Shown here: one piece after another, positions 1 through 64,000 of the stretch
How the letters are laid out: every line of letters starts with the position of its first letter
Position numbering within the stretch: position 1 is the stretch's first letter
From: a virus
Direction: 5' to 3' (one strand)
DNA: 64,000 nucleotides
IMG/VR virus record: IMGVR_UViG_3300039159_000275
Span: 4,389-68,388 of that record
Translations under genes and position numbers: made by a program
Notes under the pieces: model-generated
The model's database searches: none
What the model saw: only the letters and a program-made list of their open reading frames with translations
What the model was told of the DNA's origin: nothing

Positions 1-9
1 TTAAATTTC

Positions 10-696
10 ATGATTAGAGATACACAAATATATCAAGGTGATAATAGTATTTATTCAAAAAAAGATAAATTACCATCAAGAGGAGATAAATTACCATCAA
101 GAAGAGAACTTTTAACAGATAATAATTTTATAACTAATCATGATTATTTTGCTATTTTTAAAAGTGAAGACATAAGTAAAATTCGGCAAAATAGACAAAT
201 TAAAAATGGTATCTTAATTAATCCTAATGAAGAAATTTATCAAGATCAAAGTTATATTAATAGAAGATCTTTTTATAACAATACAATTGCTAAAGCTAAT
301 CAAGACAGATATGCAAAACAAGTTGCTGGAAAAAGTAATTACAATGAATACTTTGAAAAATTTATAAGTTTGTTTGGATCATTAGAAAAGAAAAAAACTG
401 ATGCTATTAAAAAACATTTAGAGTTTTATAAAGAAAATAAAACTGTTAAAGAATATGAATTCTTAAAAGATTTTAATTTTGATAATATTAGTAAAGATTT
501 TTTACAAATATGTGAAAAAGCAAAATTTTATATTAATAATAAAGACAGGGACGGCAATATAACATATGATAAATTTCTTTATGAAATATATAAAAAATTC
601 TTAGATATATTAAAAAATGCTACTGAAGGATCATTAAATAATTCTGAAAATTTAGAAAAATTAAAAATTATAAAATCAATATTAAATAAGTTATGA
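10..696 (+). CDS. hypothetical protein (may be truncated at window edge)
   Basis: 228-aa ORF; contains a 21-bp tandem duplication (DKLPSRG/DKLPSRR) near 64-105. Confidence 0.6.
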   Translation: MIRDTQIYQGDNSIYSKKDKLPSRGDKLPSRRELLTDNNFITNHDYFAIFKSEDISKIRQNRQIKNGILINPNEEIYQDQSYINRRSFYNNTIAKANQDRYAKQVAGKSNYNEYFEKFISLFGSLEKKKTDAIKKHLEFYKENKTVKEYEFLKDFNFDNISKDFLQICEKAKFYINNKDRDGNITYDKFLYEIYKKFLDILKNATEGSLNNSENLEKLKIIKSILNKL

Positions 697-1025
697 AAGA
701 AAAAATTAAATCAATAATAGCTAATTTAAAATCGGTTGCTAGAAAAGAAAATGATATATTAGTTAAAATAGATTCTGATGAAATATCTAAAAATGTTTAT
801 AAAATAGATATTGATATTAAGAATGTCAAAATGTTTACTGTTGAAAAAATAATTAAAATGGCTAAGAAGTATAAAGAATACAAATCACACGAATTTGTAA
901 GTAAATTACAAACAGCTGAAGAAATTAAAGCAAAAGCCGACAAAAATAAATTAAGATTTATATTTAAAGATAAAGCAGCAAATGAAAGCTTACTTATGTC
1001 TTTTGAAAGATTTAATAGTAAATAA
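693..1025 (+). CDS. hypothetical protein
   Basis: 110-aa Lys-rich ORF adjoining the upstream ORF. Confidence 0.6.
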   Translation: MKEKIKSIIANLKSVARKENDILVKIDSDEISKNVYKIDIDIKNVKMFTVEKIIKMAKKYKEYKSHEFVSKLQTAEEIKAKADKNKLRFIFKDKAANESLLMSFERFNSK

Positions 1026-1078
1026 TTAAAATAGTATGTATTATTATGTGGTATGATTTTTGCCGTCTTGGCCATCAT

Positions 1079-1567
1079 TTACTCATCAAAAATGCCAGTT
1101 TTATCAAGTTTAGCCATTTTATCTGAAGATGTTAAATTTGTTCCAAGTAATTTGGCCTTATCAACTAATTGTTTTGCAGTTATAATAGTCATTCTAAGCT
1201 CAGAATTTTTTGATAAATTTTTAACAATTATACAATACTTAGATTTAGTTTTTGTCATTCCTTTTATTTTAAAAATATCTCCAGTATAAAAGAATTTAAC
1301 ATCTAAATCTTCTGGTGTCATACCATATCGTTTTGCATAAAGTTTAAATTCTTCAGCCTCTAAATCAATAGCTTGTCCTAACAAATCTTTAACAGCAAAT
1401 GTTAATTTGAATTCGCTTTTTTGTGAACTATAAGAAGCATGTCCAACAATAGCATTAACATCATATTTATCACAAACTACTTTCATAGCTGCTTTAATAT
1501 CGTTTCTAAAAGCTTCCCATTTTATGGTATTTTTACCAAAGTCTTCTTTAAAAGATGAAATTTTCAT
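1079..1567 (-). CDS. hypothetical phage protein ending in KLDKTGIFDE
   Basis: 162-aa ORF; C-terminus resembles the KTGLFN tail of the LRR-like genes. Confidence 0.7.
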   Translation of the reverse strand: MKISSFKEDFGKNTIKWEAFRNDIKAAMKVVCDKYDVNAIVGHASYSSQKSEFKLTFAVKDLLGQAIDLEAEEFKLYAKRYGMTPEDLDVKFFYTGDIFKIKGMTKTKSKYCIIVKNLSKNSELRMTIITAKQLVDKAKLLGTNLTSSDKMAKLDKTGIFDE

Positions 1568-1610
1568 AGATTATTTATAAAAGTATGAAAATGTAAATTA
1601 TAGAAATATA

Positions 1611-2246
1611 TTATTTCAATTTTAATAATATTCCATTATTTAAATATTTATGTTCTTCAATTTTTTCAAAATCATCAAAAACATCATTAATTAAATTATC
1701 ATAATTATGAGAGTTTAAATTTTCAATTAAAAAAATATATTTATTTGATAATTTCTTCATGTTTTTTAAAAATTTATTAGCTCTATCATATGACAAATGC
1801 ATCGTAACAGCTTGTGTGTAAACAAATTCATATTTATTAATCATATCTTTTTCAATTGTTCCATCTACCATATCTAAAATTTTTAATCTATTGCTAAATT
1901 CATAATCTTTTAAATTAAATAATTTAAAACCCAAATTTAATTGATTTTGTGAATAATCGCATCCATCGACATATAAATTTGGATTAATGATTTGATTATT
2001 TATTAAATGATGTGCACAACCAAAACCACATTCAAAAATAGAATTGACCTTTAATTTTTGTATTATATGATACAATTCTTTCCAATTTTGATGTAAATTA
2101 TCTTTAAAAATAATTTCTCCATTTATATCATATTCTATATTTTTTACAATTAAATCTATAGATTTTTCAATAAATTCGTTGTTTAATTCTTTTAAATAAT
2201 AATCGTTAGTATAATTTTCCCAGTTAAAATCATCTTTTATTTTCAT
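1611..2246 (-). CDS. class I SAM-dependent methyltransferase
   Basis: IFECGFGCAH motif I and GCDYS motif II; last gene of the sugar operon. Confidence 0.75.
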   Translation of the reverse strand: MKIKDDFNWENYTNDYYLKELNNEFIEKSIDLIVKNIEYDINGEIIFKDNLHQNWKELYHIIQKLKVNSIFECGFGCAHHLINNQIINPNLYVDGCDYSQNQLNLGFKLFNLKDYEFSNRLKILDMVDGTIEKDMINKYEFVYTQAVTMHLSYDRANKFLKNMKKLSNKYIFLIENLNSHNYDNLINDVFDDFEKIEEHKYLNNGILLKLK

Positions 2247-2258
2247 GTTTTTTAATTT

Positions 2259-3227
2259 TTAATTTTTCTCTAAACAATACATTAGCATTTCATCTAACAT
2301 CGTTTCAAATGTATATTCTTGTTCCCATGACAGAATTTTTTTTATTTTTGAAGCATCACCTTTTAAAAAATGTAATTCTTCTGGTCTCAAAAATTTCTCA
2401 TCTTTTTTTACATATTTTTTCCAATCTAAATCCAGTTTACCAAAAACATATTCAACTAATTGTTTTACAGTGTGCGATACTCCTGTTGCACATATAAAAT
2501 CATCTGGTTTGTTATGTTGTAACATTAACCACATTGCTTTAGTGTAATCCTTAGCATGACCCCAATCTCTAGATGCATTTAAGTTTCCAAGTTTTAATTC
2601 GTTTTGTTTTCCGTTTTTAATGTTAACTGCAGCGTGAATTACTTTATTTGTTACAAAATTCATGCCTCTTCTCGGTGATTCGTGATTAAATAGTCTAGCA
2701 CATGAAACAAACATATTGTAACTGTTTTTATAATTTTGACATATATTATGTGCAAAAACTTTAGAAACTCCATATGGAGATACTGGAATCATTGGAGTAG
2801 TTTCTCTCTGATAACCATCATCATCAATATTATTTCCAAATTGTTCAGATGATCCAGCATTGTACATTTTGGAATTTGGAACAATAGATTTCATTGCTTC
2901 AAGAACATTTAGTGTTCCTATAGAATTTGCAAATGCTGTATATACAGGTTGGTCAAAAGATATTCTAACATCAGATAAAGCGGCTAAATGATATATTTCC
3001 GAAGGTTCATATTTTTGCATTACTTTAATAAGTGAAGACATATCTGTAACATCACAATATTCTAAAAAAATTTTATCCTTAATATGTTCAATTCTGTAAT
3101 TTGAATTTGGAGCACTATTTCTTTTTAATGTTCCAATCACATTATATCCTTTAAAAAGCAAAAATTCTGAAAGATAACTTCCATCTTGTCCGGCAATTCC
3201 AGTAATTAAAGCTGTTTTATTATTCAT
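2259..3227 (-). CDS. gmd: GDP-mannose 4,6-dehydratase
   Basis: ALITGIAGQDGSYL, SSEQFG, PVSPYGVSK, LFNHESPRRG, LGNLNASRDWGHAKDY motifs. Confidence 0.97.
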   Translation of the reverse strand: MNNKTALITGIAGQDGSYLSEFLLFKGYNVIGTLKRNSAPNSNYRIEHIKDKIFLEYCDVTDMSSLIKVMQKYEPSEIYHLAALSDVRISFDQPVYTAFANSIGTLNVLEAMKSIVPNSKMYNAGSSEQFGNNIDDDGYQRETTPMIPVSPYGVSKVFAHNICQNYKNSYNMFVSCARLFNHESPRRGMNFVTNKVIHAAVNIKNGKQNELKLGNLNASRDWGHAKDYTKAMWLMLQHNKPDDFICATGVSHTVKQLVEYVFGKLDLDWKKYVKKDEKFLRPEELHFLKGDASKIKKILSWEQEYTFETMLDEMLMYCLEKN

Positions 3228-3243
3228 TGATTTATCATTATTT

Positions 3244-4401
3244 TTAAAATTTATTAATAATATCGCATATTTTAATGATGTTATCAGTGGTTAAATCTTG
3301 ATGATTTGGAATATAAAAACCGTATTTATCTATTTTTTCGCAATTTTCCAATTTGGTTTCTATTTTATTTTTAAAATTTTTCCAAAAGGGTTTATTAGAC
3401 ATGTTTCCAGCTATTAACGGCCTTACTTCTATATTATTTTCTTTTAAAGATTTTACTATTTCTGATCTGTTTTTGTGTACAATGGGATATGCAAAATTTG
3501 AAATAAAACCTCTTTCTATTAATTTTAATTCGTTATTTTTAATATTTTCTTTATATATGTTATAATTAGCATTTCTAATTTTTTTAAAAATATCTAATTT
3601 ATCTATTTGACTAATACCAATAAATGCTTGTAAATCGGTTGATCTTAAATTAAATCCAGGATAGTAAAATTGATATAATGCTGAAAATTCATCAACATTG
3701 TGTTTTTTTCTCCATAATAATTGTGTTTCAGAATCAATGTCTCTGTCCCAACCATGAGAACGACACGATAATAAAACATCATATATTTCTTTATCATTCG
3801 TGTTTATAAAACCTCCTTCTATAGTTGATAAATGATGACCATAATACATTGAGAAAAAAGACATTATACCAAAACTTCCTAATTTTTTAGAATTAAATTC
3901 AGATCCCATACTTTCACAAACATCTTCAATTAATAGAACGTCATATTGTTTACAAAGATTAACAATTTTTTCCATATCTGGTACTAGACCTAAAACACTA
4001 ACTAATATAACTGCTTTGGGTTTGTATTGTAAAAAACTTTTTTCTAACTCTTCTAAATTTAATGATAAATCAGACATATTACAATCTATCAAAATTGGAT
4101 TTAATCCAATTTGCATAGGAGAAGAAACATCTGTCAACCATGAAAGAGCTGGTACAATTATATTATCACCAACAGATAATTTATTCATCTGTATTAAAGT
4201 AAAAAGACCTAATAATATAGCTGAACTACCAGAATTTACATACACAGAATAATTTGTATGTATGTAATTGGCCCATTTTTTTTCTAATTGTACTGTTACT
4301 TCACCCTTTGTTAGTCGAGGAATAGGGTCTTGTTGTAACCATTCTATTAATCTATTAATGTCGTTTCTATCTATTGTATCACTTACTAATTTAATATTCA
4401 T
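3244..4401 (-). CDS. colD: DegT/DnrJ-fold PLP enzyme, ColD-like GDP-4-keto-6-deoxymannose 3-dehydratase
   Basis: VNSGSSA, LIEDVCESMG, SMYYGHHLSTIEGG (His where aminotransferases have the Schiff-base Lys), RSHGWDR, GFNLRSTDLQAFIG; probable ATG at 4401. Confidence 0.85.
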   Translation of the reverse strand: MNIKLVSDTIDRNDINRLIEWLQQDPIPRLTKGEVTVQLEKKWANYIHTNYSVYVNSGSSAILLGLFTLIQMNKLSVGDNIIVPALSWLTDVSSPMQIGLNPILIDCNMSDLSLNLEELEKSFLQYKPKAVILVSVLGLVPDMEKIVNLCKQYDVLLIEDVCESMGSEFNSKKLGSFGIMSFFSMYYGHHLSTIEGGFINTNDKEIYDVLLSCRSHGWDRDIDSETQLLWRKKHNVDEFSALYQFYYPGFNLRSTDLQAFIGISQIDKLDIFKKIRNANYNIYKENIKNNELKLIERGFISNFAYPIVHKNRSEIVKSLKENNIEVRPLIAGNMSNKPFWKNFKNKIETKLENCEKIDKYGFYIPNHQDLTTDNIIKICDIINKF

Positions 4402-4405
4402 ATGT

Positions 4406-5308
4406 TTATTTGTATGTTTTGTAATATTTTCTAATTCCTTCTTCAAGATTCATAAATGAATAATTTGGAATTATTTGATTAAATTTTTCAATACTTAAAT
4501 CTTTTCGCATTTGACCATTTGGTTTTGTTTCATCATAATCGATTCTCAAATGTAATGAATCAGTTGCTTTTAACGCAATATTTGCTATTTGCGAAATTGT
4601 TAAATTTTCGGGTGTTGCAACATTAAAAGATTCTGTAATGTCTTCTTCAATTACTCTTTTAATGATTTTAGCAAGATCAGATGCATGCATAAATTGACGC
4701 ATTGGTTTTCCATTACCATATAGTGTTATATGATCTTCTTTGTTTAAGTTAGCTAAATAAATCTTCTTAACAAGAGCAGTTACAAAATGAGATTTGTTTT
4801 CATCATCTTTATCTTCATTACCATATAAATTACAAGGTGAAATATAATTATACTTAGTACCATATTCTTTATTACATGCATCAATTTGAACTGCCATGGC
4901 ACGCTTCGCCATCCCATATGAAAAATTAGTTTTAGTTGGTGCACCTCTATGTAAATCTTGTTCAAGCATTGGATATGTTTCAACTACATCTGGAAAAATA
5001 CAAGATGAAAGAATACCAATAAATTTTTTAACATGAAATTTGCGAGCATTACGAATCATAAAAGTATTCATTAAAATATTTTCTTCAAAATATTCAGAAG
5101 GGTGATTAATATTATCAAAAATTCCACCGACTCTAGCTGCCAAATGTACAACACAATCAGGTTGATAATATTCATACATTTCTTTAACTTTATCTTGTAT
5201 TGTTAAATCATAATCTTTAGAAGACATATAATGTGCGCTTGGTAATATTTTTTGTAAATATTTACCACATAAACCTGAACCACCGGTTACTAAAATTTTA
5301 TCATACAT
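4406..5308 (-). CDS. fcl: GDP-L-fucose synthase / ColC-like epimerase-reductase
   Basis: ILVTGGSGLCG, HLAARVGGI, SSCIFP, YGMAK, PCNLYG, GKPMRQFMH motifs. Confidence 0.9.
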   Translation of the reverse strand: MYDKILVTGGSGLCGKYLQKILPSAHYMSSKDYDLTIQDKVKEMYEYYQPDCVVHLAARVGGIFDNINHPSEYFEENILMNTFMIRNARKFHVKKFIGILSSCIFPDVVETYPMLEQDLHRGAPTKTNFSYGMAKRAMAVQIDACNKEYGTKYNYISPCNLYGNEDKDDENKSHFVTALVKKIYLANLNKEDHITLYGNGKPMRQFMHASDLAKIIKRVIEEDITESFNVATPENLTISQIANIALKATDSLHLRIDYDETKPNGQMRKDLSIEKFNQIIPNYSFMNLEEGIRKYYKTYK

Positions 5309-5466
5309 AATTTTATTTAAAATGTTTTGAAATAGTCGAAATTTTTCTCATCTTTGAAAAATTCCAATACTTGTTTAACATATATACGAAATTGTTTCTT
5401 ATATTTATAATGCGTGTCAAAGTCCGTCGTTTTTGGCCATCATGACTTTTTTACTATATTTTTGTG

Positions 5467-6534
5467 TTATTTTAATAAAGATACATTGCGAAGTTCTTGT
5501 AATGATCTTTGATAAGAATCATCAATTTTTAAATCTAAAGAAGTTATCCAATTAACATAATCTATTAAACCTGTTTCTAAAGAAACTTTTGGTACAAAAT
5601 TTAACTCATTCTTAATTTTTGTAATGTCTGCAACGTTATGTTTAATATCTCCTTTACGTACTTCATTATTTATTTTAATTTTAGAAGTTGAAGAATATAA
5701 ATTTCTTAATAGCTCTGCTAAATTTAAAATCTCTGTGCTAGTACCTGAACCAACATTATAAGTTTGAGAATTAGCAACAGGTTGCATTGCTAAAATTAAT
5801 GAATCAACAACATCTGAAACATGTATAAAATCTCTTGTCATTTTGCCGTCTTCAAAAATAAAAACATCTTTTTGAAATAAAAATTGTTTTGAAAAAATTG
5901 ATAATATACCAGTATAAGGATTATTCAAACTTTGATATCGACCATACACATTTTGAAAACGTAAAATAGTGTAATCAATTTTATCTGTTAATAAAATTTT
6001 AAAAAGATACTCTTGATATAATTTATTTGCAGCATAAATTGATAATGGAGATACTTTATCCGTTTCAAGTGATGGTACTATTTTCCCATTTACAATATTA
6101 GCATCGCCATAAACTGCTCGACTGGACGCTAAGATAATTTTATCAGGTGCTAATGTTGGATGTTTTAAATAAAAATTTAAAACATCTGCAGTACCATCAA
6201 TATTTGTGTTGTGATATTTAGACAATTCATACATTGATTGACCTGTACCAGTTTCTGCAGCTAAATGATAAATAATATCAAATTTAAATCTTTCTTTCCA
6301 CAATGTTATTCGATCCTGATTGTAATTTATAACATCCGTTTTAAGAAATTTAAGAGGATATTTGGAATTTATAAATGAATTTAAAAATTGATATGAATAT
6401 GAACTTAAAACATTTGTACCATGAATTTGTGGATTTAAATTATCAATAACCCAAACTTCATGATTTTGTTCTAACAATTTCTTTACAAGATTAACTCCAA
6501 TAAAACCTGCGCCGCCGGTTATTAAAATTTTCAT
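5467..6534 (-). CDS. NAD-dependent nucleotide-sugar epimerase/dehydratase
   Basis: ILITGGAGFIG, HLAAETGTGQSM, YAANK, RFQNVYG, TRDFIHVSDV (extended SDR). Confidence 0.92.
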   Translation of the reverse strand: MKILITGGAGFIGVNLVKKLLEQNHEVWVIDNLNPQIHGTNVLSSYSYQFLNSFINSKYPLKFLKTDVINYNQDRITLWKERFKFDIIYHLAAETGTGQSMYELSKYHNTNIDGTADVLNFYLKHPTLAPDKIILASSRAVYGDANIVNGKIVPSLETDKVSPLSIYAANKLYQEYLFKILLTDKIDYTILRFQNVYGRYQSLNNPYTGILSIFSKQFLFQKDVFIFEDGKMTRDFIHVSDVVDSLILAMQPVANSQTYNVGSGTSTEILNLAELLRNLYSSTSKIKINNEVRKGDIKHNVADITKIKNELNFVPKVSLETGLIDYVNWITSLDLKIDDSYQRSLQELRNVSLLK

Positions 6535-7226
6535 TTCTTTACAAAGTACGCTAATTTATTTGGACCATATATTGTTTCAGGTAATGTAAACATTTCAGCG
6601 TGTGTAATGTTGTCTGTTAAATATTGATTCTCATCAGCTGTTAAAAACTCAGATGATGATATTTGTGTATCAACAATACGTTGTAAAAAATCATAAGTAG
6701 TGTTAGTGCGTTTTTCATTAATATCTAAAGTTGTTCCATATAAATCTTTAAAATCATTAATTGGCCAAAAAGAAGTATGTAAATCTTCAACCCAATATTG
6801 ACCATTAGATTTTAAAAATGAAAACAATGTGCCAAAACTTACTTGTTGTTGTTGCATCATATGACCACCATCATCAATGATAATATCAAAAGCAGTATTT
6901 GCTTTTTCAAGAAACTGTTGTAAGCTTTCCCTACTAGATTGATCGGCAATATATGTTGTTACTTTATCATTATTCAAATATGTATAATTTTCAATATCAA
7001 TAGCGTGGATTGTTGCATTTGGAAAATAATCATACCACATTTTTAAAGACGGTCCACCACCAATACCAATTTCTAAAAATGTAATTGCTTGATTTCTAAT
7101 TGCTTCAAATGTTTTTTCATATTGTGTTGTGAAATGTAAACGGGGACCATGATGTTTACCATCTTGAGGAATTTCAGTACCTTTATCTGAAGCATATTTA
7201 TTTGCAAGTTGTGTTAAAGTCATCAT
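6531..7226 (-). CDS. class I SAM-dependent (sugar O-)methyltransferase
   Basis: SDKG N-terminus, FLEIGIGGGPSLKMW, FDIIIDDGGH, YWVEDL, as in MycE-like sugar O-methyltransferases. Confidence 0.8.
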   Translation of the reverse strand: MMTLTQLANKYASDKGTEIPQDGKHHGPRLHFTTQYEKTFEAIRNQAITFLEIGIGGGPSLKMWYDYFPNATIHAIDIENYTYLNNDKVTTYIADQSSRESLQQFLEKANTAFDIIIDDGGHMMQQQQVSFGTLFSFLKSNGQYWVEDLHTSFWPINDFKDLYGTTLDINEKRTNTTYDFLQRIVDTQISSSEFLTADENQYLTDNITHAEMFTLPETIYGPNKLAYFVKK

Positions 7227-7918
7227 ACGTATTTATATTTTATATTTTGATCAATTTTGTAATTGTATTTATTCAAACAATAATCAATTTCTTTTTTTCT
7301 TAATTCTGTTGTTGCAAGCGTATTTGTTACACTATTAGGCCACATTCTGATACTAACATAAGTATTATCTGAAATTGAAACAGGTTCACCATATTTATGA
7401 AATAACGTGTAAGCTATTTCGCAATCATTCATCCAAATTAAATTATCATCGAAAAAATTATTATCATTTTTAAAAAACATAACTGAAGGAGCACCTATTG
7501 TGTTTTTCGCAGTAATAATTTCATCAGCATAAGAAGGTGTCATGTTTCTATAAAAAGAAGTACCCATTTGATCTGTATGATTAAAATTAAAAAAACCCCA
7601 ATCCATTTTTATTTTTTCTAAAGCATGTTCATTATAAAAGAAATCATCTTGATGCATTATTTTAATATATTCACCTTTTGCGTGTAAAATTGCATTATTC
7701 ATATTGTTAGATGAATTACCAATCTTTTCAAGATTACGATAATATTTAATATTACTATTTTTACAAACATTGAAGATTATATCTGATTTAGAATGATCTG
7801 ATATAATAATTTCATAATCTTTTTCTGATTGATTGTTAATTGTGTTCAAAAGAACTTTTAAATATTTGTCACCAACACCATTCATTTCATAAGTTGGAAT
7901 ACATATTGAAGTTTTCAT
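7223..7918 (-). CDS. glycosyltransferase family 2
   Basis: SICIPTYE, YEIIISDHS, IKIMHQDD (GT-A fold). Confidence 0.88.
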   Translation of the reverse strand: MKTSICIPTYEMNGVGDKYLKVLLNTINNQSEKDYEIIISDHSKSDIIFNVCKNSNIKYYRNLEKIGNSSNNMNNAILHAKGEYIKIMHQDDFFYNEHALEKIKMDWGFFNFNHTDQMGTSFYRNMTPSYADEIITAKNTIGAPSVMFFKNDNNFFDDNLIWMNDCEIAYTLFHKYGEPVSISDNTYVSIRMWPNSVTNTLATTELRKKEIDYCLNKYNYKIDQNIKYKYV

Positions 7919-8699
7919 TAGTTATTTCTAATATTTTTTCTTTTAAACGTTTATTATAATCCATATAATATAACGCAGTTTGATAATTTTCTTCAATTGC
8001 AACAATTCGATTATTATAGTCAAATTCCGTCAATTTGTTTACTTTATCAAAACATTCTTCTATAGTATTAAAACAAATTATACCATCAATATTAAAATAA
8101 TTTGAAATATTTTCACATCCCCAATAAATAGGTATAGTTTTAGTTAAAAAACAATCTATTATTTTTTCAGTAAACCAATTTTTAATATTTACATTTTCAA
8201 CACATATATGAAACATTGAATCATTAAAAAGTATAATTTTATCATTTGGTAAATTTCCAATATACTTTTTATATTGATTTGGTATAGGTAAATTAGAACT
8301 ATTATAAAATTCAGTTTTAATTTTAAAAAGATTTTCTGAATGCCAAATTTTTGATCTTAATATGTGACCATTTGTTTTTGATTTAGAGTTACATAACATT
8401 GTAACTTTTAGTTTTTTTTCTATAGAATTTGGATTAACAAATGAAGATCCAAATTCAAATAACACACTATTATTACATTTAGATAAAATATTTTCTGACC
8501 ATGTTAAAATAAAATCATAATATTTATGATTTTCATAAACTTTTTCAAATTGTAAACCTATTTCAGGAGGTTCAATTATTAATAATATTTTAATACCATC
8601 AAAATGTGGTAAATGATAACTGTCAATAACAAGTAATGTTGGTTTTAAAACATTAAATAGAGGTAAATGTACAGTGTTATTAATTATATTAATGTTCAT
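7887..8699 (-). CDS. GT10-like (alpha-1,3-fucosyltransferase-type) glycosyltransferase
   Basis: MFHICVEN...WFTEKIIDCFLTKTIPIYWG matches the GT10 signature; probable ATG at 8699. Confidence 0.8.
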   Translation of the reverse strand: MNINIINNTVHLPLFNVLKPTLLVIDSYHLPHFDGIKILLIIEPPEIGLQFEKVYENHKYYDFILTWSENILSKCNNSVLFEFGSSFVNPNSIEKKLKVTMLCNSKSKTNGHILRSKIWHSENLFKIKTEFYNSSNLPIPNQYKKYIGNLPNDKIILFNDSMFHICVENVNIKNWFTEKIIDCFLTKTIPIYWGCENISNYFNIDGIICFNTIEECFDKVNKLTEFDYNNRIVAIEENYQTALYYMDYNKRLKEKILEITNENFNMYSNL

Positions 8700-9475
8700 A
8701 TTATAATCCAATTATCGCAATAAATATCTTTGGTTTCTAAGTGATTTAAATTAGGACCAAACCATTTTTTCGGAGCTATTATTTTTTTGTTTTCAGATTC
8801 AGATAACCAAGCACCCCACCAAGAAAAAGTTGAATTTGAAATAATAAAATTTTTCATTTTTGACATTAAATAAATTTCACAATAATCTTTTTCTTCAATA
8901 AATTCAAATTTACCTTTAATAAAGTTTTGCTTACACCATTCTATATCGGAAGAAAAAACAACATACTTATTATTAAAATCAAAATAAGACATTGCATTGT
9001 TAAAATAATCCATGTCCATAACAACATGATTATTTTGATCATTTAAATAATCTCCTCTTCTAACATGAATAACTGTTCTATTATACAAATGAGAATATTT
9101 TTTATCTAATTCTGTCCTAATATTTAATGGTAAGTCAAAAAGATTTAAAATATCTTTTCGATATTTTTTAAAATATTTTTCAGATTGAAAATAACCGATA
9201 TATTGAGCATCTTTAATATATTCTATATTTTGAAATCCCCACTCTATATTTTTTATAGAGTGAAGTGTTATATCAGATTTTTTAAATTTATCAAAAAATA
9301 TTGAAAATTCTCTAGCATGAGAAACATCCCATCTTTTATCTGATAATAATTCATTATATCTTTTTTCTATATTTAATAAAACTAATTCATCAACATTTTG
9401 AGTTGCTAATGCATACATACTTGCTATTTGAAAAAGCATATTTCCAAGACCTCCAATTGGATATAGATATATCAT
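8696..9475 (-). CDS. GT11 alpha-1,2-fucosyl/colitosyltransferase
   Basis: GGLGNMLFQ, GYFQSEKYF, IHVRRGDY, IISNSTFSWWGAWL, APKKWF. Confidence 0.93.
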   Translation of the reverse strand: MIYLYPIGGLGNMLFQIASMYALATQNVDELVLLNIEKRYNELLSDKRWDVSHAREFSIFFDKFKKSDITLHSIKNIEWGFQNIEYIKDAQYIGYFQSEKYFKKYRKDILNLFDLPLNIRTELDKKYSHLYNRTVIHVRRGDYLNDQNNHVVMDMDYFNNAMSYFDFNNKYVVFSSDIEWCKQNFIKGKFEFIEEKDYCEIYLMSKMKNFIISNSTFSWWGAWLSESENKKIIAPKKWFGPNLNHLETKDIYCDNWIII

Positions 9476-9576
9476 TTTTTATTTATAAAATAATATACAT
9501 TTCTATAATTTTTTATATAATTTTTAATATTTTAGCTCATATAATATGGGAAAAAGCTCCTATTTCAAATACTAAA

Positions 9577-9765
9577 ATGATTGATATATCAAATGTTACA
9601 AACTCAGATGAATTATCTAAATTAGAACGAAGAATTTCATATAATGATGTTGCTTGTTATTTTGGAAAAGGGAGATTTAAAAATTTTAAATTAAATCCTC
9701 CTTATCATAATTTAAGTATGTATTTTGGTAATGGAGCTGGTAATATTACGATATTTGAATATTAA
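9577..9765 (+). CDS. small hypothetical protein or gene fragment
   Basis: 62 codons from ATG 9577; lies between the two divergent arms of the glycan cluster. Confidence 0.35.
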   Translation: MIDISNVTNSDELSKLERRISYNDVACYFGKGRFKNFKLNPPYHNLSMYFGNGAGNITIFEY

Positions 9766-9812
9766 TTTTTTATATCTTTTATAAGAGAAAGGTTTCTTAA
9801 ATAAATATTATC

Positions 9813-10889
9813 ATGAACATTTTTCATAATACAAACGTAATTCTAGTATATGGCAATTCTGGCAACGGTAAAACAACTACAGCTATAAAAATAAAAGATT
9901 TAGATCAATATAATAAAGTTATTCATACTGATGGGATTTTTCTATATGAAAATTCACCGCAGCTTATAGATCTATATTTTAAATCAAATCAAGATGTTAG
10001 TTGTGCTGCTAGATCAGAGGAATTTTTATATTATAAACATATTTACATTTTTGCTATTATACAGGAAATAGAACAAATATTAAAATCAACATCTTATGTT
10101 TCAAATATTATAATCGAAGGATATGCATTAATGTTTTGTTTAAAAGAAATAACAGATTTTTTTAATAAAAGAGATTTAAGAATATATTTATTAGAAATGA
10201 TAAATTTTAATATTTTCATAGATCAAAAAGAAATTACATTTAATGAATTTCAAAATGTTTTATACAGTAAAGAAGTATTAAACAAATCAAATTATCAAAG
10301 TTTTGATTTTTTAAATGATATTGTAAAAGACAGTTCATCTTTAAATAAATTTATTTTGTCTGGTTTAGATAAAATAAATCTAAATGATAAAGTATTAGTA
10401 GATTTTGGTTGTAATTGTGGATATTTTTTATTTAAATTGAAGGATAAAAACTGTAAATTGATTGGTGTTGATGTATCTAAAGATGTATTAAAAATAGCAT
10501 ATGATATAAATAGAAGCTTTATAAAAACTGATAATATTACATTGTATAATATGTCATGTTTTGATTTTACAGAAAAAGTAAATGTTGTTTTTGCTGCTTC
10601 AATGTTTCATTATCTGATTGATCAACAACAACAATTTATTGATCATTGTTATAATATATTAAACATTAATGGTATTCTATTATTAGAAATAGAAGAACAC
10701 ACTGATAATGAGAATATTAACACATTTAAAATAGCTAGAAGAGATGGTGAATCTTGTTTAAATTATCCAAACGAAAAAAAAATTCATCAAATGATTCATC
10801 GAAAGTTTTATGTTAAAAGCAAAACCATTTCTTCACATCAATCCGGAAGTTTTTTTAATAGATATTTTTACCATTTAATAAAATTATAA
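9813..10889 (+). CDS. P-loop kinase-like domain fused to a class I SAM methyltransferase
   Basis: N-terminal YGNSGNGKTT Walker A; C-terminal LVDFGCNCGYF and IGVDVS. Confidence 0.75.
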   Translation: MNIFHNTNVILVYGNSGNGKTTTAIKIKDLDQYNKVIHTDGIFLYENSPQLIDLYFKSNQDVSCAARSEEFLYYKHIYIFAIIQEIEQILKSTSYVSNIIIEGYALMFCLKEITDFFNKRDLRIYLLEMINFNIFIDQKEITFNEFQNVLYSKEVLNKSNYQSFDFLNDIVKDSSSLNKFILSGLDKINLNDKVLVDFGCNCGYFLFKLKDKNCKLIGVDVSKDVLKIAYDINRSFIKTDNITLYNMSCFDFTEKVNVVFAASMFHYLIDQQQQFIDHCYNILNINGILLLEIEEHTDNENINTFKIARRDGESCLNYPNEKKIHQMIHRKFYVKSKTISSHQSGSFFNRYFYHLIKL

Positions 10890-10903
10890 AACAATAATAA
10901 TTA

Positions 10904-11554
10904 ATGTTACTAAAAGAATATTTTGATCATATTTACTGTATAAATTTAGACAGAAGACCGGATAAATGGAAAAACTGTTTACTTGAATTTGAAAAACACG
11001 ATATAGTAGTAGAACGAATTACTGCTATTGATGGAAATCCAAATAATGAAATAAAAAACGAAATAAAAGAACCATATGTTTATAAACCTGGAATAATAGG
11101 TTGTGCATTATCACATTTAAAAATAGTTAAAGATGCATTAGAAAATAATTATAAAAATATTTTAATATTAGAAGATGATATAGTATTTGAAGAAGAAGTT
11201 AATTATAAATTTTCGGAATATATCAATAAAATACCATTAGATTGGCAACTTTTATATTTTGGCGGAAATCATTTAGGAGAACATTTTACTGAAATAAATG
11301 ATAATGTTTTTAAAATAACTAACACATATACAACACATTGTATTGGTATGAAAAATGAATTTTTTAAAAAATTCATTGCTCGTGTGGAATTATCAATCGA
11401 TTATCCAATTGATGTTATATATGCAGAGTTACAAAAATCAAATTCTGCATATTGCTTTAAACCACATTTAGCATGGCAAAGAAAAGGTTTTTCTGATATT
11501 GATAATGCATATGTTGATTATGATATAATTATAAAAGAATTTAAAGCTAATTAA
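10904..11554 (+). CDS. glycosyltransferase family 25
   Basis: IYCINLDRRPDKW, ITAIDG, GCALSH, ILILEDD. Confidence 0.9.
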   Translation: MLLKEYFDHIYCINLDRRPDKWKNCLLEFEKHDIVVERITAIDGNPNNEIKNEIKEPYVYKPGIIGCALSHLKIVKDALENNYKNILILEDDIVFEEEVNYKFSEYINKIPLDWQLLYFGGNHLGEHFTEINDNVFKITNTYTTHCIGMKNEFFKKFIARVELSIDYPIDVIYAELQKSNSAYCFKPHLAWQRKGFSDIDNAYVDYDIIIKEFKAN

Positions 11555-11559
11555 AAAAT

Positions 11560-12384
11560 ATGTATTATTTACAAACAATATTTGCACCCAATAATAACCA
11601 ATTAAATAGAAATATTGCATCAATTAAAAGTCTTGATGCATATTTGAAAAAATATCCATATCCAGTTATTTTAATATGTGGTGGTTGGTGTGAATCCGAA
11701 GAATATTGGGATAAAATCATTACATGTTTAAATGAAACAACAAGCTTTAAAAGTCATTATTTTAAATTTAATGAAAATAAAGGAAAATCCTTTACAATTA
11801 ATTTTTTGTTTGATAATTTTTTAAAATCAAGTTCTGAAAAATATTTTTTAACTGCTGATTCAGACATATGTTTTGATTTAAATGTTTATAATTTTTTTGA
11901 ACGATTAGAAGAAGCTCCTAAACATATAGAAAGAATAACAAATAAATCTTTTGGTATGATAGCATTAAATCAAACACAAATGAGCTGTCATGTTTATGAA
12001 AATTTAAAAATAAATCATGAGTACAGCAATTCATTTAATGAAGAAGAAATAATCATTTCTTCTTCTAATACATCAGGTATAGCAGGTGGTTGCTTATACA
12101 CATCAACTGCTGCTTGGAAAAAAATAAACGGATATAGATTAATTCACATTTATGGTGGAGACGATGGCTATTATGCATATGACAATTATGTAAATAACTT
12201 TAGTTGTGATGTATTATTAACATTGTCAATTATACATCCTTTTGATACAGATAAAGATTATCAACAATGGAAAAGCGATCAAATTAAAATGATTCAAAAT
12301 GCTGGTGGACATAATAGATTAGTTGATGAATATTTAAAAAGTAATATAATTTCAACTGATTTTTGGAAAAATAAACCTAAATAA
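11560..12384 (+). CDS. putative GT-A fold glycosyltransferase
   Basis: ENKGKS, FLTADSD (DxD), AGGCL...WKKINGY...YGGDDG. Confidence 0.65.
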   Translation: MYYLQTIFAPNNNQLNRNIASIKSLDAYLKKYPYPVILICGGWCESEEYWDKIITCLNETTSFKSHYFKFNENKGKSFTINFLFDNFLKSSSEKYFLTADSDICFDLNVYNFFERLEEAPKHIERITNKSFGMIALNQTQMSCHVYENLKINHEYSNSFNEEEIIISSSNTSGIAGGCLYTSTAAWKKINGYRLIHIYGGDDGYYAYDNYVNNFSCDVLLTLSIIHPFDTDKDYQQWKSDQIKMIQNAGGHNRLVDEYLKSNIISTDFWKNKPK

Positions 12385-12421
12385 TAATTTTACAAAGACT
12401 ATAAAAACAAATAGATAATTG

Positions 12422-14491
12422 ATGCGACTATGTCTTTTTTCAAGTTATTCAGAAAAGAACACTATTGACAATTATATAAAATATTATATTAAAGAACTAA
12501 GTAATCATTTTGATAAGATTATTTTTATTACTAATCATCGTCAAATAGATATAGAAGATACTAAGTTTTTAAATGAAAATAATATCGTTTTAAAGTTAGT
12601 TGAAAATAAAGGTTATGACTTTGGTATGTATTATCATGTGATTAAAGATTTAGATGTTAAAGACATTCAAATATTAGGATTGGTTAATGATAGTTGTATT
12701 CTTTTTAAACGTTTAGATAATTTTTTTACATGGTTTAACAATCAGAAAATAGATTTAGGTGGATTTACTGATTCAATTACATATCAAAAACATATTCAAT
12801 CATATTTTTGGGTCTTTAAGAAAAGAGTTATTCATTTTGTAAAAGACTATTTTCTTAAACATGGTATTATTGAAAATGTTGCTGATTTAATTCTAACATA
12901 TGAATTAGGTTTTTGTAAGCATTTATTGGATAACGATTTTAAAATAGCTGCATTATATAATCAAAAACTGTTTGATAATTATGATGGAAATATGTCAACT
13001 GAGATAGTTGAAAAACTTTTAGAAAAAGGTATTCCTTTAATTAAAAGAAAAGTTATTTATAAACATTTTAGAGCAGACGAAGTTTCTTATTTACAACATA
13101 AAAATATTGATTTTAATAAAGATTATAAAACATTGCTTTATTTATATGGTGATAAACCCATTTTAGATTATGTTCTGCAATCCCATCGTTTAAAAATTTA
13201 TCAAATTTATTATGATGTTGAACAGATTAAACAACTTTCACCAAACACAATGCCTTTTTATAACTCAAAATTGTCAGTATATTTTGAAAATGATTTATTA
13301 AAAGATTTTTATTACAATAATAAAATAGATTCAGATTATTTTGGCATTTTATCCTGGAGATTTAATTCTAAAAATGGTTTTACATTTTCACCAGAAATGA
13401 TAGACGGTGATTATGATGCATATGTTTTTGAAGGATTAATACAATCACATGATGTTTTTTATGACTCTGTTAGATGTCATCCATATTTCATGGACATATT
13501 TAAAAAAGTGTTACAGCATCTTAAAATAGATGTAACAATTAAACCAATGTTGGGGTTATATCAAAATTCAATTATTGCAAAGCAATCTGTTTTTAAAAAA
13601 TATATGGAAGAATATTTACTTCCAACAATGGATTTTTTAAACAATATGGATAAGAAATTTCCAGAATTAAATCAAAAGCTTTGGGCAGATGCTAAATATA
13701 AATATGATCCAGCTTTAACCGAAAGATTACATCAACAAACTGGTAAACCATATTACACTTATCATACGTTTATTTGTGAACGTCTTTGGTCAGTATATTG
13801 TTTAGTTAATGATTTAAAATTAAAAATTGTAACAACAAATAATAAAACATCACTAATATCATTAGTTCAAGGAAAGTCTGCTCCATTACTATATGTTGAA
13901 ACTGGATCTATTGTAGAAGAAATTAAAAAACCTATAACAATTCATTCGCCTACTATCATAGATAAAACAAAGGAACATGCTATTTGCATTTTTCATACAT
14001 CGGATTGTCATAGTTTAGAAAAAATAAATCAACAAAACACAATATACGATTTTTATTTAACATCATTTGATAATTTAGATATTTCAAAATGGCATAAATC
14101 ATTTAAAAAACATAAAATAATGTCTCAAAATATTATAGCAGATGTTGAATCAAGAATCACTAAACAGAGTCTAGCAAATGTATATGCAGCAAGTGCTGTT
14201 AGTCAATTAATTATTGAACAAGAAAACATTTCTAAACAAAAGTATAAAACTATAGTAATGTGTAGCAGTTTATCTGGTCTTGGCAATTTAATAGATTTTC
14301 ATAAATTGAAAATGAATACTAACACAATATATGTTAAAAAAGGAAATCAAAAATATTGGTTTGGAAAAGCTGATGTAATGTCTGTTTTTGTTAATTTTTT
14401 TACAGAACATAAATTTTTCTCAGATGGAGCTATTGAAGAAATTATTGTTCAATTTGCTTTAAGAAGAAATATAAAAATTATTGAATGTTAA
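12422..14491 (+). CDS. multidomain glycan-synthesis protein with an RgpF-like N-terminal domain
   Basis: VENKGYDFGMY, LVNDS, HIQSYF, YELGF resemble rhamnan synthesis F-like domains; second domain KIYQIYY...TFICERL. Confidence 0.6.
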   Translation: MRLCLFSSYSEKNTIDNYIKYYIKELSNHFDKIIFITNHRQIDIEDTKFLNENNIVLKLVENKGYDFGMYYHVIKDLDVKDIQILGLVNDSCILFKRLDNFFTWFNNQKIDLGGFTDSITYQKHIQSYFWVFKKRVIHFVKDYFLKHGIIENVADLILTYELGFCKHLLDNDFKIAALYNQKLFDNYDGNMSTEIVEKLLEKGIPLIKRKVIYKHFRADEVSYLQHKNIDFNKDYKTLLYLYGDKPILDYVLQSHRLKIYQIYYDVEQIKQLSPNTMPFYNSKLSVYFENDLLKDFYYNNKIDSDYFGILSWRFNSKNGFTFSPEMIDGDYDAYVFEGLIQSHDVFYDSVRCHPYFMDIFKKVLQHLKIDVTIKPMLGLYQNSIIAKQSVFKKYMEEYLLPTMDFLNNMDKKFPELNQKLWADAKYKYDPALTERLHQQTGKPYYTYHTFICERLWSVYCLVNDLKLKIVTTNNKTSLISLVQGKSAPLLYVETGSIVEEIKKPITIHSPTIIDKTKEHAICIFHTSDCHSLEKINQQNTIYDFYLTSFDNLDISKWHKSFKKHKIMSQNIIADVESRITKQSLANVYAASAVSQLIIEQENISKQKYKTIVMCSSLSGLGNLIDFHKLKMNTNTIYVKKGNQKYWFGKADVMSVFVNFFTEHKFFSDGAIEEIIVQFALRRNIKIIEC

Positions 14492-15366
14492 AAAATATTA
14501 TGAAAGTTTTAATAGGTTGTATTTTTTTTAGAGATTATACTGGCTCAGAGCTATACGTTTATGAGTTAGCAATTAAATTAATAACATTGGGTTGTGAAGT
14601 ACATGTTATAACAGCTCATTTGGGTGGACCTTTGACTGATCAAGCAATTAAAAATGGCATATATGTACACCATTTATCAAATGCACCTGATATTGAATTT
14701 GATATAATTCATACTCAGCATGTACCAATTACTGAAAATTTAATAGCAATATATCCAAACATTCCTAAAATAACAACAATTCATTCCGAAATTATTGATT
14801 TGGAAAGACCTGTTCTTCATCCAACTATACATCGATTTATAGCAATTAGACCTGAAATAAAAGAGTATTTAAAAAACTTTAACATACTTCAAGAAAATAT
14901 TCAAGTCATTTATAACCCAATTGATGAAACAAGATTCTTTAAAAAAGAATTACCATCTGAGAATTTTATATTATTTGTTGGCTCTTTAGAAAGTTTAAGA
15001 AGAAATGCTATATTTGAAACGTCTAAATATGCAGAAGAAAATGGTAAAGAACTTTGGATAGTTGGAAAGAATCATTCAAATTATTTAAACGAGTTGTTGC
15101 AAAAACAACATGTTAAATTTATAAACGTAGTACAAAATGTTGAAGAATATGTTCATCGTTGTGATGAAACATCTGGAATATTATTAGGAAGAACAACCAT
15201 TGAAGGTTGGATGTGTAATAAACCAGGTTGGATATATTCGGTTAATTCTCAAGGTGCTATTTTAGATAAACAAAAATATGAAGTTCCTTTAGATGTTGAA
15301 AAATATCACGCGATAAATGTAGCAAAATCAATTAAAAAAATATATGAAGAAGTAATTTTATTATGA
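14485..15366 (+). CDS. GT4-like (GT-B fold) glycosyltransferase
   Basis: TGSELYVYELA, DIIHTQH, VIYNPIDETRF, ILFVGSL, GRTTIEG; start may be ATG 14500. Confidence 0.8.
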   Translation: MLKNIMKVLIGCIFFRDYTGSELYVYELAIKLITLGCEVHVITAHLGGPLTDQAIKNGIYVHHLSNAPDIEFDIIHTQHVPITENLIAIYPNIPKITTIHSEIIDLERPVLHPTIHRFIAIRPEIKEYLKNFNILQENIQVIYNPIDETRFFKKELPSENFILFVGSLESLRRNAIFETSKYAEENGKELWIVGKNHSNYLNELLQKQHVKFINVVQNVEEYVHRCDETSGILLGRTTIEGWMCNKPGWIYSVNSQGAILDKQKYEVPLDVEKYHAINVAKSIKKIYEEVILL

Positions 15367-16076
15367 TTATTTTAACAACACTTTATAATTGTGAAACATA
15401 TATCGAAAGAGCTCTTAAAACTATAAAGTCTCAAACATATACTAATTTCAAATGTTATATTTTAGATGATTTATCAACTGATAATTCAGTGCGTGTAGCA
15501 AAAGCATTTATACAAAATGATGATCGTTTTATTTTAGTAACAAATACTGTTAAAATGTATCAACCTGGTAATTATGATCAAATTATTAGAAATTTATCAA
15601 ATGATGAAATTTGCGTAGAAGTTGATGGTGATGATTATTTACCAGACAATCAAGTTTTTGAAAGAATTAAAAAAGTTTATGATGATCAGTCTATTTGGCT
15701 AGCAAATGGTAATTTTATTTATCATGATGGTAGACAAGGTTTTGCAAAAGAACCATCATCGTTTGAAAACATTAGAAATTTAGTGCCATTTTCTTTATCA
15801 CATATTAGAACGTGGAAAGCTTTTTTATGGAATAAAATTCGTCAAGAAGATTTAAAAGATTCGATAGGTAACTATTGGCAAGTGGCAGGTGATTTAGCTT
15901 TTATGTTTCCAATGTTTGAAATGGCTGGACGAGAACATTATAAATTCCTACAAGAGATTAATTATATTTACAATGAGGCCAATCCATTAAATGATCATAA
16001 AGTCAATATGACAAATGTTAATCGAATAGTTTCAATAATTAGAAACATGCCTCCTTATCAAAAACTTGTGTTATAA
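15363..16076 (+). CDS. glycosyltransferase family 2
   Basis: TTLYNCETYIERAL, ILDDLSTDNS, VEVDGDD. Confidence 0.9.
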   Translation: MIILTTLYNCETYIERALKTIKSQTYTNFKCYILDDLSTDNSVRVAKAFIQNDDRFILVTNTVKMYQPGNYDQIIRNLSNDEICVEVDGDDYLPDNQVFERIKKVYDDQSIWLANGNFIYHDGRQGFAKEPSSFENIRNLVPFSLSHIRTWKAFLWNKIRQEDLKDSIGNYWQVAGDLAFMFPMFEMAGREHYKFLQEINYIYNEANPLNDHKVNMTNVNRIVSIIRNMPPYQKLVL

Positions 16077-16403
16077 TTTTTTAATCTCACTTTCATAATT
16101 ATATTTGTTTAAAAATTAATTTATGATATACAAGTTAATACGATTATAATTGTTCTTTAAATAAACACTAAACTTAATGGCAAAAACAGAAAAACAAAAC
16201 TTTTCGGAAGTGACTACACAAGACCTAAAAAAGGTGCACCAAAAGTAAGACCAGCACATCAACAACCAAAGAAGTAATGCAAGACCTTCTATAACTCATT
16301 GATTATCAAATATTTAAATTTTTATTTGAAATATGTCAAGGAAATGGCTAATTTGACAAAAATTTGTATTATATTAGCATAATTATTTAACCATTTGAAT
16401 TCT

Positions 16404-18254
16404 ATGACAGATTACGAACAACATACAGAACAGGAACTTTTGGACCTCTATAATCAAGCTAAAGAAGCTTATTATGGTACAGAAGAACCAATCATGACAG
16501 ATGTTGAATTTGATAATTTAGAACAATATTTAATCGCAGAATACGATCTGCAAAAGCATGTTGGAATGCTTACTGAAACAGGTAAAAAAATTAAACATTG
16601 GAATCAAATGCTATCACTTGCTAAAGTGAAAATTGGTGATGATGGTTTTACAGACGAAAATAAAGTTGCTTTAGAAAAACATCTTAAAAGTAGTAACGAT
16701 ATTATAAATTATCGAATTTCGGTAAAGCTTGATGGTTTAGCAATGGATTGTTCTTATTCAAAAGGAAAACTTTTAACAATTGCAACTCGCGGAACTGGTG
16801 AACAAGGTGCAGATGTTACTGAAAAATTCCGTTCAAGAGTTCCTGAAACAATCGATATAAAAGATGACATTTCAATTCGAGTTGAATGTTGTATGTCAAA
16901 ACAAAATTTTGAAAAACATTACGCATCACAATATACACATGCCAGAAATCTTGTATCTGGTATTAAAAACGATTTAAATCCAAATGATCCACGATTGAAG
17001 CATGTAGACTTAATAGCAGTTGATGCAATTTATCGAAATGGAATTGTTGTTTCTTTTGATGATATTAAAAAAAACACTGGTTTCCAAATTGTTGAATTTG
17101 TAACATTTAACAATTTTTCAGAAATTAAAAAAATATACGAAGATTTTAACAAGAGAAGATCTTCTATAGATTATCCAAATGATGGTCTTGTTGTTTTTCG
17201 TAACATCTTAAATGAAATACGAACACATAATGGTCATGATCCAAAAGATGTTATTGCAATTAAATTTCCACCAGAAAAATTTACAACAACTGTTAAAGGT
17301 ATTTATTGGGCACTTTCAAAACATGGAAAATATATTCCAGTTGTTTTATTGAATCCAGTTCGTATCGATGGTCGAATGATTGGAAAAGTTTCAGGATATA
17401 ATTATAGTAACGTTAAATCGTTGGGTATCTCTATAGGAGCAATTGTTGAAATCGCAATCATGGGAGATATTATTCCAGCTGTTAAATCAGTTATTAAACC
17501 ATCAACAGTTGAATTAACAATACCTTTAGATGCAGTTGTTGATGGAGTACATTTAAAAGCAACCGGATCAGAAGAAAAAATGCACCGCGCAAGATTTATT
17601 GCTGGTGTAATAACTTTAGAATTTGATGGAATAGGTAGTTCAGGTGTTGGAAATCTTTTTGATACTATTTCAAATAAAGGTATAAAAGATTTTGATTACA
17701 CCGAAATCTTCAAACCATACGTTGATGAAAATTATTTGCTTTGCATTGGTAATTCTGCTTCAAAAAAGATGTTTAAAAGAATACTTGCAATTAAAAAAGA
17801 AGGAATTCAACTTCGTAAAGTTATTCAAGCACTTGGTTTAACAGGTCTTGGTGAAAGCATGTCTATTCAAGTAGCAAGATATTATTCAAATTTAGAACCA
17901 GATTGGTTTGGTTTAGAAAAGAAAATCATTGAATCTTCATGTAATGGTGAATATTCAATTGCAATTAATAAAGCAATCAACAGTTTAAAAGCATCGGCTG
18001 TGATTTTACATCTCGAAGAAGAGAAAAAAGTAATTGCAAACGAATTTAGATATATGCTTACAGGTTCTCCAAAGAACTTTGGTTTCAAAACAAAAGAAGA
18101 ATTCAAATCAACATTACCATCAAATTGGGTTGAAGTAGATAATTTAAAACAAGCACATATGCTTATTACAGATGATATGGCTTCAATATCATCAAAAATG
18201 AAATCAGCACAGCAATTAAAATTAAAAATACAAACATATGGAGACAAAAATTAA
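16404..18254 (+). CDS. ligA: NAD-dependent DNA ligase
   Basis: YY...PIMTDVEFD, MLSLAK, KLDGLA adenylation motif, TRGTGEQGADVT, DGLV, IAIKFPP, GDIIP, C-terminal BRCT-like LTGS; no obvious C4 zinc finger. Confidence 0.93.
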   Translation: MTDYEQHTEQELLDLYNQAKEAYYGTEEPIMTDVEFDNLEQYLIAEYDLQKHVGMLTETGKKIKHWNQMLSLAKVKIGDDGFTDENKVALEKHLKSSNDIINYRISVKLDGLAMDCSYSKGKLLTIATRGTGEQGADVTEKFRSRVPETIDIKDDISIRVECCMSKQNFEKHYASQYTHARNLVSGIKNDLNPNDPRLKHVDLIAVDAIYRNGIVVSFDDIKKNTGFQIVEFVTFNNFSEIKKIYEDFNKRRSSIDYPNDGLVVFRNILNEIRTHNGHDPKDVIAIKFPPEKFTTTVKGIYWALSKHGKYIPVVLLNPVRIDGRMIGKVSGYNYSNVKSLGISIGAIVEIAIMGDIIPAVKSVIKPSTVELTIPLDAVVDGVHLKATGSEEKMHRARFIAGVITLEFDGIGSSGVGNLFDTISNKGIKDFDYTEIFKPYVDENYLLCIGNSASKKMFKRILAIKKEGIQLRKVIQALGLTGLGESMSIQVARYYSNLEPDWFGLEKKIIESSCNGEYSIAINKAINSLKASAVILHLEEEKKVIANEFRYMLTGSPKNFGFKTKEEFKSTLPSNWVEVDNLKQAHMLITDDMASISSKMKSAQQLKLKIQTYGDKN

Positions 18255-18389
18255 AAATTCAAAAAATGTTACAAGAAGTTATTAGAAGTTATAGCAGGTA
18301 ATAATGTCACGTTTTAAAAATAATTTAGCCTTTTAATTAAACTTTATAAATTTTTTTAGTATTTTTATTAAAATATTACAACAATAATA

Positions 18390-19529
18390 ATGGCAGATAT
18401 AACAGTAATGAAAATTGGTAATCATACCGTAGATTTTTCAAAAGAACAAAATCACAATGCTGAAGAAATCAAAGATTTGATAAAACTATTAGCATCAAAT
18501 AAAGAAAACACCATTCGTTATTACGGCAAAATCAGAGGTAAATTTGACAATGCGCCGTCCAATGTTTTATTACACGATATTGTTAAACCAGAATTTTCAA
18601 ATGCTTCTTTAACTGGCTTAATAGGGCCTCCAATTTTAGATAATGTTTTTTTAATAAATTCTTCGATTAATTTCTTTGGTGGTAAAGACGATCCTTATAC
18701 TTTAAAGACTTTTGATTTAGTTACACATGCTAAAAAAATTACTTTCTATTTTGTTGATTCATTATTAGGTTTTCATACAGATTTGGATATTTCTAAAAGA
18801 GATTGGAAAGATAAATATTCCGATTTACAATTACATGTTCCAGAACAAATTGTAAAAGCAATTACTCATTATTACGATTTTGATGCAGCTCTTAAAAAGA
18901 TTCAAAAAACAAAACGTGATAAAAAATCAATACCTTATTTTACAAAAGATTCAATTCAACATTTTCCAATGTATAAATGGCATTATTTATTAATGCCAGA
19001 AAAAGAAATTAAAGACATATTAAAATACGATCTAACATTTGGTGGTAATCCAAGACACAAACTAAGATTAAATGCAATCGATAAATTTTTACTATCTGCT
19101 AAAAATGTAAATGTTGATTTATTTGGTTCATGTACACCGGAACATTTTAATAAAACTGCTGAAGATATTTCAACAAATGTTAAATTTAACGGTACTATTA
19201 CTTTCAATGAATTAATTGAAAACTATAGCAGTAGCGTTGCAACGGTTTTATTGGCCGATTTAGATTCTGATAAAATGTTTACTGGTAGAATTGGTCATTC
19301 TCCTTTAGCAGGAGTTCCTTTATTGGTTGAACAATCATGTGATCCTAAAAGAATGTTATTTGGTGATATGAATGTTTATTTTACAACCGTTGAAGAATTA
19401 GAAAAATTAACAATTGAATTAAAAAATAATTTAACATATAGAAGAGAAATTGTTGAAAAACAAAGAGCTCTTGTAAAATACACTTGGCAGGAATTAAGAG
19501 AATTTTTTGAAAATGTTATATTAAAATAA
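18390..19529 (+). CDS. bgt: T4 DNA beta-glucosyltransferase homologue
   Basis: INSSINFFGGK matches T4 BGT VNSSINFFGGK as recalled; FYFVD (catalytic Asp region), FGGNPRHKLR (T4 YGGSFRSGQR), VKFNG, TGR and LTYRREIVEKQ are colinear with BGT. Confidence 0.85.
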   Translation: MADITVMKIGNHTVDFSKEQNHNAEEIKDLIKLLASNKENTIRYYGKIRGKFDNAPSNVLLHDIVKPEFSNASLTGLIGPPILDNVFLINSSINFFGGKDDPYTLKTFDLVTHAKKITFYFVDSLLGFHTDLDISKRDWKDKYSDLQLHVPEQIVKAITHYYDFDAALKKIQKTKRDKKSIPYFTKDSIQHFPMYKWHYLLMPEKEIKDILKYDLTFGGNPRHKLRLNAIDKFLLSAKNVNVDLFGSCTPEHFNKTAEDISTNVKFNGTITFNELIENYSSSVATVLLADLDSDKMFTGRIGHSPLAGVPLLVEQSCDPKRMLFGDMNVYFTTVEELEKLTIELKNNLTYRREIVEKQRALVKYTWQELREFFENVILK

Positions 19530-19670
19530 GATACAGAAATTAATCAATAATGTATAAATCACTCACTGTAATCGCGTTAGGTCTATTTAATATTATGCAT
19601 GCTGTACATCATAGAAAACATGCTAAAAAAGACATTAAAAAACCATAACTTAATATCATAACTTAATACC

Positions 19671-19898
19671 ATGCTAAAAAAATTATTAATTGATAACGTT
19701 TCAACCGATTTTTTACTTGGTGTATTATGTTTAATGCTTCTTATAATATCAATATACATTCTATATAAGGTAATTCAAAATGTTAAATGGTGGAATAGAT
19801 CAAAAAAATATGTTAAAGAAAAAATGAAACTAAATGATCTTGTTTACATATCAACATATGAAAAGATTTGGAAATTTATCTGCTGTAATGTTAGATAA
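19671..19898 (+). CDS. small membrane protein
   Basis: 75 aa with one hydrophobic helix (FLLGVLCLMLLIISIYILY). Confidence 0.5.
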   Translation: MLKKLLIDNVSTDFLLGVLCLMLLIISIYILYKVIQNVKWWNRSKKYVKEKMKLNDLVYISTYEKIWKFICCNVR

Positions 19899-20013
19899 TC
19901 ATGGACCAAATATAGCATTTCATCACTCAATTGATCCTTTAGAAGTTATTTCATTTATTGAAGAGAACTTTAATTTATCAGATAAAACAAGTGGATTAGT
20001 AATTTTAAAATAA
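19888..20013 (+). CDS. 41-aa ORF or C-terminal gene remnant
   Basis: MLDNHGPNIAFHHSIDPLEVISFIEENFNLSDKTSGLVILK; the frame is open a few codons upstream of the ATG. Confidence 0.35.
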   Translation: MLDNHGPNIAFHHSIDPLEVISFIEENFNLSDKTSGLVILK

Positions 20014-20025
20014 ATCTTAAATCTT

Positions 20026-21213
20026 ATGAATATTATAAAAAATGTAAATGATCTTGATAAAAAATATGATTTTATTGTGATAGGTGCTGGTTTATCCAGT
20101 TCTGTTTTTGTTTCATTAGCAAAAGAAAAATATAAAATTTTAATAATTGAAAAACAATCAGTAATTGGAGGAAATTTAAGAACTGATAATATTGAAGGTG
20201 TTCAAGTTCATATGAAAGGTGCACATTTGATGCATCATAATAGTGATGAAATTCAGAAATTTTTGGAAAAACATTGTGAATGGGAAAATTATACTCATAA
20301 TGTTGTAGCTGAAACTGGCAATGAAATGGTGCAGTTACCATTTAATCTAATGACTTTTAGACAATTGTTTAAAGATTGTGTAAGTATTTCAGATATTAAA
20401 AACAGAATTGATTTAGAAATAAAAGAATATGGATTAATAAATCAACCATTAAATTTAGAAGAACAAGCAATATCAATGGTAGGTACAACTATTTACAATA
20501 AATTGATTAAAGGATATACCGAAAAGCAATGGGGTAAAAAATGTACAGATTTGCCGGCTAATATTATTAAAAGATTACCTTTAAGATTTAATTTTGATAA
20601 TACTTATTTTAATGAAGCCAAATATCAAATTTTACCTAAAGATGGTAGTTATACAAATTTTATACAAAATATGCTTCAATCTGAGGAAAATGTTGATATT
20701 TTATTAAATTATAATTGGAATATAAATGATAAAAATTTATTATTAAAAAATAATTTAAAAGAAAATGGAAAAGTGATATATTCCGGTCCTATTGATGAAC
20801 TTTTAAATTATGAATATGGATATTTAGAATATAGATCATTACAATTTGATATTGAAGTACATAAAAACACAGATAATTATCAAGGTAATAGTGTTGTAAA
20901 TTACACAAATTCAAATGTTAAATATACTAGAATAATAGAACATAATCATTTTAAACCAAACATTAAAAACAGATACGCAGTAACAACAACTGAATATCCT
21001 ATTGATTACATTCCAAATGTAACAGAACCATATTATCCAATATCAGATGATCGCAATAAAGAATTATATAAAAAATATCAAAAATTAGCATTAGAAAAAT
21101 TTCCTAACACTGTAATTATTGGTAGATTGGGTCTTTATGTTTATATTGATATGCATCAATGTATTAATATGACATTAAAAACAACCGAAAAAATTCTTAA
21201 TGAATATAATTGA
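20026..21213 (+). CDS. glf: UDP-galactopyranose mutase
   Basis: IVIGAGLS FAD motif, IGGN, GAHLMH, KGYTEKQWG, RLPLRFNFDNTYF, LEYRSL, YTRIIEH, EPYYP, GRLGLYVYIDMHQ. Confidence 0.95.
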   Translation: MNIIKNVNDLDKKYDFIVIGAGLSSSVFVSLAKEKYKILIIEKQSVIGGNLRTDNIEGVQVHMKGAHLMHHNSDEIQKFLEKHCEWENYTHNVVAETGNEMVQLPFNLMTFRQLFKDCVSISDIKNRIDLEIKEYGLINQPLNLEEQAISMVGTTIYNKLIKGYTEKQWGKKCTDLPANIIKRLPLRFNFDNTYFNEAKYQILPKDGSYTNFIQNMLQSEENVDILLNYNWNINDKNLLLKNNLKENGKVIYSGPIDELLNYEYGYLEYRSLQFDIEVHKNTDNYQGNSVVNYTNSNVKYTRIIEHNHFKPNIKNRYAVTTTEYPIDYIPNVTEPYYPISDDRNKELYKKYQKLALEKFPNTVIIGRLGLYVYIDMHQCINMTLKTTEKILNEYN

Positions 21214-21397
21214 CAATTTTTTTAATAAAACTGCACAATGTGTAGGTAAAATATGGATAACTTTAAATAAAAAGATAAAATGATATTATTAGAAGAATTA
21301 CAAAAATATAAAATAGAAGGTTGGGAAAGAGGTAGATTTAGTACTAAAAAACATGAAAATAAGTGATATTTTTGTTTTATTTGTCGTATAAATTGAT

Positions 21398-21495
21398 TAA
21401 ATTTGTATAGCAGTAATTGTGTCAGAATGGTTGGTTAGTTAGTTAAACAAATGGTTTAAGTATGTTCTATAAATCAACCATATTGATTATATTTG
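21398..21495 (+). promoter_or_regulatory. two Bacteroidota-type -7 elements (TAnnTTTG)
   Basis: TAAATTTG at 21398-21405 and TATATTTG at 21488-21495 upstream of ORF 21526. Confidence 0.45.
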
Positions 21496-21525
21496 TAATA
21501 ACAATTTTATTTAAATTTTAAAATT

Positions 21526-22077
21526 ATGAAAAATGTGTTTGTGTGGCTCGAAGACTTAAAGAAAAACTTAAGTTTCGAGATTGATCAAGAGGCTTTAAAA
21601 GCCGACTTGAAAGTGTTTAATGAACGCTTAAGTAAAGTGAAAGATTTTAATGACTTCTCAGCTTTAGAGAAAGAAGTAATTGAAAAGGGCACTATGACTT
21701 TTGCAACTTCAATTGATGGAAAAACGTGTGTCTTTAAAGAATTTAAAATTTTGGTTCACAATGCTGGTGAGTCAAAATTTTCAATAGATCACGCTATGTC
21801 GCAATTAAATCCTGAAGATGTAATTCGTTATAGTATTTACGATTACAAAGTAATCAGGATTCGTACGCGTATGTGCGATGTTAATTCGTTAAAGAAAAGT
21901 TTGAAACTTGTTCCACACGATTTAACATACTATAAAAAGTATGTTGAAGAAATTATTTCTCAATTAACAGCAAAATTGAATGAGGCTACAAGCCGAACCA
22001 ATGATGATAAATATAAGAACAGTATGGTGGAAAGAACCAACAAACTTTTAGAAAGAGCAAAAGCATTGCTAAGCTAA
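21526..22077 (+). CDS. hypothetical protein
   Basis: 183-aa ORF with its own promoter-like elements and terminator. Confidence 0.75.
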   Translation: MKNVFVWLEDLKKNLSFEIDQEALKADLKVFNERLSKVKDFNDFSALEKEVIEKGTMTFATSIDGKTCVFKEFKILVHNAGESKFSIDHAMSQLNPEDVIRYSIYDYKVIRIRTRMCDVNSLKKSLKLVPHDLTYYKKYVEEIISQLTAKLNEATSRTNDDKYKNSMVERTNKLLERAKALLS

Positions 22078-22107
22078 TCACCATTTTCATAACATTTCAT
22101 AATTTTT

Positions 22108-22138
22108 TAGGGCAAGACACAACTTGCCCTATTTTTTT
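22108..22138 (+). terminator. intrinsic terminator
   Basis: TAGGGCAAG-acacaa-CTTGCCCTA followed by T7. Confidence 0.85.
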
Positions 22139-22188
22139 GTAAACTTCTTGGTACTTTTTATAATAAGACATAAATAGAAGTTTATTTA

Positions 22189-22620
22189 ATGGCATTTTTA
22201 CAACAATATGAATTAAATTTTAACGTACAACAATATACTCCTCCTTTAGCAGATGAAAATATAACAAATGATTTAGCTGAAATAATAAAAAATATAGAAA
22301 ATAAGATGGCGTTTATTTATGAAAAATTAAATATAGAAACTCCGTCAATTAAAGAGAAAAAATATTCTGATTGGAAAGAATTTTTAGACAATTTAAGTAT
22401 TAAATATAACGAAGATATTGTATTTTTGCTAGAACAAAATTTTGATTTGCCTATAAGTAAAAAAAACACAATTAAAAGAAACGATCTAATTAAAGAGGCT
22501 AAAATAAGATTAATACAAGAAATTTCAGAAAATGTTCCAATGATCTCTGTGCAATATCTTTTAAATCAATATGGATTTGAGACAGAAAATGCTAACAATT
22601 ATCCTGATAATATGACATAA
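22189..22620 (+). CDS. hypothetical protein
   Basis: 143-aa ORF. Confidence 0.65.
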   Translation: MAFLQQYELNFNVQQYTPPLADENITNDLAEIIKNIENKMAFIYEKLNIETPSIKEKKYSDWKEFLDNLSIKYNEDIVFLLEQNFDLPISKKNTIKRNDLIKEAKIRLIQEISENVPMISVQYLLNQYGFETENANNYPDNMT

Positions 22621-22683
22621 CGACAATTATGTCACAAAAATATGACACAAATTATTCTTTTAAAATTTGGTATAGTATTTGAA
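22611..22683 (+). promoter_or_regulatory. putative sigma54-like promoter with upstream TGACA/TGTCA repeats for dnaK
   Basis: TGG-TATAGTATTT-GA (GG-N10-GA) at 22668-22682; TGACA, GACA, TGTCA, TGACA clustered at 22613-22647. Confidence 0.4.
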
Positions 22684-22716
22684 CAATAAAGATTAAAAAT
22701 AAATAAATTTAAAATT

Positions 22717-24561
22717 ATGAGTAAAAGTTATGTTATCGGAATCGATTTAGGAACAACAAATTCGGCAGTTGCAATAATGGAAGCAGGTGCACCTGTTGTA
22801 ATAGCCAATTCTGAAGGTAGAAGAACAACGCCATCAATTATTTCATTTGATGCAAAGTCGGGTGAAAGAAAAGTTGGTGATGCTGCAAAAAGACAATCAA
22901 TTGTAAATGCTGTTAATACTATTAATAGTATCAAGAGATTTATGGGTCGTAAATATGATGCTGTAAAAAATGAACTTGACAAAGTTACTTATAAAGTAGA
23001 AAAGTCTGGTGATAATCCAGTTGTTCGTATTAATGATCGTACATATACTCCGCAAGAATTATCTGCAAGTATTTTACAAAAAATGAAACAAACTGCTGAA
23101 GATTATCTTGGTCAAACAGTTACACAAGCAGTTATTACAGTTCCTGCATATTTTGATGATGCTGCTAGAACAGCTACTAAAGAAGCTGGAGCAATTGCGG
23201 GTTTAGAAGTTCTTAGAATTATTAATGAGCCAACAGCAGCAGCATTAGCTTATGGTCTTGATAAAATGTCTAAGAATCAAAAGATTGTTGTGTTTGATAC
23301 AGGTGGTGGTACTCATGATGTTTCGCTACTTGAATTAGGAGATGGTGTATTTGAAGTACTTGCAACTGCTGGAGATAATCATTTAGGAGGAGACGATTTT
23401 GATAATAAAATTATTGATTGGATTATTGATGAATTTAAAAAAGATACTACTTTTGATTTAAGAAAAGATCCACAAGCTTATCAAAGAGTTCGTGAAGCTT
23501 CTGAAAAAGCAAAGATAGAATTATCAAGTTCATCACAAACAGAAATTAATTTACCATATGTTTGTCAAATTGATAGTGTGCCACAACATCTTGTTAAAAA
23601 TTTAACAAAAGCAAAGTTTGAGCAATTAACTGCTGATTTAGTTGATAGAACAATTAAACCATGTGAAGAAATCTTAAAAGCTGCTAATATCACAATTGAT
23701 AAAATCGATGAAATTATTTTAGTTGGTGGATCAACCCGTATTCCAATCATTCGCGAAAAAGTAAAAGAATTTTTTAAGAAAGAACCAAATAAATCAGTTA
23801 ACCCTGATGAGGCAGTGGCAATAGGAGCAGCCGTTCAAGGAGCTGTATTATCAGGTGACATTAAGGACGTTTTATTATTAGATGTAACTCCAATCAGTTT
23901 AGGTATTGAAACACTTGGTGGTGTATTCACTAAGCTAATTGATGCTAATACAACAATTCCAACAAAAAAGACAGAAACATTCTCAACTGCATCTGATAAT
24001 CAACCATCAGTTGAAATAAATGTTTTACAAGGAGAACGTGTAATGGCAAAAGATAATAAAACTCTTGGAAGATTTCATTTAGATGGCATTCCACCAGCAC
24101 CTCGTGGAACTGTTCAAGTTGAAGTAACTTTTGATATTGATGCTAATGGTATTTTATCAGTAAGTGCAAAAGATAAAGGAACAGGAAAAGAACAAAGAAT
24201 TCGAATTGAAGGTTCTTCTTCTTTAACAAAAGAAGAAATCGAAAGAATGAAAGCAGAAGCAGAACAAAACGCAGATGCAGATAAAATTGAAAAGGATAAA
24301 ATTGATAAAATCAATTCTGCTGATTCTTTAGCTTTTACAACTGAAAAGTTTGTAACAGAAAACGGAGATAAGATAGATGCTGCTGATAAAACGAGTTTAG
24401 AAGAAAAGATTCAAACTTTGAAAAATGCTTTACAAGTTAAAGACATAACTCAAATTGAAACTGCAACATCCGAACTTCAAGCATTAATGCAAACAGTTGC
24501 TACAAAATTATATGCAAATGATGCAACCAATGTTCCTCCAATGGATGCATCTTCCAATTAA
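22717..24561 (+). CDS. dnaK: Hsp70 chaperone DnaK
   Basis: [57 protein letters not shown]. Confidence 0.98.
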
Positions 24562-24589
24562 TAATTTAATAATTTAATAATAATTGTTT

Positions 24590-24615
24590 AAAAAAGGGCC
24601 TTAGGCCCTTTTTTT
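24590..24615 (+). terminator. intrinsic terminator after dnaK
   Basis: A6-GGGCC-tta-GGCCC-T-run. Confidence 0.85.
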
Positions 24616-24655
24616 TATGTTTAAACTTTTTTTATATTTTAGTAATAATTATTAG

Positions 24656-25450
24656 ATGAAAGAAACTGTTGAAATTATAAATGTTAGTGAAAAAGATAGA
24701 TTGGAGATTTTAAAAAAATACGACGCGTTTGTAAAATATTATGCTGTCTCAAGATTTCCTACCAAGTTTAGTTTAGATTATTCTAAAAAATTATTAAATG
24801 ATATATTGATCTATGATTTAGTGCCGTCTATGATTAATTTTGTACATTCAAAACGTAATCTTATTATCAATATAAAAATGTATGGATCAAAACTTAAAAT
24901 TATTTTTTCGCATAAACAATATTTTGAAATATTTTATGAATCATACAATCCAGTTTATGCAGAATATAAAAAACATTCAATATATGAATATGATATTTTT
25001 AAAAATAATATTGTAACAATTATTTGTAATAATTTAATTCAACCACAACATTTTCTTAAAAAAGCTTTGTCATATGTTTTCTTTAAAAGAGATCATGATG
25101 CAGCTAAAATTTTAGAGAATTATCTGAAATATTTAGGTCAACATTTAAAAATTGTCGGATATAAAGATCAAAAATACGATAGATCTGAATATTTAAAACG
25201 ATTTAGTATAGAACTTTGTAAGCAATATAAAACATATGCAATTTATAAAAATGAAAATAAAGCTGGATTTTTCACAATTGGTATATTAGATACTTATAAA
25301 CATCCACATCTTAAAAAAGATGAAGTTGTATTTCATTTTTATAAATTGAGAGAAAATATAGAATGGCCAAATAAATACACAAAGAAAGAAGCTATTAAAA
25401 TAATATCATTAAACGATTTAGTTGAAATAGTTAATTGGTTTAATAATTAA
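24656..25450 (+). CDS. hypothetical protein
   Basis: 264-aa ORF. Confidence 0.65.
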   Translation: MKETVEIINVSEKDRLEILKKYDAFVKYYAVSRFPTKFSLDYSKKLLNDILIYDLVPSMINFVHSKRNLIINIKMYGSKLKIIFSHKQYFEIFYESYNPVYAEYKKHSIYEYDIFKNNIVTIICNNLIQPQHFLKKALSYVFFKRDHDAAKILENYLKYLGQHLKIVGYKDQKYDRSEYLKRFSIELCKQYKTYAIYKNENKAGFFTIGILDTYKHPHLKKDEVVFHFYKLRENIEWPNKYTKKEAIKIISLNDLVEIVNWFNN

Positions 25451-25481
25451 AAAAATCCGAATATTTGATCCATTTCTACAA

Positions 25482-25686
25482 TTAGCAATTAATAATTTCA
25501 ACATCGTTGATTAAAATTTTATTATTTACCATATCTAGTTTAATTACCATATTGTTAATCCACCAAACTGGATCATTGTGCATCAGTTGAATGAATTGTT
25601 TGACATTTATAATGGAGACATTACTTTTTTTAAACGGTCATATTTCCTTGAACTTGAACATTTCCGTTTACAACTAATGATGCCAT
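25482..25686 (-). pseudogene. small gene broken by a 1-nt insertion (or sequencing error)
   Basis: MASLVVNGNVQVQGNMTV* continues in another frame as KKSNVSIINVKQFIQLMHNDPVWWINNMV...; 205 nt = 68 codons + 1; break next to an A7 run. Confidence 0.4.
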
Positions 25687-25700
25687 AGATTTTGATATTT

Positions 25701-25712
25701 TTTATATATAAA
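25701..25712. promoter_or_regulatory. palindromic ATATATA putative late promoter
   Basis: TTTATATATAAA between the divergent tail sheath and small gene; same core precedes other virion-type genes. Confidence 0.5.
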
Positions 25713-25731
25713 CCAAAATATTAACATTGTT

Positions 25732-28700
25732 TTGGCAGATCAAACAAGTAGAAATCTAAATCCTGGCATTTATGTAAATGAGATTGATAAAAGTGCTCGT
25801 ACAAGTGTTCCAAGATATGATGATGTAATACATTTTATACCAGGGTTTTCTAAAACAGGACCACAGAATAGACCTATTTTAATAGAAACACCTACTGATT
25901 TTATTAAAATTTTTGGTGATATTGACTACAAATTAGAAAGAAAAGAATCATATTTTCATAGAACTGCTTTAAAAATGTTGGAAACTGGTCCAGCATATTG
26001 TATGAGTATTTTAAAAACAGACCCAATAATTGATAAATTAAATTGGGTAACAATGTCATCAGCAACTCATTTACAAAATGAAAACACTAGAACAAATCCA
26101 TATGATCAATTTTTTAACAAATTAGATTTCTGGAAAAAATCGGAAGAAGATCTTATTAATGTTTCAAAAAGATATTCGTCATCTCCAACTGGAAAAATAT
26201 TATCATTCGTCAATATGTCAAATGATAATATTACTCTTTGGGTTTTTAAGTCAAATTTACCAGGTTTTAATCAAACTGTTGAAGATTGGTATGGTGCTGA
26301 TAATAAACCATCTTTTTTACATCCAAAGGAATTGATTTCAGATTTTATGGTACGTGTTGTAGTTGTTAAAGGAGATTGGACAAATTATGCAAGTTTATCT
26401 GTTGACATTAAATGGTCTCGTTATTTTAATATACAAGGTTTAAGAAAAGATAGAATAACTGATTTTTTAAATGATATTCATGTAACATTAATAACTGATT
26501 TACATGTTTCACTTATTCCCGATTTTAAAGATGCATTAGGTAGAGATTTATTTATTCAATCAGTTATTAATAGCAATTCAGATAAAACAGGTTTATTTGC
26601 GGCATTAGATATTGATCAATATGAAACCGATTTTAGAAATGGTTTTGTAGATTTAATTGGTTACAATACTATTGAACGTAATATTTTTGGTTTAAATTTT
26701 TTATCTTATAAAGAACAAATTGTAGATGAATTATTAATAGATGAAAAATTTATTGATCAAGCTGGTAACTCTTGGGGTGATCCTGCTTGGGAGTCAGAAA
26801 ACAGATCTTCTAAAAATGCAGATGGTTATATTAATGACACGCAATTAAAACCATTAATCATTTCGCAAACATCAACATTTGTTGTAAAACCTTTTGTTCT
26901 TGGTTCAAATAGTTATGCAATTATTAAAGGTAAAAAAATAGCAATTAAACAATCACAAAACGAATTTCAATTAGAATTAAATAAAATCATTTCTCCTGGT
27001 AATAAATTTATCCTAGCACTTGTAATGACAGAAGCAGGCGTTGATTATAGATTAAGTGTTACAGTTCCATTTGACGGTAATTATGCTTTTCCTAAAATTG
27101 ATGTTAAGAATGAATATGTTATAGGTTATTATACAATATCGCAAGATTTATCTGGTGAATACGAAACACTTTTAAATGGTGTATCTATTACTGAAGATGA
27201 TGGTGAAACAGTTGATGATGGTTTATTTGGTTGGATACCATGTTTTTCAAATCAAATTGAAACAGTTCCTAAAATCAGATTTGATATAGTTAATGCTAAT
27301 CAAATAGAATTACGTTTTGAAAAATGTTTAAATATTATAGAAAACGATTATCATCAAAATAGAATTTATTATTTATATTTTCAACTTTATAAAAATTTAG
27401 TTGAAAGAGTTTCTATAGTTTTAGATAGTTTAGGTTATAAAAGAACAATTGCAAATGTTGAAAATATTATTAATAATCAAGATCGTTTAATTCTTTTAAC
27501 AATCGAAGAAAATGATCCTGCTATAATCTTACCACCTAACAATATAAATGGTTGGATTAGTATCTATTATAATGACTTAGAATTTTTATATCAAACAGCA
27601 AAATATATTAATACAGATTCATCACCATATACTTTTCCTGTAAATGGTGGTAGACTTGGGCCCGAAAGCTATTTATATAAATCATATTATGAAGGATTAG
27701 TTTCAACTGGAGATAGAGTTTTTATTGAAATTGAAGAAGAATCAAATATTGAGTTTAGAAATATTAACGGTCAATATTATATTATCTTTAATAACCCAAT
27801 TTTAGGAAATTATTCTAATAAAATATACGTAAATAACACATTAAAAAACAAAGGTATTTTTACAATATCAAGTCAAACAACTATATCTGGTAAACAAGCT
27901 CTTATTGTTATTGAAGAAATAGTAAATGAAGATGCAGAATTAGTACAATTTTTTGATGCCAATTTAGAAAGATATTTTAAATTTTATTTTTTAAATAAAG
28001 AATTATATGTACAATATGAAGAAAAATCTTTAAATCAGGATAATCTTTTAAAGAATATTAAAAAGACTGATGAAATTAAATTTAAAAGAACATTAGAAAT
28101 TGAAGGTCAATTAGATCCTTTTACAATTTTAGTTGATTATAAAAGATATGCTGGTAACATTCAAACAGGACAATATTTACAAGCACAACTTTCTTCAACT
28201 GATATAAATTCGTCAACAATTCAAAGAGGATGGTGTAGAATATTAGAAGTTTATCCATATGATTTAGATAATACTCTTTTAACAATTCACTGCGATGATT
28301 ATATTCAAGTTAATGATTTCATAAACAATATTTCTTTTGGTGGTTCTTATGGAACATCAGGCACAGATTATTTAAATAAATCGGATAAACAATGTAATTG
28401 GTTTGTATCAATTGATGATTGGGTTAAAACATATAAAGGATTCTTTTTAAAAGGATTTACAATTTCAAATGAAAGTATTCCAAATGGAACAGAAGAAAAA
28501 TTAGCAGAGATATTAACAGCAATTGCGCCAGGAACTGGATTATATAATGCATTATCAAACGTTAATAAAATCACATATCGTTATTTAATTGACTCTTTTG
28601 GTTTAGGATTTAATGAGCAAACAAAATTACCATTAGCAAAAATATGTGATAAACACATGTCATTGGGATTTTTAAATTTACCATCTATTAAACAATTTAA

Positions 28701-29478
28701 AAATTATACAGGATTAAATTTCTTAACATTAGATGGGCGCTTTGATTTATCAAAACTATTATCAGGAGGACATAAAAATTCTTTTGCTGGTGTTTATTTT
28801 ACACTTATATCTGATCAATCATCTTCATCTATTGGTTATTATTTTCCTTACGTTAAAACTGAAGATATTAATTTAAATAGACCAATATTTGTACCTCCTG
28901 CAATGTTTGCAGCAGATTCATATATGCGTAATAAATGGCAAGTTAAAATTGGTGATATACGTCCTTGGTCAATTGTCGCCGGTTGGTCATTAGGCCGCGT
29001 AAATGATATATCGGGTTTAGAAATAGAATTCTCAGACGATGATTTGGGATTATTAAATCAATCAAATATTAATGGAATATCAAAAGATAAAGATTCAAGA
29101 TATTTTATTTTTGCTGAAAATACTTCATACCCATTTGATTCATCATTAGGCTCTATACATGTTAGAGAAGCTTTAATTTCTTTTGAAGAAGAAATGCGAA
29201 ACATGTTATTAAATTTTCATTGGTCGTTCAACACTAAAGAAAATAGAGAAACTATTGTTAAGCAAGCAAATGTAATAGCTGCAAAATATATTTCACAATC
29301 AGCATTTTATGACATAAGAAATATAATGGACGAATCAAATAACAATAAAGAAATGATTGACGCCGGTATTGGATTATTAGATACATATGTTGAAGCAGTT
29401 CAAGGAATGGGTGTGATAATATTAAATGTAAATGTTTTAAGAACTGGTCAAGTTAATTCACAACTATTATATAAATAA
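25732..29478 (+). CDS. contractile tail sheath protein (T4 gp18-like) with large internal insertions
   Basis: N-terminal PGIYVNEIDKS...PGFSKTGPQNRP; C-terminal VPPA, PWSIVAG, SIHVRE, IMDESNN, DTYVEAVQGM; TTG start. Confidence 0.88.
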   Translation: MADQTSRNLNPGIYVNEIDKSARTSVPRYDDVIHFIPGFSKTGPQNRPILIETPTDFIKIFGDIDYKLERKESYFHRTALKMLETGPAYCMSILKTDPIIDKLNWVTMSSATHLQNENTRTNPYDQFFNKLDFWKKSEEDLINVSKRYSSSPTGKILSFVNMSNDNITLWVFKSNLPGFNQTVEDWYGADNKPSFLHPKELISDFMVRVVVVKGDWTNYASLSVDIKWSRYFNIQGLRKDRITDFLNDIHVTLITDLHVSLIPDFKDALGRDLFIQSVINSNSDKTGLFAALDIDQYETDFRNGFVDLIGYNTIERNIFGLNFLSYKEQIVDELLIDEKFIDQAGNSWGDPAWESENRSSKNADGYINDTQLKPLIISQTSTFVVKPFVLGSNSYAIIKGKKIAIKQSQNEFQLELNKIISPGNKFILALVMTEAGVDYRLSVTVPFDGNYAFPKIDVKNEYVIGYYTISQDLSGEYETLLNGVSITEDDGETVDDGLFGWIPCFSNQIETVPKIRFDIVNANQIELRFEKCLNIIENDYHQNRIYYLYFQLYKNLVERVSIVLDSLGYKRTIANVENIINNQDRLILLTIEENDPAIILPPNNINGWISIYYNDLEFLYQTAKYINTDSSPYTFPVNGGRLGPESYLYKSYYEGLVSTGDRVFIEIEEESNIEFRNINGQYYIIFNNPILGNYSNKIYVNNTLKNKGIFTISSQTTISGKQALIVIEEIVNEDAELVQFFDANLERYFKFYFLNKELYVQYEEKSLNQDNLLKNIKKTDEIKFKRTLEIEGQLDPFTILVDYKRYAGNIQTGQYLQAQLSSTDINSSTIQRGWCRILEVYPYDLDNTLLTIHCDDYIQVNDFINNISFGGSYGTSGTDYLNKSDKQCNWFVSIDDWVKTYKGFFLKGFTISNESIPNGTEEKLAEILTAIAPGTGLYNALSNVNKITYRYLIDSFGLGFNEQTKLPLAKICDKHMSLGFLNLPSIKQFKNYTGLNFLTLDGRFDLSKLLSGGHKNSFAGVYFTLISDQSSSSIGYYFPYVKTEDINLNRPIFVPPAMFAADSYMRNKWQVKIGDIRPWSIVAGWSLGRVNDISGLEIEFSDDDLGLLNQSNINGISKDKDSRYFIFAENTSYPFDSSLGSIHVREALISFEEEMRNMLLNFHWSFNTKENRETIVKQANVIAAKYISQSAFYDIRNIMDESNNNKEMIDAGIGLLDTYVEAVQGMGVIILNVNVLRTGQVNSQLLYK

Positions 29479-29502
29479 TAAATAATAAATAATAAATTAT
29501 GA

Positions 29503-29541
29503 CTAAACGACTTAGATAATAAAATTGGATTATTTAACTAA
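29503..29541 (+). repeat. 39-nt remnant of an LRR-gene 3' end
   Basis: ctaaacgacttagataataaaattggattatttaactaa (LNDLDNKIGLFN*) differs at 2 positions from the 3' end of gene 34268-34930. Confidence 0.8.
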
Positions 29542-29542
29542 A

Positions 29543-30520
29543 ATGAAGCATTTATCAACATACCAAATTTTTGAAGCAAATGTAATTGATCCTATTGAAA
29601 TCATTACAAAATTAAATAATGATAAAGACGCAAAATATACTTTAAACAAAGATAACAGTATTGATGTTGAAGGAAATATTAATTTATCACATTTAAGGTT
29701 AAAAAAAATGCCAGTTAAATTTGGTAAAGTAACAGGTAATTTTAATTGTTCTAGTAATGAATTAACATCATTAAAAGGTTGTCCAACTACTGTAACAGGT
29801 AATTTTAATTGTTCTAGTAATGAATTAACATCATTAAAAGGTTGTCCAACTACTGTAACAGGAGATTTTTATTGTTCATTTAATAAATTAACATCATTAG
29901 ATGGTTGTCCAATTACAATAAATGGAGATTTTAATTGTTCATATAATCAATTAACATCTTTAGAACATTGTCCAATTACAGTATCAGGAGATTTTAGATG
30001 TTCTTATAATCAATTAACATCTTTAGAAAATAGTCCTATTACAGTAAAAAGAAATTTTTATTGTTCTAATAATGACTTAACATCATTAAAAGGTTGTCCA
30101 ATTACTGTAACAGGAGATTTTTATTGTTTTGATAATCTTTTAACATCTTTAATACATAGTCCAACTACTGTATCAGGTGATTTTCGTTGTCATGATAATA
30201 AATTAACATCATTAAAAGGTGGTCCTATTACAGTATCAGGAGATTTTTATTGCTTTAGAAATCAATTAACATCTTTAGAACATTGTCCTATTACTGTATT
30301 AGGAGATTTTTATTGTTATAGAAATCAATTAACATCTTTAAAACATTGTCCTGTTACAGTATCAGGAGATTTTAATTTTGCTAATAATAAATTTCCTGAA
30401 AAGATTCAAAAAAAGATTGATAATTTTAAAGGTACTTGGCAAGAATTGTTATTTTTAATGAATATTTGGCAATCTAAAAAACTAACCGATTTAGATAATA
30501 AAACTGGATTATTTAACTAA
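29543..30520 (+). CDS. LRR-like 21-aa repeat protein, copy A (10 repeats + cap)
   Basis: GxFxCxxNxLTSLxxxPxTV repeats; exact 63-bp tandem at 29729/29792; probable ATG at 29543 (MKHLSTYQIFE). Confidence 0.9.
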   Translation: MKHLSTYQIFEANVIDPIEIITKLNNDKDAKYTLNKDNSIDVEGNINLSHLRLKKMPVKFGKVTGNFNCSSNELTSLKGCPTTVTGNFNCSSNELTSLKGCPTTVTGDFYCSFNKLTSLDGCPITINGDFNCSYNQLTSLEHCPITVSGDFRCSYNQLTSLENSPITVKRNFYCSNNDLTSLKGCPITVTGDFYCFDNLLTSLIHSPTTVSGDFRCHDNKLTSLKGGPITVSGDFYCFRNQLTSLEHCPITVLGDFYCYRNQLTSLKHCPVTVSGDFNFANNKFPEKIQKKIDNFKGTWQELLFLMNIWQSKKLTDLDNKTGLFN

Positions 30521-30526
30521 ATAAAT

Positions 30527-31192
30527 ATGAAGCATTTATCAACATACCAAATTTTTGAAGCAAATGTAACTGATGATCCTATTGAAATCATTACAAAATT
30601 AAATAAGGATAAAAAAGTAAAATATACTTTAAACAAAGATAACAGTATTGATGTTGAAGGAAATGTTGATTTATCATATTTAAGTTTAACAGAAATGCCA
30701 GTTAAATTTGGTAAAGTAACAGGTAATTTTTATTGTGATAATAATAAATTAACATCTTTAGAACATGCTCCTATTACAGTATCAGGAGATTTTAGATGTT
30801 CTTATAATCAATTAACAACTTTAGAAGGTAGTCCAACAACTGTAACAGGAAATTTTAGATGTTTTGATAATAAATTAACATCTTTAAAAGGTTGTCCAAC
30901 TACTGTATCAGGAGATTTTGATTGTTTTGATAATAAATTAACTTCTTTAGAACATGGTCCAATTACAGTAAATGGAGATTTTTATTGTTATAGAAACAAT
31001 TTAACTTCATTAGAACATGGTCCAAAAACTGTATCAGGATGGTTTAGTTGTTCTAATAATAAATTTCCTGAAGATATACAGAAAAAGATTGATAATTTTA
31101 AAGGTACTTGGCAAGAATTAATGGTGTTAAATGTTATTTGGCAGTCTAAAAAACTAAATGACTTAAATAATAAAACTGGATTATTTAACTAA
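30527..31192 (+). CDS. LRR-like 21-aa repeat protein, copy B (5 repeats + cap)
   Basis: same N-cap, repeat unit and KTGLFN tail as copy A. Confidence 0.9.
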   Translation: MKHLSTYQIFEANVTDDPIEIITKLNKDKKVKYTLNKDNSIDVEGNVDLSYLSLTEMPVKFGKVTGNFYCDNNKLTSLEHAPITVSGDFRCSYNQLTTLEGSPTTVTGNFRCFDNKLTSLKGCPTTVSGDFDCFDNKLTSLEHGPITVNGDFYCYRNNLTSLEHGPKTVSGWFSCSNNKFPEDIQKKIDNFKGTWQELMVLNVIWQSKKLNDLNNKTGLFN

Positions 31193-31557
31193 GCAGTATT
31201 AAAGAAAATAGCTGGTTTGTTTTCTGCATCTGGATCATTACAATTTTCAAAATTTTCTCCTTCTTCTTTGCAAAATAAAGTTAATGATTTATAACCATCA
31301 ACAATATAAAACTCAATATCGAATTCATTTGGTTTTTTTATATCCTCAACAACTTTATGCGCTACAACAAGTGAACTACCACAAGCTCTAGATGAATAAT
31401 CTATTGAATGATCATTTACCATTTGTACATATATTTGATTCATCCATTTAACAATTTCATGCTCAGTCATTGGATTACCATCTTTAAAATCATAAGCACT
31501 TTTTTTATAAATGCCTATTTTTTGTAAGTGTCTTTTCTTAATCAGTACTTTTGACAT
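31189..31557 (-). CDS. hypothetical protein
   Basis: 122-aa ORF. Confidence 0.65.
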   Translation of the reverse strand: MSKVLIKKRHLQKIGIYKKSAYDFKDGNPMTEHEIVKWMNQIYVQMVNDHSIDYSSRACGSSLVVAHKVVEDIKKPNEFDIEFYIVDGYKSLTLFCKEEGENFENCNDPDAENKPAIFFNTA

Positions 31558-32224
31558 TTTTTTTCTTTTTATTACTATCTTTTTTGGCTAATAAATCTTC
31601 TAATTGCTTTCTAATTTGTGTTTGAATGATTTGTGGAGATGCTAATACTTCTTCAGTTATTTCAGAAATTAAATATTCCATAACGCCTTGATCAAAATTT
31701 TCATCCATCATTTTAATAAAATCAATGTTAGGTATTCTTTGAGTAAATTGAACATTTATTTTAATATCTTGATTTCTTTTCATTTTCTTAAAAAAATCAG
31801 AAGATGTTCCAGGTAAATGCTCTTCTTTTGAAGTTATCTTACCCGTTTTTTCATCTGTTTCAATAAAAATTCTTTTAACAGCTGGTTCTTCAACACGTGA
31901 ATCAACCATTGATTTTGTATCAACATGTTGAACTGGCGTTTTATTTAAATCAATATTTTCAGCTTCTTTTTTTAATTTTTCTAAAAGTTGATTATGACTA
32001 CTATTATCAAAAAAACTTATTGGATCAACTTCATCATTATTAAATAAAACTCTCTTTGCTTCATTATTTGAAGATGATACTTCAGTAAATAATTCAGTAA
32101 ACCTTTCTACTGGAACTCTGCCATCATCTTCGAAAATAACCAAATCGTTTCTGATTTCTTTCACAGTTTTAATTTCACCCTTCATTAAGTTATATTCAAA
32201 CTTTTTCCCTATGAGATTAGACAT
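31538..32224 (-). CDS. hypothetical protein
   Basis: 228-aa ORF. Confidence 0.75.
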   Translation of the reverse strand: MSNLIGKKFEYNLMKGEIKTVKEIRNDLVIFEDDGRVPVERFTELFTEVSSSNNEAKRVLFNNDEVDPISFFDNSSHNQLLEKLKKEAENIDLNKTPVQHVDTKSMVDSRVEEPAVKRIFIETDEKTGKITSKEEHLPGTSSDFFKKMKRNQDIKINVQFTQRIPNIDFIKMMDENFDQGVMEYLISEITEEVLASPQIIQTQIRKQLEDLLAKKDSNKKKKNVKSTD

Positions 32225-32275
32225 CGTTATTGGTATTTTTTTTATTTTATTAAGAAATATGAAAATGTTTTAAAT

Positions 32276-32310
32276 AAAAAAAGACGATTAGTTTCCCAAT
32301 CGTCTTTTTT
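32276..32310 (-). terminator. intrinsic (bidirectional) terminator after the SSB gene
   Basis: A7-GACGATT-loop-AATCGTC-T6. Confidence 0.8.
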
Positions 32311-32341
32311 AAGGCTACACCTTATTAAATAACTTTTTTAA

Positions 32342-33286
32342 TTAAAGATCATCAAAGAAATTATCAATCTGCTTTGTTGTTGCACTTGTTGCAGTTGTGT
32401 CAAAACTTGTGTTTGTTGCCTGCTTAGAAGTAACTGGTGATGATTGATCAGCCACTCTACTATTTGCAGAAGCAAATTCTGAATTAGTACCTAACAAATG
32501 AGAAACAATTCTGTTGACTTTAGATCTGTCTTCGACAGACCATTTTTTTGGAGCAAATTCTTCCAAATCATGATCTCTTTTTAACAAAATGTCTTTTACT
32601 TTATCACGTACTGCTGCTGCAATAACTTTTTTACCATTTGATTCTTCAACTGGCATAGTCTTCTTTTGACCTTCTTTTACAAATGTAATAGGACCTGCTG
32701 TTAAGAATCTTGATGAATCATAGTTATTATAACCACCAATTTTTTTAACTACCAATTTGAAATCTTTTCCTTCTGCTAAATCAAATACATTACAAGCTTC
32801 ACCATAAGTACCAGCTTTTTCTTCTTTGATTTTATCAGCAATTTTAAAACCATATTGGAAAATCAAAATTTTACCTTCCAATTCTGGATGTTGCTTATCT
32901 TCAACAATCAATACATAAGAATAATACTTAGTTTGACGAGAAATAATTTTTGCTTTCTCTTGATCAGTTACTGACCTAGAATTTTTTAATTTCCAAAAAG
33001 AATCATATAATGGGTTTGTATCACCAAATACTTTTTGACAATCATAAGTACCATTTAATTCTGGAAGTTCTTCTAACTTCACATAGTGTGTATGTTTCTC
33101 TAATGCGTTTTGTTCTACTACTTCTTTACGAGTAAAGTTTGGTAGAAAACGAATTGATGCTACATATCCAGTTTCTTTATCACCATCGTCAACATCTGGT
33201 CGATATAAACCGTCAGTGTTTCTTTTCTTTGCATCAAACACGCTCATTGTTTGATTGCTGTCTAAATTGAATAAATCATTTGCCAT
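32342..33286 (-). CDS. single-stranded DNA-binding protein, T4 gp32-like
   Basis: GYVASIRFLP, YYSYVLIVEDKQHPELEGKILIFQYGFKI, FDLAEGKDFKLVVKKIGGYNNYDSSRF, acidic IDNFFDDL tail. Confidence 0.9.
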   Translation of the reverse strand: MANDLFNLDSNQTMSVFDAKKRNTDGLYRPDVDDGDKETGYVASIRFLPNFTRKEVVEQNALEKHTHYVKLEELPELNGTYDCQKVFGDTNPLYDSFWKLKNSRSVTDQEKAKIISRQTKYYSYVLIVEDKQHPELEGKILIFQYGFKIADKIKEEKAGTYGEACNVFDLAEGKDFKLVVKKIGGYNNYDSSRFLTAGPITFVKEGQKKTMPVEESNGKKVIAAAVRDKVKDILLKRDHDLEEFAPKKWSVEDRSKVNRIVSHLLGTNSEFASANSRVADQSSPVTSKQATNTSFDTTATSATTKQIDNFFDDL

Positions 33287-33416
33287 ACATTTTTTAATTG
33301 AATTTATATAAACCTTTTTATTAGTTTTCTTTTATTAAGTAAAGTGGAGATAAGTTTAAAAATTTCTTAAATTTACTTTGGTGCTTTTAAGTTATAATTT
33401 TAAAATTTACAATGTT

Positions 33417-33728
33417 TTATAATTTTTCTCCTATCCATATTTTTTCTAATTCGTTTTTGAGAGCTATGCCAGGCCTTGAAACGTATAACAATTCTTCTGC
33501 TTTGTTTAAAAAGAAAAATCTGTCGATGTCTTTAGCTGCATAGCCATTTAATGCTATGATGAAGTTTAAAATTTTTGATGTGATTTGCATTCTTGTGTCA
33601 AACATTTCAAAATGAAAAATTTTACCATCTTTTGTTCTTACTTTTAAATGCGATGTTTTTTGTGATAGTTTCTCAGAAAGATACTGAGGAAGATCCGTAA
33701 TACGGACTGGGATGATAAATAATTTCAT
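33417..33728 (-). CDS. hypothetical protein
   Basis: 103-aa ORF. Confidence 0.6.
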   Translation of the reverse strand: MKLFIIPVRITDLPQYLSEKLSQKTSHLKVRTKDGKIFHFEMFDTRMQITSKILNFIIALNGYAAKDIDRFFFLNKAEELLYVSRPGIALKNELEKIWIGEKL

Positions 33729-33820
33729 AAATTGCCTTAAATTTTTTTATTTGCCTTAAATTGCTAATTCACCATTCTTTCAAATGATTAAATTATATAT
33801 GAATGTACTACTGCTCTGTC

Positions 33821-34228
33821 TTAAACATAAAACATTTTATTATCTACTGTTTTAAATGAAACATCGTTCATCATTTTTAAATCATTTAATTCAACAACAA
33901 GCATATATGAATTATCCTTTTTAGAACGGAAAATGTTATAATATTCTTTTTGAAGATTTTCCATTTTTTCAAAAATATTATTATAGATTTTTTCGTCTAT
34001 TAGAACATTAATTTGTTTTTTTGATTTTGTTTTTTTAAAAAAGATTTTATTTAATTTTTTTGTAAAATTTTCTAACACTGTTGCATTATCAATATGCGTA
34101 TAAGCATTCAATAATTCGCCCTCATGTTCGGGTTCAAAACTGACGGCAGATGTTAATAAGTAAGAAAATCTTCCAAATAAATCTTCATTTTTTAAATTTT
34201 TCTTTAAAGACATTGAAAGTCTAATCAT
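33821..34228 (-). CDS. hypothetical protein
   Basis: 135-aa ORF. Confidence 0.65.
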   Translation of the reverse strand: MIRLSMSLKKNLKNEDLFGRFSYLLTSAVSFEPEHEGELLNAYTHIDNATVLENFTKKLNKIFFKKTKSKKQINVLIDEKIYNNIFEKMENLQKEYYNIFRSKKDNSYMLVVELNDLKMMNDVSFKTVDNKMFYV

Positions 34229-34267
34229 AATCGTTTTATGACCAAAATGGTAAAAGTTTAAAACAGG

Positions 34268-34930
34268 TTAGTTAAATAATCCAGTTTTATTATTTAAGTC
34301 GTTTAGTTTTTTAGACTGCCAAATAACATTTAACGCCATTAATTCTTGCCAAGTACCTTTAAAATTATCAATCTTTTTCTGTATATCTTCAGGAAATTCA
34401 TTATTAGCAAAATTAAAATCTCCTGTTACAGTAGTTGGACCACCTTTTAAAGATGTTAATTTATTATCAGCACATCTAAAATTTCCTAATACAGTAATTG
34501 GAGCATTTTCTAAAGATGTTAATTGATTATAAGAACAATCAAAATATCCCGTTACTATTGTTGGACAATGTTCTAAAGATGTTAATTTATTACAAAAACA
34601 AATAAAATTTCTTTTTACTGTAATAGGACTATTTTCTAAAGATGTTAATTTATTATTAAAACATTCAAAATCTCCATTAATTTTACCAAATTTAACTGGC
34701 ATTTTTTTTAACCTTAAAGATGATATGTCAACATCTCCTTCAACATCAATACTGTTATCTTTGTTTAAAGTATATTTTACTTTTTTATACCTATTCAATT
34801 TTGTAATAATTGCAATAGGATCAATAGGATCAATTACATTTGCTTCAAAAATTTGGTATGTTTTTAAATAATTCATAGGATCAATTACATTTGCTTTTTC
34901 AAAAATTTGATATGTTGATAAATGCTTCAT
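34268..34930 (-). CDS. LRR-like 21-aa repeat protein, copy B' (4 repeats + cap, duplicated N-terminal tag)
   Basis: last 129 nt differ from copy B at 2 positions; TYQIFE..ANVIDP occurs twice. Confidence 0.9.
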   Translation of the reverse strand: MKHLSTYQIFEKANVIDPMNYLKTYQIFEANVIDPIDPIAIITKLNRYKKVKYTLNKDNSIDVEGDVDISSLRLKKMPVKFGKINGDFECFNNKLTSLENSPITVKRNFICFCNKLTSLEHCPTIVTGYFDCSYNQLTSLENAPITVLGNFRCADNKLTSLKGGPTTVTGDFNFANNEFPEDIQKKIDNFKGTWQELMALNVIWQSKKLNDLNNKTGLFN

Positions 34931-34931
34931 T

Positions 34932-35474
34932 TTAGTTAAATAATCCAGTTTTTTTATCTAAATCGGTTAGTTTTTTAGATTGCCAAATATTCATTAAAAA
35001 TAACAATTCTTGCCAAGTACCTTCAAAATTATCAATCTTTTTTTGAATCTTTTCAGGAAATTTATTATTAAAACAATAAAAATTTCCTAATACAGTTGGA
35101 CCATGTTCTAAAGATGTTAAAAGATTATTAGAACAATAAAAATCTCCTGATATAGTAATTGGACCATGTTCTAAAGATGTTAATTCATTACTAGAACAAT
35201 AAAAATCTCCTACTATAGTAGTTGGACAATGTTTTAATGATGTTAAGTCATTATCAGAACAATTAAAATTACCTGTTACTTTACCAAATTTAACTGGCAT
35301 TTCTTTTAAATTTAAAGATGATATGTCAACATTTCCTTCAACATCAATACTGTTATCTGTGTTTAAAGTATATTTTGCTGATTTATTTTTATTTAATTTT
35401 TTAATAATTACAATAGGATCATTGTAATTTGTTACACCTGCTTCAAAGATTTGATATGTTGATAAATGCCTCAT
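34932..35474 (-). CDS. LRR-like 21-aa repeat protein, copy A' (3 repeats + cap)
   Basis: last 129 nt differ from copy A at 2 positions. Confidence 0.9.
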   Translation of the reverse strand: MRHLSTYQIFEAGVTNYNDPIVIIKKLNKNKSAKYTLNTDNSIDVEGNVDISSLNLKEMPVKFGKVTGNFNCSDNDLTSLKHCPTTIVGDFYCSSNELTSLEHGPITISGDFYCSNNLLTSLEHGPTVLGNFYCFNNKFPEKIQKKIDNFEGTWQELLFLMNIWQSKKLTDLDKKTGLFN

Positions 35475-35495
35475 TATCTATATATATATTGTATT

Positions 35496-35870
35496 ATGAT
35501 TTTAACTAAACATTCACAGAAACAATTAGACATTTTTAAAAAAGAATTAAAGAAAAGAGATATCGAAATTGATCTTTATAAATGTGATATTAAAGATTCC
35601 TTTCAGGAAATGGTAGATGTCAAAAATTATTTAACCATTATGCATAATGATTCTAAGATACCAATTCAGGATAGAACTAAACTATTTTTAGAAAAATTAA
35701 AAGAATTAGAAAATATAGGTGAAAAACATGATTTAATTGTTAAAAAAATTCATGAACTTAAAGGTAAAATAGATCGAGATATTGACATTTTAATTAGTAA
35801 TATTAAAACACATGTAAATCTACCCGATTCAGAAATTAAGAATTATATCATTAAATTTATCGAAAGTTAA
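35496..35870 (+). CDS. hypothetical coiled-coil protein
   Basis: probable ATG at 35496 after a TATATATATA tract shared with the divergent LRR gene. Confidence 0.65.
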   Translation: MILTKHSQKQLDIFKKELKKRDIEIDLYKCDIKDSFQEMVDVKNYLTIMHNDSKIPIQDRTKLFLEKLKELENIGEKHDLIVKKIHELKGKIDRDIDILISNIKTHVNLPDSEIKNYIIKFIES

Positions 35871-35890
35871 TAAATTGATATATAACTGAG

Positions 35891-37549
35891 ATGAGAACTT
35901 CAAAATTTGTTAATTTAGATCCTAATGTTCTTTTAGAATGGATATATGACGATGATAATTTTTTAGCTGAAGATTACAATATTGTTATTAATACTTTACA
36001 AGAAACACGTGCCTTTGTAAATGCTGAAACAACAAACACTTTACCAAGTAGTACAAATAATTTTGCTAAAACGAATTTGTTTGAACTTGATATTGTTAAC
36101 AAAAAATGGGCGCAAGTTGATACTGTGTCTTATCCATTTTTACAGTTAATTAATTATCCGGGTAACATTCCTTATCGATATGATATTGTTAAACTACATT
36201 TTCCTATAAATTACACATTTGCAGATAAAGTTGGTTTTCTTTTAAATGTAAACGTTTTAGATAGAACTGGTAAAGTTTATTTAAATCTTTCTAATTTCTT
36301 TTTTGATAAAACTGATAGTTCACGATCTTTAGAATATACAGCACCTCCATTTCTTTATAATGAAAAATTGTGGGGTAAATTTTTAGAAATATCAGTACCA
36401 GCTTCAGTAGCATTATCAAATGATGTTAGTATTTCTAACATTAATTCTGCTCCAATTCCAACATTAGGTGGAATAAATTCAAACTTAGCAGGCGCAGCCG
36501 GTTTAGGTGTTGGACCAAATTCACCAATTTTCATTGATTTTTCTTTCTTAACTAAAAAAGAAACACTTATTGGTAAAATTAGTTATACTGTTCAAGATCC
36601 ATTTGGTGTAACTATTCCTCAGATACCGGAATTTCAAACATTAGCAGTTCAAATTTTAAAGGCAACAGATGGTGATTGGTTTGAAATATCAGCAATTTAT
36701 GATAGCACTGTTTCTGGTTTTAACACTTTTATAGAACAACAAGCGTTAAATGGCAATGATCAATATTGTATTTATACTGTAGCTGTTTATGAAAAGAATT
36801 TGTTAACTGATACTATTCAATATATTGTTCAAGATAATTTTGATGATCCAATTCGTTTTAGACCTATTATAACTTTTTCAACTACAACAGCAGTTATTGA
36901 TATTGAATTAAAATTAATTTCAACTTCTTCTGGTAATTTTATTACACGAAATACTAATTACGTGATGGTTCAGGATGAAGTTGCAAAATATGGTAGAAAT
37001 TTAACAAAGATAAATATATCAAACGCATTTAAACCAAAAATTTATCAATCTTCTCCTGATAAAGTTAATGTTACAACAATATCAAACGGTGCAACTGTAT
37101 CAACAGTAGAAGTTCCTTTTCCTGTAATGTTTGAACGATTTAATATTGTAGCAAAAAATGTTTCAGAGCAAATAAACGATGAAACATTTTATGGCATTGG
37201 TCAATTGCAGATTCTTTTATATCCTGCTGCTGATAATGTTGTTAAATTAACTATTGCTGCAAAAATAACAGATTCTGGATATACGCCTTTTATTATTGCC
37301 ACTGGTACTCGTACTGTTATGATTTTTAAATCAGACACATTAGCAGTTGAAGCTGAACTGTATGTTGAATCTGGTCAAGTTGATTATGCTAATGGTGTTG
37401 TAATTTTTAGAATACTTGAATCACAAATTGCTAATATTAGAACAATTTTTAGAAGCGGATTTGATCAATTTTATATTGTAATGAAACCTAACACTGGAGT
37501 AAATACAATGATTTACTCAGGACGTTTTTTAATCTTTTCAGAATTTTAA
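35891..37549 (+). CDS. putative virion structural protein
   Basis: 552 aa, beta-strand-like composition; ATATATA 7 nt upstream; no family recognised. Confidence 0.5.
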   Translation: MRTSKFVNLDPNVLLEWIYDDDNFLAEDYNIVINTLQETRAFVNAETTNTLPSSTNNFAKTNLFELDIVNKKWAQVDTVSYPFLQLINYPGNIPYRYDIVKLHFPINYTFADKVGFLLNVNVLDRTGKVYLNLSNFFFDKTDSSRSLEYTAPPFLYNEKLWGKFLEISVPASVALSNDVSISNINSAPIPTLGGINSNLAGAAGLGVGPNSPIFIDFSFLTKKETLIGKISYTVQDPFGVTIPQIPEFQTLAVQILKATDGDWFEISAIYDSTVSGFNTFIEQQALNGNDQYCIYTVAVYEKNLLTDTIQYIVQDNFDDPIRFRPIITFSTTTAVIDIELKLISTSSGNFITRNTNYVMVQDEVAKYGRNLTKINISNAFKPKIYQSSPDKVNVTTISNGATVSTVEVPFPVMFERFNIVAKNVSEQINDETFYGIGQLQILLYPAADNVVKLTIAAKITDSGYTPFIIATGTRTVMIFKSDTLAVEAELYVESGQVDYANGVVIFRILESQIANIRTIFRSGFDQFYIVMKPNTGVNTMIYSGRFLIFSEF

Positions 37550-38001
37550 TCGTATAAAAACAATTTAGCATTGTTTTGATTGAAACCAGCTGTTTCATCA
37601 ATATTACATATACCAATTATATCGTCTTTCATAATATTATACTTATGAGCTTTTCCTTCGTTATTACCAACAAAAAATTTATAATCACTTACTCTAGTAT
37701 GATCGACAAAATAAAAATGTTCTATATCTATTTTTTCTTTTATAACACCTTTACCAAATAACAATGGAAAATGATATTCTCTACTAAAATCGTATGGACG
37801 ATGTTCTGGATTAGCAATATCATTTTCTAATCTTGAATAATCATAAATAATGCTTTTACTAACAATATTTTTATATTTATAGTATAAATAATAATTCGTC
37901 TCAGCTTGCATAAATTTATCATATGCTTCTTCAAGCCTTTTTTCTTCATCAGTTCTTTTTTTAATAGACTGAAGTTTTGATATAATTGAACCAACTGACA
38001 T
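37546..38001 (-). CDS. hypothetical protein
   Basis: 151-aa ORF. Confidence 0.65.
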   Translation of the reverse strand: MSVGSIISKLQSIKKRTDEEKRLEEAYDKFMQAETNYYLYYKYKNIVSKSIIYDYSRLENDIANPEHRPYDFSREYHFPLLFGKGVIKEKIDIEHFYFVDHTRVSDYKFFVGNNEGKAHKYNIMKDDIIGICNIDETAGFNQNNAKLFLYD

Positions 38002-38009
38002 TTTTTATC

Positions 38010-38042
38010 AAAAAAAAGACGATTGTTTTTTAACAACCGTCC
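38010..38042 (-). terminator. putative terminator downstream of the tRNA
   Basis: imperfect hairpin (GACG.TTGTT / AACAA.CGTC) followed by T8 on the minus strand. Confidence 0.6.
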
Positions 38043-38080
38043 TTAAACCTAAACCACATTTTCCATAAGTACAACAATTG

Positions 38081-38167
38081 TCGGGAGGGAAAGGATTCGA
38101 ACCTCCTAAGCCCCTAAAGGCAACCCTCTTACGAAGGGCCGTGACTCTACAACTTCACCGCCTCCCG
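38081..38167 (-). tRNA. atypical tRNA-Tyr(GTA)-like gene with long variable arm
   Basis: CGGGAGG/CCTCCCG acceptor stem, GTGA/TCAC D-stem, GCCCT/AGGGT stem with loop TC-GTA-AG, GGTTCGAATCC T-arm; several non-canonical positions. Confidence 0.75.
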
Positions 38168-38232
38168 ATATTTTTTAACTTTTTTAAAATCAAATCTTCG
38201 TTTGATTTGATAATGCTAATTTAGAAATAATT

Positions 38233-38583
38233 TTAAATACAAAAAATAATTTTAACTTTTTTCAAAAAATATTTACAATTGTTTTCATTTTCTGCCATTT
38301 TGTTGATTGCACCAATACCACCTGCTTTATTTATAAAACGTATCAATTGTCTAATTTGAATAACTGCTTCTTCATAACTAATTGATATTAAATCATTTTC
38401 TCTAATAGTATCTTCTAAAGTTTGTGTTCTTTTTGTTTGAAAACTGTAAGCAATTCCATAGTTATGTATTTGATCAAGATATTTTGTATTATGTGAAAAT
38501 AAAACAAATTTATCTTTTTCTAGGTTATATGGCACTTTAAAATCTAAATGTGGACACTTCCAAGAAAATAAGCGATATTCCAT
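38233..38583 (-). CDS. hypothetical protein
   Basis: 116-aa ORF. Confidence 0.6.
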   Translation of the reverse strand: MEYRLFSWKCPHLDFKVPYNLEKDKFVLFSHNTKYLDQIHNYGIAYSFQTKRTQTLEDTIRENDLISISYEEAVIQIRQLIRFINKAGGIGAINKMAENENNCKYFLKKVKIIFCI

Positions 38584-38601
38584 ATTTGAATATATACAAA
38601 T

Positions 38602-39186
38602 ATGGCGATAGGTTTAAATCCACAGAAAAATCAGTTTGTTTATCAACTGCCTACAGACTTTGTTCCAGCTGACATTGAAGCAAAGTATAAGGACTTTATT
38701 GTCCGAAATCAATCTATTTATAATAGTGTACTTGATTATTTAAATGGAGCTATTTTAGGTGTTGATATTCCAGCAATGACTTTTCCAACTGCTGAACAAA
38801 ATGCTAGATATGGCAAGAAAATTACTTTCAGAGGTGGTACTGCACCATATGATACTTTTTCAAGAGATTTTAAAATACGTTTTAAAGCAATTGATAATTT
38901 CATGAATTACTTTATCTTGCAAGATATTATGATGTATCATTATATTAATATTAACGCTATATTTATTAATCCTTTTATGATTGAAATTTTGGATAAAAAT
39001 AGAGATGTACAATTTAGATATGTTTTAAGAGAAGTAACAGTTACTGGTTTAGTTGGAAAAGATTTAGGTTATGAAAAAACAGACCAAGAGTTTGATAGCT
39101 TTGATTTATCATTTGTAGTTAACTTTGTTGATTGGGAATATGTTGCTAACAAGAAAGAACCTCTGTTAATAAAAGTACCTTTATAA
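38602..39186 (+). CDS. putative tail-tube-fold structural protein
   Basis: 194 aa; GVDIPAMTF...FKIRF...IEILD...FDLSF pattern recalls T4 gp19/gp3/gp54-type folds; AATATATA upstream. Confidence 0.5.
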   Translation: MAIGLNPQKNQFVYQLPTDFVPADIEAKYKDFIVRNQSIYNSVLDYLNGAILGVDIPAMTFPTAEQNARYGKKITFRGGTAPYDTFSRDFKIRFKAIDNFMNYFILQDIMMYHYININAIFINPFMIEILDKNRDVQFRYVLREVTVTGLVGKDLGYEKTDQEFDSFDLSFVVNFVDWEYVANKKEPLLIKVPL

Positions 39187-39189
39187 AAG

Positions 39190-39567
39190 ATGAATTCAAA
39201 AGATCCATTTCAAAACTTAATAGCTTTGTTTCATTTATTCAATGGCTTACCAGAACTTTTAGCTCAAAAGTTAATACAATTTAGTGCATTGCATCCAGAT
39301 TTTTTACAAAAAGTAATTGAAAATCAACATTTGACAGCATATGCAAATGATCCAAATAAACCATATTTTAATTCATTAAAAGATGTGCATACATTTTATG
39401 ATAAATTTTTTACATCTGATAATATAAAACAACTTCCAATGGCTAATGATCCTATCGAAATTTTACACGTGCAATTAAAGAAATTTGTTGATGATGAACG
39501 TTACGAGTTGGCCGAAATGGTAAAAAAATATATGCAATTAATAAATGTCGATATAAAATATTTTTAA
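39190..39567 (+). CDS. hypothetical protein with a C-terminal UVR (UvrB/C-like) coiled-coil motif
   Basis: QLKKFVDDERYELAEMVKK. Confidence 0.55.
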   Translation: MNSKDPFQNLIALFHLFNGLPELLAQKLIQFSALHPDFLQKVIENQHLTAYANDPNKPYFNSLKDVHTFYDKFFTSDNIKQLPMANDPIEILHVQLKKFVDDERYELAEMVKKYMQLINVDIKYF

Positions 39568-39655
39568 AAAATATTTTTAAAACTATTTACACGTCATGTA
39601 TATATTGTATCATTAACTTAATTATTTTTGTTTAACCCTTTAAAAATTTAAAAAC

Positions 39656-40807
39656 ATGCCACAAAGTGCAGCTGCAGAAATTGCTTTTGACATCTTCGAT
39701 CAATCGCAACGCAAAATTAAAAAACTCGAAGAAGAAGTTTTCACAAAAACTGGAAACAAAGTAAAAGTTCTTTCTGATCGTCCATTTCATGAAATTGAAT
39801 CTATGATGTCAATGTATCTTGGTACATCATTTACTAAATCAAAAGTAATGGTTCCATATCAAGGACAAATCATAAAAGCAACAGTTATTGGAAAAACCGG
39901 AGATTGGTTATTGTTAGACGGTGGATTTAAAGACAGCGTTTATGTTGAATTAAAAGGTCCAGAAAAAGATCTTGTTGTTTCAAGAGAATTAAAAACAAAT
40001 GACGAAATTGATGTATTGGTCACATTTGTAGATGAAGAAAAATTTGAAATAAGAGGAAGCTTATCAAGTTTAGCTAAATTACAAGTCAATCAAGAACTTG
40101 AAAAAGCCTTAGCTAATGAATCATTTTTTAGTGCTCTTATTAAAGAATGGACACCTGCTGGTTATTTTGTTGAACTAACAGTATCTGGTTCTAAAACATC
40201 TGGTTTTATGCCAAACACTCTTGCTGGTATTAATAAATTACCTGATCCTAAATCTATTGTAGGATTAAATCTAGAAGTAATGATTGAAAATCAAACTAAG
40301 GAAGGTTTTATTGTATCACGTAAAAAATACCTTCAATCTCTTATTAAAGAGAAAATTCAAAGTTTAGAACAAAACAAGATTTACACTGGTAACGTAACAG
40401 GTACTACAGATTTTGGTATCTTTGTCGAATTTGAAACATGCTTAACTGGTATGATTCATAAGGCAAACGTAAATCTTGAATTGGTTGCTAATATTAATAA
40501 AATTGAGCCAGGCACTGAAATTGAATTTTACATCAAAGAAATTGTAAAAGAAAAATTAATTTTAACTCAAATTTTAAGAGAGTCTCTTTGGGACAATATT
40601 AAAATTGGTGATAGATTAATTGGTAAAGTTAAAGCATTGAAAAACTTTGGAGCTTTAATTGCTCTTGATGAAGAAACAAATGGTCTAATTCATAATTCAG
40701 AACTTGAAAAAGCTAATTTAAAGATTTCCGAAGGACAAGAAATAAGAGTTAAAATTATCGCTGCCCAACGAGCAGAAAGAAAAATATTCTTAACATTTGA
40801 CAATTAA
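39656..40807 (+). CDS. rpsA: ribosomal protein S1-like protein (about four S1 domains)
   Basis: GQIIKATVIG, GFMPNTLAG, IVSRKKYL, YTGNVTGTTDFGIFVEF...GMIH, GKVKALKNFGALIALD..NGLIHNSEL. Confidence 0.85.
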   Translation: MPQSAAAEIAFDIFDQSQRKIKKLEEEVFTKTGNKVKVLSDRPFHEIESMMSMYLGTSFTKSKVMVPYQGQIIKATVIGKTGDWLLLDGGFKDSVYVELKGPEKDLVVSRELKTNDEIDVLVTFVDEEKFEIRGSLSSLAKLQVNQELEKALANESFFSALIKEWTPAGYFVELTVSGSKTSGFMPNTLAGINKLPDPKSIVGLNLEVMIENQTKEGFIVSRKKYLQSLIKEKIQSLEQNKIYTGNVTGTTDFGIFVEFETCLTGMIHKANVNLELVANINKIEPGTEIEFYIKEIVKEKLILTQILRESLWDNIKIGDRLIGKVKALKNFGALIALDEETNGLIHNSELEKANLKISEGQEIRVKIIAAQRAERKIFLTFDN

Positions 40808-40815
40808 ATAAAAAA

Positions 40816-41112
40816 ATGTCAATTCTTTCAAAATACTACATAGACTTTGGTCGCTTAAATACTCTTCATACCACATATGAAAGAGTAGGCGACCAAGGTC
40901 TTATTTATAAGATCATAGACGGAGAAGATTGGAGCAAATTAGATGGTGGACAAAAACTTTTAATATTTAACAGTTTAAGAAAGCTTGACATACTGTTACC
41001 TTATAAACAAGAAAATGTTAAAACAAAAGATTTCTTTTATAGCAACAATGATGCAACTGAAAAAGTAAATGAACTTGTAAAAGAAGAAGATTTTGATGAT
41101 CCTTCTAAGTGA
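40816..41112 (+). CDS. hypothetical protein
   Basis: 98-aa ORF directly after S1. Confidence 0.6.
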   Translation: MSILSKYYIDFGRLNTLHTTYERVGDQGLIYKIIDGEDWSKLDGGQKLLIFNSLRKLDILLPYKQENVKTKDFFYSNNDATEKVNELVKEEDFDDPSK

Positions 41113-41164
41113 TTTTGATGATTTTGATGATTACGATCATTAATGAAGATTTTTATTAATATTT

Positions 41165-41701
41165 ATGATAGACAAGGATAATAAAACATTTTTTCTTAAA
41201 GCATTAGATAATAATGTTCACACGCATTATGAATTTTATTTTAATGTTTATAAATGTAAAAATCTTAAAGAAGAAGATGCTATAGCATTAGAAGATAGAA
41301 GCTATAGTTACTATGCAAGAACAATGTCAGATTGCTGGGTAATATCTCTTTATATGACATTTCCATTTTTAAGTGATTTATCTATACTAGATTTAACAAA
41401 AACTCTTTATAATTCTGTTAAAAGACATGATATTAATAATTTATTATCAATTGTAACATATTTAGATAGTGACGATTCACCTCATGAATATTCTATTAAA
41501 ATTACTGTTAATCCAGAATTTATTATTAAAAAACTTATAGCAGAAGGTTTTGGCGTTAGAACAGAATTAGGAGTTGACATCGACGTTATTCAAGAAAGTT
41601 TATCAGAATACAGTTACACTTTTAAAAATCTTGATTTTTTAGATAACTTTGTATTATTTTTTAAAGACATTATACGAGACTCATCATATGCAGCCATTTA
41701 A
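41165..41701 (+). CDS. hypothetical protein
   Basis: 178-aa ORF. Confidence 0.6.
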   Translation: MIDKDNKTFFLKALDNNVHTHYEFYFNVYKCKNLKEEDAIALEDRSYSYYARTMSDCWVISLYMTFPFLSDLSILDLTKTLYNSVKRHDINNLLSIVTYLDSDDSPHEYSIKITVNPEFIIKKLIAEGFGVRTELGVDIDVIQESLSEYSYTFKNLDFLDNFVLFFKDIIRDSSYAAI

Positions 41702-41779
41702 TGGATTTTAATCCGCCGATTTTATTTTTACCTAATAATGAAAAAATTGAAGTCGAGATTTAATAAAAAAGAGCTTTTG

Positions 41780-42034
41780 TTAAGCTCTTTTTTCATCCAT
41801 TTCTCCTTTAATAAAATTAAAAACTTCTTCAATGTCATCTTTAGAAGTAGATACATGATCACACGCCCAATCGTGTCCATTTGTTAAAAGTGAATCTATT
41901 TCTTTTTCATCCATTTTTAAAAGTTCTTCAGTTAATCTATTAATGGTTTTAATATTAGTAAAGAACATATAATGCTGTTCTTTTTCATCTTTTTCATCTT
42001 TTCCTTCGGAAAAATTATTAAATCTTTTAATCAT
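41780..42034 (-). CDS. small acidic protein, possibly virion-associated
   Basis: 84 aa; starts MIKRFNNFSE; ATATATA motif upstream. Confidence 0.65.
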   Translation of the reverse strand: MIKRFNNFSEGKDEKDEKEQHYMFFTNIKTINRLTEELLKMDEKEIDSLLTNGHDWACDHVSTSKDDIEEVFNFIKGEMDEKRA

Positions 42035-42067
42035 TAATCTTTATTAATTTTTATTATATATAAGATT

Positions 42068-42255
42068 ATGCATTATATCATTTATGAAACTACTAATTCA
42101 TTTAAAAGGAATTTCTCCACCAAATAAAGGAATTATCTTCTTGGAATAAAGATATAATAATGAAAAAATTCCAATGTCCACATTGTGATAAACAAGCAGA
42201 CATTGGAAATTTAAGACGCTGGCATTTAGATAATTGTAAATTTAAAAAAGATTAA
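42068..42255 (+). pseudogene. internally deleted GIY-YIG/NUMOD homing endonuclease remnant
   Basis: fragments in shifted frames: MHYIIYETTN (GIY-YIG start), KGISPPNKG and SWNK (NUMOD3-like), CPHCDKQADIGNLRRWHLDNCK (typical C-terminal zinc motif). Confidence 0.7.
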
Positions 42256-42791
42256 ATTTTACACTTCAAGTCTGCTGCGCAACTTGCTGAAAATGCAAAG
42301 GGTTTTCCTAATGTTTTGAATCCCATACCTTTTAACCATGGTAAAGCAGCAGTATAAACACGATTACTTAAATGTTGTGAATTTTCATTAAAATCAACAT
42401 GTAATTCAACATTTTTAAAGAATCCATCAGTAGCATCTTTAAGTACTCCTTTTATTGGATCAAAGCTTTTTCTTACATAATTTATTTCCTGTAATTTTAA
42501 ATGTAATAAGTTACCTATATCAACCAAATATTCAGCTTCTTTCCACAATCTAGCAAAATCATCTTTTACTTTTTTGTTTTCACGAATGCGCGTGTAAATA
42601 ACGTGTGCACCATTACGGAACAACGGACTATGTATAGTAATAGCAACAACATATAATGTTGCACCTCTTAGTTGTTTTGAGTCACAACCAACGCATACAT
42701 ACAGGTCACGATTATACTTAACCATATTTTGAACGTATTGACCTACATCATCAATAATTTCGCCTCCGAATTTTTTAAACTTGTGTTCCAT
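42252..42791 (-). CDS. RNase H-like YkuK/DUF458 family protein
   Basis: YVCVGCDSKQ, RLWKEAE, VELHVDFN, KPFAFSASCAAD. Confidence 0.8.
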   Translation of the reverse strand: MEHKFKKFGGEIIDDVGQYVQNMVKYNRDLYVCVGCDSKQLRGATLYVVAITIHSPLFRNGAHVIYTRIRENKKVKDDFARLWKEAEYLVDIGNLLHLKLQEINYVRKSFDPIKGVLKDATDGFFKNVELHVDFNENSQHLSNRVYTAALPWLKGMGFKTLGKPFAFSASCAADLKCKI

Positions 42792-42887
42792 AAAAATAAA
42801 ATATTATAACTAAAAAGATCCATTTTGTTTTAGTCCAGATCTTTCAATTTAAATATATATCTTTAAATTGACACTTTCTATATTTAA

Positions 42888-45800
42888 ATGGCAAATAGCG
42901 TAAAACTTTTGAATTATGTTGATCCCGACGGCGATTTCATTAAATTCTATACTGAATTAAATTCTGACATAATTGTTGGTGATAAAGTTTTTATAGTTGG
43001 TGGTAGTTATGATAACACAAATTTAGCTATAACCGATCCTTATAACGAGTTTGCTGCAGGTTATACTGTCATTGCTGCTGACTTAACAAATATTAGTAAT
43101 AGTATCACATTAAATATTAAATACAACGACTTACGTTTTTCAAATAATCCAACATCAACATTGTTTGAGCCATTAAGTGTTTATCAAAGTAGAACTGAAT
43201 CTTTTATTAATATTAATAATAATAATGAAGCATTTATTACTAAAAACAGATTTATTAAAGGTGAATTTAATGGTGGAAGATTTTTAGATGGTGTTTTTGG
43301 TGAATATCAAAGATATGAGAAAAATGAAGAAATTCTTTACAAAGCAGAAATAACATCTTCAAATATAGACATTACTTCTTTAAATGATATTGAGACATAT
43401 TTTTACAACTATAATGTTGTTGAAAGACCAATTCCAATTGAAGAATTTAAAACATATTTTAATAGAAAAAATGAAAATGAACCGGCTATATTATCAGGTG
43501 GTATCTTTTTAGGCGGTAACTGGCAATGGGGAGAATGGAATACAAAATATCCTTCTAATCAAATTGGTAAAGTTCAACAATTAAATGCATTAGGTGGAAT
43601 TAGAAATCCATTAGATGAATCTAAATTCAATATTGCTGAATTTACAAATAATTATAACAATTTAGGTTACAATATTGTTTCTTCAGGTAATTTTGGGCAA
43701 GTTTGGAAAGGTTATGTAGGTGCATATTTTGATGCAGTGAATAATCAAATTGTGTTAGATTTTATACCATATGTTTTAAAAAGATCATTGAGAAACGGTT
43801 TTAACGTTCAATTAGATATTGAAGTATTAGTAGAGTATGCTGCTTATAGAAACTCTAAAAAGTTTTTAATAGATTTTAATCCTACACCTAATTCTTCAGA
43901 TTTTACTTTATTAAATAGTAATATTTTAAGAGTGTATGAAAAAATTTATGATGATCCATCTTTTGGTACTGATGCATTTAGATCTATTCAGTTACAAATT
44001 TTAATATCTGATCCTGATCAAGTTTTATTATCTGATCCCGCTAAAAGAAAAATATCGGAAATTGCTCCATTAAGAAAATCAAAGAGAAATAGATTCTTAA
44101 CTGGAAGATCACAAGACTCAGATTTCTTTAATGGATTATGGAGAAGTGGACAATATCAAGGTGGAGAATTTTGGGGAGGAGAATTTATTTCAGGTAGAAT
44201 TGGTTCTGAATTAAGAAGAACAACTTGGCATGATGGTCATTTTAATAGTACAATTAATACAGGTTTTGCAAATGATGTGTTTTGGATTGATGGTGTATGG
44301 AATGATGGAGCATGGGAAGGTGCAAGAAATTTTAGAGTTAATGCATTAATAAAATTACCTATAATTAATGGTATAAGAAACACAAACTTGCAATTAGATT
44401 ACAAATGGGAAAATATGTTTAAAGTAGGAGAAATTGTTTTATTATCTTATTTTAAAAATAGTAATAGCACACTTTATTTAAATAATTGGTCAAATGATTA
44501 TAAAGAAAATCTTTTAGAATTTCAATCATTTACTATTTTAAATATTACAAGAGATTTTGAAAATAAAAGATTGCTTTTAACTATTGATTTAGATCTTGAT
44601 ATTATTAATAATATTAATTTGACTACAAACGTTTTAACAGAGCAAATAGTTGATATTAATTATCAATTTGCAAGAGTAAGTAATTCTTATTTTGCAAATG
44701 GTACATGGAATAATGGTAACTGGCAAAATGGTTACTTTAATGGTAATTTAAAACCTTTATCAATAGTATCATACACTCAAAACACTTTAACTATTCAAGT
44801 TGCAGATGTAACTGGTTTAAAATCAGGTCAAATGATAGGTTTAACAAATATTAAATTAGAATATCAATTTAATTATATAACTCTTTTAGGTAGTACATTA
44901 GGTACAGCAGCTGGAGGTGTTGATGTTGATGATAGACCTAATGTTGAATATTGGCTAAATTTACAACAAAGCTTAGCAATATTAGATATTGATATTTTTA
45001 ACAATTTAATTATATTAGATTTATCAACCGTTCTTGAAATAATTCAAGAAGATGTTACAATTGTCAACGTAGCAGAATATTATCCTAATGAAAATGACAA
45101 ACGTCCAGGTTTAACTGGTTACACAACACAAATTTGGAATAACGGTACATTTAATACAGGTGTTTGGGAAAATGGAGTCTGGAAAGATGGTATCTTTAAA
45201 AATATTTTTGTTGAAGATCCAACTAATGCACAAAATAAATCTATTTGGAGAAGCGGAGTATGGTTAAATGGTAATTGGAATGGTGGAGTATTTTTATCAG
45301 GTATTTGGGAAGCTGGAGTGTGGGTTAATGGTATTATGACAAATGGCTGGAAACGTTCAACAACATTTTGGAATGTTGTTGGTTCATGGCAACAAGGAGA
45401 TTCTATTTGGTACAACGGTGAATGGATGAATGGTAGATGGTTAAGAGGTGTATGGAAAGATGGTATATTTGAAAATGGTACTATTGAAAATGCAGGTATA
45501 GATGAAATTGAAATAGTTAATGGAAGTTACTTAAATGGTAAATTGGATAATAATGGTAATACAATTTTTTCAAATGAATTAAATATTAACAATACATTAA
45601 ATTCAGCACCATCATTAATTTTTATTGATCAAGAAGGTTGGGTACAAATGGATCAATCTTCGTGGTATCAAATTGATTATAATGTTATTATTAAAGATTT
45701 AACATTGAGACCTAATGTTTTCAATGATCAAATGTTTAATGTTTTAAATAGAAATAAAACGGCATCGCAAATTAGAATAAGTATTGCTGGTGCAAATGGT

Positions 45801-48800
45801 ACTAATGGTGTTGATATTCCACAAAACATTATTGATAATTCTTTACCAATTGTTGTTATACGTGATATTGTTGATATAATTGAATCAGATCCAAATGTTT
45901 TTTGGTTTGCTGATACTAGTTATAAAAGAATTATTGAAGTTGATGAAAACTTTTCACCTAAAAAAATTAGAGCGATTAGTAAAATTATTAATGATGAAAT
46001 TGAAAGAGCTGATTTAGTTTATGGTCAAATCTTAAAAATGACAACTGACAATGTTCTTGATCAAAACAATTTAACAAGAACTCGTTACACATATGTTTTA
46101 GAAACAACGCGTTTAATCAGAATAAATAAAGATACTTTAGCATTAGAAATAATAATTACTTTTGCAACATTACAACAAGATTCAACAATCAATTTAGTAG
46201 AATGGATTGATATATTTGTTTATCCTGCTAAAATTGGTATTTCAGAAACGGTTTTTATTCTGGCAAAAATTAAAGTTGATTTAGGAAATTCTTTTCAAGA
46301 TCAATTTAAGATTATTTCATATAATATAGATACTAAAATTTATGCAATATTAGAATATACTGGTGCATTAATAAATGATGCAACAATTTTAAATGAATGG
46401 TTAACAGGTTTAACTGCTAATAATTTAAATTTAAATGATTTAAAAATAAAGGGTTTCTCTTTAGGCGATGCTTTAAATTTATTTTATAAATTACCTATTG
46501 ATATATTAAGCAATTCTAGAACATTTAACACAAACAATATTCAAAGACAAAGATTGTCTTTTGTAAACAACGCTTGGACAATATCAGAATATCAAATAAA
46601 CGTTATTCCTAATGTATCTTTATTGATTGGTAATACAGCATATTTATTTAAAGATTTTGCAGTACGTGTTCTTTCTCCAGCATTTAGATATTTCTTATTG
46701 TCATCAAATGGTTTAGATATTTACTATACTAAAGACAACAATTCATTAATTCCATTAGTAACTAATGTTAATGTTGAAAATATAGATTTTGGTATTAATA
46801 AAATTCTTTCGATTAGAAAAGAATTTGGAGAAAATATGTCTCCCGTTATTATACCACAACAAACTAAAAGATTTGGTGCAATCAATAGACACTCAGATAT
46901 TAGAGTACTTGAATCTGTTAATTCATTACCTTTACCAAATACTGTTGTTCAGTGGTATGTTGATCAACCAACAAATAGATTGTTAAAATTACAAGAAGCA
47001 AAAGCACCATTTTTATATGACTCCATAGATGAATATGGTATAGAAAATGTTTCGTTTAACAAAATATTATACATTACAAATACTATTAATTTTAATAGAT
47101 TAGTATATATTGAAGAAGATGTAATTGGATTGAAATTTATAAAATATTTTAATAAAATTGGACCGTCAACAAATACAATTAATGTTATTCCATCTGGTCC
47201 TCCAAACGCATCTGGTCCTCCAAACGATTTACTTATATATGATTTTGAATTAACCGCTATTGGTACAACTTCGGTCTTTAAAGATGCTTATTATTATCAA
47301 AACTATTTGTACATTTTATATACTCACAATTCTTTATATTTTTATGATATTTATAGAGTTGACGGTCAATTAACAGATCATAAATATAATTTAGCATTAC
47401 CATTTTCAGATGCTATTAAAATATCTCATGCTGGTGAATCTATTGGTAATCAAACAATTTCAATATTTACTGATAATAGAATTGTTTATTTTAGTAATCA
47501 AACAACTATAAAAGACAATAATAATAATATTATCTTTGGAACAGTTCCAAATGAAAAAATTATAGATTTTGGTTTCTTTATAACCAATCAAAAGAAATAT
47601 TTGTATGTTGCAACTTTTAATGATCAAGATCAATATTATAGGATTATTAGAGTGTCTAAAAAATATTTTAATTCTACAGTTATTGCTTGGCCAGGTGATA
47701 ATTATACTGGTAATAATAACACATATGATGTAGTTTATATTTCAACAACTCCAATTGAAACATTATACAGCAATGTTGGATTTATTGAAAAAATGGTAGT
47801 TAACTCTAGAGATAGAATTGATTTGTTAAGTTTAGAATACTCAAAAAATCAATTACAAAAGGTTAATAATTTAATTTTTAATGATGAAATTACATATTGG
47901 GTGGGTGATTCTTCTTCAAGAGTTGTGAATTATAATAACTATGGTACATCGGGTAATATTAAAAACTTAGATTTTGGTCAATATAAGCAACCATTTGAAT
48001 TTGGTAAATATATTAGAAATGCTAATTCAATTAAATATTTGGAATGGGCTGGTAATAAATATTTAATTTTCATTGACGAAGATTTTAATAGTACAAAAAA
48101 AGAACTTAGAGCAATTGATCTTGTTGCAAATGCATTATCGGATTCTGAAGATGTTGAAATTTTAACAATGTTATCAGGCAATGACGACGTTATTAATATT
48201 AAAGATTTATTTGGAGATTATTACTATGCACCAGTATTTGTACCTTTTGGAACTAATGGTACTGCTGGTACTGCTGGCACTTCAGGTTTTTTTATTCCAC
48301 CTGGTTTAGTTGGAACTGAAAACTATGAGTTGGTTGATATTTGGACAAAAAATATTTCTGAAACCGGTGTTTTAAAAATGTTGGTTAGAAATATTAATAA
48401 TAATGACAATTACATTATGTCATTATATCATACAACGCAAGGTGCAACTAGTTTGAATTATCAATTTATTTCATCAAGTCAGAATTTTAGAAATTTGAGT
48501 AGCAATAGTAATGATTTAACTAATGATGTTTTCTTATCAACAAACAATGAAATTTATTCATTCATTTCTAATAATCTTACACTTATACAGACATTACCTG
48601 AAAATATTGATAATTTATTTGTTAATTATGGTACTGCAGGTATTTATGGTACATCGGGTTATGAACATATTTATGCAATTTCTAATTCATCTACTAATAC
48701 AAATGGTAGATTATATAGAATTGATAAAAATAATTTATCGTATAATACACCAGTATTTGATGATAATTCAACAATATTTGATGGTATTGATTGGGCAGAA

Positions 48801-51800
48801 TCGGATTATGATTTAGATAGAGTTATTATAAAAACAAATTATGATGTTAATAGAATAAAAACATCATCTGTTAATAATATTATATCTGGTATTATAAAAG
48901 TTGCTAAATTTGGAAACAATATATTTGCACATACTTCAACAAAATTAATTAAGTTAAACACAACAACAGTTAATTATGTTGAATTAGAAATAACATCTAT
49001 AGAAGTTAATATTAAAAAGGTTGTAGCTTTAACTGATAATTTATGTTATGCCTTATATGCTAACGGCGTTATTGTTGAATATGATTTTTCACTTTTAACT
49101 GCAACTGTTTTAGCAATTACTCCAATTTATTATGATCCTGCTTATTATTATACTGCAGTTGATATTGCTAAGCAATCAGGTAAATTAGCTATTTTATATA
49201 GAATTTTATCATTTGCAAATGGTCAATCGCAAAACAATTCATATTGTGATGTTTGGTTATATGACACTGCAATAGCTGGTACAAATGGTTTTGCTAAACA
49301 AAATTTCTCATATGATTTTTCTAATGATCCATTAGATCCTCAAGTATCAACTTCAGGTTTTATACCAATTTATGGTACAACTGGTTTTTCAACCTCTGGT
49401 TTTTCAACCTCTGGTTTTTCAACCTCAGGTACATCAGGTACATCAGGTTTAATAGTGCCAATTATAGAAGCAATTATAGATGTCATAGCTAATGTTCCAT
49501 ATGACATATATGATAATGGTAGAGATTATTCATTTAAAGGACAATTATTGAATGGTAATAATATCAATTTATGGGTCTATAGTACATCTGGTTATGCTTG
49601 GAAAGTAGATAATCAAAACACACTTGTTCCATTTATAAATAACTTATTATCTGTAACATCAGGTGAAGAATTTGATATAATTGCAGATGATATTTGGGCA
49701 ATTAAAAAAAATCAAACAACATTTATTGCTAATGATAATCAATTTACTTATAATACTGTAACTCAAACAACAGATGGTGATATTTTTACTTTTGCTGAAG
49801 TTATTAATTTTGAATATTGTTATAATGTTACAGATATTGTAACGTCACAGTTGTTTGTACTTATACCAAAACAAACATTTAACTGGTCAATTACATCTTC
49901 TTTCTCATTAACACCCGGAAAAGAAGTATTTGAAATTAATAGTTATCCAACAACACCTTTAGTTGATTATACAACTGAATTTGATGGTACAGCTATTTTT
50001 AAATCATATTCAGCATTCAATACATCTAATGTTCAAATTTCTCCACATGTTTCGGGTCGTGTTCTTTATAATACTATTTGGAGAAATGGACAATTTAATG
50101 TTGGTGTTAATTCAAGTAACTCTGCATATACTGCTCATTTAGTTAGCTCACGTTGGTTGAGTGGTACATTTAAAGGAAGTTGGGATACTCCTGATTATAT
50201 TGACCATATGGCAATTAGAGAAGAATCGGTTTTCTTAGGAGGTTCATTTGGTGAACAAATATTTGGTGATTCAAACTCTAGTTTAACAGCAATATGGAAT
50301 GACGGATTATTTTTAGGTGGTACTTGGAAATCTGGACAATTTAATGATGGTCATTTCTTTGCTGAAAATCAAATTTTAATAGAAAATATTATATTTCCCA
50401 ATTTAGTTATTAATCAAATAACAGATGCTAGATGGGATTATAATAGACAAATGTTTAAAATTGAAATTGATCACATTAAATGGAATCCTACAACTTCAGA
50501 CTATGAAAAAACATTAGGAACTCTTGCAAAATATAATTTAATTCAAATTCCAGGATTGTTTAATCAAATAAGAATTAATATTTTAGAACTTAGAAAAAAC
50601 AAATATTCTATATCTGGCTTTGATGAAATTATTTTAATATGTACTAAACCGTTGTTTGAATATACAACTAATTGGTTAGAAAATCAATACATTTATATCT
50701 CTGGATTAAGTACTTACGTTGAATATTTATACGGTGAACATTTTGTAACAGATTCTTTTACTTATCAAAATCAACTTTGGATAACTATTAGATCTAATTT
50801 TAATCGTTTCAATGCACAAGGTAAAGTTGTTTTTACAACAAATAGAAAGCCTTATATTGGAATTGATTTATTAAGAATTCAAGATTTAACATTTTCTACA
50901 GATTCTAAATCTTCAACGATTTGGTTTAATTTACCGGTTTCTTCAGGAGAATTTATTTCTCAAGTTAATTTTATTAAATCAGCATTAATTATTGAATCTC
51001 TTGATATTATTGCTGATACATTTATTGCTGATTCTGGCACAAATGGTACAGCTGGTACAGCTGGTATATTAACTGTTGCACAAGATTATGGTGCAATAGT
51101 AATTGATGAAACCTTACAAGTTTTTTCGAGATCAGTTAATGGCGGTAATAATAGCATATCAATTAATAGTACAACATTAATGAATACTATTTTGTTAAAT
51201 AATGTTACTTCAGTTAATTATACTGGTACAACAGATCTATACGATTTAACAGTTTATAATTCAAATATTAATTCAACAAGTAATACAACAGTTGTTAACT
51301 TTAATATTTTAAATAGTTTATTTATGTCGGGTTCAACAAACATCCCAACTAAAAATGTTGGATGGTTAAATAAAGACGCAAAAGGTTTTTCTTTTTCAAA
51401 TTCTTCGTTTAGTGGATTATCAGCAACAGGTGATTGGGGACAAATATTGAATTTTGAAATAGATCAATTTGACAATCAATTATTTGTTTTAGAATTATTA
51501 AAACCATTAGATGATTTAAATCCAAATCAATATATTTATGTTAGAGGTTTCTCTGGAAATAAAGCTAATCAAATTGGTTCAGCAATTTCAAGAGCTTTTA
51601 GAGTTGTTAAAATTGAGCAAAATAAAATTTTTATAAAAAATCCTTTTAGATTATACAATCAAGAAAACATTGTATCTGATAGAATTTATAGAACTGCTTT
51701 TGATTCAAATGAATTGATAACATATACTCAAGCAATGAATTTAAGAAGAGATTTAATATTTGACTTTAAGTATGCATATGTTAGTACTAATGCGTGGAAT

Positions 51801-54494
51801 GGCGGTAAATTCATCGGTAAAAGTAATATTGCTTCTAAGTTTAAAGGAATTTGGAATGCTGGAGATTTTTCGCCTATAAACTTAAACAGCACATTTGAAG
51901 GAGAATGGTTCTCTACACCATTAAATTATTACTGGTCTGGACAAATCAATGTAATTGTAACACAAACAAGTACATCTTTTAAATTTGAAATGAACTTAGC
52001 ATCAGTTGGTATTGATTGGGAAAATGGTTCTTTGGTTAGAATTGATTTCTTAAATTCAACACCTTCTGGTTTCTATAATTATATTACAAACGGCAAAGTT
52101 TCTAATCTTTATCAAATATTTTATAACTCTGGATTATACACTGTTAATATTGTTTTATTAAGAAGAATTAACAAAACACTTAATGTTAATGATTTAGTTA
52201 TTGATAGAAATTTGGCAATTGGTCCTGAACCAACATCTCAGTCGCATTTAGTGTTTGATAAAAATATTTACAATTGGGAAACAACTAACAATGCTACTTT
52301 TTTTAATGGAATTATTAATTACAATATTACATATGTAACACAAGCAATTAATTCTGTTAATAATGAAATAGTTTTTGATTTATGGTTAAATCCAACTAGC
52401 ACAATAACCGCTTTACCAGGTAATCCCATTATATCATTTAAATTAAATAATGCCGATTTTACAATCTTTACAGCTTTTGACGGTAGTGATTATTTAATCA
52501 ATATACAATATTCATTAAATACAGTTTCTTACATTAGAACTGTTAAAGTAATAACAAACAATTGGCATCATTTATATGTTCAAACAATAAACAATATTTT
52601 TAAATTTGTTTTAGATGGAAATAACGATTTTGTTATTATAAATCCTACAGGAACAATAATAGATTCAGCAAATGTTTGGACAATAACATCATTAAATTAT
52701 TCAAATGGCTATGTTTTAAATAGAAGTTCTATTAGAGAAATTTCTATTGGTAGAAACAAATTCATAAATGCATCAACGTTACATGCTGTATCAGGGGCAA
52801 TTGATCAAATTAGATTTTGGAATAAACAGTTATCAGATGAAGAAATTGCTCTTGTGAAAGATTCTAAATTCTTAGCAAAACGCTTTAAAGATATTGCTGC
52901 ACAAATAACATTTGATGATCCTGCTAGAGAATTTGCAAATATCAATGATGATAAGCTTAGAATATCAATGGTAGAATATGTTTCAAATGTTGTATTAAGA
53001 GAACCTGCAGCAAATGCATTCTTAATATATTTAGATTTTGAATTTGAGCAACTTGAAACATATACGCCTCTTATTAAATTTTCTAACAATAAAATACAAA
53101 ATTTAGGATTTGAAAAACCATATATTGTCTTAGCAACCAATGCTGGGAATAATATAGCTCTTTATATGAATCATGAATTGACGTTTAGTTCGTTTATAAT
53201 AATAAATCCAGCTTCTCCTGGCCTATTCCCAGTGATTGCGCTGCCTGCAACATTTTATTCTTCAACTAATATTAATAACAAATTGTTCTCATATGAAGCT
53301 GAATCATCTAATGGTTTTTCTAATTTATCGGAACATGGTTTTACATTCATAGCAAATACAGCTGTATGGTCAATTGCTCCACCAAGATTTGTAGTTAAGT
53401 TTGTAAATGATGGAATTAATTCATATGTTGAAATACAAGTTAGTTATGGTAATGCACTAACAACAGTGTTTGCAACACAAAATTTATCGAGTTTAATTCC
53501 ACCTCAACAAATTGTTGGACCTTTTTCAAAATATTCAGTATCTACAACTATAAATGATATTGGTGATTTAAAAATTAATGTTATTGTTAATTTTAATATT
53601 TATGCATTGCCTGTATTATCATTAACAATACCTAATCCATTCCCAATAAATGCAATAATATATGTAGCAGCTTGTTCTGGTTCTTATATTACTAAATTTA
53701 AAAATAGAAAAGCTGAAGATTTCCAATATCTTAATAGTGTTGAATATGGTGTATCAAACAAATTATACATAACACAAGATAGATTTATTTTAAATAAATC
53801 AACTTCTTATGCTGATCTAACAGAATTCAATTTAGATTTTGGCATATTCAACATTGGAAATAAAGCAATAGTTCATTTTGGTGATGATACTGTTTCTAAT
53901 ATTTCATCATTAAGTTTAATTAAATACAATGTTATTAATATTTATAAAAATCCTGCGAGTTTAACTCTTGAAAGTATTAATAATTTAATAATTGGCGATA
54001 ATACTGATTTGAATTTGTTAAGTTTTATTAATCAAGAAAATTACCAAAGCTATTCAGATTATTTTATTATTTATCCAAATATCGGAGATTATGGTGTAGT
54101 TATTCAATCAAGTGGTACTGCTGGTACTGCTGGTATTATTACTGAAATATCAGGTTATGGTACACCTGCAGCAGTTACTAATTTTAAATATTTCTTAGGA
54201 GATGGATTAAGCAATTTAAGAAAAAGTGATCAATATGGAACAAATTTAGAAATATATCCAGCACCAGTTACTCCATTAGATTATGTAATTAGTGAAACAT
54301 TCATATTAAAAACTGATGGTACTCCAAGATGGACAATAGATCAAGTAACATTTACAAGTTCATTCAATAATGGTAATTATGTATCAAAAATTTGGAGAGC
54401 AGGTGTATTTAACAACGGTATTATAAACGTTGGAGATTTTATTTGGAAATGGGGTATTTCTAACGGCGGAACTATTTCTGATCCAGGTGTTTAA
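42888..54494 (+). CDS. giant 3868-aa putative virion protein with W-x-x-G pentapeptide repeat blocks, propeller-like middle and a LamG-like domain
   Basis: single open frame; WxNGxW repeats; FDLWLNP...WHHL...GAIDQIRFWNKQLSDEEI (about 52370-52850); GT(S/A)G tracts; AATATATA upstream. Confidence 0.8.
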   Translation: MANSVKLLNYVDPDGDFIKFYTELNSDIIVGDKVFIVGGSYDNTNLAITDPYNEFAAGYTVIAADLTNISNSITLNIKYNDLRFSNNPTSTLFEPLSVYQSRTESFININNNNEAFITKNRFIKGEFNGGRFLDGVFGEYQRYEKNEEILYKAEITSSNIDITSLNDIETYFYNYNVVERPIPIEEFKTYFNRKNENEPAILSGGIFLGGNWQWGEWNTKYPSNQIGKVQQLNALGGIRNPLDESKFNIAEFTNNYNNLGYNIVSSGNFGQVWKGYVGAYFDAVNNQIVLDFIPYVLKRSLRNGFNVQLDIEVLVEYAAYRNSKKFLIDFNPTPNSSDFTLLNSNILRVYEKIYDDPSFGTDAFRSIQLQILISDPDQVLLSDPAKRKISEIAPLRKSKRNRFLTGRSQDSDFFNGLWRSGQYQGGEFWGGEFISGRIGSELRRTTWHDGHFNSTINTGFANDVFWIDGVWNDGAWEGARNFRVNALIKLPIINGIRNTNLQLDYKWENMFKVGEIVLLSYFKNSNSTLYLNNWSNDYKENLLEFQSFTILNITRDFENKRLLLTIDLDLDIINNINLTTNVLTEQIVDINYQFARVSNSYFANGTWNNGNWQNGYFNGNLKPLSIVSYTQNTLTIQVADVTGLKSGQMIGLTNIKLEYQFNYITLLGSTLGTAAGGVDVDDRPNVEYWLNLQQSLAILDIDIFNNLIILDLSTVLEIIQEDVTIVNVAEYYPNENDKRPGLTGYTTQIWNNGTFNTGVWENGVWKDGIFKNIFVEDPTNAQNKSIWRSGVWLNGNWNGGVFLSGIWEAGVWVNGIMTNGWKRSTTFWNVVGSWQQGDSIWYNGEWMNGRWLRGVWKDGIFENGTIENAGIDEIEIVNGSYLNGKLDNNGNTIFSNELNINNTLNSAPSLIFIDQEGWVQMDQSSWYQIDYNVIIKDLTLRPNVFNDQMFNVLNRNKTASQIRISIAGANGTNGVDIPQNIIDNSLPIVVIRDIVDIIESDPNVFWFADTSYKRIIEVDENFSPKKIRAISKIINDEIERADLVYGQILKMTTDNVLDQNNLTRTRYTYVLETTRLIRINKDTLALEIIITFATLQQDSTINLVEWIDIFVYPAKIGISETVFILAKIKVDLGNSFQDQFKIISYNIDTKIYAILEYTGALINDATILNEWLTGLTANNLNLNDLKIKGFSLGDALNLFYKLPIDILSNSRTFNTNNIQRQRLSFVNNAWTISEYQINVIPNVSLLIGNTAYLFKDFAVRVLSPAFRYFLLSSNGLDIYYTKDNNSLIPLVTNVNVENIDFGINKILSIRKEFGENMSPVIIPQQTKRFGAINRHSDIRVLESVNSLPLPNTVVQWYVDQPTNRLLKLQEAKAPFLYDSIDEYGIENVSFNKILYITNTINFNRLVYIEEDVIGLKFIKYFNKIGPSTNTINVIPSGPPNASGPPNDLLIYDFELTAIGTTSVFKDAYYYQNYLYILYTHNSLYFYDIYRVDGQLTDHKYNLALPFSDAIKISHAGESIGNQTISIFTDNRIVYFSNQTTIKDNNNNIIFGTVPNEKIIDFGFFITNQKKYLYVATFNDQDQYYRIIRVSKKYFNSTVIAWPGDNYTGNNNTYDVVYISTTPIETLYSNVGFIEKMVVNSRDRIDLLSLEYSKNQLQKVNNLIFNDEITYWVGDSSSRVVNYNNYGTSGNIKNLDFGQYKQPFEFGKYIRNANSIKYLEWAGNKYLIFIDEDFNSTKKELRAIDLVANALSDSEDVEILTMLSGNDDVINIKDLFGDYYYAPVFVPFGTNGTAGTAGTSGFFIPPGLVGTENYELVDIWTKNISETGVLKMLVRNINNNDNYIMSLYHTTQGATSLNYQFISSSQNFRNLSSNSNDLTNDVFLSTNNEIYSFISNNLTLIQTLPENIDNLFVNYGTAGIYGTSGYEHIYAISNSSTNTNGRLYRIDKNNLSYNTPVFDDNSTIFDGIDWAESDYDLDRVIIKTNYDVNRIKTSSVNNIISGIIKVAKFGNNIFAHTSTKLIKLNTTTVNYVELEITSIEVNIKKVVALTDNLCYALYANGVIVEYDFSLLTATVLAITPIYYDPAYYYTAVDIAKQSGKLAILYRILSFANGQSQNNSYCDVWLYDTAIAGTNGFAKQNFSYDFSNDPLDPQVSTSGFIPIYGTTGFSTSGFSTSGFSTSGTSGTSGLIVPIIEAIIDVIANVPYDIYDNGRDYSFKGQLLNGNNINLWVYSTSGYAWKVDNQNTLVPFINNLLSVTSGEEFDIIADDIWAIKKNQTTFIANDNQFTYNTVTQTTDGDIFTFAEVINFEYCYNVTDIVTSQLFVLIPKQTFNWSITSSFSLTPGKEVFEINSYPTTPLVDYTTEFDGTAIFKSYSAFNTSNVQISPHVSGRVLYNTIWRNGQFNVGVNSSNSAYTAHLVSSRWLSGTFKGSWDTPDYIDHMAIREESVFLGGSFGEQIFGDSNSSLTAIWNDGLFLGGTWKSGQFNDGHFFAENQILIENIIFPNLVINQITDARWDYNRQMFKIEIDHIKWNPTTSDYEKTLGTLAKYNLIQIPGLFNQIRINILELRKNKYSISGFDEIILICTKPLFEYTTNWLENQYIYISGLSTYVEYLYGEHFVTDSFTYQNQLWITIRSNFNRFNAQGKVVFTTNRKPYIGIDLLRIQDLTFSTDSKSSTIWFNLPVSSGEFISQVNFIKSALIIESLDIIADTFIADSGTNGTAGTAGILTVAQDYGAIVIDETLQVFSRSVNGGNNSISINSTTLMNTILLNNVTSVNYTGTTDLYDLTVYNSNINSTSNTTVVNFNILNSLFMSGSTNIPTKNVGWLNKDAKGFSFSNSSFSGLSATGDWGQILNFEIDQFDNQLFVLELLKPLDDLNPNQYIYVRGFSGNKANQIGSAISRAFRVVKIEQNKIFIKNPFRLYNQENIVSDRIYRTAFDSNELITYTQAMNLRRDLIFDFKYAYVSTNAWNGGKFIGKSNIASKFKGIWNAGDFSPINLNSTFEGEWFSTPLNYYWSGQINVIVTQTSTSFKFEMNLASVGIDWENGSLVRIDFLNSTPSGFYNYITNGKVSNLYQIFYNSGLYTVNIVLLRRINKTLNVNDLVIDRNLAIGPEPTSQSHLVFDKNIYNWETTNNATFFNGIINYNITYVTQAINSVNNEIVFDLWLNPTSTITALPGNPIISFKLNNADFTIFTAFDGSDYLINIQYSLNTVSYIRTVKVITNNWHHLYVQTINNIFKFVLDGNNDFVIINPTGTIIDSANVWTITSLNYSNGYVLNRSSIREISIGRNKFINASTLHAVSGAIDQIRFWNKQLSDEEIALVKDSKFLAKRFKDIAAQITFDDPAREFANINDDKLRISMVEYVSNVVLREPAANAFLIYLDFEFEQLETYTPLIKFSNNKIQNLGFEKPYIVLATNAGNNIALYMNHELTFSSFIIINPASPGLFPVIALPATFYSSTNINNKLFSYEAESSNGFSNLSEHGFTFIANTAVWSIAPPRFVVKFVNDGINSYVEIQVSYGNALTTVFATQNLSSLIPPQQIVGPFSKYSVSTTINDIGDLKINVIVNFNIYALPVLSLTIPNPFPINAIIYVAACSGSYITKFKNRKAEDFQYLNSVEYGVSNKLYITQDRFILNKSTSYADLTEFNLDFGIFNIGNKAIVHFGDDTVSNISSLSLIKYNVINIYKNPASLTLESINNLIIGDNTDLNLLSFINQENYQSYSDYFIIYPNIGDYGVVIQSSGTAGTAGIITEISGYGTPAAVTNFKYFLGDGLSNLRKSDQYGTNLEIYPAPVTPLDYVISETFILKTDGTPRWTIDQVTFTSSFNNGNYVSKIWRAGVFNNGIINVGDFIWKWGISNGGTISDPGV
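49381..49449 (+). repeat. 15-bp x3 and 9-bp tandem repeats encoding GFSTS / GTS
   Basis: ctggtttttcaacct x3 then caggtacat x2. Confidence 0.85.
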
Positions 54495-54521
54495 AGTAAA
54501 ATTTTTAATATATAATGTATA

Positions 54522-57431
54522 ATGGCACAAGAAAATTTTTCAAGTAATTATTGGTTAGGAGGTTATCATACTGGCGGTAAAATACGTGGTGCAAATTGGT
54601 TAAGAGGCCGTTGGTCGGGTGGTAATTGGGATAAAGGTAATTTTTTTAGTGTTGATTTAACAATAGATTGGTCTGGTATAAATAAAAATTTATGGTCTAA
54701 ATGGTCGGGTGGAGTTTGGAGAAGTAATTCTCAAGATTATACTTTCACTGAATATGGATTGACAAGTGAATGGTCTATTTGGCATGGAGGTACTTGGGAA
54801 AGTTCGGTTTTTCCAAAACAAAAATATTCTTGGCAAGGACCTTTTATTAATGCTGTTAATATTTATGGAGATTTAACACCTTATGATTGTGATATTCCTT
54901 CCAATAATATATTGCCTAAAAGGACAATTTATTTACCTTCTCCAAAAAGTTTATGGTTAAGTGGTCAATGGTTACGTGGTGATTTTAAAGGTGGAATATT
55001 TTCGGGTGGAGTTTGGCATAGTTTGAAATGGGAACCATCTCAATATGAATATTTAGATAATTTATTTTTCTTATATGGTGCAGGTATTTTACCTTTTCCA
55101 ATAGAAATTATAAATATTGATGGTAATAATTATAATTTTATTGATAATGATAATGAAGATCAAATTTTTACTATCTTTTTATATAATGATGCTGAATTCT
55201 TTACAATAAATTTATCTATTCAATATAAAGAAAATAATTCTAATTTTTATCAAGGAGCATTTGTTAACTCTATATGGGAAGGTGGAGTTGTTTTAGATAC
55301 TTCAAACGATCCATTTAATAGCATGTTTGGCATGGCTATTGATACAGAAACATCTTTAATTCAAGACGACTCAGGTGTAAGAGGACCAATTGGATTTCTT
55401 GAATCTAATCAATTATTATATAAACGATACTATGGTCAAAAAATGTTAGATTTTTCTAGATATTATGATAATAATAATGCTAATACAATTAATCAAATCA
55501 TTTCAATTCGTAATGGAACAACTTATTGGATTCCATCTAAATATGAAACTGGTGGAGTTTATTCTGTAATATGGAAACGCGGTAAATTTAAAAATGGTGC
55601 GTTTATGTATGGACAATGGTATGATTATAATGATACTCATATTCTTAATACTTCATATTCAACAGATGGATATATTGCAGTAACATATGATGATTATAAT
55701 ATTTTAAATTTGCCAATCTATTGGTCAGTTTTTGAAAAAGGATTTTTCTATAATTCGACTTGGTTTAATGGTGTTTTTTTAGCAAAAAACAGCACATCTT
55801 ATAAAAAATCTGTTTTCTCTAAATCACAATGGATGACTGGATATTGGGCAACTGGAGAAAATAATGCAAATAATTCATCTAATAATAGAAATATAACAAA
55901 TGCAGATTTTTGGAAATCGGTTTGGTATTCTGGTATTTGGGAAGGTGGTAAAATGACTATGTCAACTTGGAATGCATTCAATCCTTACTCTTTTGACATT
56001 AATTTAGAAAACAATCTTATTGCAAAAAATATCGAAACAAATGATATTCCATTTGCTAATATTGAAAACAACCCATTAGGTTTAGTTAATGAGTTAGTAT
56101 ATTTTAATCCAAACGGATCAAATACAACCGCGTTTAATGGATTTATTAATGATGTTTCAAAAATAGATCTTATTAAAATTCAATCGATTGAAAGTTTTGA
56201 TTTTAATGAATTAACAGTATCTAATTTAGATTTTTATATTGAAGGTGAAGGTGATACTTCTGGATATGATTTTAATATTGATGATGACAGTGGTACATCA
56301 GGATTACCATATGTATATTTAAATAATGCTGATGAATTCTTTATAAATGATACAGCTGTCAATCAATTGTTTTTAAGATATGCTGGTAGGGTTGATAATT
56401 TTAGCTCTCGTTGGAAAAATGGAAATGCTAAAGGTAATATGTGGAATGGTGGTATTTGGTCAAGCGGAGTGTTTGAATCATATTATTTTACTGATTATCC
56501 AAATTACATAATGGAAAGAAGAACAAACATAATTGTTCAATATGATTGGTTTGATGATAATGTTATTAATTTAAACATTGTTGATAAAATTCAACAAGCT
56601 GTTTGGCAAAGAGGTCTTTGGTATGGTGGTTATATGAAAGGCAATTCATATATGACAGCATTATCTGCTTTTAAAGGCGATAACAATGTTGGTTTTACTT
56701 TATCATTAAATAACAAATTTGTATTTAATGATGATCTTTTAACAGGTCAGTATAATGTGCCTACTGCAGAAATTGTTAGTTTAAGACCTAATAATTATAC
56801 AAGTTTCTTTACACGTAAATCATTAAGAGATTGTGATGTTCCATATTTTAGTGTGTTTAATGGTCAAATGTTATCTGGCGTATTTTATGATCTTAATAAA
56901 AATGGAAAAGATACACCAGCTTTTGGAACAATTGCTTTTGCTGATGATTTAACACTTGCGCCAACAGGCGCTACATTTGGCAGAGTAGCTTATAATACTT
57001 CTAAAAATCCAGATGCTATGTTTGATAATGATCCAATAATTGCAAACTCTCCAAATTTATCATTTAGAGTTAAAAACACTTTTAATACTGGTGGTATTGA
57101 TATTAATATTGCTGCGCCACTTGCTTTTGATAGTATAAATTTAACATTAAACTATACTTTAACTACTCAACAATACGTTGATTTGTATTATTATAATAGT
57201 ATGCAAACAATTGTACAAGCAACTGGTAATGATTCTAATTATAATATTAGACATGCAACTAAAATGCCAGTCGCAGACAGTGATATGCCTAAGTGGACAG
57301 ACATATTACCATATACTGAAGCAACAACTGGAGGTAGAATTCCATCAACAGCTCAAGGTGATGGAGATAAAGAATTGCTATATGACCCTAAAATGCCAAA
57401 TATATGGTTAGATTCTGGTTATGGTCAATAA
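54522..57431 (+). CDS. 969-aa W-x-x-G repeat protein, putative virion partner of the giant protein
   Basis: WLGG, WLRGRWSGGNWDKG, WYSGIWEGG blocks; AATATATA at 54507-54514. Confidence 0.75.
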   Translation: MAQENFSSNYWLGGYHTGGKIRGANWLRGRWSGGNWDKGNFFSVDLTIDWSGINKNLWSKWSGGVWRSNSQDYTFTEYGLTSEWSIWHGGTWESSVFPKQKYSWQGPFINAVNIYGDLTPYDCDIPSNNILPKRTIYLPSPKSLWLSGQWLRGDFKGGIFSGGVWHSLKWEPSQYEYLDNLFFLYGAGILPFPIEIINIDGNNYNFIDNDNEDQIFTIFLYNDAEFFTINLSIQYKENNSNFYQGAFVNSIWEGGVVLDTSNDPFNSMFGMAIDTETSLIQDDSGVRGPIGFLESNQLLYKRYYGQKMLDFSRYYDNNNANTINQIISIRNGTTYWIPSKYETGGVYSVIWKRGKFKNGAFMYGQWYDYNDTHILNTSYSTDGYIAVTYDDYNILNLPIYWSVFEKGFFYNSTWFNGVFLAKNSTSYKKSVFSKSQWMTGYWATGENNANNSSNNRNITNADFWKSVWYSGIWEGGKMTMSTWNAFNPYSFDINLENNLIAKNIETNDIPFANIENNPLGLVNELVYFNPNGSNTTAFNGFINDVSKIDLIKIQSIESFDFNELTVSNLDFYIEGEGDTSGYDFNIDDDSGTSGLPYVYLNNADEFFINDTAVNQLFLRYAGRVDNFSSRWKNGNAKGNMWNGGIWSSGVFESYYFTDYPNYIMERRTNIIVQYDWFDDNVINLNIVDKIQQAVWQRGLWYGGYMKGNSYMTALSAFKGDNNVGFTLSLNNKFVFNDDLLTGQYNVPTAEIVSLRPNNYTSFFTRKSLRDCDVPYFSVFNGQMLSGVFYDLNKNGKDTPAFGTIAFADDLTLAPTGATFGRVAYNTSKNPDAMFDNDPIIANSPNLSFRVKNTFNTGGIDINIAAPLAFDSINLTLNYTLTTQQYVDLYYYNSMQTIVQATGNDSNYNIRHATKMPVADSDMPKWTDILPYTEATTGGRIPSTAQGDGDKELLYDPKMPNIWLDSGYGQ

Positions 57432-57460
57432 ATAAATATTAAAATATGATTATGTGATGT

Positions 57461-57868
57461 ATGATTAAAAAACATATTGAATTATTAAAGCAGTGTTATA
57501 ATCAAGTAAATTCACTTTACAATCAATATCGTTATGTTATATTATTACTAATTATAGCAGCATTTTGTTTTCAAGCAGCAAATGAATTAGTATATCTTAG
57601 AAATTTTTATTTTAATCAAGAAGTGTTTGATTTAAATATGATACCTAAAGGTGTTGTTGTTTGGATTTATCCAAAGAATAAGAGTTTAAATGCATTACAA
57701 CCAGATTCTTTAAAGATAAAAAATCTGACTACTAATATAACTTCTTTAAATTATAATGTTGACATTTGGATTGTAGCTATTCATACAACAGAAAATAAGA
57801 TTATTAAAATAGAAGTACCAGATTATTCTATTGATTATTTTAAAATAGGATCATTTGTTGGATATTAA
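57461..57868 (+). CDS. hypothetical membrane-anchored protein
   Basis: 135 aa; hydrophobic YVILLLIIAAFCF segment. Confidence 0.6.
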   Translation: MIKKHIELLKQCYNQVNSLYNQYRYVILLLIIAAFCFQAANELVYLRNFYFNQEVFDLNMIPKGVVVWIYPKNKSLNALQPDSLKIKNLTTNITSLNYNVDIWIVAIHTTENKIIKIEVPDYSIDYFKIGSFVGY

Positions 57869-58377
57869 TAAAGAATTTTATTTAAGCAATACACCGTAGT
57901 AGAAATATCCTCAACAATTGTTTGAACAAAAAATTGAATTAAATAAGTTTGTTTAGACATAATAACTGTATAATATTCTTTTAATACAGCTGTTTTTTCA
58001 TTCTTTAAAAGATTTTCAACTTTCCAGCCTAAACCTTCAAGATTTTCAAAAATGTTTACATTAGAACTGTAATAAGTGTTCATTATAACTTCATGCGATT
58101 TTGCATTTGGAACAAAGTTAAATACTGAAGGTTTATTTCCAACTTGGTATTGTAAATTCTTTTTCTTAGCATTTAAAATGTCATTATTTGGATAAATAGA
58201 TTTTAAATCCATTAAAACAACAAGATCAGAATCTATTGAATTTTTTAAATAACAAATTTTATCAAAAGATATATTTAATTTAACTAATTCATCAACAGTC
58301 TTATCCTTATGTAAAGCAATAAAATCTTCATCAGTTACTATTGAGTTAAAAGCTTCAAATCTTTTTAGATTCTTCAT
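57865..58377 (-). CDS. hypothetical protein, possibly virion-associated
   Basis: starts MKNLKRFEAFN; AATATATA 6 nt upstream. Confidence 0.65.
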   Translation of the reverse strand: MKNLKRFEAFNSIVTDEDFIALHKDKTVDELVKLNISFDKICYLKNSIDSDLVVLMDLKSIYPNNDILNAKKKNLQYQVGNKPSVFNFVPNAKSHEVIMNTYYSSNVNIFENLEGLGWKVENLLKNEKTAVLKEYYTVIMSKQTYLIQFFVQTIVEDISTTVYCLNKILY

Positions 58378-58389
58378 ACTCTTTATATA

Positions 58390-59487
58390 TTACAAATCAA
58401 TAATGTCCATCTTGTCTTTAGCAAAATAATTTTCTAATTGTAATGTGTTATAAGGATTGTTTATCTTTTGTGCCAACTGATTTAAATCTTTTAAGCTTTC
58501 TTGTAATTTAAAAAAACTTTCTTGAGGATTTGGCGACATTTTAGAAAATGCTTTAAAGAATTTATTCCATAAAAACACAGAATAACCTTTTTTAATTAAT
58601 TCTTCTGTTTTCTTTCTACCACTTTTATCATTGTCAAAAAAGAATCTAATTAATAAACCATCTTGCATTAAAAAAGAATAATCAGTATTGACACCAACAA
58701 GAGCTATTGAATTTGGCACAAATAAAGAATCTATAAATCCTTCAAATACTGTGATAGGAACTTCAGGATCAATGTTTAATATATTGTAGATATAACTTAC
58801 TTTGTTATAAGCTTTATATTCATCGTCTGTTAAAGGATTATTAAAGAATTCCCAGCACTCTTGCCAGTTATAAATTTTAAATCTGCGTTTATCTTTTCTT
58901 TTTTCTAAATTGCGCCATTGAAATCCAAGTAATATATCCGATTGTCTATTTAAAGAAACCATTACAGGTTGCCAAACATTTTCAGTTATTTCATATTCGG
59001 CTTCATGAAAATCTGATAAATCTGAGATTTTTCTTTCATAAACCAAATATTTCCAAACAATAGAATTTCTTTCAATAGGTTTAAAATTTCTTAACTTGTA
59101 TGATGGATTTCGATTAAGAAAATCTATTACAGTTTTTAATGAAATTTTTCTATCTAACGAAAAGAATTTCATTTCTTCAACATCATTGGAAGCAGTTTGT
59201 TTGTAAACCGAAATTTGTTGATTTATATTATAAAGAGTTTCTGGATCAACATCTACTTTTACTAATTCTAAAAAAGTTGTGAATGGTACTTTTACATCGC
59301 AGTTATAGCAAACATAAAAGAAGTTTTTCTTATAAAGATGTCCTCTCTTCATATTTGCTTTATCATGAGAGTCTCCACATATAGGACATGCAAATGTCCA
59401 AGATTTGGCAGAATTAACTATTTTCCTTTTTATAGGATTAAGATGATGTTTATTTAAAGCGTTTGATAATATTTCTTCAATTTGCAT
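58390..59487 (-). CDS. DNA primase, T4 gp61-like
   Basis: FACPICGDS...KRGH...YVCYNC zinc ribbon; TOPRIM VFEGFIDSLFVPNSIAL and FFDND. Confidence 0.9.
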   Translation of the reverse strand: MQIEEILSNALNKHHLNPIKRKIVNSAKSWTFACPICGDSHDKANMKRGHLYKKNFFYVCYNCDVKVPFTTFLELVKVDVDPETLYNINQQISVYKQTASNDVEEMKFFSLDRKISLKTVIDFLNRNPSYKLRNFKPIERNSIVWKYLVYERKISDLSDFHEAEYEITENVWQPVMVSLNRQSDILLGFQWRNLEKRKDKRRFKIYNWQECWEFFNNPLTDDEYKAYNKVSYIYNILNIDPEVPITVFEGFIDSLFVPNSIALVGVNTDYSFLMQDGLLIRFFFDNDKSGRKKTEELIKKGYSVFLWNKFFKAFSKMSPNPQESFFKLQESLKDLNQLAQKINNPYNTLQLENYFAKDKMDIIDL

Positions 59488-59536
59488 TGTATTAATATAA
59501 ACGTTTGATGTAAAAAGTTTTCTAAATATATAATTT

Positions 59537-59764
59537 ATGAAACACTTAAAATGTTTTAAAGATGTGGCTAACGAAAATGCAGAACTACATGCGTCATTTA
59601 TAAATCGTAATAGTTCTGCTGGCGCTCCGGGTCAAGAATTGACACCTGCTGGACCATCACCCACTAAGATGTCTCAAACTGAATACGATAGAAAAGTAAA
59701 ACCGGCTTTAAAAACGTTAAGAAAAAAACGTTATGTTTTAAAACAAAGTGGCCGAAAGATATAA
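59537..59764 (+). CDS. small basic protein, possibly virion-associated
   Basis: starts MKHLKCFKDVANE; AATATATA 4 nt upstream; basic C-terminus. Confidence 0.6.
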   Translation: MKHLKCFKDVANENAELHASFINRNSSAGAPGQELTPAGPSPTKMSQTEYDRKVKPALKTLRKKRYVLKQSGRKI

Positions 59765-59945
59765 AATTCTATTAAAACAGTCTTTTAAGATATAAAATTT
59801 TACAAAACATCACTTTCAAAGAATAAAATTTTCTTTTTTTGAACTTTTGTTACATAAAATTTTTTATATCACTATAATTAATATTACATTTGTTCAATTG
59901 CTAGGATAAGTATCGTTAGGCAACTAAAAAGAATTAAGCTATGAA

Positions 59946-60854
59946 ATGTTTACAGAAGAATTTACAATAAAAACTGGTCAAAATTTTGAAACCTATTATA
60001 AAAAATATCGGCCGAAATTAGTTAGATTTCTAATTGGAATTGGTAAAGATGAAGATGATGCTGAAGATGTTGCAACTGAAGCATTTGTAACCTCATTAAA
60101 TAAAATCGAATCATACGATCCTACTAAGGCAGTATTTTCAACATGGTTGTTTACAATTGCTAAACGAATCATGATCCAAAAAGCAAGAGAGAAAAATAGA
60201 TTTACTTCAATCGATTATGATTATGAAGAAGGATTTTCTTTAGGTGATACATTATCATATGATGATACTAATTATGAGTCTGGTCATGCTATTAACCATC
60301 AAAAATCTGGTATAATTAAGAATTTAATTCCTGAATTGCCAGAAAAATATGCTACTGTTTTAACACTTAGACATATTGAGAATTTATCATATCATGATAT
60401 TGCAGAAGAATTGGGTAATTTTTATATTGAAATTCCTTTAAATGATAAAAAGAAAGTCGAATTTGTTAAAACAAAACTGGCATATTTAAAGTTTAAACAT
60501 TTTTATTCAACTGAAAATGATATTAATTATTGTGCAACATTCTCTTTTAACTATGATTCTTTACGTAAAGGCTTTATAGTTTATAATGCACCAGCTGCTG
60601 CCGTCAAAAAATCACACCAACAAGATGCAGAAGGCAAAGAAATTGGATTGATTGAATTTTTGAAAAATTATTTAACAGTAGACGCTGAACAACATTCTTT
60701 AAATCTTAATACTGTTAAATCAAGAATTAGACAAGCTCGTTTATTGCTTTATAAGATTACTAAAAACGATTTTGATAAATTGGATTCACAAGATGATGAC
60801 AAACTAAATCTTATTGAAATTTATAAAGATATGAACACTTTTTTTGTTGCTTAA
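59946..60854 (+). CDS. ECF-type RNA polymerase sigma factor with an insertion in region 4
   Basis: region 2 DAEDVATEAF..FSTWLFTIAKR; region 4 LPEKYATVLTLRHIENLSYHDIAEELG-[94 aa]-LNLNTVKSRIRQAR. Confidence 0.85.
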   Translation: MFTEEFTIKTGQNFETYYKKYRPKLVRFLIGIGKDEDDAEDVATEAFVTSLNKIESYDPTKAVFSTWLFTIAKRIMIQKAREKNRFTSIDYDYEEGFSLGDTLSYDDTNYESGHAINHQKSGIIKNLIPELPEKYATVLTLRHIENLSYHDIAEELGNFYIEIPLNDKKKVEFVKTKLAYLKFKHFYSTENDINYCATFSFNYDSLRKGFIVYNAPAAAVKKSHQQDAEGKEIGLIEFLKNYLTVDAEQHSLNLNTVKSRIRQARLLLYKITKNDFDKLDSQDDDKLNLIEIYKDMNTFFVA

Positions 60855-60910
60855 TTGTTTTTAGATCATTGCGGATTTAATAAATAGATTTAGAAAATAA
60901 TAAACTTATA

Positions 60911-61435
60911 ATGGTTGAAATATTCAAAAATTTTCTAGAATTTATATTGAAAGCTAAAGACTTTCAAATTTATATTGTGGAAACAGATGAAGAGATGAAT
61001 GATACTGTTAACTTTTTTATTTCATTGATAGATGATCCTAAAGATGAAGAAAAAGTAGAAAAAGCAATTGAATTTGTCTATGGTTTTGAAAGAATTATTT
61101 GGTGCGAATTATGGTTAAACCAACGTGATTATAACAAAATAATATCTTCATGGCAAGGAAGAGAGTATATTAAAAATGAACAATTCATTACAAACGTTTT
61201 AACTGAAGACGGTTCTCAAATGATGATGCTGGAATTTCAAAAAGTAAAAGAAAAAAATGTTCCAAAATCTGTTGAAGAATTTCAAAACGATTTAGATGAA
61301 GCTGTTAATTTAGAAAGATATGAAGAAGCTGTTAAGATTAAAAAGAAAATTCAAAGTCTACTTAACAAAAAGAAAAAACCTATTGGAAAAGCTTTAAAGA
61401 AAAAAAGAGCTTTAAAAAAGACTGCTAAAAAATGA
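60911..61435 (+). CDS. hypothetical protein with a UVR motif and Lys-rich tail
   Basis: DLDEAVNLERYEEAVKIKKKI. Confidence 0.6.
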   Translation: MVEIFKNFLEFILKAKDFQIYIVETDEEMNDTVNFFISLIDDPKDEEKVEKAIEFVYGFERIIWCELWLNQRDYNKIISSWQGREYIKNEQFITNVLTEDGSQMMMLEFQKVKEKNVPKSVEEFQNDLDEAVNLERYEEAVKIKKKIQSLLNKKKKPIGKALKKKRALKKTAKK

Positions 61436-61581
61436 AAAATAATTGTAAATGCAATAATTGCCAATGTGGTAACAAAGAAACTAAATGGCAGAAATTAATC
61501 AAAAAATTTAAAAAATATTTTTTCTAAAAAGAGTTAATTTTTACTTAAACTTTTATAATATTTGCCTAATAATAAATTAAT

Positions 61582-61631
61582 GGTTCCACACAGCATAAAA
61601 ACTCTACTCTAAATAGAAAAAACCTGGAACC
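61582..61631 (+). ncRNA. candidate small structured RNA upstream of the TROVE-like gene
   Basis: GGTTCCA (61582-88) pairs with TGGAACC (61625-31), enclosing CACAGCA and a TCTA/TAGA mini-stem. Confidence 0.4.
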
Positions 61632-61654
61632 TGCTAAAACTTATTTAAAAAATT

Positions 61655-63031
61655 ATGGCAATTTTACAACAAGTTAATGTTAAAACTTCAAACTGTATGC
61701 AAGCATTGAATACTACAATGTCTGCTAATGCCGACTTATTTTTTCAAATAGGTGCAATGCGTTTAAAAAATGAACAAGATAAACTTGTTGCATTTCAACG
61801 TGCTTTTGAAGAAAATGCTGAAGTTGCTTTAAGAATTACTCTTTATTCTAGAGATATATTGCAAGGTCAAGGTGAAAGATCAACACCTAAAACTATGTGG
61901 AAATGGTTATCTAATAATCATTCAGCTGTTTTAAAACAAAACTTACATCAAATTCCATTACTTGGATATTGGAAAGATCTTTTAGATCTATTTAACACAC
62001 CATTAGAACAAGATGTTCTTGCATTAATTGCAAAAGGACTTTCTGAAAAGAATGGATTAACTGCAAAATGGATGCCAAGAAAAGGTGAAGATGCTAATAA
62101 AATAAGAAAGTACTTAAATCTTTCTCCAAAAGATTATCGCAGAACATTAGTTGATTTAACTAAAGTTGTTGAAACACAAATGTGTGCTCGTGATTGGACT
62201 GCTATTAATTATTCACATGTACCAAGTAAAGCTGCAAAGATTTATAGAAAAGCTTTTAAGAAAAGAGATGAATCTCGTTATGCTGAATTTTTAACAAAGG
62301 TTGAAAAAGGTGAAGAAAAAATTAATTCTAAAGCTTTACATCCACATGAAATAATTTCTCAATATTATTCGTCTGCACAAGATGATAGAACATTAGAAGC
62401 GCAATGGAAAGCATTACCTAATTACTTAGAAGGTTCTGTTGAATCATTCTTACCAGTTTGTGATACATCTGGCAGTATGTCTGGTTTACCAATTCAAGTT
62501 TGTATTGCATTAGGTATTTATTTATCCGAAAAGAATAATGGACCATTTAAAGATGCATTTATTACTTTCTCAACAAATCCTCAATTGCAAGTTTTGAGAG
62601 GTGATACTCTTTTAGCTAAAATTAGGCAACTACACGTTGCTGATTGGGGTGGATCAACTGACATCTCTAAAGTCTTTACGTTAATACTTAGAACAGCAAT
62701 AGTAAATAACTTAACACAAAAACAAATGCCGTCAAATATTTTAATAATGTCTGATATGCAATTTAATACTTGTTCTGATAATTCTAATTCATCTGCTTTT
62801 GCAATAATTAAACGAGAATACGAAACTGCAGGTTACAACGTTCCTAAGTTAGTATTTTGGAACTTAAATGCATCAGGAAGTTTTCCAGTATCATTTAATC
62901 AAGATGGAGTTGCATTAGTATCTGGTTTCAGCCCAAGCATTATGACTCAATTGTTAAAAGGTGAAAATTTGTCACCAGAAGGTTTAATGTTAAAGACTGT
63001 AATGTCTGATAGATATAAAGTAATCCTATAA
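61655..63031 (+). CDS. TROVE/Ro60-like helical domain + vWA domain protein (DUF2828-like)
   Basis: RDILQGQGER, GYWKDL, AKWMPR, INYSHVPS, MIDAS PVCDTSGSM, WGGSTD, MSDMQF, VFWNL, ALVSGFSP. Confidence 0.85.
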   Translation: MAILQQVNVKTSNCMQALNTTMSANADLFFQIGAMRLKNEQDKLVAFQRAFEENAEVALRITLYSRDILQGQGERSTPKTMWKWLSNNHSAVLKQNLHQIPLLGYWKDLLDLFNTPLEQDVLALIAKGLSEKNGLTAKWMPRKGEDANKIRKYLNLSPKDYRRTLVDLTKVVETQMCARDWTAINYSHVPSKAAKIYRKAFKKRDESRYAEFLTKVEKGEEKINSKALHPHEIISQYYSSAQDDRTLEAQWKALPNYLEGSVESFLPVCDTSGSMSGLPIQVCIALGIYLSEKNNGPFKDAFITFSTNPQLQVLRGDTLLAKIRQLHVADWGGSTDISKVFTLILRTAIVNNLTQKQMPSNILIMSDMQFNTCSDNSNSSAFAIIKREYETAGYNVPKLVFWNLNASGSFPVSFNQDGVALVSGFSPSIMTQLLKGENLSPEGLMLKTVMSDRYKVIL

Positions 63032-63034
63032 ACT

Positions 63035-63400
63035 ATGCATATGAGACATAATAGAAATGTAAAAATCAGTAAAGCAAAATTGATTGAAAAAATCAAAGAA
63101 AATAAAATTAATCATGTTAAAGAATATGAAGAAGCTATTGTAGCATATGTTGAAGAAGCTAATAAGCAACTTTTAAAAGCTAAATCAGAATTAGATAATG
63201 GTAGCTTAAAAATTGTTATTCATTTAACTACACCTATTAATCGTTCTGATGAATATGATAAAGTTGTTGAAATGTTTGTATGGGAAGTTCAAGAAGAAAT
63301 AGAATTAACTCAACTTGAATTTAATGAATATGTGCATGATGATAATGATCAATCAAGAAATGCAAAAATTGCAAATAAGTATTATTCAAGTAGTCATTAA
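63035..63400 (+). CDS. hypothetical protein
   Basis: 121-aa ORF directly after the vWA gene. Confidence 0.7.
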   Translation: MHMRHNRNVKISKAKLIEKIKENKINHVKEYEEAIVAYVEEANKQLLKAKSELDNGSLKIVIHLTTPINRSDEYDKVVEMFVWEVQEEIELTQLEFNEYVHDDNDQSRNAKIANKYYSSSH

Positions 63401-63437
63401 ATTATAAAAATGTTAAAAATTGTTTAAACCAGGTGCT

Positions 63438-63597
63438 ATGAAAATTAAATTATTGAAAGAAGGTTTTGTTATAGTCACAACTTCAACACTGGCAACTTCA
63501 ACAATTTATATGAGGGCAGGATATCATTATCCGAAAGGATATTTACCACACCGGTCTCCTAAGCGTAAAGGCGAGGAGTTTTAGGTGTGGTTTTTTT
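63438..63597 (+). other. 48-codon ORF overlapping a GC-rich multi-stem structure ending in a T-run (attenuator-like leader or ncRNA)
   Basis: ORF 63438-63584; TATCC-GAAA-GGATA hairpin; ACCACACC/GGTGTGGT outer stem with CTCCT/AGGAG inner stem. Confidence 0.45.
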
Positions 63598-63851
63598 ATG
63601 CAATTAAATAAATTTTTTAATATGGCAAAAATTTCTTAATTAAATACACATAATAGTTTACATTTTTTTAATGTTTCCCATAATACTTTTACGCACAAAG
63701 CAACAAAAACATATGGCAAAGATTGGGATAAATGTTGGGATTGTAAAAAAGCGGAAAGCACTATGATTTTTAATTAATTACAATTTATTTGGTAGAATTT
63801 ATAGGTGCTTAAGTTGTTCAAGAAAAAAATCACTGCTTTAATCAAACAGTT

Positions 63852-63890
63852 AAAAAAAGCACTCCTGGGCTGTCCAGGAGTGCTTTTTTT
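63852..63890. terminator. bidirectional intrinsic terminator
   Basis: A7-GCACTCCTGG-gctgt-CCAGGAGTGC-T7. Confidence 0.85.
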
Positions 63891-64000
63891 ATTTAAAAAT
63901 AATAATGTTAGATATATTTTTTAATATGGCCAAAATTGCTTAATTTTACTTAAGACAAACAAATAAAACTATGAAAAAAACAGCAATTTTAATCTTCTTA

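Follow-up and report, generated by a model that had tools for sequence, protein, structure and literature searches.

A divergent T4 beta-glucosyltransferase homologue beside a UDP-galactopyranose mutase gene in a very large, AT-rich phage: neighbours with possibly separate roles

Results

The BGT-like gene

In the stretch of viral DNA analysed here (64,000 nucleotides, positions 4,389 to 68,388 of IMG/VR record IMGVR_UViG_3300039159_000275; hereafter the window), a homologue of the T4 beta-glucosyltransferase (BGT) lies upstream of a gene for UDP-galactopyranose mutase (Glf). The question is whether Glf supplies a UDP-furanose to the BGT-like enzyme, as an earlier note on this DNA proposed, or whether the two genes serve separate ends. 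The phage is very large and AT-rich (~26% GC), and its host is probably a member of the Bacteroidota. The first gene of the pair is:

18390..19529, plus strand: BGT-like gene, divergent T4 beta-glucosyltransferase (GT63) homologue, 379 aa (PF09198, PHROG 7922, 1bgt)

This ORF exceeded the curated threshold of the GT63 family in Pfam (PF09198 T4-Gluco-transf, 36.4 bits with a cut-off of 27, residues 84-184), and it matched PHROG 7922 'beta-glucosyltransferase' (E 5.6e-25, residues 80-369) and the T4 BGT structure 1bgt (E 8.2e-18, residues 84-366 of the query on residues 60-335 of the chain). The initial assignment as a BGT homologue is thus confirmed, and the product is a true, though atypical, member of the family. 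The family is small: a search of 1.84 billion representatives gave 107 proteins at E <= 1e-3. An AlphaFold2 model of the protein has a pLDDT of 91.0 and a pTM of 0.88, and strand and helix elements alternate along its chain.

The residues picked out in the earlier note were recovered as described. The ORF contains the NSSINFFGGK loop; D123 aligns with T4 D100 in the 1bgt alignment, R222 and R226 correspond to the two arginines of T4 'GGSFRSGQR', R300 corresponds to the arginine of 'RVWE', and 'RVWE' reads 'RIGH' in the BGT-like protein. From the T4 structure papers, we take D100 to be the catalytic base and R191, R195 and R269 to be the diphosphate-binding residues. Across 110 aligned BGT family sequences, the D100 column holds D in 103 and E in 1, the R191 column R in 106, the R195 column R in 105 and K in 4, and the R269 column R in 107.

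The BGT-like protein has G302-H303 in place of the family's aromatic-Glu pair (T4 W271-E272). This pair presumably binds UDP, and Glu272 is, as we understand the T4 structure papers, a ligand of the UDP ribose. An aromatic residue is kept in 89 of the 110 sequences (Y 70, W 11, F 8, with A 5 and G 4 in the same column) and Glu in 98 (with H 4, Q 2, A 2, D 1 and gaps in 3), the four G and the four H being found in the window clade only. The Gly-His pair is thus confined to the BGT-like protein and three close relatives. GRIGH is kept in all four members at 68-90% identity, so that the gene is under selection in this clade. In a quick tree that does not fix its placement, the clade has a very long stem of 1.92 changes per column. 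The clade-specific replacement of aromatic-Glu by Gly-His points to a change of nucleotide-sugar donor. An ordinary beta-glucosyl-hmC transferase using UDP-glucose, in which Gly-His is neutral drift, would share the family membership and the conserved catalytic and phosphate-binding residues; however, the family keeps the aromatic-Glu pair at the frequencies given above, and Gly-His is limited to one clade and is itself conserved there, so that we consider this reading improbable.

Glf and the layout of the locus

The genes and sites around the BGT-like gene are as follows:

16395..18254, plus strand: NAD-dependent DNA ligase (PF01653 E 6.8e-24, PF03120 E 1.7e-13, phrog_3869 E 1.1e-100)
19530..20025, plus strand: spacer between the BGT-like gene and Glf, 496 bp (ORF list, terminator scan)
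19671-19898: small ORF in the spacer, 75 aa (ORF list)
19834-20013: small ORF in the spacer, 59 aa (ORF list)
20026..21213, plus strand: predicted UDP-galactopyranose mutase (Glf), 395 aa, apparently strain-specific (PF03275, TIGR00031, 1i8t)
21526..22131, plus strand: ORF of 183 aa, no family match (Pfam, PHROG), atypical GC3 of 0.30, strong terminator-like site 22108-22131 at its end
22717..24561, plus strand: DnaK/Hsp70 homologue, used as a marker that the contigs of relatives extend past the position of Glf

The ORF at 20026-21213 matched PF03275 GLF (E 3.6e-62), the N-terminal FAD-binding Rossmann motif PF13450 (43.9 bits, residues 18-81), the NCBIfam equivalog TIGR00031 (323.3 bits with a cut-off of 303.75, residues 13-391) and E. 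coli Glf 1i8t (E 2.7e-91, residues 14-391). With an equivalog-level match over its full length, it is predicted to be a real UDP-galactopyranose mutase. A search of its flanks for signs of mobile insertion found no meaningful repeats. The GC3 of Glf (0.106) is similar to that of the rest of the phage, so that gain and loss of Glf are not distinguishable. The DnaK of the window has its nearest named cellular homologues in the Bacteroidota (67-69%).

The order described in the earlier note was also found: the BGT-like gene comes directly after the ligase, and Glf follows on the same strand after a gap of 496 bp (about 500 bp had been given). The terminator scan detected no convincing terminator in this spacer, with weak 5-bp stems here inside genes only, and the one strong intrinsic-terminator-like site in the region is that at 22108-22131.

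One sequencing run contained 7% of the sampled words and gave contigs of 167-239 b that match seven places of the window almost exactly, one of them Glf at 20168-20566. These contigs are the same phage at low depth, the run being possibly that of the source sample; joints inside dnaK are from other organisms, and the contigs have no bearing on relatives.

BGT and Glf in other phages

The layout raises the possibility that the BGT-like enzyme puts a furanose from Glf-made UDP-galactofuranose (or UDP-arabinofuranose) on hydroxymethyl- or hydroxy-pyrimidines, with Gly-His fitting the donor pocket and with Glf-less relatives using a host Glf. The short same-strand spacer without a strong terminator and the donor-site change unique to the window clade both favour it. 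In addition, a route from a phage Glf to DNA glycosylation has been proposed for Rhizobium phage RL38J1 and the Pootjesviridae (Lee et al., NAR 2026, PMC13326640). Glf is also present in the T4-like phages Aeromonas Aes012 and Erwinia FBB1 (and in 19 Aeromonas phage records in all); each of these two has a second, divergent ThyA-family gene, which in FBB1 matches the T4 dCMP hydroxymethylase (E 3.8e-81), and neither has a BGT.

Conservation of the bgt-glf linkage was the check set beforehand for this idea, and the linkage is not conserved. BGT orthologues of the same 90% cluster lie with a DnaK orthologue on contigs of 66,689 b (DnaK 89%) and 71,186 b (DnaK 88%), and look-ups in the protein collection, tied to these contigs by their lengths and covering what was assembled, returned an orthologous Glf for neither of the two. 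Since an enzyme 90% identical should share its donor, the GRIGH-bearing relatives without Glf count against a Glf-fed enzyme. The window Glf is a singleton 90% cluster, and no Glf more than 49% identical to it was found in a collection of 5.8 billion clusters, the best non-self matches being at 47-49%. No BGT-family ORF was found in 40 IMG/VR viral Glf loci, and no Glf in the four other BGT-bearing genomes tested. Close relatives of the BGT-like gene were found neither in IMG/VR (by protein and clade alignment) nor in JGI metagenome contigs (by clade alignment). Taken together, these results indicate that the window Glf is a strain-specific accessory gene as judged by orthologue searches in close relatives, and they leave the earlier proposal that it supplies a UDP-furanose to the BGT-like enzyme unsupported.

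Five further huge phages (LR745206, LR756501, LR756502, LR756504 and LR756508; DnaK 55-65%) were rejected for comparison as too distant; each has one canonical ThyA, and none of the five has a BGT or a Glf.

Among 17 other viral Glf lineages, 12 have a GT-A glycosyltransferase (a Pfam TAGT match, above cut-off in 8) in the same record, none has a TET/JBP match above cut-off, and one has a ThyA homologue, which is canonical. These counts suggest that viral Glf often works in genomes that have no known route to hydroxymethyl-pyrimidines. Of the 8 lineages with an above-cut-off match, 6 have the TAGT-like ORF directly before Glf. A glycosyltransferase followed by Glf is thus the rule in these other loci and parallels the order seen here, which speaks for a Glf-fed enzyme and against separate roles for the two genes.

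Hydroxymethylase genes

All six other BGT-bearing lineages examined, namely T4, RsoM2USA, LR756500.1, two IMG/VR genomes (G018 and G019) and Enterococcus phage nattely, have a hydroxymethylase-like gene of the thymidylate synthase family near the BGT gene, at distances of 24 bp to 4.7 kb:

T4: b-gt 24400-25455; gene 42 25479-26219
RsoM2USA: gp2 1890-3020; ThyA-like gene 7739-8398
LR756500.1: BGT-like gene 149075-150175; ThyA-like gene 151723-152298
G018: BGT-like gene 54576-55502; ThyA-like gene 59541-60227
G019: BGT-like gene 180437-181567; ThyA-like gene 175248-175838
nattely: BGT-like gene 32432-33490; ThyA-like gene 31288-31797

The best PDB match of the ThyA-like protein of RsoM2USA is the T4 dCMP hydroxymethylase (E 1.5e-22). 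The BGT family is tightly tied to hydroxymethylation of DNA pyrimidines.

The check for a hydroxymethylase or TET/JBP-like gene suggested in the earlier note gave a negative result for the 68,388-b record, about 16% of the genome, which holds no PF00303, TET/JBP or TAGT match. ThyA-family, TET/JBP and TAGT genes are absent from the 22.8 kb upstream and the 44.5 kb downstream of the BGT-like gene, and neither the remaining window sequence nor the 4.4 kb by which the record exceeds the window has a gene for a dCTPase, a dNMP kinase, a hydroxymethylase or any other nucleotide-modifying enzyme. A phage 5hoC synthase was defined as a ThyA homologue with Asn at E. coli position 169. The lack of a hydroxylated-pyrimidine synthase in the record is a further point against furanosyl DNA made with Glf.

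The glycan cluster

A large glycan cluster of 15 ORFs lies upstream of the ligase:

1611..9475, minus strand: minus-strand half of the glycan cluster (Pfam, NCBIfam)
9813..16076, plus strand: plus-strand half of the glycan cluster (Pfam), candidate consumer of UDP-Galf

The minus-strand half comprises a weak methyltransferase-like ORF, a GDP-mannose 4,6-dehydratase, a DegT/RfbH-like aminotransferase, a GDP-fucose-synthase-like ORF, a GalE-like SDR, an ORF of 231 aa without assignment, and a GT2, a GT10-like (below cut-off) and a GT11 ORF. Its best NCBIfam matches (gmd 354 bits, GDPFucSynFcl 193.7, RfbH 222.3 and galE 134.1) are all below the equivalog cut-offs. The plus-strand half encodes a methyltransferase, a GT25, an ORF of 274 aa without assignment, an RgpF-like protein of 690 aa, a GT4 and a GT2. 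Six ORFs of the cluster belong to glycosyltransferase families above Pfam cut-offs, and no galactofuranosyltransferase was identified among the 15. Exact look-ups of 10 cluster and neighbour proteins gave nine singleton 90% clusters and one protein absent from the collection; singletons say nothing on presence in relatives here, since the DnaK orthologue, at 89%, likewise falls into a cluster of its own.

The BGT homologue had been placed outside this cluster. That is correct in that the ligase alone lies between, but only narrowly so: a distance of 2.3 kb separates the BGT-like gene from the end, at 16076, of the cluster's last glycosyltransferase gene. The cluster offers an explanation for Glf that leaves the BGT-like enzyme aside, and it is more probably the user of UDP-Galf.

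This proximity, with Glf adjoining, also allows that the BGT-like protein has left DNA modification and been recruited as a GT-B transferase of a glycan pathway (with a protein, lipid-linked or polysaccharide acceptor), with or without UDP-Galf. Of seven lineages examined, its own is the sole one that has no ThyA-family gene within 5 kb; the stem branch of the window clade is long, and the aromatic-Glu pair is lost. However, the protein retains the catalytic Asp, the three Arg and an NSSINFFGG loop identical to that of T4, the ligase that stands between the gene and the cluster is a DNA-metabolism gene, and a hydroxymethylase may lie elsewhere in the genome, of which the record covers about one sixth. 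Moreover, our database searches met no non-DNA GT63 member, and we know of none. On balance, such a recruitment seems unlikely.

Discussion

We tentatively favour the view that the BGT-like gene and Glf are two separate things that are neighbours by chance in this strain, with Glf more probably serving glycan synthesis. The BGT-like protein would be a divergent GT63 inverting glycosyltransferase, most likely still acting on phage DNA after replication, with a nucleotide sugar as donor and the hydroxyl group of a hydroxymethylated (or hydroxylated) pyrimidine as acceptor. In line with the T4 structures, D123 would serve as catalytic base, with R222, R226 and R300 as diphosphate ligands. The acceptor pyrimidine would come from an enzyme of the thymidylate synthase family whose gene lies in the ~84% of the genome outside the record. 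The predicted product of Glf, UDP-galactofuranose, would more probably be consumed by the adjacent glycan cluster, which would decorate a virion or cell-envelope glycan. Because the stem of the clade is very long and two of the most conserved residues of the donor site are lost, the acceptor may also have changed. A ThyA-like gene within 5 kb in all six other lineages, with none near the BGT-like gene of the window, stands against this view.

Feeding of the BGT-like enzyme by Glf we regard as doubtful. The Gly-His clade would then be a DNA glycosyltransferase re-tooled to a non-glucose donor, here Glf-made UDP-galactofuranose, with DNA carrying galactofuranosyl-hydroxymethyl (or hydroxy) pyrimidines, to which we give a small chance; a galactofuranose DNA modification in this phage is possible rather than likely. 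If true, the enzyme would be the first in GT63 with a furanose donor, and the differences among strains in having Glf or not would mirror a diversifying sugar coat on the DNA.

If the BGT-like enzyme still modifies DNA, the small GT63 family extends into huge AT-rich phages and includes an enzyme with a naturally altered donor pocket. Because 5-hmC is commonly labelled with BGT, a standard reagent, a version of the enzyme that takes another sugar would be of practical use. Use of UDP-Galf would directly support furanosyl-hexose DNA, which up to now is a proposal for the Pootjesviridae only, while departure from DNA modification would make the protein the first non-DNA GT63 member known to us. 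Where a large glycan cluster adjoins, a DNA-glycosyltransferase homologue beside a sugar-nucleotide enzyme is too little evidence for a new DNA modification.

Comparison with known systems

The closest parallel to a Glf-fed enzyme is phage RL38J1, whose DNA carries galactosyl- and glucosyl-5-hydroxycytosine and whose Glf is the proposed maker of UDP-galactofuranose (PMC13326640). The earlier statement that no Galf-DNA had been described is accordingly outdated as an idea, although phage-made UDP-galactofuranose for DNA is so far only proposed there. The two genomes share a phage-encoded Glf and, by the same logic, would join it to DNA glycosyltransferases; for the transferases of RL38J1, Table 1 of the paper lists GT folds other than the BGT family, and Glf is syntenic across the Pootjesviridae whereas that of the window is missing from the nearest relatives. 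The window Glf is 33-35% identical to Pootjesviridae Glf. RB69 and DLP3 carry arabinofuranosyl-5-hydroxycytosine DNA made with a phage-encoded sugar-nucleotide pathway, and would resemble a Glf-fed system in having a furanose on phage cytosines. In contrast, they use arabinose 5-phosphate isomerase and other enzymes with no Glf, and according to the paper have no BGT homologues (PMC13326640). A furanosyl-DNA module is recognised by a sugar-nucleotide gene and a DNA glycosyltransferase conserved together, and in the window phage the two are not.

The pairs of Glf and a GT-A ('TAGT') transferase in small IMG/VR viral genomes resemble the window in having a glycosyltransferase directly upstream on the same strand. 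Unlike it, they use another transferase family, and with the TET/JBP and ThyA counts given above their acceptor is probably not hydroxymethylated DNA.

The BGT modules of jumbo phages (RsoM2USA gp2/gp10, the uncultured 462-kb LR756500.1 and IMG/VR genomes of 155 and 368 kb) are alike in having a full-length BGT in very large phages, and the alignments of the enzymes of RsoM2USA and LR756500.1 cover 99% of the window protein at 23-24% identity. They differ in keeping aromatic-Glu, in having a ThyA-family gene 1.5-4.7 kb away and in having no Glf. T4 BGT (GT63, PF09198, 1BGT) differs in sequence (~25% identity), in having W271-E272 for Gly-His, and in the 24 bp that separate b-gt from gene 42, whereas the window gene has no adjoining dCMP hydroxymethylase gene and belongs to a huge AT-rich phage, probably of Bacteroidota. 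It is nevertheless homologous over residues 84-366 of the window protein, whose N-terminal domain aligns with family members, and the NSSINFFGG loop, the Asp and the three Arg are common to both enzymes.

A BGT-like protein with Gly-His at two conserved positions

The two genes considered here are a member of the T4 beta-glucosyltransferase (BGT; GT63) family and the UDP-galactopyranose mutase gene Glf.

18390-19529, + strand, BGT-like gene, 379 aa
20026-21213, + strand, Glf, UDP-galactopyranose mutase, 395 aa

The BGT-like product scored 36.4 bits against the Pfam T4 beta-glucosyltransferase model (cut-off 27), matched PHROG 7922 (E 5.6e-25) and aligned over residues 84-366 with the sequence of the T4 BGT crystal structure (E 8.2e-18), which confirms the homology claimed in the earlier note. 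A search through 1.84 billion representative proteins turned up no more than 107 relatives (E <= 1e-3): one is 90% identical and the others, a 127-aa fragment excepted, 30% or less. Key residues were compared in an alignment of 110 sequences.

Residue counts at selected BGT positions (110 sequences: the window protein and all 109 collected proteins)
T4 D100, window D123: D 103, E 1
T4 R191, window R222: R 106
T4 R195, window R226: R 105, K 4
T4 R269, window R300: R 107
T4 W271, window G302: Y 70, W 11, F 8, A 5, G 4
T4 E272, window H303: E 98, H 4, Q 2, A 2, D 1, gaps 3

The four Gly and four His counts come solely from the window protein and three close relatives (the window clade), and GRIGH is retained in 4/4 members at 68-90% identity, so the replacement of RVWE by RIGH described earlier holds. 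Judged from this alignment, Gly-His is a clade-specific, selected replacement of two residues that rank among the best conserved in the family. We take T4 Glu272 to function in UDP-ribose binding and Asp100 in catalysis. In a quick maximum-likelihood tree, where the window clade had no resolved placement, its stem measured 1.92 changes per column. The AlphaFold2 model built from the family alignment was confident (pLDDT 91.0, pTM 0.88).

The source record

The 64-kb window comes from an IMG/VR virus record of 68,388 b. This record has no terminal repeats and a CheckV completeness estimate of 16%, and is thus a piece of a several-hundred-kb genome. GC is 22-30% along the whole window, which also encodes the following.

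Tail sheath, 1,248 aa
ssDNA-binding protein, gp32-like
Sigma factor; S1-domain protein; RNase H-like protein
Primase-like protein
22717-24561, DnaK homologue
42888-54494, ORF of 3,868 aa, then a 969-aa ORF without a Pfam match

The closest named cellular homologues of the DnaK are from Bacteroidota (67-69% identity), and the DnaK proteins of five uncultured phages (484-735 kb) are 55-65% identical to it, which hints at a Bacteroidota host and at kinship with huge-phage clades. Separately, ORFs of 200-330 aa have sub-threshold, weak similarity to one short part of Pfam DUF4893 (window 29525-30520, 30527-31192 and 34268-34930; five ORFs in 2-3831 of L005, another stretch examined), and appear to form a family of paralogues in multiple copies.

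BGT genes and hydroxymethylases

In 6/6 other BGT-bearing lineages inspected, a gene of the thymidylate-synthase (ThyA) family, of hydroxymethylase type, lies beside the BGT gene.

T4: b-gt 24400-25455; gene 42 25479-26219
Ralstonia jumbo phage RsoM2USA: gp2 1890-3020; ThyA-family 7739-8398
Uncultured 462-kb phage LR756500.1: BGT 149075-150175; ThyA-family 151723-152298
IMG/VR genome of 155 kb: BGT 54576-55502; ThyA-family 59541-60227
IMG/VR genome of 368 kb: BGT 180437-181567; ThyA-family 175248-175838
Enterococcus phage nattely: BGT 32432-33490; ThyA-family 31288-31797

The best solved relative of the RsoM2USA ThyA-like protein is T4 dCMP hydroxymethylase (E 1.5e-22). In ThyA-family enzymes, C or U specificity goes with the residue at E. 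coli position 177. This pairing in all six lineages strongly supports hydroxymethylated DNA pyrimidines as the predicted substrate of the family.

RsoM2USA and LR756500.1, which look unrelated, were also seen to have in common an orthologous pair of a dCMP-hydroxymethylase-like protein (E 5e-37 between the two phages) and a full-length BGT-like protein, located respectively as follows.

L001, the RsoM2USA stretch: 6482-7399 and 11989-13119
L004, the LR756500.1 stretch: 12692-13576 and 14992-16248

In the RsoM2USA stretch every feature bears the label 'hypothetical protein', and the record of LR756500.1 is unannotated. The DNA of both phages probably carries glucosyl-hmC.

The window record itself takes in 22.8 kb on the upstream side of the BGT-like gene and 44.5 kb on its downstream side. 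PF00303, TET/JBP and TAGT had no match anywhere in these 68 kb, nor were other nucleotide-modifying genes found in the record; the hydroxymethylase or TET/JBP gene sought after the earlier note was thus missing from the approximately 16% of the genome covered. This weakens a DNA role without removing it, because 84% of the genome is unseen. That the enzyme has shifted to a non-DNA acceptor is, in our judgement, unlikely.

Pairing of Glf with BGT-like genes

The Glf ORF matched PF03275 (E 3.6e-62), the NCBIfam equivalog TIGR00031 (323.3 bits, cut-off 303.75) and E. coli Glf 1i8t (E 2.7e-91). It lies on the same strand as the BGT-like gene, 496 bp away, and an NAD-dependent ligase is directly 5' of the latter, in keeping with the earlier note. 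The GC3 of Glf (0.106) equals that of neighbouring genes and no flanking repeats marking an insertion were found, so gain here and loss in relatives are equally possible. The 183-aa ORF 3' of Glf (21526-22077) has a GC3 of 0.30, compared to 0.09-0.18 in 22 other genes, and no family match; the sole strong terminator-like hairpin of the region (22108-22131) lies 3' of it. This ORF is possibly a recent acquisition.

The proposal was that Glf supplies a UDP-furanose to the BGT-like enzyme, and the two genes were expected to co-occur. BGT-like orthologues (same 90% cluster) are on contigs of 66,689 and 71,186 b, and a further relative (72%) is on a contig of 18,626 b. The window DnaK lies 1.5 kb past Glf, and its orthologues (89% and 88%) are on 66,689-b and 71,186-b contigs from the same source; BGT and DnaK were placed on one contig from equal size and source, with synteny assumed. 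Window Glf is a singleton cluster. Among 7,835 scored matches, its best homologue other than itself reaches 47-49% identity, and most names are from Bacillales. Among the 120 best matches listed, no orthologous Glf accompanied the BGT and DnaK orthologues on 2/2 long relative contigs; a xenologous Glf ranking lower may be present. An hmmsearch with the BGT family profile found no BGT-family ORF within 10 kb of Glf at any of 40 IMG/VR loci (Glf 38-46% identical to window Glf); apart from the window, it matched solely the two jumbo phages. Glf was found in 0/4 other BGT genomes (RsoM2USA, LR756500.1 and the two IMG/VR genomes), and BGT in 0/2 Glf-bearing T4-like phages (Aes012 and FBB1). The expected co-occurrence was therefore not borne out, and these four sequence-based tests say that the linkage is not conserved.

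A glycan cluster as another possible user of UDP-Galf

A glycan-synthesis cluster of 15 ORFs occupies window 1611-16076; between it and Glf come just the ligase and the BGT-like gene.

GDP-mannose 4,6-dehydratase
Reductase, GDP-fucose-synthase-like
Aminotransferase, DegT/RfbH-like
SDR, GalE-like
Two methyltransferase-like ORFs
ORFs of 231 and 274 aa, no family match
Six glycosyltransferase-family ORFs above Pfam cut-offs: GT2, GT11, GT25, RgpF-like, GT4, GT2
GT10-like ORF, below the Pfam cut-off

No cluster ORF could be assigned as a galactofuranosyltransferase, so it is proximity that suggests the cluster as a user of UDP-galactofuranose (UDP-Galf).

Glf genes in other viral genomes

Lee et al. 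(NAR 2026, PMC13326640) show glycosylated 5-hydroxycytosine in several phages and, in Rhizobium phage RL38J1, DNA with galactose-proximal hexoses, for which UDP-galactofuranose synthesis by the mutase of that phage is proposed. According to the same paper, Asn at E. coli position 169 of a ThyA homologue is the mark of a 5hoC synthase. No other literature joining galactofuranose, hypermodification and bacteriophage was found. Glf is present in 88 phage records, including 22 from Rhizobium, 5 from Agrobacterium and 19 from Aeromonas phages. In the T4-like Aeromonas phage Aes012 and Erwinia phage FBB1, the order is motA, Glf and a conserved protein of 353-358 aa (phrog_14998).

L047 (Aes012), 7013-9195: motA-adjacent Glf region
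L048 (FBB1), 6992-9117: motA-adjacent Glf region

The phrog_14998 protein had no Pfam match, and the Aes012 copy no meaningful PDB sequence match. Each phage has a second, divergent ThyA-family gene, and that of FBB1 resembles T4 dCMP hydroxymethylase (E 3.8e-81). The phrog_14998 protein is a candidate galactofuranosyl-DNA transferase.

When the IMG/VR Glf loci were grouped into 17 lineages, 12 had a Pfam TAGT match in the same record (8 above cut-off), as did 4/5 records at least 90% complete. The TAGT-like gene was directly upstream of Glf in 6 of the 8.

Immediately 5' of Glf, TAGT-like gene: stretches L040, L043, L015, L037, L041, L042
Within 1.6 kb 3' of Glf, TAGT-like gene: stretches L027, L023

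A TAGT-like glycosyltransferase followed by Glf is a recurrent gene pair in small IMG/VR viral genomes. TET/JBP was above cut-off in 0/17 lineages, and a ThyA homologue, a canonical one, occurred in 1/17. None of the known ways of making a hydroxymethylated base is present in these genomes, so the pair probably acts on another acceptor.

Overall reading

The results are explained most economically if the BGT-like gene encodes a variant DNA glycosyltransferase with an altered donor pocket and if Glf is an accessory gene of this strain, more likely tied to the adjacent glycan cluster. Counting this reading, the earlier model and the canonical case jointly, we find it somewhat probable that the enzyme still modifies DNA; that it places the sugar of Glf-made UDP-Galf there is doubtful. 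Compared to the six other BGT lineages, the window record differs in lacking their ThyA-family neighbour. Since Glf-fed DNA glycosylation has already been proposed in print, the earlier model is less novel; a GT63 furanosyltransferase, if experimentally shown, would still be notable.
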